Positions 1-32,253 of a stretch of DNA of 32,253 bases are shown in pieces. How positions within the stretch are numbered: the first letter of the stretch is position 1; each line of letters opens with the position of its first letter. Where the stretch lies: assembly GCA_964477635.1 (NCBI GenBank), contig CAYZEG010000001.1:1-32253 (forward strand). The letters are read 5' to 3'. The notes under the pieces were generated by a model that saw nothing but the letters and a program-made list of their open reading frames with translations, ran no database searches and was not told where the DNA came from. The position numbers were made by a program, and so were the translations under genes. The stretch comes from Candidatus Woesearchaeota archaeon. Lineage in GTDB: Archaea; Nanobdellota; Nanobdellia; Pacearchaeales; GW2011-AR1.

Positions 1-36
1 CCCATCGATATCAAACAAGAGCAATTTTTGTCCCAT
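1..36 (-). CDS. HAD-superfamily hydrolase, N-terminal fragment (gene runs off the left edge)
   Basis: The reverse complement of 1-36 reads ATG GGA CAA AAA TTG CTC TTG TTT GAT ATC GAT GGG = MGQKLLLFDIDG. This is HAD motif I (hhhhDxDG) at an N-terminus. It starts 4 nt after the stop of the upstream NUDIX gene. Only 12 codons are visible. Confidence 0.4.
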   Translation of the reverse strand, partial: MGQKLLLFDIDG

Positions 37-40
37 GAAA

Positions 41-526
41 TTAAAACGTGAAACTCCCATCCCTTAACGATTGGTAGAATTTTTCTATTGCTTGATAATT
101 TGGAGTGACTATTAAATCAAGTTGATTGTATAATGTTAATGTTCCATCATCAAAAACAGAAAATCCGGCTCCTTCGCCTAGTGTGATTTTACTCAAGTCA
201 CCGTCGAATCGCGTCGCAAAATAGTTGACATTAACTTTTCTCGTAAATTTTCCTTCACCTTCTTCCCATGTTGACGATATGAAAAATTTCGGCTCCCCAA
301 CCAATCCAACCTTACCGCCAAGCTCTTCGTACTTTTCTCTTACTACCGCATCCAAATTTTTTTCTCCAGGCCCTATTCTTCCGCCGAAAGTGCACCACCT
401 ATTTGGCCATCTTGGATATCCTTCGTCTTTTCTTTGCAGAAGAATTCTTTCCTTAGGATCTAATGGAAGCCAAAGAGAAAAATTCGGCATCGATGAATCA
501 ATTGCCGGCTCATTTCTAAATTCCAT
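41..526 (-). CDS. NUDIX hydrolase
   Basis: Nudix box GGRIGPGEKNLDAVVREKYEELGG (Gx5Ex7REuxEExGu). The track start at 532 is a TTG. The first ATG, at 526, lies exactly 21 nt from promoter motif 547-564. Confidence 0.85.
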   Translation of the reverse strand: MEFRNEPAIDSSMPNFSLWLPLDPKERILLQRKDEGYPRWPNRWCTFGGRIGPGEKNLDAVVREKYEELGGKVGLVGEPKFFISSTWEEGEGKFTRKVNVNYFATRFDGDLSKITLGEGAGFSVFDDGTLTLYNQLDLIVTPNYQAIEKFYQSLRDGSFTF

Positions 527-546
527 AAACAAATCGGTTTAAAAGA

Positions 547-564
547 ATTTTTAAGGATTATGGC
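547..564 (-). promoter_or_regulatory. BRE/TATA-like promoter motif for the NUDIX operon
   Basis: The minus strand reads GCCATAATCCTTAAAAAT and ends 21 nt before ATG 526. Its CAT is the track ATG 560 of the divergent gene. Confidence 0.6.
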
Positions 565-572
565 GATAAAAT

Positions 573-590
573 GGCTAAATCTTAATAAAT
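573..590 (+). promoter_or_regulatory. BRE/TATA-like promoter motif for the WbuC-like gene
   Basis: GGCTAAATCTTAATAAAT ends 21 nt before ATG 611. Confidence 0.5.
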
Positions 591-610
591 TAACTTCAAC
601 AAACAGTTAT

Positions 611-1099
611 ATGATTGAATCTTTGAATGAAGATAAATTAAAAGAATTGTTTGAACAATCAAGAAATTCTTCAAGAAGAAGGGCAATCAGAACTTTTCAG
701 GAGGATTCTTACCCAGGACCGCAGATTGGATTAAATGTCATACAGCCTGAAAGTTATACAAGACCACACTTTCGTTACAGCGATGAATACATTCTGCATT
801 ACTCTGGAAAATTATGTTTCCTTGTGTTAGACGAATCTGGACATGTTAGAAGAGGGCAAGTATTAAGCAAGGAGTCTCCGTATCTTTTTCTTCCAGCTAA
901 AGCTTATCATACTCTTGTTTCTTTGGAAAAAGATTCTGCACTTTGGTTTGTGACTCAGGGTCCGTTTGACCCGAATAATTTCAGGCAAGATTTTCCAGGC
1001 TCTCCGACGGAGAAAGAAGATTATGCGGAATATTTTGATTGGTTGAAAAAAATGGCTTTGATAACAGAAGGTTTAGGCAGATTAAAAAAAGAAAATTGA
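611..1099 (+). CDS. WbuC-family cupin-fold protein
   Basis: SRNSSRRRAIRTF...YTRPHFRYSDEYILHYSGKLCFLVLDESGHV resembles WbuC-type cupins found in O-antigen clusters. ATG 611 is preferred over the track ATG 560. Motif 573-590 ends 21 nt before 611, whereas the nearest TATA-like run before 560 ends only 15 nt away. Confidence 0.6.
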   Translation: MIESLNEDKLKELFEQSRNSSRRRAIRTFQEDSYPGPQIGLNVIQPESYTRPHFRYSDEYILHYSGKLCFLVLDESGHVRRGQVLSKESPYLFLPAKAYHTLVSLEKDSALWFVTQGPFDPNNFRQDFPGSPTEKEDYAEYFDWLKKMALITEGLGRLKKEN

Positions 1100-1105
1100 T
1101 TTCAA

Positions 1106-2794
1106 TTAATCAGACAATTCAAATCCGTCAATCTCTTCTCTTGGAATTCTGAAAACATCATCTTCATACCCGCCATCTTGTCTTGATTTCTTTGTGAAAA
1201 ATAATAATTCATTATCTTCATCAAGACCTTCGTCATGATGCCATTCTAACGGCGGATTGTTTACCATGTCCCCTTCAACCATTATAACTTCCTTGACCTC
1301 GCTGCCTTTTTTTGACAAATCTTTCGACAAGTGTTTTATTCTTCCTTTTAGAACATAGTTCAATTGTTCAGTCTGTTTGTGATAATGATTTCCTCTTATA
1401 GCCCCTTTTTTATAAGTCACAATTCCTGCATGCACAAAATCAATTCCGTCGACAATATCAATAATCTTTCCTCTTCCATCTTCGTGAGCAGGCTTTATTT
1501 TGACAACTTCTGAATTATCTTTTTCCGTTTCCATTATTTCACTTTGAAAATCGGATTTATAAGTATTATGCAATTCTCTGATAATTTGTGGTTCTGGATT
1601 TGGAACAATTATTTTTCCAGAATATCCATTCTTCCTAAGTTTTGGGATTATGTCATCTTTTATGTTCCATGGCAATAATAATACATATTCCGGTTTGTCT
1701 TCAAAAAGCTTTGACTCTGGTAATATCTTTATGTGCATTCCTGGAGAATATTTTCCTATTTTCAATTCGCTTGTTTCTGCCAGATAATCAAGTTTGCTGG
1801 AGTCTATTTTGCAAAAATTTAACAAAGTGGTGCCTTTGGCGGGAGCTCCAATTCCAACAATTCTGTGTCCCTTAGATTTTACATCATGAAGTATCATGTT
1901 TAATTTTCCTCTATTGTCATTCACTTTTTTCCTGAAATTATCAAAACTTTCATGCGAATTCAGATTGGATTTTTCTTCTTCTTCGAGCAAAGATTTTACA
2001 GAATTAGAAATTGGATAAGCACCTTTTTTACAAACTAATATGCGTATGGATCCTCCATGAGTTGGAATCCGTTCCGCATGAAATACATCCATATCAAAGC
2101 GATTGAAAAGATTGACAAGTGCCGTGACTGAATAATATCTTAAATGCTCATGATAAATCGCGTCATATTGAAGTTTTTCAATCATGTCAGCCAAGTAATG
2201 TGATTCAGCCAGAAATACTCCCTTGTCATCAAGGATTAATTTTATTCCCTTGATTATTGAAGCCAGTTCTTTTGCGTGTGGAATAAGGCTTAGTCCCGTT
2301 ATTAATTTTGCCTTGCCTTGACTCTTTAAAATCAATTTTGCCAATGCCTCATTGAAAAAATCTTTGATTGTCAGTATCCCATTTTTTATCGCTATGTCTG
2401 CCACACTTGACGGATCTACGCCTAAAATTCTTACATTATATTTTGTAAATTCCTGGAGCAGAGCGCCATCATTGGATGCTATGTCAATAACAAGATCTTT
2501 TTCTGTAATATTAAATTCCTTAACAAATTTTTCGACTAGCGACTTCATGTGAATCAAAAGAGGTTTATTGGAGGCAGAAGTATAAATATACCTGTCTGTG
2601 AATAAAATTTTTGGATCAACCGCATAACTAAGTTGGACAAGTTTGCAATCCTCGCAAAAAAACACTTTTAGTGGGTAGAACGTCTCACTTTCATTTAACT
2701 TTTCTTCAGATAAGAATGCATCGCTTGGCGGTTGATATCCCAAATCAAGAACTTCATACAAATTAGAGCTTGAGCATATTTCACATCTAATCAT
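1106..2794 (-). CDS. NDP-hexose C-methyltransferase (TylCIII/NovU-type) fused to a C-terminal cupin (sugar isomerase/epimerase-like)
   Basis: N-terminal Cys4 zinc ribbon (CEIC...CEDC). Class I SAM fold (VIDIASNDG). C-methyltransferase C-terminal domain (IVGIGAPAKGTTLLNF...YVLLLPWN). The last ~130 aa form a cupin with RGNHYHKQTEQLNYVLKG. Confidence 0.8.
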   Translation of the reverse strand: MIRCEICSSSNLYEVLDLGYQPPSDAFLSEEKLNESETFYPLKVFFCEDCKLVQLSYAVDPKILFTDRYIYTSASNKPLLIHMKSLVEKFVKEFNITEKDLVIDIASNDGALLQEFTKYNVRILGVDPSSVADIAIKNGILTIKDFFNEALAKLILKSQGKAKLITGLSLIPHAKELASIIKGIKLILDDKGVFLAESHYLADMIEKLQYDAIYHEHLRYYSVTALVNLFNRFDMDVFHAERIPTHGGSIRILVCKKGAYPISNSVKSLLEEEEKSNLNSHESFDNFRKKVNDNRGKLNMILHDVKSKGHRIVGIGAPAKGTTLLNFCKIDSSKLDYLAETSELKIGKYSPGMHIKILPESKLFEDKPEYVLLLPWNIKDDIIPKLRKNGYSGKIIVPNPEPQIIRELHNTYKSDFQSEIMETEKDNSEVVKIKPAHEDGRGKIIDIVDGIDFVHAGIVTYKKGAIRGNHYHKQTEQLNYVLKGRIKHLSKDLSKKGSEVKEVIMVEGDMVNNPPLEWHHDEGLDEDNELLFFTKKSRQDGGYEDDVFRIPREEIDGFELSD

Positions 2795-2844
2795 TTCTCT
2801 GGACTATAATGACCCTCTTTGCATTTTAATCTTCAAGGGAAACA

Positions 2845-2862
2845 ATTTAAATAGATTATGAA
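2845..2862 (-). promoter_or_regulatory. BRE/TATA-like promoter motif upstream of C-methyltransferase-cupin #1
   Basis: The minus strand reads TTCATAATCTATTTAAAT. It shares 17 of 18 nt with the motif upstream of paralogue #2. It ends 21 nt before a 6-codon mini-ORF ATG (2824) and 51 nt before the main ATG (2794). Confidence 0.6.
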
Positions 2863-2890
2863 ATGAAAATCACTATTTTTAATTGCAGAG

Positions 2891-3997
2891 TTAATTTTTT
2901 TTTGTAACTTCTTCTATTGCTCTGTCCAATATTTTAAATGTATTTTCTAAATGGAATTTTCTGATATATTCTTTTGCTTCTCTTCCCATTTTTTCTGCAA
3001 CCTTAGGATTATTTGCAAAAAAATCTATTTTCTCGGCTATTTTTTCTGGGGAAACATCATCAATTAAAAATCCAGTTTTTCCATCTACCACAGTTTCTTT
3101 AAGTCCGCCTTCATTTGAACCGATTACCGCTTTTCCCGATGCCGCAGCTTCTTGCGGAGCATAACCAAGATCCTCATTAATAGGAACGTATACAACGGCA
3201 AGGCAGTTTGCGTAAAGGTCAGTCAGTTCTTCATCTGAAACAAATCCCTTTAATTCAACATTTTTGTAATTTTTTGACAGGTCTTCTATCTCATTTCTCA
3301 TATTTCCAGAACCAACAACAACTAATTTGACGTTTTTATTTTTTACAAATCCCATGCTTTCTACGATTTCTTTTGGTCTTTTTGTGCTGACAAGTCTGCA
3401 AACAGAAAGAATATAATTTTCATATCTCCCTGTTTTGAATTTCTTTGGGTCAATTCCGGATGGAAAAATCTCTGAATCTTTATGATAAAATTTATTTATC
3501 CTTCCCTGGATTTCTTTGCTAACACACAAAATCTTTGTGATTTTCTGCACTGCCATATAATCTAATTTTTTCAATAAGACGTTTTTTATATGCACCTTCA
3601 TCTTTCCCAAAAGGTTGGAATTTTCTAATTCATGTTCCTTAAGATCATAAAAAAATCTTGGTGGCGCATGGGAGATATAAATCGTTGGCGTGTTTTTACA
3701 ATTGTTTATTGTCGTTAAAGTTGCAGGGAAACATCCCAGTATAATTAAATCAAAATCTTCCTCGTCTATATTTTTTTTTAAAAAAGCTAGAGGAGCGAGA
3801 AACCTGTTTTTTGGTTTTATAAAATTAATTTTAGAATTCTTAAAAGTTGCTCCACCTTTTATTAGTTTTTGCGTAAAGACTGTTATGTCATGATTTTCGG
3901 ATAAATGAGACGCTATGCTGTCCATATTTTTCCCACCCGGGGGGAATGATCTGGATGGTTCAAAAATTGCTATTCTTAATTTTTTTTTATTTTCCAT
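2891..3997 (-). CDS. Glycosyltransferase family 4 (GT-B)
   Basis: C-terminal EX7E region EDLGYAPQEAAASGKAVIGSNEGGLKETVVDGKTGFL. The track start at 4003 is a TTG. The first ATG is at 3997, 6 nt after the stop of the upstream methyltransferase, so the two form an operon. Confidence 0.85.
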   Translation of the reverse strand: MENKKKLRIAIFEPSRSFPPGGKNMDSIASHLSENHDITVFTQKLIKGGATFKNSKINFIKPKNRFLAPLAFLKKNIDEEDFDLIILGCFPATLTTINNCKNTPTIYISHAPPRFFYDLKEHELENSNLLGKMKVHIKNVLLKKLDYMAVQKITKILCVSKEIQGRINKFYHKDSEIFPSGIDPKKFKTGRYENYILSVCRLVSTKRPKEIVESMGFVKNKNVKLVVVGSGNMRNEIEDLSKNYKNVELKGFVSDEELTDLYANCLAVVYVPINEDLGYAPQEAAASGKAVIGSNEGGLKETVVDGKTGFLIDDVSPEKIAEKIDFFANNPKVAEKMGREAKEYIRKFHLENTFKILDRAIEEVTKKN

Positions 3998-4003
3998 AAG
4001 CAA

Positions 4004-4591
4004 TTATTTTAATTTGACTACTTGAAACTTTGCATTTATATATCTTATTAATCCCCCGATATAATTTGAAAAAAATTGTCTAAACGGGACAAATCTTCCT
4101 GCTATTGAAGGATAGTCCTCCACTTCAATAACTCTTACTGGAAATTGCAAATGCAAATCATCAAAGGCTAGCCGATGAAAAGAGTGTATGTGCTCTATAT
4201 TCATATAGGCACTATAACTATGCCAATGAGGAACCTTTATGTAAATGAAAGCACCCGGTTTTGATATCCTAACTAATTCTTTTAATACTTTACTTAAATC
4301 AATTAAATGCTCAAGAATAAAACTTGCATTTATATAATCATAAGTGTTATCTTCTATTGGATATGGGAACACATTTAAATCCCATTTTATATTTCCAAAA
4401 TCTAACATGTCCATATTGTCCCATTTATAATTTTCTTCAACAATTCCATGCCAAAATCGGTCTAAGGGATTCCATTTATAGCCTTTAGTTATAATTTGTT
4501 CTCCACATCCAAAATTCAACGCCATTTTTACACTTCCATCTTTCTTTGTTACCTTCTTTTTTTCACCTAAATCTAATTTTTTGACTGCCAT
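4004..4591 (-). CDS. Class I SAM-dependent methyltransferase
   Basis: Motif I LNFGCGEQ and a later FILEHLIDLSKVLKELVRISKPGAFIYIKVP (Methyltransf_11-like). ATG 4591 is 21 nt from promoter motif 4612-4629. Confidence 0.75.
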   Translation of the reverse strand: MAVKKLDLGEKKKVTKKDGSVKMALNFGCGEQIITKGYKWNPLDRFWHGIVEENYKWDNMDMLDFGNIKWDLNVFPYPIEDNTYDYINASFILEHLIDLSKVLKELVRISKPGAFIYIKVPHWHSYSAYMNIEHIHSFHRLAFDDLHLQFPVRVIEVEDYPSIAGRFVPFRQFFSNYIGGLIRYINAKFQVVKLK

Positions 4592-4611
4592 GCACTGGTT
4601 GAATAAAAAGC

Positions 4612-4629
4612 TAATTAAAAAGATATCGC
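4612..4629 (-). promoter_or_regulatory. BRE/TATA-like promoter motif for the methyltransferase-GT4 operon
   Basis: The minus strand reads GCGATATCTTTTTAATTA and ends 21 nt before ATG 4591. Confidence 0.55.
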
Positions 4630-4818
4630 TTATAATTGCACAATAAGAAAAATCTCTTTAATTCTTCCGCAAGAAATCCGCCCATTTTAGTTTGCGGAGG
4701 ATGTCATTGTTTCAATTTCTAAAAATATAGCATTTTTATTGCGGTTATCAAATAAATTTTACACAGAACTATAACAACAATATTTAAAAAATATGTTTTA
4801 ATTAATGAAAGAATAAAA

Positions 4819-5541
4819 ATGAAAGGAAATTACACTTTAAAAGAGATTTATGGTTCTGGGGGGGCAAGACATAAATTAATCCGGCTTCTGGAGCAGCCTT
4901 CAATAATAAGGGAAGTTATCAATAAAATAAGACCTGCTCATTCTAAAGAGTGTATGGAAGCGAAAAAATTAATTGGACAAACGCCAAAAATGCTTATAGA
5001 TGTTGGAGCATATATTGGCGAGTTTTCGGAGGCATTTTTATTTAATTATCCGGATACAAATATAATTGCCTTTGAGCCAAATCCCAAGAATTATAATAAA
5101 GTAACACAAATGCCAAATGTTCAAGCATACCCATTCGGATTATGGGACAAAAACACAAAAAAAACTTATTATTTAAATCCGGATAAGAACGCAGACGATC
5201 AAAACTCTTTTTTGAAACCAAAGAAATACAATCCAGAAAAAATGGAAATTGAATTAAAAAGATTTGACAGCCTTAATATAAATATAGAGCAACCTTGTTT
5301 TTTGAAAATTGATGTAGAGGGGGCAGAATATCAGGTTCTATTAGGTTTTGGAGATTTTCTTAAACGAATAGACGTCGTTCAGGTTGAAGTAATCCATCAA
5401 GATTTGTTTGAAGGTCAATCAAAACTTAGTGAAATAGTGAAATTAATGGAAGAGCACGGATTTAAGGGATTTAAACAAATGAATCTAACTTATTTGGATA
5501 ATAAACCTCATAAGTCTGATTTAATGTTTTTTAAGGCATAG
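4819..5541 (+). CDS. FkbM-family methyltransferase
   Basis: LIDVGAYIGEFS, IIAFEPNPKNY and KIDVEGAEYQVLLG are the characteristic FkbM blocks. Confidence 0.85.
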   Translation: MKGNYTLKEIYGSGGARHKLIRLLEQPSIIREVINKIRPAHSKECMEAKKLIGQTPKMLIDVGAYIGEFSEAFLFNYPDTNIIAFEPNPKNYNKVTQMPNVQAYPFGLWDKNTKKTYYLNPDKNADDQNSFLKPKKYNPEKMEIELKRFDSLNINIEQPCFLKIDVEGAEYQVLLGFGDFLKRIDVVQVEVIHQDLFEGQSKLSEIVKLMEEHGFKGFKQMNLTYLDNKPHKSDLMFFKA

Positions 5542-5664
5542 TAGAAATTTATTTATTCTAACAGCATATGTTGCTATTAATTATAATAGATCCCAATCGC
5601 AGAAAATTTATAAACACCTTCCCCGCATGAATTGGAATAACTAATTTACAGCAATTAAAATAAA

Positions 5665-6597
5665 ATGAGGGATATCTGTGTTTGGGGCGGGGCAGGATTT
5701 ATAGGTTCTGTTTTAATTGGCAGATTGCTTGACCGCGGATATAATGTTACTGTTGTGGACAACTTGCACAAAGGCGGAGATTCTTTGCTTCAATATGTGA
5801 ATAATAAAAATTTCCATTTTGAAAGAGCAGATATCTCCCAAGAGAGTCAAGTTAAAAAAGTGCATGAAAAAGATTATGAGGGAATAATTCTTCTTTCGGG
5901 GATAGTGGGATTGCCAGCATGTAAAAAACATCCATCATTGGCTAAGGCAGTTAATGAAGATGGTTGGGCAAACGTGGCAAAATATAAAGGGAGAGCAAAA
6001 TTGGTGGCCGCCGGCACAGGCTCGGTTTATGGAATCGTTAAAGATGAAATTTGCACAGAAAATACCAGCACAAATCCACAATCTTTGTATGGGATTACAA
6101 AATTAAATGGCGAAAAAGCCATACTAAATTATCTGAATACAGTTGTCCTTAGGTTTGCAACTTGCATTGGAGTTTCACCGAGCATGAGACTTGACCTTTT
6201 GCCAAATTATATGTGTTATGAAGCAGTAATCAATCGTTTTTTATCTGTGTTTGAATCCGGCAATATGAGAACTTTTATTGATATAAGGGATTTTGCAGAT
6301 TCTTTGATTTTTATTTTGGAGAATTTTGATAATCTCAAATATAGGGTATATAATGTGGGAACTGAAAAAAATAATTGGACAAAAAGACAACTGGCAGAAT
6401 ATATTGGAGAAAAAACGGGATGCATGATTGCTTATGCAGAAACTCATAAAGATGAAGACGCCAGGGATTATGCCTGCGATTATAGCAGAATACATGAGGC
6501 GGGATTTAATGTGAAATACTCTATGGAAGAAACCATAATGGATTTGATTAAATCAGTTCCTCTTCTGGATACCCAGAATAAATATAAGAAATGGTGA
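5665..6597 (+). CDS. NAD-dependent epimerase/dehydratase (extended SDR)
   Basis: Rossmann motif WGGAGFIGSVL and catalytic YGITK (YxxxK). Confidence 0.85.
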   Translation: MRDICVWGGAGFIGSVLIGRLLDRGYNVTVVDNLHKGGDSLLQYVNNKNFHFERADISQESQVKKVHEKDYEGIILLSGIVGLPACKKHPSLAKAVNEDGWANVAKYKGRAKLVAAGTGSVYGIVKDEICTENTSTNPQSLYGITKLNGEKAILNYLNTVVLRFATCIGVSPSMRLDLLPNYMCYEAVINRFLSVFESGNMRTFIDIRDFADSLIFILENFDNLKYRVYNVGTEKNNWTKRQLAEYIGEKTGCMIAYAETHKDEDARDYACDYSRIHEAGFNVKYSMEETIMDLIKSVPLLDTQNKYKKW

Positions 6598-6647
6598 AGA
6601 TAATTTGCTAGAATAAAATTTAAAAGACAACATGTCTTATATAAATT

Positions 6648-6836
6648 ATGAAAACTTGGATAAAAATAATTCTGTTCGCAATAATAATTTACGCAATAAT
6701 AACAACAAACTTTCAAGAAATAATAAATTTGAAAACAACACCAGAGAATTTAGCGCATCTTACATGGATTATAATTCCAATAATTTTAATATGGATTTTC
6801 AGGGAAAAGGAAAAACAAAAATCCAAAAATTTTTAA
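6648..6836 (+). CDS. Hypothetical small membrane protein (two predicted TM helices)
   Basis: The 62-aa ORF MKTWIKIILFAIIIYAIITT...HLTWIIIPIILIWIF has two clean hydrophobic helices and a basic tail. TATA-like motif 6609-6626 ends 22 nt before its ATG. It competes with an Asn-rich low-complexity ORF in another frame. Confidence 0.4.
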   Translation: MKTWIKIILFAIIIYAIITTNFQEIINLKTTPENLAHLTWIIIPIILIWIFREKEKQKSKNF

Positions 6837-6968
6837 ATGAAGAATATCCAACACAAAAAATAAATCAAAGATATACAAATGAATTAATTACTTTCTTTTA
6901 ATCTTTTTTCAACTAGTCAAATTCTTCTTGAACTTCTATTTATAAATATAATTGTAATAGATTTCATT

Positions 6969-6986
6969 ATCACTAATCTTATAAAT
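6969..6986 (+). promoter_or_regulatory. BRE/TATA-like promoter motif
   Basis: ATCACTAATCTTATAAAT ends 21 nt before ATG 7007. Confidence 0.6.
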
Positions 6987-7006
6987 AAATTTTTAGATTT
7001 ACGTTG

Positions 7007-7990
7007 ATGAAAAAATACATTTTGGTTACCGGTGGTGCGGGATTTATCGGTTCTTATGTTGTTGAGGGATTAATTAAGAAAGGTCATAATGTTTTGATAG
7101 TTGACGATTTTAAAGATAACAGTGCTATTTTTTATGTTAATCCAAAAGCAGAATTTATCAGGAAAGATATAACCGACCCATTTTTATTTCAACTCCTCGA
7201 TGAATACGAAATTGAAGGAGTTTATCATTTGGCATCGCAAACTTCCACTGAAGGTTCTTTTATGAATCCTTCTCGGGACATACTTACAAATTCATATGGA
7301 ACCTGGCTTATTGCGAACTACTGCAAAAATAGAAAAATTAAGAGATTGATATACAGCAGCACAAGCGCAGTTTATGGTGATGGTTGCAAAGAGATTGTTG
7401 ACGAAGAGACGTCAATTCAACCGAATTCTATTTACGGAGTCTCGAAATATAGTGGGGAACTGTTCATTAAACAACTTTTCAAAAATAGTCAAAGCAAATA
7501 TACTATTTTCAGATTCGCCAACATTTATGGGCCGGGTGAGAATTTTAACTACGCGGGTAAAGGCATGATTAAAATATTTTCTTCATTTATATGGAAAAAA
7601 AAGCCTATAGTTGTTAAAGGCAGCTTAGAGAGATTTAGAGATTTTCTCTTCGTGGAAGATCTTGTTGAGGCTTTGATAAAATCATATGATTGTGAGAACG
7701 CATACAATCAAGTTTATGTTCTCTCTTCTGGAAAAAAAGTTTTATTGGGAGAATTAATTCCTCAAATTATTAGAGCATCAGGAAACTCTCAAGATTATCC
7801 CGTGATTATTTCCGATGGCACAAAAGGGGATACTCATGGTTTTCATGCAGATATATCTAAGATAAAAAGGGATCTTAATTGGGAACCAAAACATGATCTG
7901 GGCACTGGATTAAAAAAAGTTTTTGAGTGGATAAGTAAAGTTCCACATGTAGATGATTTGTCCGAATATCATCCGTTTAATTTAAATTAG
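7007..7990 (+). CDS. NAD-dependent epimerase/dehydratase (extended SDR, UDP-hexose 4-epimerase-like)
   Basis: VTGGAGFIGSYV and YGVSK (YxxxK). The track start at 7004 is a TTG. ATG 7007 is exactly 21 nt after promoter motif 6969-6986. Confidence 0.85.
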   Translation: MKKYILVTGGAGFIGSYVVEGLIKKGHNVLIVDDFKDNSAIFYVNPKAEFIRKDITDPFLFQLLDEYEIEGVYHLASQTSTEGSFMNPSRDILTNSYGTWLIANYCKNRKIKRLIYSSTSAVYGDGCKEIVDEETSIQPNSIYGVSKYSGELFIKQLFKNSQSKYTIFRFANIYGPGENFNYAGKGMIKIFSSFIWKKKPIVVKGSLERFRDFLFVEDLVEALIKSYDCENAYNQVYVLSSGKKVLLGELIPQIIRASGNSQDYPVIISDGTKGDTHGFHADISKIKRDLNWEPKHDLGTGLKKVFEWISKVPHVDDLSEYHPFNLN

Positions 7991-8019
7991 CTAGTGGATT
8001 ATTTCTGTGAAATCCATGC

Positions 8020-8037
8020 TGCATAATATTTTTAAGG
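8020..8037 (+). promoter_or_regulatory. BRE/TATA-like promoter motif
   Basis: TGCATAATATTTTTAAGG ends 21 nt before ATG 8058. Confidence 0.6.
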
Positions 8038-8057
8038 AAGTCTGATATTAACCTAAA

Positions 8058-8777
8058 ATGAAGAAGAGACTGGAGTTTGATGTTAAGAAGGCAATTTATC
8101 CGAATGGGAATCCAGTATATCTGGCAGGATTGCAAGATCCATTTACGGTGAAAGTTGCCAAATTTTTTTATGATATTGGATTTACTGCGAATTTGATGAC
8201 TTTTATGACTTTTATTATTGCCATGTCGAGCATAGCAGTTTTGCTTTTAGTAAGAAGTTATACTGGATTGATAATTGCAGCAATTCTTATTTTTTTAAGA
8301 AATATTGGGGATATGGCGGATGGTAAAATCGCAAGAGGATCCGATACAAAATCTGCTATTGGAGGATTTTCAGATTTGCTTTCAGATTGGATAATATTCC
8401 TCCCTGCATTTTTTATTACACTAGGTTATATCTCGGGTCACATTGTTATTGGATTCTTATGTGTAATAGGGTACATGAGCCGTGAATTTACAAGAACAAA
8501 ATTTACATATTTTTACGGGAAAAAAATAACTGAAACAGAAGAAGCAAAAAAAATTCCAAGTATGGTTTCTCTCGTGAGAAAATATGATTTGGGAAGCACG
8601 TTTATTTTAATGCCGATATTACTGTTAACAATCGGTCCAATGTGGATAATTTATTCTATAACAACTATTGAATATGCTCTTTTGGCTGGAGAACTTGCCT
8701 TTGATTACCACTGTTTCTTAAAAAGCAGAAAACATGATGAAGTTCCAGATACGGCCGCACAGATGGAACATTACTGA
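8058..8777 (+). CDS. CDP-alcohol phosphotransferase family membrane protein
   Basis: Full signature DG(x2)AR(x8)G(x3)D(x3)D, seen as DMADGKIARGSDTKSAIGGFSDLLSD. Multiple hydrophobic helices. ATG is 21 nt after motif 8020-8037. Confidence 0.85.
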   Translation: MKKRLEFDVKKAIYPNGNPVYLAGLQDPFTVKVAKFFYDIGFTANLMTFMTFIIAMSSIAVLLLVRSYTGLIIAAILIFLRNIGDMADGKIARGSDTKSAIGGFSDLLSDWIIFLPAFFITLGYISGHIVIGFLCVIGYMSREFTRTKFTYFYGKKITETEEAKKIPSMVSLVRKYDLGSTFILMPILLLTIGPMWIIYSITTIEYALLAGELAFDYHCFLKSRKHDEVPDTAAQMEHY

Positions 8778-8853
8778 AGATTAAAAATTCTCTAAGAGAC
8801 TTTCACAACTCTTTTAAAAGTAATACTTTAATTATAATGACGGAGAAATAAAA

Positions 8854-10770
8854 ATGTGCGGTATATGCGGTTTCAATTGGGATGATAAAAATTTGATTAA
8901 AGACATGGCATATTCTATAAGAAGTAGGGGTCCAGATCAAGAAGGTTATTTTACGGATAAAGACGTTTCAATAGGTCATAAGAGATTAAGTATAATTGAC
9001 TTAAGTGAAAAGGGAAGACAACCTATGTTTAATGAGGATGGCACGATATGTATAACTTTTAGCGGAGAGATATATAATTTTAGGGAGCTTAGACCTGATT
9101 TAGAGGGGAAAGGCCACAAATTTAATTCAAACACCGACACGGAGGTGATAATTCACGCGTATGAAGAATACGGCGAAGATTGCTTGAAATTATTTAATGG
9201 CATGTTTGCATTTGCAATATGGGATTCTAATAAAAAGAAATTGTTCATAGCGAGAGACAGATTTGGGCAAAGATCAGTTTATTATTACTTTAAAGATGGC
9301 CAATTTTTATTTGCCTCAGAAATTAAAGCACTCTTGCAATATGATGGAATAAAAAGGGAGTTTGATAATTCAACTCTAAATAAATTCATTACCTGGGGCT
9401 ATGCCATAGATGGCAGTACATTTTTTAAAAACATTTATGAGCTTCAACCCGGACATTGCATGACATATGATAAAAATTCATCCTCTTTGCAAGTAAAAAA
9501 ATATTGGGATTTGCAGGACAAATTAAAGACAAATGAAATAAGGGACGAATCATATTATATTGCAAGATTAAGAAATTTATTGATTAAATCTGTCAATGAA
9601 ATTCTCGTCTCTGATGTTCCAATAGGAGCTTCACTCTCAGGGGGCTTGGACTCAAGTCTTATTGTTGGAATTATGAACCATCTAAAAAAAGAAAGTATAA
9701 GGACATACACTATCGGATTTGAAAACAATTATAATGAATTTCCCTATGCAAAGAAAGTTGCGGAACATTGTAACACCGACCATCATGAAATATTATTATC
9801 ATATGATAAAATGACAAAAAGTATGCCCGCTATTTTATGGAGCTTGGAAATTCCATGGGCAAGACCTGCGCAATCTGCAATATATCATCTTCTAAAGGAG
9901 ATAAAAAAACAAGTTACGGTTAACATTGTCGGGGAAGGATCTGATGAATTATTTGCAGGCTACAACAGATATCAGGTTTATGCGCCAGTACCAGATTATT
10001 CTTCTTTTAATATTAATGACGAATCTAATAATAAGATGTTGTCTGATTTCAAAAAATATGAAAAAATGGATTTGAAAGAGAAAATATCCCTAATTTCTTC
10101 CGGTTATTTTAATGATAGGGAAGAACGTGAAGCAATTTTTACGAGCGAAGCTTTAAAAGAGAATCCTGAAGAAATAATGGATAATAGTTTTGGAAAAATT
10201 TTAAGACAAGCAGATAAATCTAATCATCTTAACGCTGCTTTATGTTTTGAAGGTAAGACTTCTTTGCCTGGTGTGCAATTAATAAAGCTGGACAAATTAT
10301 CCATGGCATCTTCTCTGGAGGTGAGAGCCCCATTTTTAGATCATCGCGTTGGAGAATTTAGTATAGAAATTCCTCCGATTTTAAAATGGAACGGTTTAAA
10401 TAAAAAATTTATTCTGCAAAAGATTGCAACGGAATTTATTCCGAAGGAAATTGCTCTAAGAAAAAAACTTCCATTGCAAGTGCCATTGGTAGATTACTAT
10501 CGTAACGATTTCATGGATGTCATAAGAAATTTACTGGATGAGAAAACTTTGGCTAAAAGGGATTATTTAAAAAAAGAGCATATTGCAAAATTATTGGCAA
10601 ATTTCAAAGAAAGTAATGGGATCATATCTGCTAAAACTAATTCGCCAACCGAAGACAATTCTCTAAGGCAATTATTATTCCTGACAAATTTAGAATTAAT
10701 GCAGAGAATGTTTTTTGAGAATGATAACCTAAGAAATCCAAGCATGGATATGAATAACTATTTGTCCTAA
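8854..10770 (+). CDS. Asparagine synthase (glutamine-hydrolysing) family amidotransferase, AsnB/WbpS-like
   Basis: N-terminal nucleophile MCGICGF (Cys2). PP-loop SLSGGLDSS. Length is 638 aa. Confidence 0.9.
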   Translation: MCGICGFNWDDKNLIKDMAYSIRSRGPDQEGYFTDKDVSIGHKRLSIIDLSEKGRQPMFNEDGTICITFSGEIYNFRELRPDLEGKGHKFNSNTDTEVIIHAYEEYGEDCLKLFNGMFAFAIWDSNKKKLFIARDRFGQRSVYYYFKDGQFLFASEIKALLQYDGIKREFDNSTLNKFITWGYAIDGSTFFKNIYELQPGHCMTYDKNSSSLQVKKYWDLQDKLKTNEIRDESYYIARLRNLLIKSVNEILVSDVPIGASLSGGLDSSLIVGIMNHLKKESIRTYTIGFENNYNEFPYAKKVAEHCNTDHHEILLSYDKMTKSMPAILWSLEIPWARPAQSAIYHLLKEIKKQVTVNIVGEGSDELFAGYNRYQVYAPVPDYSSFNINDESNNKMLSDFKKYEKMDLKEKISLISSGYFNDREEREAIFTSEALKENPEEIMDNSFGKILRQADKSNHLNAALCFEGKTSLPGVQLIKLDKLSMASSLEVRAPFLDHRVGEFSIEIPPILKWNGLNKKFILQKIATEFIPKEIALRKKLPLQVPLVDYYRNDFMDVIRNLLDEKTLAKRDYLKKEHIAKLLANFKESNGIISAKTNSPTEDNSLRQLLFLTNLELMQRMFFENDNLRNPSMDMNNYLS

Positions 10771-11783
10771 AAAAACAATTTATCGAGTGAGATTGTCGTT
10801 TTTTTCGCGGCAGATTTATAAAAACCAAAAATGATTTGCATGGCTGGAATCGAATCTGCACCTGAAACTACAGGCGTCTTCTTTTCTCTGATGGAATCCA
10901 CAAAATCATTGATTACAATTTCATGGGCGGGTCCGTAATATTCTGGACGATATTCTTTTGGTATTGTGTTTATGTCAATTTCTTTCGGTTTTGGCTGATT
11001 CTGGACATCCCATATAATTGTTTTATCATCGGATAAAACTATATTTCCCATGTCACCTGCAATCTTTATTATTGAAATTGTATCGGGATTGCCGCTGGAA
11101 TTGTTGGATTCAATGTCCGCGACTATATTATTTTCAAAAAAAATTTTTCCCTTTGCGTAATCTTCAACTTCTATATCTGACCTTGTCATTTTCATTGTTC
11201 CTTTAACATATTTTGCCGGACCAAAAAAATAAACCAATTGGTCTATCCTGTGAAGCGCTTGACTCAACAAGGTGCCGCCGCCGCTTATTCTCTGTCCTCT
11301 CCATGTGTTATAAAATTCCTGGCTTTTATGGCAACTGAACTTCAGGGAAACTTCATTTATTTTTCCCAATAATCCCTTGTTAACCACCTCTCTCGTGCGA
11401 ATAGAATTCGGATAAAGTCTTCTTTGAAGCATTACACCAAACTTTACTCGCTTCCCTTTTTCTACCATCTCAAAAACATCTTCCATGTTTGTGGCTAAAG
11501 GTTTTTCGCATAGTACATCAAGTTTTTTGCTGAAACAATCTAGAGCCTGTTCATGGTGGAGATAATGGGGTGTACAGATGATTGTTGCATCCAGATTTTC
11601 ATTAGACAGCATTCCTCTATAATCTTCGTACGTTTTTCCTATTCCAAACAAGTTCGCACTTTTTTTGGCTTTTCCTGTATCGCTGTCTGCAATGGCAACT
11701 ACTTCTGCATTTTTGTTTTTACTTAACGTATATAGATATGTGCCGGAAACATTTCCACATCCTATAACTCCAAATCTGACCAT
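10767..11783 (-). CDS. Gfo/Idh/MocA-family NAD(P)-dependent oxidoreductase
   Basis: N-terminal Rossmann motif RFGVIGCGNVSG and the conserved CEKPLA block. It starts 1 nt after the stop of the upstream HAD-cytidylyltransferase gene. Confidence 0.85.
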   Translation of the reverse strand: MVRFGVIGCGNVSGTYLYTLSKNKNAEVVAIADSDTGKAKKSANLFGIGKTYEDYRGMLSNENLDATIICTPHYLHHEQALDCFSKKLDVLCEKPLATNMEDVFEMVEKGKRVKFGVMLQRRLYPNSIRTREVVNKGLLGKINEVSLKFSCHKSQEFYNTWRGQRISGGGTLLSQALHRIDQLVYFFGPAKYVKGTMKMTRSDIEVEDYAKGKIFFENNIVADIESNNSSGNPDTISIIKIAGDMGNIVLSDDKTIIWDVQNQPKPKEIDINTIPKEYRPEYYGPAHEIVINDFVDSIREKKTPVVSGADSIPAMQIIFGFYKSAAKKTTISLDKLFF

Positions 11784-11784
11784 T

Positions 11785-12840
11785 TTATCTTCCTTTAAGG
11801 ACTTCTTTTCTTAGCGTGGTGGAGATGCCTGGAGTGTAGGGCAATCTGATTATTTTTGGAGGATTCAAATTCGCAATTTGAAATTTATTTAAAAACTCTG
11901 CTTCAACATGAGGCCACTTTTCTGTTGGTGTGTCGCTGGCGAACATTACATCAAAGTTATATTTCTTCCAAGCTTCAAATTTGTCGACATTCTCTTGAGG
12001 AACCACCTCATCAACATATTTTATTGCCCTTAAAATTTCTACCCTTTCGCTGAATGGCACAATTGGTTTTTTACCCTTAAAAATCAAGGATAATTCATCA
12101 GTTGTTACTCCCACGACTAATTTATCGCAATATTTTTTTGCATTTCTTAATAAATTCAAATGGCCTTGATGGAATAAATCAAAAACCCCCGTGGTATAAC
12201 CTATTTTTATCTTATCACTTTTATCTATTTTTTGGAGCAATGCAAATAAATCCCGTTTTAATAGATCTGGACTTGAGATTAAAATGGCATTCATCCCTAT
12301 GGATTTTGCTCCCAATATATTTTTAGCATCATTATCTATAAAGATGCATTCTTCTGGTTTGATCAAATTTTCTGCCGTAATCTGGAGATATGCCTCTTGA
12401 TCGGGTTTCCTCTTTCCAGTAATGTGCGAAAAATACATTTTATCAAAAAGATGTGGATATATATTATCTTTGATTATTTTTCTTTCTATCTCCGGACATG
12501 AATTTGAAAGGGTGAATAGTTTGTAATTATATTTAAGTGCCTTTATTAAATCAATTATATCATTGTTTACAAACGAATATAAAAGTTCAAATTTCTCACT
12601 TAGCTTGTCAATATTTTTCTTATCAATATTTAATCTAGAAGCAACCATGCCCCAAAAATCTTCCTTGCTAATCTTAGATAACGCATACAAATCAAAAAAA
12701 TTTTTTTTATCGTGATAGAATGCAGATCTAAATGTGTTTATCTCCAGATCCCCCTTTAAATCAAGTAATGAATTGACAATAAAACTCCAATCAAGTCCCT
12801 GAATGACTCCCCCTATGTCAAAGATAATTGCTTTTATCAT
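11785..12840 (-). CDS. HAD-family phosphatase fused to a TagD-like cytidylyltransferase
   Basis: N-terminal half: AIIFDIGGV (HAD motif I variant) and FIDND (motif IV). C-terminal half: GYTTGVFDLFHQGHLNLL (HxGH), YVDEVVPQ and LPYTPGISTT, which is very close to glycerol-3-phosphate cytidylyltransferase TagD. ATG 12840 (MIKAIIFD) is preferred over the track start 12855, because the TATA motif ends only 9 nt from 12855. Confidence 0.8.
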   Translation of the reverse strand: MIKAIIFDIGGVIQGLDWSFIVNSLLDLKGDLEINTFRSAFYHDKKNFFDLYALSKISKEDFWGMVASRLNIDKKNIDKLSEKFELLYSFVNNDIIDLIKALKYNYKLFTLSNSCPEIERKIIKDNIYPHLFDKMYFSHITGKRKPDQEAYLQITAENLIKPEECIFIDNDAKNILGAKSIGMNAILISSPDLLKRDLFALLQKIDKSDKIKIGYTTGVFDLFHQGHLNLLRNAKKYCDKLVVGVTTDELSLIFKGKKPIVPFSERVEILRAIKYVDEVVPQENVDKFEAWKKYNFDVMFASDTPTEKWPHVEAEFLNKFQIANLNPPKIIRLPYTPGISTTLRKEVLKGR

Positions 12841-12863
12841 ACTAATTTGTAACATCCAATCAC

Positions 12864-12881
12864 GTTTAAAAATTTTTAGAT
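12864..12881 (-). promoter_or_regulatory. BRE/TATA-like promoter motif for the HAD-cytidylyltransferase/oxidoreductase operon
   Basis: The minus strand reads ATCTAAAAATTTTTAAAC and ends 24 nt before ATG 12840. Confidence 0.5.
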
Positions 12882-12892
12882 ACTGTCATTCA

Positions 12893-12910
12893 TTCACAAC
12901 ATATTTAAAA
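12893..12910 (+). promoter_or_regulatory. BRE/TATA-like promoter motif for the P-loop kinase (leadered transcript)
   Basis: TTCACAACATATTTAAAA ends 42 nt before ATG 12952. The predicted ~20-nt leader carries GGAG at 12940-12943. Confidence 0.45.
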
Positions 12911-12951
12911 TAAAAAACTAACAAAATTAGTTAAAATATGGAGATATAAAA

Positions 12952-13542
12952 ATGAATGTTATAATGATGCATGGTTATCCTGCTACGGGAAAAACTTTTC
13001 TTTCAAAGAAGCTAGAAAACAATCTTAAGGAAAAATACAGCGTTATAACAGTTTCTACACTAGAATTCAGAAAGGAATTAAACTTGTTTGATTTTAATTC
13101 TGATGCACAAAGGAATTTGGTTTATGACCTTCTTTCAAAAAAAGTGGAAGAAGTGATAAATAAAAAAAGCCACGAAATAATAATAGTGGACGGAAATTTT
13201 AATAATAGAAAAAGAAGAGAAAGATTGTATTCCGTTCTAAAAGACGCCAAGTTTTACATCATTAATTGTTCTGTTTCAAACGAAGAAACAATTAGGAGGA
13301 GGATGAATGAAAGACAAAAAGAAATGCACATAATGGAGAATAAAGCTGCAACAATGGACCTTTATTATCTGATAAAAAACTCCGGCGATGATTTCATGGA
13401 GGATGAGATTGTAAAAAAAGGAAGAGTAAATATCATTAAATTCAATTCAGAAAAAAATTCTATTGAAAAAGCAACAATAACAAAAGAAAGTGCAATTCAA
13501 GACATCAACAATAAAATTATGTCCATAATTGAGAAGAAATAA
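12952..13542 (+). CDS. P-loop kinase (AAA_33/zeta-like NTP-binding protein)
   Basis: Walker A HGYPATGKT at the N-terminus. Walker B-like IIIVDGNF. A GGAG lies 8 nt upstream of the ATG. Confidence 0.6.
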   Translation: MNVIMMHGYPATGKTFLSKKLENNLKEKYSVITVSTLEFRKELNLFDFNSDAQRNLVYDLLSKKVEEVINKKSHEIIIVDGNFNNRKRRERLYSVLKDAKFYIINCSVSNEETIRRRMNERQKEMHIMENKAATMDLYYLIKNSGDDFMEDEIVKKGRVNIIKFNSEKNSIEKATITKESAIQDINNKIMSIIEKK

Positions 13543-13584
13543 AATTAAGATTATGTAGACATTCTTAATCATGATAACATTATC

Positions 13585-13602
13585 ACCACATATTTTATAA
13601 AT
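13585..13602 (+). promoter_or_regulatory. BRE/TATA-like promoter motif
   Basis: ACCACATATTTTATAAAT ends 21 nt before GTG 13623 and only 3 nt before the track start 13605. Confidence 0.45.
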
Positions 13603-13622
13603 TTGTGATTAAAATAAATAAA

Positions 13623-14474
13623 GTGCCGGATAAAAAACCTAAAGTCAGCGTTGTTATTCCAGTTTACAAACCAGAGGAGGAAGTCTTTGAAAAATTGCGT
13701 GGGATGTTAAAAAAACAAACCATTTCAGTAGAGATAATTGAGAAATGGAATAATCCCGAGGCAGTTTCTATAAATTTAGGGATTAAAGAAGCAAATGGGG
13801 AATTTATTGTTATTTTAGCGCAAGATTGTGTGCCGGAAAATGAAAGGTTCATAGAAAATATAATAAAACCCCTTGAAAATAAAGAAGTAGTGATGGTTCT
13901 CTCAGATTTGCTTCTTCCAGAATATCAATGGAAAAAACGCCCTTTTTTTGCAAGAATGTTTACTATTGGAGATTTAAAAGTTAGAAAACCTGAAGGAAAT
14001 CTTACAACTTGCGCCTACAGAAAAAAAGACTTAGAAAAGATTGGTTATGTCAATGAAAATGTTTCAGCCATTGATGTTGATTTTAGTGCGAAAATAAGAA
14101 AGCTTGGCAAAATAGTGCGGGGAAACGTTGTTGTTTACCATATGCATCCCCATTATAATTATAAAAAAATGCTGAAAACATTTTATTCTTATTCTAGATT
14201 TAATGGCATAACTGCCAGAACTTATGGTATTTATCTCCATCCAATTGGTTTTTTTAAGAGAATAATAAGAGCAACACCTGTTTTGGGATTAGGTTCAATT
14301 TATTTTCGTTACCCTTGGAAAAAATTTTATCTTATTCCAGTTCATTTTTTCATGGCGGGAATTATTGAACATGGAGTAAATATTATTGGTTTTTGGCACG
14401 GATTTTTTTTAGGTGATGAAAAAGGCGGTTCAAGGAATAAGGAAGCTCTTAATTTGACAAAGAAAGAAAGTTAG
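13623..14474 (+). CDS. Glycosyltransferase family 2
   Basis: KVSVVIPVYKPEE start block, AQDCVP (DxD-position) and C-terminal hydrophobic segments. The track start is GTG 13605. GTG 13623 is favoured because motif 13585-13602 ends 21 nt before it. The exact start remains uncertain. Confidence 0.75.
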   Translation: MPDKKPKVSVVIPVYKPEEEVFEKLRGMLKKQTISVEIIEKWNNPEAVSINLGIKEANGEFIVILAQDCVPENERFIENIIKPLENKEVVMVLSDLLLPEYQWKKRPFFARMFTIGDLKVRKPEGNLTTCAYRKKDLEKIGYVNENVSAIDVDFSAKIRKLGKIVRGNVVVYHMHPHYNYKKMLKTFYSYSRFNGITARTYGIYLHPIGFFKRIIRATPVLGLGSIYFRYPWKKFYLIPVHFFMAGIIEHGVNIIGFWHGFFLGDEKGGSRNKEALNLTKKES

Positions 14475-16204
14475 CCGTCCTTTACAGTCCAAAAATCCCC
14501 AAATTCATAAGGATCTTTTCTCATTGTATCATCATCTTTTATGTCAAAAGGTGTGTCCATTAAATGCAAAACGGTTGCTTCCTTGTTTGCCAAAGGCATG
14601 TATCCGTGCCAAACCCCTGTTGGAACTTTTATGGCAATTGGATTTTTCTCTCCCATCATAACAATTTGAACTGATTTTGTTCCGTCGGAGTTTTCCTTTA
14701 AGGCGACATATTTTATATTCCCATTGGTGCAAGTTGTGTATTCTGTTTGTTTATTATGAAGATGCCATCCTTTTACAACTCCAGGATATAAAACCGAGAC
14801 AAGAACCTGCCCGAATTTTCCCCCATAAATTTTATCATCTGCTCTTATTGTCTCAAACAAATAACCTTGATCGTTGGCAAAGATGTTTAATTTTTTTATC
14901 TCAATCAAACCATTTACAAATTTTATTTTTTCTTGAGATTCTTTTTCTGCTTCAGTTTCTAAAATTCTTGCTTTTGGATAATGCACGATAAATTTTCCAC
15001 CCCTATTCAAAAATTCTTGCTCCTTTCCAATTATTTCCTTTGCATGATTCCAAGCGCCCAGCAAGACATATCCTGCGTTTTTGTCATTATGAAAATATTC
15101 TGGCGAGACAATTGGGATATGTTTGCCCGGACTAAATAATCCCTGCTTGTATGGCGTTGAATCTGAAATATAATCCAGAAATTCTTTTCCTATGTTGCAG
15201 TAATTCAGGACAATTGTTCCTTTCGAAGCCGCCGCATAGCCGACTATCTTTTTGCCTTTTGTTTTTAGATCTGTCAATAGTTTCACAAGTTCGGTTCTTG
15301 ATTCTTCAACCCGTTTTGTAAATTCCATATAAGGCTGGAGCTTGTTAATCCCCTTTCTCTTTTCTTCTTCCAGATAATTGAAAAATCTCTCACTCTTTCC
15401 CCTCTTTCCTCTTTTGCAGGCATATACTTTCATTGAACCGCCATGAACTTCTTGCCTTTCCGCGTCAAAAATTTCCAAACCGTGCATCTCAAGAAGATTT
15501 TTCAAAGATGACAGAGAAAAATACCAAACATGCTCGTCATAAATTTGGTCATAAGAAGTCTTTTCCAGTATGTCTACAATATATGGATCTTCAAAAACAA
15601 AAACCCCGTCATCTTCAAGAAGGCGATTTACTCCGTTAAGCAAGTCGTGCAAATCTATTATGTTAAGTATCACATTTGCTGAAAATATTGCCCCAAATCT
15701 TCCCCGCGCGGCAATAATTCTTTCGGCAAGTTTTTCCGAGAAAAATTCTGTTATTGTTTCAATTCCTTGTTTCTGCGCAATTTCTGCAACATTTTGTGAG
15801 GGTTCTATTCCTAAAACTTTTCTGTTTTTGAATGCCTTGAGAAAAATTCCGTCATTGCTTCCTATCTCAAGGACTTGCGAATTTGGATTTAGGAATCTTT
15901 CTTCCATCTCTTTTGCGATTCCTGCAAAATGCTGTTCCTGCGCTTTTGATGTAGATGAGAAAAAAGCGTAATTTGTTTTTCCCTTTTCATCGGGAACGAT
16001 GTATTTTTCGTAAGGAACAATGTTTATCAGCTGAACCATCTTGCAATTGTCACAAAAGCCGACGGCCATCTCGTATTTGAATTCCGGCTTTTCCAATTCT
16101 CCCATCTTAAGAAAAGCGTTTGCAACGGGCATCTCGCCGAAAGAAACAAATTCAATAAGGCTTGGGGCATGACAAATCTTGCAGACGCCAGTTTTATGTT
16201 CCAT
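14471..16204 (-). CDS. NDP-hexose C-methyltransferase fused to a C-terminal RmlC-like (dTDP-4-dehydrorhamnose 3,5-epimerase family) cupin
   Basis: Zinc ribbon CKIC...CDNC. SAM fold VLEIGSNDG. C-terminal methyltransferase domain IVGYAAASKGTIVLNY. The cupin part reads DQGYLFETIR...VVKGWHLHNKQTEY...VWHGY. ATG 16204 (MEHKTGVCKIC) lies 21 nt from motif 16225-16242, and the track start 16291 would swallow that promoter. Confidence 0.8.
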   Translation of the reverse strand: MEHKTGVCKICHAPSLIEFVSFGEMPVANAFLKMGELEKPEFKYEMAVGFCDNCKMVQLINIVPYEKYIVPDEKGKTNYAFFSSTSKAQEQHFAGIAKEMEERFLNPNSQVLEIGSNDGIFLKAFKNRKVLGIEPSQNVAEIAQKQGIETITEFFSEKLAERIIAARGRFGAIFSANVILNIIDLHDLLNGVNRLLEDDGVFVFEDPYIVDILEKTSYDQIYDEHVWYFSLSSLKNLLEMHGLEIFDAERQEVHGGSMKVYACKRGKRGKSERFFNYLEEEKRKGINKLQPYMEFTKRVEESRTELVKLLTDLKTKGKKIVGYAAASKGTIVLNYCNIGKEFLDYISDSTPYKQGLFSPGKHIPIVSPEYFHNDKNAGYVLLGAWNHAKEIIGKEQEFLNRGGKFIVHYPKARILETEAEKESQEKIKFVNGLIEIKKLNIFANDQGYLFETIRADDKIYGGKFGQVLVSVLYPGVVKGWHLHNKQTEYTTCTNGNIKYVALKENSDGTKSVQIVMMGEKNPIAIKVPTGVWHGYMPLANKEATVLHLMDTPFDIKDDDTMRKDPYEFGDFWTVKDG

Positions 16205-16224
16205 TCCTAAAAGCTGGGATTTTC

Positions 16225-16242
16225 GTTTAAATAGATTATGAA
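16225..16242 (-). promoter_or_regulatory. BRE/TATA-like promoter motif upstream of C-methyltransferase-cupin #2
   Basis: The minus strand reads TTCATAATCTATTTAAAC and ends 21 nt before ATG 16204. Confidence 0.65.
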
Positions 16243-16271
16243 GATTTGTTGCATATCTTATGTGATTTGAT

Positions 16272-16289
16272 TCTATAAACTTTATAAAC
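16272..16289 (+). promoter_or_regulatory. BRE/TATA-like promoter motif
   Basis: TCTATAAACTTTATAAAC ends 21 nt before ATG 16310. Confidence 0.6.
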
Positions 16290-16309
16290 AATTTTTATCT
16301 TTGAAAAAT

Positions 16310-17290
16310 ATGGATTTTGATTTTTCTGGAATGGCTGGAAAAAACGCGCTTATAACTGGCGGCGCCGGTTTTCTTGGAAGCAATCTTGCAAAAAAACTTG
16401 TAGAATTAAATGCAAATGTTACACTTTTCCTTTCTACGGGAAAAGATAAAAAAAATGTTGCCGACATTGAAAACAAAATAAAAATCATCGAGGGAAATTT
16501 GACAAACGATGCCGATGTTTCGGATGCTGTAAAAAACAAAGATTATATTTTCCATTTTGCGTGGCAAACAGACTTGAAAAAATCAATGCAGAATCCAAAG
16601 GGAGATTTAATGGCGGATGTTCTTGGAACCATAAGCTTGCTTGAAATTTGCAAGAAAGAAAATCCAAGAGTAAAAATTATCTTTGCCAGCACAACAACCG
16701 TTGCGGGACTGCCGCTAAAAATTCCAACAAATGAAAATCATCCTGAAAATCCATTATCTATTTACGATGCAAATAAACTGCTGGCGGAAAAATACCTTCA
16801 AATATATTTTAAGAATGGTTTAAAGTTTTGCATTTTGCGGCTTTCAAATGTTTTCGGCGAGGGACAAAGGATAGACACTCCTAATAGGGGCGTTTTGAAT
16901 TTCATGATTGGCAGGGCCTTAAGGGGGGAAAAACTGACTGTTCATGGGAAAGGCGATTTTATCCGCGATTATTGCTATGTTCAAAATTATATCGACGCAT
17001 TTATTTTAGCGGCTTTGTCTGAAAAAACAAACGGGGAAATTTATGTTTTAGGTTCAGGCGAAGGGAGAACAATGAATGAGGTTGTTGAAAAAATAAAAAA
17101 AATCACCGAGGATTTGACCGGAAAAGGCGTTGTTATAGAACATATTTCCTTCCCCGAGGGCGAAAATGAAATTAATAAAAGAAATTTTGTTGCAGATTTT
17201 TCAAAATTCAAAAACGATGCTGGATGGTTTCCAAGAATTTCTTTTGATGAAGGATTAAATAGAACGATTGAATTTTACCTGAACAAATGA
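16310..17290 (+). CDS. NAD-dependent epimerase/dehydratase (extended SDR)
   Basis: ITGGAGFLGSNL and YDANK (YxxxK). The track start at 16301 is a TTG. ATG 16310 is 21 nt after motif 16272-16289. Confidence 0.85.
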   Translation: MDFDFSGMAGKNALITGGAGFLGSNLAKKLVELNANVTLFLSTGKDKKNVADIENKIKIIEGNLTNDADVSDAVKNKDYIFHFAWQTDLKKSMQNPKGDLMADVLGTISLLEICKKENPRVKIIFASTTTVAGLPLKIPTNENHPENPLSIYDANKLLAEKYLQIYFKNGLKFCILRLSNVFGEGQRIDTPNRGVLNFMIGRALRGEKLTVHGKGDFIRDYCYVQNYIDAFILAALSEKTNGEIYVLGSGEGRTMNEVVEKIKKITEDLTGKGVVIEHISFPEGENEINKRNFVADFSKFKNDAGWFPRISFDEGLNRTIEFYLNK

Positions 17291-18513
17291 CTGTATTTTG
17301 CAAATAAATCTTTATCTCTTATGTCAATAACTTTTCTTAAATCCTCGGTAATTCCAGGAACTGCATACACTTCGTCATTTTTATCTGAAAGCATGCTTAA
17401 TTTTTCTTGCGAATAACCAACATATTCATTCATTGTAGTCAAAAAAGCATTGCACCAAGCATGCCTAGTTTTGTCGTCCAATTTCCCAAACATTTTATCA
17501 AGGGTTTTGGCAGTTTTATTTCCAAGATTGGAAGGCTCAATTTTTTCAGACAAAAACAATTTCCAGGAATTTCTTATATCCCATTCAGTATCTATAAAAA
17601 AGCGCGGCGCATTTTGTGTTGAATTGATTATTCTGTCTATTCTTTCTTTTGATTTATTCCTTAACTCAACCATGAATCCATAATCATATTCTCCATATGG
17701 AGATTCATTGCTTTGCGAGTCTGCAAACATTTTCATATGCTCCGACATTGTCTGATTTCTTTTTTTATTCTCGTCAACCTGCTCTGCGAATGGCCTTAAT
17801 GATGGTTTCATATGATTTTCAAAATCAACATCAAAATTTTCCTTTCCATCAAAATCTTTATGCACTTCTCCCAGCGTCAAATAATGTCTTCCTATGAAAG
17901 TTGGTCCGTTGCAATCAAGCCTGTCAATCCAGCGAGTAAACCAAACTGGCCACAGCGGTTGATTATTTTTATCAAATTCTAAATATGGTTTTATTATCCT
18001 GGTTTCTCCGTCGGCACACTCAATCTTTGATTCTGTTCTGTAATGTGTGTGTGCCGCCATTGTATAAACTATTGAAATTTTTTCCGCATCATTTAAACTT
18101 GTGTCTTTATCAAGCAATTGTTTAACCAACAAAGAGCCGGCTTCCGCATGCCTTACTGCCCTTTTATCTTCTTCATATCTCGGAACTACCGCGCATCCGA
18201 TGTCGTGCAATGCGCCACCGACAAAACCAGGCAGAATATGTTTTGGATTGGCATCCAATTTGCTAAATAATATCACTGCATTCATGTAATCTCTCATAAT
18301 ATGCCCCGGTCCATGCCCCGGCTCTATGTTTGAAAAATCATAATGTTTTCCAAACTCTGAAAGAGTTCTTTGAACGATATTTCTTGCCTTTTCCACGGCA
18401 TCTTCTCTGGAACTTACCCTGATGTCATTCAATAAATTGGGACTGAAAGAATTTCTAATCTCCTGCATTTCATTCCAAGCCGTTGCCTCGTCCTCAAAAT
18501 TATATTTTTCCAT
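17275..18513 (-). CDS. HD-domain phosphohydrolase-like protein with a long uncharacterised C-terminal region
   Basis: HGPGHIMRD...GGALHDIG...RHAEAG...AAHTHY...IDRLD fits the H..HD..H..H..D metal-binding pattern. ATG 18513 is preferred. The track ATG 18546 lies inside the promoter motif itself (TTCATAATGC). Confidence 0.55.
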   Translation of the reverse strand: MEKYNFEDEATAWNEMQEIRNSFSPNLLNDIRVSSREDAVEKARNIVQRTLSEFGKHYDFSNIEPGHGPGHIMRDYMNAVILFSKLDANPKHILPGFVGGALHDIGCAVVPRYEEDKRAVRHAEAGSLLVKQLLDKDTSLNDAEKISIVYTMAAHTHYRTESKIECADGETRIIKPYLEFDKNNQPLWPVWFTRWIDRLDCNGPTFIGRHYLTLGEVHKDFDGKENFDVDFENHMKPSLRPFAEQVDENKKRNQTMSEHMKMFADSQSNESPYGEYDYGFMVELRNKSKERIDRIINSTQNAPRFFIDTEWDIRNSWKLFLSEKIEPSNLGNKTAKTLDKMFGKLDDKTRHAWCNAFLTTMNEYVGYSQEKLSMLSDKNDEVYAVPGITEDLRKVIDIRDKDLFAKYSHLFR

Positions 18514-18534
18514 TATCTCAGATTTGCTAAAATT

Positions 18535-18552
18535 GTTTAAAAGCATTATGAA
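18535..18552 (-). promoter_or_regulatory. BRE/TATA-like promoter motif for the HD-domain gene
   Basis: The minus strand reads TTCATAATGCTTTTAAAC and ends 22 nt before ATG 18513. Confidence 0.6.
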
Positions 18553-18573
18553 ATTGAATTTCTATCTTTTATC

Positions 18574-18591
18574 TTCATAATACTTAAATAA
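18574..18591 (+). promoter_or_regulatory. BRE/TATA-like promoter motif for the two-SDR operon
   Basis: TTCATAATACTTAAATAA ends 21 nt before ATG 18612. Confidence 0.65.
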
Positions 18592-18611
18592 TCTTTCAAG
18601 CTGTTTTTCAA

Positions 18612-19580
18612 ATGGCTCTTAAATTTCTCGTGACCGGCGGATTGGGGCATATCGGTTCGAAACTTGTCAGAGAATATGCAAAAAGGGATGATATAGAATT
18701 GATAAGAATCATGGACAATTTTCTTGTCCAAAGATATTGTTCTCTGTTTAATCTTCCCGACGGAAAAAGATACGAATTTATTGAAGGAGATATAATGAAT
18801 GATGCCGATTTGAAGAAAGCCATGAAAGATATTGATGTTGTAATTCATCTGGCTTCAATTACTGACGCCCCTTCAACAATAAGCAAACCGCAGGAAACCG
18901 AAAGAGTGAATTTTGAAGGAACAAAAAAAGTTCTTGAAGCCGCAATAAATGCCGGCGTTGAAAAATTTCTTTTCCCGTCTTCAACAAGCGTTTATGGAGA
19001 AGCCGAAGGAATTGTTGATGAAAATTTCAAAGACTTCAAACCTTCAACGCCTTATGCTGAAACAAAATTATCTTCGGAAAGATTTTTACAGGAAATTGGA
19101 AAAAGTGGAAAAATTCACACCGTAATTTTAAGAATGGGGACAATTTTTGGAACAAGCATAGGGATGAGATTTCACACTGCGATAAATAAATTTTGTTTTT
19201 TGGCGGCGATGAACAAACCCTTGACGATTTGGGATTCTGCGCTAAACAGCAGACGCCCATATCTTGGATTGAATGATGACATAAGAGCATTTGAATTCTT
19301 GGAAAAAGACGGCAAATCTGGAGAAATTTACAATGTCGTCACAAAGAATTATTCCATGCAGGACGTTCTCGACGCGATAAAGGAATTTGTTCCGGATGTA
19401 AAAATTGAAATAACAAAATCCCCGATAATAAATCAGAAGCCATATCACGCTTCAAATGAAAAAATTAAGGCGCTCGGATTTGAATTTAAGGATGATTTGA
19501 AGCAGTCTATGAAAGAAACTATTGAATTATTCAGAAGAACAACTTACTCAGGTATTGATAATGGCGGTTTGATGAATTGA
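18612..19580 (+). CDS. NAD-dependent epimerase/dehydratase (extended SDR)
   Basis: VTGGLGHIGSKL and YAETK (YxxxK). ATG is 21 nt after motif 18574-18591. Confidence 0.85.
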   Translation: MALKFLVTGGLGHIGSKLVREYAKRDDIELIRIMDNFLVQRYCSLFNLPDGKRYEFIEGDIMNDADLKKAMKDIDVVIHLASITDAPSTISKPQETERVNFEGTKKVLEAAINAGVEKFLFPSSTSVYGEAEGIVDENFKDFKPSTPYAETKLSSERFLQEIGKSGKIHTVILRMGTIFGTSIGMRFHTAINKFCFLAAMNKPLTIWDSALNSRRPYLGLNDDIRAFEFLEKDGKSGEIYNVVTKNYSMQDVLDAIKEFVPDVKIEITKSPIINQKPYHASNEKIKALGFEFKDDLKQSMKETIELFRRTTYSGIDNGGLMN

Positions 19581-19587
19581 GGATGAA

Positions 19588-20649
19588 ATGCAAAATGAAA
19601 AATTTTTTCATGGAAAAACAATTCTCATAACTGGCGGACTTGGATTTATGGGGAGCAATCTTGCTATTCGGCTTGCCGAATTAAATCCAAAGAAGATAAT
19701 TCTTGTAGATTCTCTTGTTTCCGGATTGGGTGGGAGCTTAAAAAATATATCGGAATTGATAAACAACAAAATAATTGATTTCCAACCAGAGGATATAAAA
19801 AATATTTCCAAGATGAAATCTCTCGTAACAACGGCAGATATAATCTTCAATCTTGCCGGTTCAAGCAAGCACACCAAACTCGATGAGGGAGAATTAAAAT
19901 TTGACAATGATGTAAATTTTTTATCTCAAGTATTTTTCCTTGAATCTGTAAGGCAAGTAATGATTGAAAATCCAAAGAAAAAATTGAAAATGATATTTGC
20001 AGGAACAAGAGACCAATATGGGAAAGTTCCATACCATGATTTGCCGGTCAAAGAAAATTATCTTCCAAAAGACATGACAGATTATCAATCAATAAGCAAA
20101 AATTCCGTCGAGAACCACCATTTACTTTTGAATAACATAATGAAGGATTTGGGGATTGATTTGAAAATCAATAGTTTGAGAATAAGCAACACCTATGGTC
20201 CTAGACAATCAACAAATTACGGAGCAGTTATCCCAATATTTGTAGAAAAATCCATAAGTGGAAAGTCAATAGAATTATGGGGTGGCGGGGAAGTTTATAG
20301 AGATTTAAATTATGTCGACGATGTTATTGATGCATTTTTTTTGGTGGCTTCCACAGAAAAAGAGGGGCAAATTTATAATTTGGGGTGCTGTGTTGGAAAA
20401 ATGGACATGCAAAGGAAAGGAATCGGAAACAATTTTATAACTATAAAGGAGCTTGCGGAAACAATTGTTAAGATTTCTGGAAAAGGCGAAATAAAAATAA
20501 TTCCTTATCCGCCTGAAAGAAAAGCGATTGAGCCCGGGCATTTCGCCGCCGATATTTCAAAAATTGCAGAACTGGGATGGCATCCAAAAATTTCCTTGGA
20601 AGAAGGATTAAGAAGAACTATTGAGTGGAATCGCAGAACTAAGATTTAA
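19588..20649 (+). CDS. NAD-dependent epimerase/dehydratase-family protein (extended SDR)
   Basis: ITGGLGFMGSNL Rossmann motif. GAGG lies 5 nt upstream of the ATG, consistent with an operon-internal gene 7 nt after the previous stop. The catalytic region reads DYQSISK. Confidence 0.8.
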   Translation: MQNEKFFHGKTILITGGLGFMGSNLAIRLAELNPKKIILVDSLVSGLGGSLKNISELINNKIIDFQPEDIKNISKMKSLVTTADIIFNLAGSSKHTKLDEGELKFDNDVNFLSQVFFLESVRQVMIENPKKKLKMIFAGTRDQYGKVPYHDLPVKENYLPKDMTDYQSISKNSVENHHLLLNNIMKDLGIDLKINSLRISNTYGPRQSTNYGAVIPIFVEKSISGKSIELWGGGEVYRDLNYVDDVIDAFFLVASTEKEGQIYNLGCCVGKMDMQRKGIGNNFITIKELAETIVKISGKGEIKIIPYPPERKAIEPGHFAADISKIAELGWHPKISLEEGLRRTIEWNRRTKI

Positions 20650-20869
20650 CTTCCATCCTTTTTCTAATAAAATTGGCATAAATTCCATAAGGCCCGCCAA
20701 TAAAAAAATCGATCGGAACTCCCAAAAGTCTTGAGTATAATGTTTGTTCGAGAGTCATGCCCATCATAAGTTCCCTCTGTGCTTCCACAATAAATGAAAA
20801 AGAAATCATGGAGAATGTATCGGCTGCGGTTTTTCTCCAGTCCAATTTTTTCTCTAAATTGTCCGTCAT
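20639..20869 (-). CDS. Small membrane protein resembling the N-terminal half of the AlaE/YgaW (L-alanine exporter) family
   Basis: ADTFSM...GMTLEQTLYSRLLGVPIDFFIGGPYGIY matches my recollection of E. coli AlaE (ADTFAM...GMSFEQSFYSRLVAIP...WPYGMY). It is 76 aa, about half the size of AlaE. ATG is exactly 21 nt from motif 20890-20907. This needs an HMM check. Confidence 0.45.
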   Translation of the reverse strand: MTDNLEKKLDWRKTAADTFSMISFSFIVEAQRELMMGMTLEQTLYSRLLGVPIDFFIGGPYGIYANFIRKRMEVKS

Positions 20870-20889
20870 AATTTAATCTTAAATCTGAG

Positions 20890-20907
20890 TTATATAAATT
20901 TAATGAA
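20890..20907 (-). promoter_or_regulatory. BRE/TATA-like promoter motif for the AlaE-like small ORF
   Basis: The minus strand reads TTCATTAAATTTATATAA and ends 21 nt before ATG 20869. Confidence 0.55.
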
Positions 20908-20908
20908 A

Positions 20909-21808
20909 CTAAAAATATTTTTCAGTAAAATCTTTACTCTGCTTTTTAGCAAGATAATCTAAAATCTCAGATTGTTTTTTTGTCATCTGCGATAATTTTT
21001 CAATTATTTCTTTTTGGTTGTCATCTTTGGACGGGAATTTAAACGTCTCAGTAAAATCATTGGTATCGGACCAAAAGCCGTCTTCCGGAGATTCTTTTTT
21101 CTGCACAAGGTTGCTCGCCCTGTTAAGGCTTTCAAAAGTTCCAGCGTCGGACCAATAACCGCTGATTATATTATACTTGCATTTTCCATGATTCACATAA
21201 TATTCAATTGCGTCTGTAATTTCCAACTCTCCCCTTCCAGAAGGTTTAAGGGTTTTTATTATGTTGAAGATATCTGAATCAAACATATAAAGTCCGGTCA
21301 TTGCCAAATTTGATTTTGGTTTTTGCGGTTTTTCTTCCACGGAGACTACCTTGTCATTTTCAACAACGGCGACTCCAAATCTCATTGCGGCCTTCAAACC
21401 AACTTCTTTCAGAAAAATCTTTGCTCCGTCGCCATGTCTTTCAAAATCCTGCACAAAATCCTTCATGTTTTCTTCATAGATATTATCTCCCAGAATGACC
21501 GCAATTTTTTCATTTTTGGAAAAATCTTCCGCCAATGCGAGCGCTTGCGCAATTCCTCCCGCTTCGTCTTGAATTTCATATTTTAAACTCACGCCGAATT
21601 CCCTTCCGGAGCCGAGGAGATTTACAAAATCTCCTGCATGTCCGGGACCAGAGACAATCAAAATGTCTTTTATTCCTGCATCTATAAGTGTCCTCAAGGG
21701 ATAATAAATCATCGGCTTGTTATAAACTGGAAGCAAATGTTTATTGGTGACTTTTGTGCACGGATAAAGCCTGCTCCCAGTCCCACCGGCAAGAATTACG
21801 CCCTTCAT
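20909..21808 (-). CDS. rmlA: Glucose-1-phosphate thymidylyltransferase (sugar nucleotidyltransferase) with a ~60-aa charged C-terminal tail
   Basis: MKGVILAGGTGSRLYPCTKVTNKHLLPVYNKPMIYYPL is the canonical RmlA N-terminus. A GGGAG precedes ATG 21808. The track start 21835 adds 9 atypical residues. Confidence 0.85.
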   Translation of the reverse strand: MKGVILAGGTGSRLYPCTKVTNKHLLPVYNKPMIYYPLRTLIDAGIKDILIVSGPGHAGDFVNLLGSGREFGVSLKYEIQDEAGGIAQALALAEDFSKNEKIAVILGDNIYEENMKDFVQDFERHGDGAKIFLKEVGLKAAMRFGVAVVENDKVVSVEEKPQKPKSNLAMTGLYMFDSDIFNIIKTLKPSGRGELEITDAIEYYVNHGKCKYNIISGYWSDAGTFESLNRASNLVQKKESPEDGFWSDTNDFTETFKFPSKDDNQKEIIEKLSQMTKKQSEILDYLAKKQSKDFTEKYF

Positions 21809-21854
21809 TTGAAACAACTCCCATAAAATTTCCAAATAAATAAAAATATTTGTT

Positions 21855-22901
21855 TCATTTGACTTTCAAAGGTCTCCACCAGTTTTCATTATTCTTGTAC
21901 CATTCGGCGACGCTTTTAATTTCTTTGTATAAATCATTATGCATATTTCTAAAACCTATTTTTTTTATTTTATCGCTGGAAACGGAATATCTAAAATCAT
22001 GCGCCTTTCTGTGGGGAACTTTTTCAATCATTTCTTCCCCAAAATTAAATTGATTAAGCAAAAGCCTTGTCATGTTTATATTGGTCTGTTCGTTTTCTCC
22101 GGAAATGTTGTAGACATTTCCGTCATCCCCATTCTGCGAAGCAAACCATATTGCTCTGCAGTTGTCTTTTATATTAAGCCAGTCTCTCACATTAAGCCCC
22201 GGGTTTTCTTCACTCCACATCAACGGGACCTTTTTTCCATCAATTAAATTTGTTATGAAAAGCGGAAGAATTTTTTCAGGAAATTGATACTCTCCATAAT
22301 TGTTTGCGCTTCTTGTTATTATCACGGGGAATTTATGCGTCTTGAAGAGGGCAAGAGCATTCAGATCTGCCGCGGCTTTCGTTGCTGAATATGGACTGGA
22401 TGGATTTAATTTAGATTCTTCGTCGAAACTTCCGTTTTTTATGCTGCCATAAACCTCATCAGTGGAAATTTGCACGAATTTTTTTACATTATTTCTCATT
22501 GAAGATTTAAAGAGATTGCATGCCCCGAGAAAATTGCTTTTTTCAAAATTTTCCGAATCTCCTATGCTTCTGTCAACGTGACTTTCGGCGGCGAAATTAA
22601 ATATTGCATCTGGCTTGTGCTCTGAAATAATCCAATCAATAAAATTCCTATCGCAAATATCTGCCCTGATGAACTTGTAATTTCTATGCCACGAAAGGTT
22701 CATGTGCTCGATGTTTTTCCCTTCACCGGCATAACTAAGATTGTCAACATTTATTACGCAGATTTCTTGATTTATTTCCAGATCAGTCAAAAGATATTTT
22801 ATGAAATTACTTCCTATGAATCCAGATCCGCCAGTGACAATCACCTTCATTTTAATACTGTCTGAGAATTTGTTTAAAAGGTTTCTGGGCTTGAAACTCA
22901 T
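21855..22901 (-). CDS. rmlB: dTDP-glucose 4,6-dehydratase
   Basis: VTGGSGFIGSNF, STDEVYG, YSATK and overall RmlB-like blocks. ATG 22901 gives a 17-aa N-terminal extension and lies 21 nt from the shared TATA. The internal ATG at 22850 (MKVIVTGG) is an alternative start. Confidence 0.85.
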   Translation of the reverse strand: MSFKPRNLLNKFSDSIKMKVIVTGGSGFIGSNFIKYLLTDLEINQEICVINVDNLSYAGEGKNIEHMNLSWHRNYKFIRADICDRNFIDWIISEHKPDAIFNFAAESHVDRSIGDSENFEKSNFLGACNLFKSSMRNNVKKFVQISTDEVYGSIKNGSFDEESKLNPSSPYSATKAAADLNALALFKTHKFPVIITRSANNYGEYQFPEKILPLFITNLIDGKKVPLMWSEENPGLNVRDWLNIKDNCRAIWFASQNGDDGNVYNISGENEQTNINMTRLLLNQFNFGEEMIEKVPHRKAHDFRYSVSSDKIKKIGFRNMHNDLYKEIKSVAEWYKNNENWWRPLKVK

Positions 22902-22913
22902 GATGATTCAAAC

Positions 22914-22939
22914 ATCATAATCTTTTTATACGAATTTGA
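22914..22939. promoter_or_regulatory. Bidirectional promoter sharing one TATA box (rmlB <-> degT-like)
   Basis: The plus-strand 18-mer ATCATAATCTTTTTATAC (22914-22931) ends 21 nt before ATG 22952. The minus-strand 18-mer TCAAATTCGTATAAAAAG (22922-22939) ends 21 nt before ATG 22901. The TATA core at 22923-22930 is exactly centred between the two ATGs. Confidence 0.6.
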
Positions 22940-22951
22940 TGCAGATTTTGC

Positions 22952-24187
22952 ATGGAAGAGGAAAAAATAAAAAAAAGCTTCCAGAACCTTAAGATAGATG
23001 TCAAAGATTTAAAAGAAGATATAAGGAATATCTTTGAAGAGCTGAAAAAATTTGAATTGGCTGTTCCAAAAAAGAATAATGTTGCAGATTCCGGAAAAAT
23101 ATTTACATCAAAAGTTTTTGTCAATGATGCAATAAAATCCTCAGTGAATGAAGTTTTTGATTCTGGTATTTTTACCATGGGTGAAAAAACTAAAGAATTT
23201 GAAAAAAAATTCAGAGAATATTGCGGGATAAAACATGCCATAGCGGTTAATAATGGAACGGTTGCAATAGAAATGGCGTTGATGGCTCTTGGAATCGGCG
23301 AGGGTGATGAGATAATTGTCCCTTCGCATACGACAATGCCAACAGTTGAACCGATACTTCATCTTGGCGCAAAACCCGTTTTTGTCGATATAAATGAAAA
23401 AGATTTTACATTAAATCCAAAAGAAGTTGAAAAAGCAATTACAAAAAAAACAAAAGCGGTAATTGCCGTGCATCTTTATGGAAATTCTGCAGACTTGGAT
23501 TCATTGCAGGAAATTTGCAGAAAAAATAAAATATTATTGATTGAAGATTGCGCGCAAGCTCATGGAACAAGATATAATGGGAAGCACGTGGGGGTTTTTG
23601 GAATTGTCGGATGCTTCAGTTTCTATCCGACAAAAAATTTGACGGTATGCGGAGAAGGCGGAATGATTATAACCGACGACGATAATATTGCAAAAAAAGC
23701 CCGCATGTTGATAAGCCACGGGGAGGATGGAAGATACAATCATGTAATTCTTGGGGGAAATTATAGGCTTTCTGAGATGCATTGCGCCATAGGAATAAAA
23801 CAACTGGAACTTCTGGAAAAGTTTGTTGAACGAAGAAGAGAATTGGCGAAAATTTATTCAAAAAATCTTTCAGGAGTTAAAGGAATAATTCTTCCGACAG
23901 AAGCGCAAAATGCCAAGCACAGTTATCACCTTTATGTGATAAGAGTTGATAAAAAAATAAGAAATAAAATAATCGGCGAATTGGCGAAAAATAATATTTT
24001 TGCAGGAATACATTATCCAACCCCCGTTCATAAACAGCCGGTTATAAAAAAAATGATGAAAACTCAAAAGCTAAAAAACACCGAAAAAATTGTTGACGAA
24101 ATAATTTCTCTCCCGATGTATCCGCTTTTGAAAGATGAGCAGGCAGTTATGATTGCTGAAAAAATAAAGAAAATTATTCTGGATTAA
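22952..24187 (+). CDS. DegT/DnrJ/EryC1/StrS-family PLP-dependent sugar aminotransferase with a ~48-aa N-terminal extension
   Basis: AIAVNNGTVAIEMAL, and SFYPTKNLT carrying the PLP lysine. ATG 22952 is 21 nt after motif 22914-22931. Confidence 0.85.
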   Translation: MEEEKIKKSFQNLKIDVKDLKEDIRNIFEELKKFELAVPKKNNVADSGKIFTSKVFVNDAIKSSVNEVFDSGIFTMGEKTKEFEKKFREYCGIKHAIAVNNGTVAIEMALMALGIGEGDEIIVPSHTTMPTVEPILHLGAKPVFVDINEKDFTLNPKEVEKAITKKTKAVIAVHLYGNSADLDSLQEICRKNKILLIEDCAQAHGTRYNGKHVGVFGIVGCFSFYPTKNLTVCGEGGMIITDDDNIAKKARMLISHGEDGRYNHVILGGNYRLSEMHCAIGIKQLELLEKFVERRRELAKIYSKNLSGVKGIILPTEAQNAKHSYHLYVIRVDKKIRNKIIGELAKNNIFAGIHYPTPVHKQPVIKKMMKTQKLKNTEKIVDEIISLPMYPLLKDEQAVMIAEKIKKIILD

Positions 24188-24190
24188 AAG

Positions 24191-25342
24191 ATGAAAATAG
24201 CCCACATAAACATGTTTTATCTTCCAACTTTTGGGGGGGTGGAACAAGTTATGTATGAACTTGCAAAAAGACAAGTCGCCGACGGCCACGAGGTCCATGT
24301 TTTTTGCTGCGATTCCGACAAAAAAAATAGGATTAAAAAAAAAGAAGAAATTATCGAGGGGGTGCATGTTCATAGATTGCCCTACCTATTCAGATTGTCT
24401 CTAAGCACATTCATCTGGCCTTCCCTATTATGGAAATTTCCGGGCTATTTTGACGTCATCCATAGTCATGTTTCCGGTCATGCGTATATCCTCATCGCCG
24501 GAATTTTATCAAGGATAAAGGGAATAAAACACATTCATACAACTCATTGTCCGTGGACAGATTTTTCTTTTAGGCCTAAGGTTTTGAGGCCATTTATCCT
24601 TATTAACAATTTTTTCTTAAACAGATTAGTTTTCAGATTTATTGATAAGATTATCGCAATAACTCCATGGGAAATAAACCAGCTTAAAAAATTTACAAAT
24701 TTTGATAAGATAAGAATCATTCAAAATGGCACGGACGGAATATTTTACAAAAAAATTAAGAAAAATAATTTTAAGAAAAAATATGGGATATGTGAAAAAA
24801 AAATTGTTCTTTTTTTTGGAAGGTTAAATCCCACAAAGGGTCCGGAAAAACTGGCTATTGCGGCGATAAATCTAACGAAATCCGGGAATGCAAAAGATAT
24901 TGCTTTTGTTTGGGTTGGTCCGGACGAAGGCATGGGAGAACAAGTTGCCGAGATGATAAAGCCGTATAAAAATATGTACTATTTTGGCCCCATACAGGGA
25001 AAGGAGAAAGTTGCGGAAATGTATCAGGCCGCAAATGTTTATATTCTGCCAAGTTACAGGGAAGGTTTGCCCTTGACTCTTTTTGAGGCTATGGCTTCAG
25101 GACTCCCAATAATCTCTTCCCCCGTTAATGGAATTCCCTATGAAATGAATGAAGAAGAAAATGGGATATTTGTGGGATATGGAGATACAATTAATTTAGA
25201 AAAAGCTATAATGAATATTTTGAATAATCTGAAAATCTCAAAGAAATTTTCTTTAAATAATGCAAAAAAATCTAAGAATTACGACTGGGATTTGATTTAT
25301 AAAAAATATATGGAGGAATATCTTTCTATATTGAATAATTAA
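24191..25342 (+). CDS. Glycosyltransferase family 4 (GT-B)
   Basis: EGLPLTLFEAMASGLPIISSPVNGIPYEM (EX7E region). It starts 3 nt after the DegT stop. Confidence 0.85.
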   Translation: MKIAHINMFYLPTFGGVEQVMYELAKRQVADGHEVHVFCCDSDKKNRIKKKEEIIEGVHVHRLPYLFRLSLSTFIWPSLLWKFPGYFDVIHSHVSGHAYILIAGILSRIKGIKHIHTTHCPWTDFSFRPKVLRPFILINNFFLNRLVFRFIDKIIAITPWEINQLKKFTNFDKIRIIQNGTDGIFYKKIKKNNFKKKYGICEKKIVLFFGRLNPTKGPEKLAIAAINLTKSGNAKDIAFVWVGPDEGMGEQVAEMIKPYKNMYYFGPIQGKEKVAEMYQAANVYILPSYREGLPLTLFEAMASGLPIISSPVNGIPYEMNEEENGIFVGYGDTINLEKAIMNILNNLKISKKFSLNNAKKSKNYDWDLIYKKYMEEYLSILNN

Positions 25343-25360
25343 TTCATAATACTTATAAAC
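25343..25360 (+). promoter_or_regulatory. BRE/TATA-like promoter motif for the radical SAM gene
   Basis: TTCATAATACTTATAAAC ends 21 nt before ATG 25381. Confidence 0.65.
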
Positions 25361-25380
25361 TGGATGTTTTTAGAGTGATA

Positions 25381-26928
25381 ATGAGGGTGACTTTAATTTC
25401 TACGTCAACATTTCCTTCTGATCAGGGGATGAGAACTTTGTCTGCATGCTTGGAGAGGGAAGGGCACGATGTCCTGATGATTTTCCTTCCTCTTGGTGAA
25501 GATTACACTCGAAAATATTTCGCAGATGAACTAAAACAGGTTGAGGAAAAATCCAGAGGAAGCGGTTTGGTGGGCATAGGTTCCATGGAGAGCACGACTG
25601 GAAGAGCAAAACAACTCGTTGACTTGTTTCAGAAGAAAGGAATTCCTGTTGTTTGGGGAGGCCCACATACCACTTTTTTCCCTGAAAAATGTTTTGAAGT
25701 TTGCGACATAATTGCCGTTGGCGAGGCAGAAGAAACTCTTGTTGAATTGGCGAACAAGATTCAGCAGGGGAAAAAAATAACGAATATACTCAATCTTTGG
25801 GTAAGGGAAAAAAATAAGGAATATCAAAATCCAGTAAGGCCTCCCGCGAACAATTTGGATGTATTGGCGCATCCGGATTATGATATTGAAGACCAATGGA
25901 TTTTAGAGAAGGGGAGGTTGATTCCATTTGAAGAAAGGCATTTATCGGGGATGATTTTTTTTCAAACGGAGAGGGGGTGTCCGCAGGCATGCTCATATTG
26001 CACAAACAACATATTAAGGGCGATTTACAAGGGAAAGGGGGATTTGTTAAGAACGCATAGCGTTGATTATGTCATTGAAGAATTTAAAAGGCTGAAAAAA
26101 AAATTCCCGTCAATTAAAGTTTTTGACATAAGGGATGAAACAATAACTGTTAGAAAATTGGACTGGCTGAGGGAATTTTCAAAAAGATACAGGGAAGAAA
26201 TAGGAATAAGATTCAAATGCCTTGCAGAGCCGGCAACGATGGCTTTTGGAGATGTCAGCGACGAGAAAATAAGATTGCTGGTTGAGGCGGGTTTGACGGA
26301 TATTATCATCGGAATACAAAGCGGAAGCGACAGATTAAACAAGGAAGTTTATAACAGATTCATCACGGCAGAGCAGGTCTTGAAATGCGCGCAGATTGTC
26401 AATAAGTATAAGGACAAACTAACCGTCATGTATGATATTATCAGCTGCAATCCTTACGAAACAAATGAGGACATAATAGCCACGATAAGACTTTTGCAGA
26501 AAATTCCCAAACCCTATTTCTTAAGCGTCAATAATCTTATCTTCTTTGAAGGAACGCCTCTTTATAGGAAAGCATTGGAAGACGGGCTCCTGAAAACATA
26601 TAATGATGAGGCAAATAATTTAAATTACTGGGATCGTTGGAAGCACATAAAATTAAAAAAGAAAAATCCTTACTTGAATTTAGTTTTAAACATGATGAGG
26701 GGTCCGTGCACCAATAAAAGATACGGGATGATTCCCGCCCCATTGGTTGACTATTTAACAAGCCCTGAAAGGATTGAATATAATGTAAAGAATGAAAGAC
26801 CAACTTATGCCGTCGGAGAGATGGTGGAAGTCGTTGATGATGTCAGGGAAAAAATAGTAAAGCCAGTATATCGTTCAATGCCCGTCCCGTTCAAGCTTTG
26901 GTATGACAAAATAAGATACAAAGCTTGA
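25381..26928 (+). CDS. B12-binding-domain radical SAM enzyme (class B)
   Basis: N-terminal B12-binding-like Rossmann region, then ERGCPQACSYCTN (CxxxCxxC). ATG 25381 is 21 nt after motif 25343-25360. The track start at 25375 is a GTG. Confidence 0.8.
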   Translation: MRVTLISTSTFPSDQGMRTLSACLEREGHDVLMIFLPLGEDYTRKYFADELKQVEEKSRGSGLVGIGSMESTTGRAKQLVDLFQKKGIPVVWGGPHTTFFPEKCFEVCDIIAVGEAEETLVELANKIQQGKKITNILNLWVREKNKEYQNPVRPPANNLDVLAHPDYDIEDQWILEKGRLIPFEERHLSGMIFFQTERGCPQACSYCTNNILRAIYKGKGDLLRTHSVDYVIEEFKRLKKKFPSIKVFDIRDETITVRKLDWLREFSKRYREEIGIRFKCLAEPATMAFGDVSDEKIRLLVEAGLTDIIIGIQSGSDRLNKEVYNRFITAEQVLKCAQIVNKYKDKLTVMYDIISCNPYETNEDIIATIRLLQKIPKPYFLSVNNLIFFEGTPLYRKALEDGLLKTYNDEANNLNYWDRWKHIKLKKKNPYLNLVLNMMRGPCTNKRYGMIPAPLVDYLTSPERIEYNVKNERPTYAVGEMVEVVDDVREKIVKPVYRSMPVPFKLWYDKIRYKA

Positions 26929-27651
26929 TTATTTCCTTGCAATTCTAAAGTCATTCATTTTTGTTTTATATTTTGTCGTGTCTTTGACATTCGCCCAATA
27001 AAATCCTTCTTGCCTCAATCTGCAAGCAAGACAAAAACCGCAATGTTCTTTTTTCCCGACATAACAGCTAAAGGTGTCCTTAAAATTTACTCCCAATTTA
27101 TACCCCAGAACAATTATTTCTTCCTTATCTTTCTTTATCAGTGGAGCTAAAATTCTTATCGGTTTTGAACAGGAAATTTTAGCCAGAGAATTTACACTTT
27201 TAACAAATTTCTCCGTAGTATCTGGATAATTTTCTTTGCCTTCATTTTTGAATCCAACAAAAATGTCGTAATTCTTTTTTTCTTTGATTGAAAGAGATTC
27301 TGCCAAAGCCATGGCGTGAATTAAAAAAATTGTATTTCTGCACGGGACATAAAATTTTTCGGATTCTTTTTTTGTGTTTTTCAAGTCTTTTATCATTAAT
27401 TTTTGTGTTTTTCCTTCCCTATTGATTAAAGAAGTTGAAATTTTTCCAAGCCAGCCTAGTTTTATCTCTATAAATTCTGCCCCTAGTTTTTTTGCGCATT
27501 TGTGCGAATATTTTCTTTCTGAAATAAGGGATTTTTGCCCGTAATCAAAAAAGATATTTTTTATATTATCATACTTTAAAATTTTTTTCACGTAATAACT
27601 TGTCGTCACGCTATCAATACCGCCGGAACATAAGACTATGGCATTTTTCAT
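26929..27651 (-). CDS. queC: 7-cyano-7-deazaguanine synthase (QueC)-family PP-loop ATPase
   Basis: AIVLCSGGIDS PP-loop, FDYGQ, VPCRN, YPD, APL..K.EI and the C-terminal zinc cluster SCY...HCGFCLACRLR. ATG 27651 (MKNAIVL) is 21 nt from the shared TATA. The track start 27690 overlaps the promoter. Confidence 0.8.
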   Translation of the reverse strand: MKNAIVLCSGGIDSVTTSYYVKKILKYDNIKNIFFDYGQKSLISERKYSHKCAKKLGAEFIEIKLGWLGKISTSLINREGKTQKLMIKDLKNTKKESEKFYVPCRNTIFLIHAMALAESLSIKEKKNYDIFVGFKNEGKENYPDTTEKFVKSVNSLAKISCSKPIRILAPLIKKDKEEIIVLGYKLGVNFKDTFSCYVGKKEHCGFCLACRLRQEGFYWANVKDTTKYKTKMNDFRIARK

Positions 27652-27663
27652 GTGTAATCTCAT

Positions 27664-27689
27664 TTGATAATCTTTATAAGCATAACCCA
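27664..27689. promoter_or_regulatory. Bidirectional promoter sharing one palindromic TATA box (queC <-> mini-IF5A/GT2)
   Basis: The plus-strand 18-mer TTGATAATCTTTATAAGC (27664-27681) ends 21 nt before ATG 27702. The minus-strand 18-mer TGGGTTATGCTTATAAAG (27672-27689) ends 21 nt before ATG 27651. The palindrome CTTTATAAG is exactly centred between the two ATGs. Confidence 0.6.
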
Positions 27690-27701
27690 TTAAATGAATT
27701 T

Positions 27702-27896
27702 ATGAAAAAGCAGGCAAAGGATTTGAAAAAAGGCGAGAAAATAAAAATAGCAAACAGATTATTCACCGTAAATGAATTTGAGATTTCAGATATTGGAAAA
27801 CAAGGGAAGAGAAAAGTTAGGGTGGTGGCTTATGATGAAAATGGGGAAAAAATTGTTCTCATAAGGCCCGAAGATTACCCATTTGAAACGGGATAA
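27702..27896 (+). CDS. Stand-alone IF5A N-terminal-domain-like mini-protein (64 aa)
   Basis: KDLKKGEKIKI...FEISDIGKQGKRKVRVVAYDENGEKI aligns by eye to aIF5A domain I (..LK.G..I.I......IS..GKHG.AK.R.V..), including the hypusine-loop GK.G. There is no C-terminal OB domain. ATG is 21 nt after motif 27664-27681. The first 34 codons of the track ORF overlap the queC promoter and gene. Confidence 0.6.
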   Translation: MKKQAKDLKKGEKIKIANRLFTVNEFEISDIGKQGKRKVRVVAYDENGEKIVLIRPEDYPFETG

Positions 27897-27897
27897 G

Positions 27898-28803
27898 ATG
27901 ATACATATAATTATCACTTCATTTAATGAACCAAGAGCGACGCTTAGGGCGGTAAAATCTTTTCTTAATCAGAAAATATTGGATGACTTTAAGATAATTG
28001 TCGTCGACCCATTTAAAGAAACCGAGGAATTTTTAAAAAAAGAATTACAAGACAAACGAGTGGGTTTTTTTCTTGACTTGGGAGAGGGAAAAAGCTATGC
28101 TCTAAATCTTTTATTCCAAGAGATTTATTCGAAAAATAGTGGGGATGTGATAATATTGAGCGATGGCGACGTTTATGTTTCTGAAAATTCTGTCTCCGAA
28201 ATCTTGAGCGCATTTAATGATTCTGAAGTTGGATGCGTAGCTTGCAAGCCCGTTTCCATTGATTCAATAAAAACAAAATATGGATACTGGTCTCACTTGT
28301 TATTTAATGGAATTCATAATGTAAGAAGAAAACATCATCAAAAAGGGCAATTTTTTGAATGTTCCGGTTATTTATTTGCAATAAGAAACGGGGTGATATT
28401 TAATTTCCCGATGGAAGTTTCCGAAGATTCTATAATTCCATATCTTTTTTGGAAAAAGGGATACAAGATTTTTTATGCGGATAAGGCGGAAGTATATGTA
28501 AAAAATCCAGATAATTTCAAAGATTGGAAAAATCAAAAAATAAGAAACATAAAAGGGCATGAAAATCTAAATAAAATCTTTCCTAATATGCCAAGAACAA
28601 AAACATTCTTCAACGAGATAAAAAAAGGGGCGCTTTTTTCCTTGAAACATCCGAGAAATTTAAGGGAATTTTATTGGCTTTTGCAGCTTTATCTGGCAAG
28701 GTTGTATATTTACATAAAAGCTTTTCAGGAAATAAAGCAAAAAAAATCATTTCAAGATGGTTGGCGTGAAACTGAAATAAATTCAACAAAGCCGTTAGAT
28801 TAA
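27898..28803 (+). CDS. Glycosyltransferase family 2 (no obvious TM domain)
   Basis: IIITSFNEP start block, LSDGDVYV (DxD), SEDS (ED) and NQKIRNIKG (QxxRW-like). The first ATG, at 27898, is 1 nt after the mini-IF5A stop. The track start at 27883 is a TTG. Confidence 0.8.
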   Translation: MIHIIITSFNEPRATLRAVKSFLNQKILDDFKIIVVDPFKETEEFLKKELQDKRVGFFLDLGEGKSYALNLLFQEIYSKNSGDVIILSDGDVYVSENSVSEILSAFNDSEVGCVACKPVSIDSIKTKYGYWSHLLFNGIHNVRRKHHQKGQFFECSGYLFAIRNGVIFNFPMEVSEDSIIPYLFWKKGYKIFYADKAEVYVKNPDNFKDWKNQKIRNIKGHENLNKIFPNMPRTKTFFNEIKKGALFSLKHPRNLREFYWLLQLYLARLYIYIKAFQEIKQKKSFQDGWRETEINSTKPLD

Positions 28804-29214
28804 TTCTGAGATTTTTTTCTCCAGCTCATCCATTGTTTTTAGTATGGGCATGGAACCAATAAGAATTGAACTCAAATAATCCAGCGCCTCGTCAACGGAT
28901 TCGTCGGTTTTTATTCCCACGGCAGGAATTCCTCTGGCATAGGCATAGCCAAGTTCCCACGCCGTTCCGGCGCCGACATGCAAACCGTCAAGAACCGCGA
29001 CAACTAAATCAACGTCCTTAAATCCGACATTTATATCTCCATCAAAAATTCGGTTTACATCATGTATGTTCTTTATAATCCCGACATCCCTATGGGGGAG
29101 AAATGTTTTTAGTCCCAGGGATTTGCATAACTCATCGACTTTTTCCAGTAATGCCTTTTCATTTTCCGTGCCTATCTTTCCGGCGATATATACTTTTTTT
29201 GTTTTTCTTTCCAT
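28795..29214 (-). CDS. Nucleoside 2-deoxyribosyltransferase-like protein
   Basis: VYIAGKI...DLVVAVLDGLHVGAGTAWELGYAYARGIPAVG fits the family pattern (YLAG...ADxVVAxLDG..xDxGTxxExGxAxAxGKPV) with the catalytic Glu in WELGYA. Confidence 0.7.
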   Translation of the reverse strand: MERKTKKVYIAGKIGTENEKALLEKVDELCKSLGLKTFLPHRDVGIIKNIHDVNRIFDGDINVGFKDVDLVVAVLDGLHVGAGTAWELGYAYARGIPAVGIKTDESVDEALDYLSSILIGSMPILKTMDELEKKISELI

Positions 29215-29253
29215 AATCCTTAAAAAAGGGTTTCAGTTTTAAATTTAACTATG
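29210..29253. promoter_or_regulatory. Interleaved divergent promoters (NDT-like <-> GT9)
   Basis: The plus-strand motif TCCATAATCCTTAAAAAA (29210-29227) ends 24 nt before ATG 29251 and contains the CAT of the minus-strand start at 29214. The minus-strand motif CATAGTTAAATTTAAAAC (29236-29253) ends 22 nt before ATG 29214 and contains the CAT of ATG 29251. Confidence 0.5.
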
Positions 29254-30276
29254 AAAAAGATATGCATCATAAAACTCGGCGCGCTCGGAGATGTAATAAG
29301 GACATTGCCGATTTTAATAGGGATAAAGGAAAAATATCCTGATTCGGAGATTTCATGGATAACAAAAAAAGACAGTTTTGAAATGGTTAAAAACAGCCCC
29401 CATGTAAAAAAAATGTTAATATTGCCTTTCGAGCCCCGGGAATCTTTTGATATTTTGTATAATTTTGACATTGATGATGAAGCCACATTTTTGGCTGGGA
29501 AAATAAATTCCAAAAAAAAATATGGATTTTATTCTGATGGCGGATTTGTCTCTGCTTTTAATATCGGCGCAGAGTATTATTTAAACACTATTTTTGACGA
29601 TGAAATAAAAAAAACAAATGCCAAAACTTATCAGGAAATGATTTTTATGGCAGCTGAATTACCCTACAAAAGACAATATCATGCCATAATCCTTTCTGAA
29701 GAAACGAAGAAATATGCGGGAAATTTTTTTGAAGAAAATAAAATCAATTCCGGAAAATTAATCGGGATGCATCTTGGGGCAAGCGCAAGATGGCCGTCTA
29801 AAGTTTGGCATAAGGAAAACTTGAAGGATTTCATAAAAAAAGCGAAATCTGCGGGTTATGAAATTATATTGTTCGGCGGGCCTAATGAGACGGAAGAGCT
29901 TGAAAAAATAAAAAAACAATTTTCAGAATCCGGCATAATGCTGCATGCAAATAATCCTTATAACACTGCCATGCAATTTGCTTCACTCGTTGAAAAATGC
30001 AATTTTATGATATGTTCGGATAGCTTTTCTCTTCATATTTCTCTCGCCTTGGGAAAGCAAACAATAGGCCTTTTTTTCTGCACATCGTCAAAAGAAGTTG
30101 AAGGATATGATTTGCTTAAAAAAATTGAGTCTCCGATGCTTTATAATTTTTTCCCGGAAAGAATGAATGAATATGATGAGAATCTTGTTAAAAGCATTTC
30201 TTCGGAAGAAGTTTTTAATAAGATTGTTGAATTTGGGATAAAAACAAATAAAAACAATTTGCCAATGGATATATGA
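29251..30276 (+). CDS. Glycosyltransferase family 9 (heptosyltransferase-like)
   Basis: ICIIKLGALGDVIRTLPIL, GASARWPSKVW, ILFGGPNE and CSDSFSLHISLALGKQTIGLF are the classic GT9 blocks. Confidence 0.85.
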   Translation: MKKICIIKLGALGDVIRTLPILIGIKEKYPDSEISWITKKDSFEMVKNSPHVKKMLILPFEPRESFDILYNFDIDDEATFLAGKINSKKKYGFYSDGGFVSAFNIGAEYYLNTIFDDEIKKTNAKTYQEMIFMAAELPYKRQYHAIILSEETKKYAGNFFEENKINSGKLIGMHLGASARWPSKVWHKENLKDFIKKAKSAGYEIILFGGPNETEELEKIKKQFSESGIMLHANNPYNTAMQFASLVEKCNFMICSDSFSLHISLALGKQTIGLFFCTSSKEVEGYDLLKKIESPMLYNFFPERMNEYDENLVKSISSEEVFNKIVEFGIKTNKNNLPMDI

Positions 30277-31880
30277 TGGAAAATGACTCAGTTTCTGAAA
30301 GAAAAAATAAGCTAAAGAATTTTTTTCTTGGCTGGATGACTGATAATTATGACAAGCTTTTCTTGATGATTCTTGCAACGGCTTTTCTTTTGAGAATATG
30401 GATTTTTACAAAAACCTTAAATCAGCCGGTATGGTGGGACGGGGCGGATTACATGGCTGCGGCCATCAGATGGGCGGGAATAAATCCAAACATGATTGAT
30501 ATGTGGTATTACAGAAGAGGTCTTTTCTGGCCTTTGTTTCAAGCCTTATTTTTTAAATTTGGACTTGGAGAAACTGGAATAAGGCTCGCACTTGTATTTT
30601 TTTCAACAGGCATCGTCTTTGTTTCGTATACGCTTCTCAAAGACATGTTTAACAAAAAAATGGCAATTCTAGCAAGCATTTGTCTTTCATTTTCATGGAT
30701 TTTTATGTTTTTTACGGGAAGAACTTTAAACAATCTTCCAGGAGCATTTTTCTTGCTGACATCTCTAATGTTTTTTTGGAAGGGCTACGTTCTAAAGAAA
30801 GGGAATAAGTATATTTATTTGTTCGGCCTTTTTTTCGCAATCACATCCTTGATGAGGATGCAATATGTCCTGTCTGCAATCCCGCTTATTATTTTTGTTT
30901 TTATAAAAGAAAGGCATCGTTTTTTGTTTAATAAACATCTTTGGATTGCAGTCGGAATTTTTGCCATTATGTTCATCCCACAATTTTATCTTCATTATCA
31001 ACATTTTGGAAACCCCATAGCCGATTTGTCAAAATATTATCTTGGTGTAGGCAATTCTGAAAAAGGAGAAGTTGGAGTAAGATTGGCAAAAACATCCGAC
31101 TTATTTGTATATTTTAATAATCTTCCTTATATTTTGGATGCGAATCAAAAAGGATATCACACGCTTTTCACATTCAGTCCGCTGTATCTTATATTCCTAG
31201 TCGGGTTCTTTTTCTTCTTTCTGGATGCTGTTTTAGGTTTTGATAGAATTTTCAGGGACGAAGAAATTCAAAAAAAATTCTTTATTTTGATATGGATTTC
31301 CATATCGTTTTTATTTTTAGGTTACATAGCACCACATCTTGAGCAAAGATATATTATGGATGACATTCCATTTTTATTTCTAATCGCAGTTTATCCATAT
31401 GCAATGATTGAAGGATATTTAACAAAAACTTTTAATATGAAACCTCGAACTGCTTTTTTATTCATTTGTTTGGTGCTATTCCTGGTTTTAATCCCTAATA
31501 TCATCTTTGGGAATAATCTAATAGAATCGAAAAAAACTTCGTATATTGAAGCTAAAGAAGCGGGTTTATGGATTAAGGAAAATTCAAATCCAACAGATGT
31601 CATAATATCGGATTCATTACCGCAACTCACCTATTACTCGGAAAGATCTGTTTATCCATTTAATTTGGCTCCGCGTAGAGATATGGAACGTAAAAATGAA
31701 TCAGACTTGTTGGATTTTATTAAAACAGACAAGCCAAAATTTATGACTCTCACAGCATTCGAAAACCAAGATGACTGGGCTATGGCATTTCCGCAAAACC
31801 ATCCAGATTTGGTTGTTCCAGTTCAAGTTTACAAGCAAGGGGAACAACCTGTTTTTGTAATTTACGAATTTAAATATTAA
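30273..31880 (+). CDS. GT-C-fold integral membrane glycosyltransferase (ArnT/PMT, GT39/GT83-like)
   Basis: The 535-aa protein has many hydrophobic helices, an acidic first-loop motif (VWWDGADY) and a ~100-aa soluble C-terminal domain. Its ATG overlaps the GT9 stop (ATGA), indicating translational coupling. Confidence 0.7.
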   Translation: MMENDSVSERKNKLKNFFLGWMTDNYDKLFLMILATAFLLRIWIFTKTLNQPVWWDGADYMAAAIRWAGINPNMIDMWYYRRGLFWPLFQALFFKFGLGETGIRLALVFFSTGIVFVSYTLLKDMFNKKMAILASICLSFSWIFMFFTGRTLNNLPGAFFLLTSLMFFWKGYVLKKGNKYIYLFGLFFAITSLMRMQYVLSAIPLIIFVFIKERHRFLFNKHLWIAVGIFAIMFIPQFYLHYQHFGNPIADLSKYYLGVGNSEKGEVGVRLAKTSDLFVYFNNLPYILDANQKGYHTLFTFSPLYLIFLVGFFFFFLDAVLGFDRIFRDEEIQKKFFILIWISISFLFLGYIAPHLEQRYIMDDIPFLFLIAVYPYAMIEGYLTKTFNMKPRTAFLFICLVLFLVLIPNIIFGNNLIESKKTSYIEAKEAGLWIKENSNPTDVIISDSLPQLTYYSERSVYPFNLAPRRDMERKNESDLLDFIKTDKPKFMTLTAFENQDDWAMAFPQNHPDLVVPVQVYKQGEQPVFVIYEFKY

Positions 31881-32253
31881 TCCTTATTCCACTTGAAAAC
31901 AAAAATATGACAAACTGTAAAAAAGTTTGCCTTTTTTACAAGCGTGAAATTTTCCTTTAGCAGTTTAATAATTTCTTCGTAGCGAGTTATATGTTCCGCG
32001 GGAACTTCGGCTTTTCCAACCATTTTTCTTACCTTTCTTGAAATCCAATTTTCTGTTGGCTGTGAAACAATAAGAATAAAATCATTGTTCATCTTCTTGA
32101 AATCATCAAGAATTTTTTGCGTTTCATTTATCGGAATATGCTCAAAAACATCTAGAACAAAAATTTTTGTTGGCTTTATTTTTTTATAATCGTCTATTTG
32201 CGTTTTTTCAGGATTATTGTCAAATCCAGTTATATTATATCCACTCAACTTTC
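31877..32253 (-). CDS. Class I SAM-dependent methyltransferase, C-terminal part (gene runs off the right edge)
   Basis: IFVLDVFEHIPINETQKILDDFKKM resembles the post-motif-II region of Methyltransf_11-type enzymes. The track 'start' is a TTG at the window edge, so the gene is probably truncated. Confidence 0.5.
   Translation of the reverse strand, partial: KLSGYNITGFDNNPEKTQIDDYKKIKPTKIFVLDVFEHIPINETQKILDDFKKMNNDFILIVSQPTENWISRKVRKMVGKAEVPAEHITRYEEIIKLLKENFTLVKKANFFTVCHIFVFKWNKD

What the first reader, a model, noticed from the sequence alone, without database searches (positions are those of the whole stretch)
27702..28803. Stand-alone IF5A N-domain mini-protein translationally coupled to a GT2 glycosyltransferase inside a dTDP-sugar island
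Seen in sequence:
- The 64-aa ORF (MKKQAKDLKKGEKIKIANRLFTVNEFEISDIGKQGKRKVRVVAYDENGEKIVLIRPEDYPFETG) aligns by eye over its full length to the SH3/KOW-like N-terminal domain of archaeal aIF5A.
- The match includes the hypusine-loop pattern IS..GK.G..K.RV. The canonical loop is GKHG; here it is GKQG followed by KRK.
- The ORF ends exactly where the C-terminal OB domain should begin.
- It has its own promoter motif at the canonical 21-nt distance.
- Its TAA is followed after 1 nt by the ATG of a soluble-looking GT2 with DGD, ED and QxxR-like motifs.

Established knowledge: the bacterial homologue EF-P is modified at the tip of the equivalent loop. In one lineage that modification is arginine rhamnosylation by the glycosyltransferase EarP, using dTDP-L-rhamnose.

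Inference: within an island that makes dTDP-sugars, this pair could be a substrate plus its glycosyltransferase, giving a glycosylated IF5A-like factor. Alternatively it could be a decoy paralogue of aIF5A. I am not aware of either being described in archaea.
Basis: partly seen in the sequence, partly recalled or inferred. Interest (0 to 1): 0.72.

Follow-up and report, generated by a model that had tools for sequence, protein, structure and literature searches.

The report
Stand-alone IF5A domain in enzyme module
A 64-residue copy of just the lysine-tipped first domain of translation factor aIF5A sits in tiny DPANN archaea beside the same four soluble enzymes (QueC-type ligase, two glycosyltransferases, nucleoside-transferase-like protein), suggesting an undescribed protein-modification system.

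Summary
ORF 27702-27896 encodes a 64-aa protein with the fold and loop of IF5A/EF-P domain I: AF2 pLDDT 91, Foldseek TM 0.85-0.88 to eIF5A/aIF5A/EF-P, profile E=9e-6 to aIF5A. The hypusine-position lysine is invariant. Its stop codon is 1 nt from the ATG of a soluble GT2.

It belongs to a large family of about 64-aa proteins (at least 282 clusters, 71 GTDB species of Pacearchaeota/Nanoarchaeota-type DPANN archaea).

The mini-GT2 pair is part of a fixed block: QueC-family enzyme (-) | 50-nt spacer with one central TATA box | mini (+) GT2 (+) | PF05014 nucleoside-deoxyribosyltransferase-like (-) | GT9 (+). Counts: GT2 79/79, QueC 76/77, PF05014 71/76, GT9 65/69. The block holds down to about 36% mini identity.

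Canonical 128-130-aa aIF5A lies elsewhere (FtsZ-FKBP-aIF5A-M50). One genome carries both on one contig, 8.6 kb apart, and there the block lies outside any sugar island. So the mini is an extra paralogue, not a reduced aIF5A.

The function is inferred. Most likely K33 is covalently modified by module enzymes. The QueC-type ligase is at least as good a candidate as the GT2. The EarP/dTDP-rhamnose analogy is weak. I found no description in the literature searched.

The parts
27702..27896 (+). mini-IF5A: a 64-aa stand-alone IF5A/EF-P domain I with invariant loop E27, S29, K33, G35, K38, R40 and C-terminal motif IRPEDYPF
27898..28803 (+). Soluble 301-aa GT2 (GT-A) of the hyaluronan/cellulose/chitin-synthase type. 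Carries D37, D89xD91, E176-D177, Q213xxR216-N217. Has no TM segment. Its C-terminal tail (DGWR...T...D) is conserved but modelled with low confidence.
   Evidence: directly downstream of the mini in 79/79 loci
27652..27701 (.). 50-nt spacer between the divergent QueC and mini start codons. A single central TATA box (TTTATAA, 27673-27679) lies 21-22 nt from each ATG. Likely a shared bidirectional promoter for leaderless mRNAs.
   Evidence: consensus aAtAAacTTTATAA; first T 29 nt before the mini ATG in 45/60 loci; about 50-nt spacing in most loci
26929..27651 (-). QueC-family (PF06508) ATP-pyrophosphatase/ligase of 240 aa. Homologues start at MKNAIVL (ATG at 27651), not at the longer ORF start 27690. 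It keeps SGGxDS, YxQ(x)5E, PxRN and four Zn cysteines. It lacks the His of YxQxHxxE and the Cys of YPDC.
   Evidence: (TIGR00364 152.1 vs cutoff 150.3); divergently upstream of the mini in 76/77 loci
28795..29214 (-). PF05014 nucleoside 2-deoxyribosyltransferase-like protein of 139 aa, with conserved Y.AG, LPHRD and GTaWE.GY (catalytic-Glu motif)
   Evidence: present in 71/76 loci
29251..30276 (+). GT9 (heptosyltransferase-like, GT-B) of 341 aa
   Evidence: present in 65/69 loci
24191..26928 (+). Frequent but not constant neighbours: GT4 (24191-25342) and a B12-binding radical SAM enzyme (25375-26928)
30273..31880 (+). PMT_2-type membrane glycosyltransferase (GT-C like); a frequent but not constant downstream neighbour

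Best explanation
Shown. The 64-aa protein is a paralogue of aIF5A reduced to domain I. It keeps the exact loop geometry and the lysine that carries hypusine in aIF5A. It exists alongside a normal two-domain aIF5A. It is one gene of a self-contained, vertically inherited five-gene block in Nanoarchaeia-type DPANN archaea: QueC-family enzyme, mini-IF5A, soluble GT2, PF05014 protein, GT9. All five proteins are predicted to be soluble. QueC and mini-GT2 diverge from one 50-nt spacer with a single central TATA box. Mini and GT2 are usually translationally coupled.

Inferred. The mini is the dedicated protein acceptor (or carrier) of this enzyme set, and its invariant tip lysine K33 is covalently modified. 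My preferred order of events has three steps.
1. The QueC-family enzyme adenylates a carboxylate and ligates it to the K33 epsilon-amine. The carboxylate is most simply 7-carboxy-7-deazaguanine. The chemistry matches that of EpmA on EF-P Lys34, and of the QueC relatives Cap9 and QatC on their adjacent-encoded protein substrates.
2. The PF05014 enzyme, GT2 and GT9 then extend the adduct with ribosyl or sugar groups.
3. The product is a long-armed IF5A-like module. Its target (ribosome E/P site, tRNA CCA end, or something else) is unknown.

Probabilities. About 0.4 that K33 is modified by at least one module enzyme. About 0.2 that the first step is QueC-type acylation. About 0.15 that the first step is direct glycosylation by the GT2.
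For: - Fold and loop.
- Family size and uniform length of about 64 aa.
- Block conservation in 71 GTDB species and in deeper GKHG-type relatives (QueC 39-53% and GT2 43-56% identical to the window's).
- About 55 canonical aIF5A loci have none of these neighbours. They lie in FtsZ-FKBP-aIF5A-M50 instead.
- Both genes occur on one contig in three independent assemblies, and there the block is outside any sugar island.
- Shared central TATA and fixed 50-nt spacing. ATGA or 1-4 nt mini/GT2 junctions.
- All four enzymes keep their catalytic motifs.
- The module QueC never has QueD or QueE next to it, and its substrate-pocket motifs are altered in 83/83 orthologues.
- Literature precedent: QueC-family enzymes ligate carboxy-deazaguanine to amines of proteins encoded next to them (PMC13082051; bioRxiv 10.1101/2025.04.06.647259).
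- Established knowledge (from memory): in the EF-P/IF5A family the loop-tip residue is the modification site, and in bacteria the modifying enzymes (EarP, EpmA/EpmB) are often encoded next to efp.
- The five proteins evolve at similar rates and their distance matrices correlate (r 0.64-0.69; weak evidence).
Against: - There is no direct evidence of any modification.
- Synteny in a single lineage can persist through co-regulation alone.
- The QueC homologue passes NCBI's QueC equivalog cutoff, though barely. It is closer to canonical QueC than to Cap9, so it may simply make preQ0.
- Cap9 and QatC modify N-terminal alpha-amines, not lysine side chains. The mini's N-terminus is MKK, not Gly.
- The GT2 resembles sugar-to-sugar polymerising synthases, not known protein glycosyltransferases.
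- A Proteobacterial QueC-like cluster is linked to PfkB-PF05014 proteins without any IF5A-like partner (PMC13082051). QueC plus PF05014 could therefore be small-molecule nucleoside chemistry.
- Co-residence with a canonical aIF5A was shown for the GKHG-type clade only. It was not shown for the window's own GKQG-type clade.
Confidence: 0.4

Rival explanations
1. One reading: the GT2 alone glycosylates the mini at the loop, as EarP does on EF-P, using a dTDP-sugar made by the surrounding island.
For: - Mini-GT2 is the tightest pair. GT2 follows the mini in 79/79 loci, with frequent overlapping stop/start codons.
- The pair persists in L032, where QueC, PF05014 and GT9 are not within 8 kb.
- RmlA and RmlB are in the window.
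- The GT2 has a conserved C-terminal tail modelled at low confidence, which could be a partner-binding motif.
Against: - The tip residue is Lys, not Arg.
- The GT2 is a GT-A of the HAS/BcsA/Chs type with D, DxD, ED and QxxR motifs. Those motifs normally act on a sugar acceptor.
- The dTDP-sugar genes are absent around the block in L172-L174 and vary elsewhere.
Confidence: 0.15
2. The mini is a non-covalent partner: a small beta-barrel subunit or adaptor of the GT2 or the whole enzyme set. It may bind RNA or tRNA and help make or deliver a 7-deazapurine nucleoside or glycoconjugate. It is not itself a substrate.
For: - Translational coupling suggests matched stoichiometry.
- The mini is basic (pI 9.5; family median 9.3), like RNA-binding KOW/SH3 barrels.
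- QueC-like plus PF05014 associations exist in bacteria without an IF5A-like protein (PMC13082051).
- The mini's distances correlate best with those of PF05014 (partial r 0.42; weak).
Against: An adaptor role does not explain why the hypusine-loop geometry and K33, G35, K38 and R40 are strictly invariant across both clades.
Confidence: 0.2
3. The mini is an independent translation factor, a minimal aIF5A paralogue acting on the ribosome. It may be (deoxy)hypusinated by the host DHS. It lies next to these genes only because of shared regulation or inherited gene order.
For: - The loop S-x-I-G-K-[HQ]-G-x-x-K matches the DHS- and ribosome-contacting loop of aIF5A.
- The fold superposes on ribosome-bound eIF5A domain I.
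- In L172 the block lies among translation and transcription genes.
Against: - The link to the four enzymes holds in about 95 loci across deep divergence, while the outer flanks change.
- The canonical aIF5A never shares these neighbours.
- The enzymes carry no conserved polyproline motifs that a cis-encoded helper might serve.
- The OB domain is absent. From memory, it contributes to ribosome binding by IF5A.
Confidence: 0.15
4. The block is an anti-virus defence system of the QueC-conjugation type (like QatABCD or type IV CBASS), with the mini as the conjugated sensor or effector.
For: A QueC-family enzyme lies beside a small protein. PF05014-like domains occur as effectors in some defence systems (from memory).
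Against: - PADLOC finds only a generic QueC match and nothing for the other four proteins.
- The block is at a fixed locus, evolves like core genes, is present in at least 71 species, and is absent from IMG/VR contigs.
- No ATPase, nuclease, CD-NTase or TGT-like partner is present.
Confidence: 0.03

Closest known systems
Archaeal/eukaryotic IF5A (aIF5A/eIF5A), domain I with the hypusine loop
   Same: It has the same SH3/KOW-like barrel (TMq 0.85-0.88). The loop has the same length, with conserved S, G, K, G and K. The lysine sits at the hypusine position. The N-terminal A..LK.G motif is shared.
   Different: There is no C-terminal OB domain. It scores far below the family cutoffs (TIGR00037 17.2 vs 75.45). 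His is replaced by Gln next to the lysine in most members of the window's clade. It lies at a separate locus and coexists with a canonical aIF5A.
EF-P with its tip-modifying enzymes (EarP arginine rhamnosylation; EpmA/EpmB beta-lysylation)
   Same: A domain-I loop-tip residue is encoded next to candidate modifying enzymes. ATP-dependent acylation of a tip lysine (EpmA) matches what a QueC-type ligase could do. Sugar-nucleotide genes are nearby in the window.
   Different: EarP is a GT-B acting on Arg, whereas here the enzyme is a GT-A and the residue is Lys. EpmA is a LysRS paralogue, not a PP-loop/QueC enzyme. EF-P keeps all its domains.
QueC-family protein conjugation (Cap9 in type IV CBASS; QatC-QatB)
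   Same: A PF06508 enzyme is encoded directly beside a small protein. The module QueC carries the YxQ(x)5E spacing that PMC13082051 reports for Cap9. ATP-dependent amide formation with a protein amine is established for this family.
   Different: Those systems modify N-terminal alpha-amines and are patchy defence islands with CD-NTase/Cap10 or QatA/QatD partners. Here the partners are GT2, PF05014 and GT9, the block is core-like, and the enzyme is overall closer to canonical QueC.
Processive GT2 synthases (hyaluronan synthase, BcsA, chitin synthase, NodC)
   Same: They are the best structural matches of the GT2. The D, DxD, ED and QxxR motifs are shared.
   Different: The GT2 has no transmembrane channel. 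The Trp of QxxRW is an invariant Asn. At 301 aa it is soluble.
Proteobacterial QueC-like 'Cluster 4' linked to PfkB-PF05014 proteins (PMC13082051)
   Same: A QueC-family enzyme is genomically tied to a PF05014 nucleoside-deoxyribosyltransferase-like protein. PfkB-type kinases also occur near some archaeal blocks.
   Different: The motifs differ (YGQ(x)6E and CH(x)5CxxCxGCxK in Cluster 4). No IF5A-like protein or glycosyltransferases are reported there.

Membership tests
IF5A/EF-P domain I (Pfam PF21485 IF5A-like_N / PF08207 EFP_N) | SH3/KOW-like six-stranded beta-barrel fold | tested here: met
   AF2 pLDDT 91.1. Foldseek top 50 are all IF5A/EF-P/EfpL, aligned over domain I, with TMq 0.73-0.90.
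IF5A/EF-P domain I (Pfam PF21485 IF5A-like_N / PF08207 EFP_N) | Significant sequence-profile similarity | tested here: met
   Family profile vs PDB: aIF5A 1bkb E=9e-6, and IF5A entries dominate the hit list. The single sequence is just below the Pfam gathering scores (20.6 vs 27.1; 21.8 vs 23). Some relatives carry precomputed PF21485 hits.
IF5A/EF-P domain I (Pfam PF21485 IF5A-like_N / PF08207 EFP_N) | Basic residue at the tip of the beta3-beta4 loop (the modification site) | tested here: met
   K33 aligns with the hypusine lysine. It is invariant in 116/116 close relatives and in all deeper relatives examined.
Canonical aIF5A (TIGR00037 / NF003076) | C-terminal OB-fold domain (PF01287) | tested here: not met
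   The protein ends at residue 64. TIGR00037 scores 17.2 vs cutoff 75.45 and NF003076 scores 22.8 vs 138.
Canonical aIF5A (TIGR00037 / NF003076) | Single essential copy in a housekeeping context | tested here: not met
   A separate 129-aa aIF5A lies on the same contig. Canonical copies lie in FtsZ-FKBP-aIF5A-M50 and never beside the module.
Canonical aIF5A (TIGR00037 / NF003076) | (Deoxy)hypusination by deoxyhypusine synthase | not testable with these tools
   No whole genomes were available to look for DHS, and there is no proteomics.
EF-P/EarP arginine-rhamnosylation system | Arginine at the loop tip | tested here: not met
   The tip is an invariant lysine.
EF-P/EarP arginine-rhamnosylation system | EarP-type GT-B glycosyltransferase | tested here: not met
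   The neighbour is a Pfam GT2. Its best structural matches are hyaluronan, cellulose and chitin synthases.
EF-P/EarP arginine-rhamnosylation system | dTDP-rhamnose supply linked to the pair | tested here: inconclusive
   RmlA and RmlB are in the window. They are not conserved next to the block and are absent in L172-L174.
QueC-family protein deazaguanylation (Cap9/QatC type) | PF06508 enzyme encoded beside its protein substrate | tested here: met
   A divergent QueC lies 50 nt upstream of the mini in 76/77 loci. This is adjacency only; substrate status was not tested.
QueC-family protein deazaguanylation (Cap9/QatC type) | Companion proteins (CD-NTase + Cap10, or QatA/QatB/QatD) | tested here: not met
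   PADLOC finds none. The neighbours are GT2, PF05014 and GT9.
QueC-family protein deazaguanylation (Cap9/QatC type) | Conjugation of carboxy-deazaguanine to a protein amine | not testable with these tools
   This needs mass spectrometry.
Canonical QueC (preQ0 synthase) | Signature motifs SGGxDS, YxQxHxxE, VPxRN, YPDC and C(x)8CxxCxxC (PMC13082051) | tested here: inconclusive
   SGGxDS, PxRN and the four Cys are kept. YxQ(x)5E lacks the His, YPDC has become [YFM][PK]D[TA], and the spacing is C(x)7C (83 orthologues). TIGR00364 scores 152.1 vs cutoff 150.3.
Canonical QueC (preQ0 synthase) | Linkage to queD/queE | tested here: not met
   Neither was seen in the gene tables of the roughly dozen loci that have Pfam annotation. 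The remaining mini loci were not searched for QueD or QueE.
Processive GT2 synthases (HAS/BcsA/Chs/NodC) | D, DxD, ED and QxxRW motifs | tested here: met
   D37, D89xD91, E176-D177 and Q213xxR216 are invariant. The Trp is replaced by an invariant Asn.
Processive GT2 synthases (HAS/BcsA/Chs/NodC) | Transmembrane translocation channel | tested here: not met
   The maximum 19-residue hydropathy is 1.01. The protein is 301 aa, with only C-terminal helices.

The most novel reading that the evidence does not exclude
The hypusine-equivalent lysine of a dedicated mini-IF5A is acylated with a 7-deazaguanine carboxylate by a QueC-family ligase. The adduct is then ribosylated or glycosylated by the PF05014, GT2 and GT9 enzymes. 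The result would be a nucleobase/sugar-tipped IF5A-like factor. That would be a new kind of protein modification pathway, and a second modified IF5A-type factor, in DPANN archaea.
Probability: 0.15. Interest if true: 0.9.

Novelty: new variant of a known kind. Interest (0 to 1): 0.68.

Why it matters
IF5A/EF-P is a universal translation factor. Its defining feature is an unusual modification at one loop tip, and every known lineage-specific solution (hypusine, beta-lysine, rhamnose, aminopentanol) has revealed new enzymology.

This family keeps only that loop-bearing domain and coexists with the normal factor. It is locked to a QueC-type ligase, two glycosyltransferases and a nucleoside-transferase-like enzyme in many genome-reduced DPANN archaea.

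If the lysine is modified, this would be a new protein modification. It would also extend QueC-family protein conjugation beyond bacterial defence systems.

If it is not modified, it is still an unrecognised conserved module in organisms whose genomes retain little that is dispensable. It also warns against reading such MAG annotations as either 'aIF5A' or 'hypothetical protein'.

The hypothesis can be tested directly by co-expression and intact-mass measurement.

Tried and rejected
1. Showing the mini and a canonical aIF5A in one genome by matching 'longest contig' lengths between mini hits and full-length hits gave no match.

2. Matching GenBank accession blocks of 14 mini-bearing Hainich MAGs against three full-length aIF5A accessions gave no overlap.

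3. Looking up full-length aIF5A records for shared WGS prefixes gave no overlap: P0236 gave CAYHFT and JBBTBR, and P0264 gave JAWCQF.

4. What worked was a tblastn of canonical-locus neighbours against the mini loci. It found FtsZ and FKBP at the edge of L097, and a 10-kb-flank look-up then showed both genes on one contig.

5. A broad mini alignment (A2) was too diverse for the locus scanner.

6. A viral-contig scan found no mini.

7. PADLOC found no defence-system match beyond a generic QueC hit.

8. The idea that the mini helps translate polyproline motifs in its neighbours was rejected. QueC and PF05014 have no PP at all, GT2 has PP in 4/84 orthologues, and GT9 in 18/73 without conservation.

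9. The mirror-tree analysis did not single out one partner convincingly.

10. Literature searches for aIF5A with DPANN, Pacearchaeota with hypusine, deoxyhypusine synthase with DPANN, QueC with IF5A, aIF5A with paralog, and Pacearchaeota with QueC found no description.

11. A fused-chain complex prediction was not attempted. The tool returns no interface metrics and accepts only window or database sequences.
Full report
**What is at the coordinates**

The ATG at 27702 opens a 64-aa ORF that ends with TAA at 27894-27896. One base later, ATG 27898 opens a 301-aa ORF that ends at 28803.

The longer TTG-initiated reading of the small ORF (from 27600) is not supported. All relatives start at MKK, and the region upstream is the start of a divergent gene.

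The window is 34% G+C. It is largely a nucleotide-sugar and glycan island:
- RmlA 20909-21835 and RmlB 21855-22901
- two C-methyltransferase/epimerase fusions
- several SDR epimerases
- a sugar aminotransferase
- GT4, GT2, GT9 and PMT_2 genes

**Is the small protein an IF5A domain I?**

Yes.
- The single sequence gives sub-threshold but specific Pfam hits: EFP_N E=1.9e-4 and IF5A-like_N E=4e-4.
- NCBIfam IF-5A matches at E=5.6e-5 over residues 2-58.
- A profile of 51 relatives hits P. aerophilum aIF5A (1bkb) at E=9e-6, and IF5A entries dominate the hit list.
- An AF2 model built on that alignment has mean pLDDT 91.1 and is all-beta.
- Its first 50 Foldseek matches in the PDB are all eIF5A, aIF5A, EF-P or EfpL, aligned over their domain I. 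TM-scores normalised to the query are 0.73-0.90 and rmsd is 1.0-2.6 A. The isolated EF-P domain I bound to EarP is among them.
- K33 in S-D-I-G-K-Q-G-K-R-K aligns with the hypusine lysine.
- The protein stops at the domain I/II boundary and has no OB domain.
- It scores far below the aIF5A equivalog cutoffs. It is therefore a member of the domain family, not an aIF5A.

**Family**

The protein database holds at least 282 clusters (at 90% identity), almost all 62-65 aa. They come from MAGs labelled Pacearchaeota or Nanoarchaeota. NCBI calls them hypothetical proteins, and JGI auto-names some 'EF-P/IF5A'.

Invariant residues are A5, E27, S29, K33, G35, K38, R40, R55, P56, E57 and D58. Position 34 is Gln in 93 and His in 23 of 116 sequences.

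An exhaustive HMMER search of 1.84 billion representatives finds 57 hits at E<=1e-3, nearly all 58-72 aa. These include a deeper branch with the canonical G-K-H-G loop.

A scan of one genome per GTDB species, using two strict peptide patterns, finds the gene in 71 species. None was found in IMG/VR contigs.

**Context**

Five long contigs first showed the same order: QueC (-) | mini (+) | GT2 (+) | PF05014 nucleoside-deoxyribosyltransferase-like (-) | GT9 (+).

I then ran tblastn with the window's proteins on the 71 species loci and on 24 loci of the deeper GKHG-type branch. Counts below are among loci with enough flanking DNA.

| Neighbour | Loci with the gene in place | Notes |
|---|---|---|
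| GT2, downstream | 79/79 | 71 within 60 nt; 19 with an ATGA overlap; median gap 2 nt |
| QueC, divergent upstream | 76/77 | only L032 lacks it |
| PF05014 | 71/76 | |
| GT9 | 65/69 | |

- The order holds where the mini is only about 36-50% identical to the window's, QueC 39-53% and GT2 43-56%.
- The outer flanks differ between loci (GT4, B12-radical SAM, PMT_2, HldE-like kinase/adenylyltransferase, NUDIX).
- Sampled from the GT2 side, 2/2 orthologues on other long contigs have a 63/64-aa mini upstream and the same neighbours.

**Promoter**

The QueC and mini start codons are 50 nt apart in most loci.

The spacer has one strongly conserved element, aAtAAacTTTATAA. In the window, TTTATAA lies at 27673-27679, which is 21-22 nt from each ATG. 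Its first T is 29 nt before the mini ATG in 45 of 60 loci.

It also suggests a single bidirectional TATA box serving two leaderless transcripts, QueC on one side and mini-GT2 on the other. That reading is an inference from position, not from transcript data.

**Is it the organism's only aIF5A?**

No.
- Full-length aIF5A proteins (127-134 aa) from the same kinds of samples never have QueC, GT2, PF05014 or GT9 within 8 kb. This was checked in about 55 loci.
- A search with one of them returned 3116 relatives. These include proteins named IF-5A from Candidatus Pacearchaeota and Nanoarchaeota MAGs.
- Their context is FtsZ-FKBP-aIF5A-M50 peptidase.
- The decisive case came from finding FtsZ and FKBP at the edge of mini locus L097.
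- With 10-kb flanks, three independent assemblies of that organism (L172-L174) show a 129-aa aIF5A with both Pfam domains at 961-1350. The QueC | mini | GT2 | PF05014 | GT9 block lies at 9234-12685 on the same contig.
- In that genome the block is flanked by SecE, Spt5, L11, L37ae, prefoldin and SepF on one side. NUDIX, ZPR1, Fic, Dph2 and GlyRS lie on the other. The block is therefore self-contained and does not depend on a dTDP-sugar island.
- This proof is for the GKHG-type branch. For the window's GKQG-type branch, coexistence is inferred from the abundance of Pacearchaeota-labelled canonical aIF5A.

**The neighbours**

GT2
- It has no hydrophobic segment (maximum 19-residue hydropathy 1.01).
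- A confident AF2 model (pLDDT 89.2) matches hyaluronan synthases best. Next come PcManGT, BcsA, chitin synthase, TarP and AvpGT, with TMq 0.5-0.66.
- D37, D89xD91, E176-D177 and Q213xxR216 are invariant. Asn replaces the Trp of QxxRW.
- It is thus a TM-less relative of the polymerising GT2 synthases.
- Its last 20 residues are conserved (DGWR..T..D) but modelled with low confidence. That pattern would fit a partner-binding tail (inference).

QueC homologue
- It barely passes NCBI's QueC cutoff (152.1 vs 150.3).
- It is closer to bacterial QueC structures than to Cap9.
- I compared 83 module orthologues with the catalytic signature defined in PMC13082051. They keep SGGxDS, PxRN and the four zinc cysteines.
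- They carry YxQ(x)5E without the His, which is the spacing that paper reports for Cap9. They have [YFM][PK]D[TA] instead of YPDC.
- No queD or queE appears in the gene tables of the roughly dozen loci that carry Pfam annotation. The other mini loci were not searched for them.

PF05014 protein and GT9
- The PF05014 protein keeps the Y.AG and GT.WE.G catalytic-Glu motifs.
- GT9 resembles ADP-heptose heptosyltransferases. HldE-like genes occur near some blocks.

PADLOC recognises nothing but a generic QueC.

**What it most likely does**

Shown: the mini is a conserved paralogue of the modified domain of aIF5A, held in a fixed five-gene block of soluble proteins. It is co-transcribed and often translationally coupled with a GT2, and it shares its promoter region with a QueC-family enzyme.

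Inferred: the mini is the acceptor or carrier protein of this enzyme set, and K33 is the attachment site. Four lines of reasoning support this.
- The invariance of the whole hypusine-loop geometry.
- The rule in the EF-P/IF5A family that the loop tip is the modification site. In bacteria the modifying enzymes (EarP, EpmA/EpmB) are often encoded next to efp (from memory).
- The recent demonstration that QueC-family enzymes ligate carboxy-deazaguanine to amines of proteins encoded beside them.
- The chemical parallel to EpmA.

I put about 0.4 on covalent modification by at least one module enzyme. Within that, QueC-type acylation as the first step (about 0.2) is slightly ahead of direct GT2 glycosylation (about 0.15).

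The rivals are:
- a non-covalent adaptor or subunit role, perhaps RNA-binding, given pI 9.5, at about 0.2
- an independent minimal translation factor that is merely co-regulated, at about 0.15
- a defence system, at about 0.03

The polyproline-helper idea is rejected. A mirror-tree comparison shows that all five proteins evolve at similar rates with correlated distances. The mini correlates best with PF05014, but this is weak evidence.

**Comparison with the known**

It works, at most, like EF-P/EarP or EF-P/EpmA in logic. It fails the EarP membership tests (Lys not Arg, GT-A not GT-B, and a dispensable rhamnose supply).

It resembles Cap9/QatC systems only in having a QueC-family enzyme beside a small protein.

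PMC13082051 describes a Proteobacterial QueC-like cluster tied to PfkB-PF05014 proteins. This shows that the QueC-PF05014 link recurs without an IF5A-like protein, and it is the main reason to keep a small-molecule reading open.

I found no description of the mini family or of this block in the searchable literature.

**Verdict**

- The pairing is real and the mini is a paralogue.
- The EarP/dTDP-sugar analogy is weak.
- The larger module and the QueC partner were missed.

This is a new variant of a known kind, with a testable and potentially new modification pathway.

Noticed in passing
window 27652-27701; same spacer in L008-L099 and L172: QueC and the mini diverge from a 50-nt spacer of fixed length. 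A single TATA box sits at its centre, equidistant from both start codons. This looks like one bidirectional promoter for two leaderless mRNAs.
   Followed up: partly
window 27898-28803 (GT2 residues 282-301): The C-terminal tail of the GT2 is strongly conserved (Y.DGWR.....ST...D; D287, G288, W289, R290, T297 and D301 are invariant). AF2 models it with low confidence (pLDDT 38-63). It may be a partner-binding segment.
   Followed up: no
L172 12720-13088; L176 5424-5825; 14 of 95 mini loci: A NUDIX hydrolase gene directly follows GT9 in a minority of loci, in both mini clades. It may be an occasional sixth member of the block. In the window, PMT_2 follows GT9 instead.
   Followed up: partly
L001 7574-9005; L006 8650-10062; L032 11082-12497: PfkB kinase plus cytidylyltransferase-like genes (HldE-like ADP-heptose synthesis) lie near the block in some genomes. 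This fits the GT9 being a heptosyltransferase.
   Followed up: no
proteins P0165 (163 aa) and P0138 (2699 aa): P0165 has the first 37 residues of a mini, up to the loop, fused to an unrelated helical-looking C-terminus. P0138 is a giant protein with nine stretches matching profile positions 11-32. Neither was examined.
   Followed up: no
proteins P0173-P0175 and P0177: These are 77-107-aa aIF5A-like proteins with a canonical N-domain and aberrant C-termini. They may be frameshifted or truncated gene calls of canonical aIF5A.
   Followed up: no
L160 3405-3566; L169 1397-1558; L173 773-934: A conserved 53-aa ORF lies between the canonical aIF5A and the M50 peptidase gene in several genomes. It has no Pfam hit.
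   Followed up: no
window 1106-2794 and 14471-16291 (both -): Two large fusion proteins combine a zinc-ribbon/C-methyltransferase (Methyltransf_13/14) with a cupin or dTDP-sugar-isomerase-like C-terminus. They suggest branched or C-methylated deoxysugar synthesis.
   Followed up: no
window 560-1099 (+) and 17275-18546 (-): ORFs of 179 aa and 423 aa inside the sugar island have no Pfam match at E<=1e-3.
   Followed up: no
L159 (ENA ERZ1286166 contig_490, 760 kb): This is a nearly genome-sized Nanoarchaeota contig carrying the canonical aIF5A. Its FtsZ gene is split into fragments, which suggests long-read indel errors. Exact-match protein look-ups can therefore miss genes on it.
   Followed up: no
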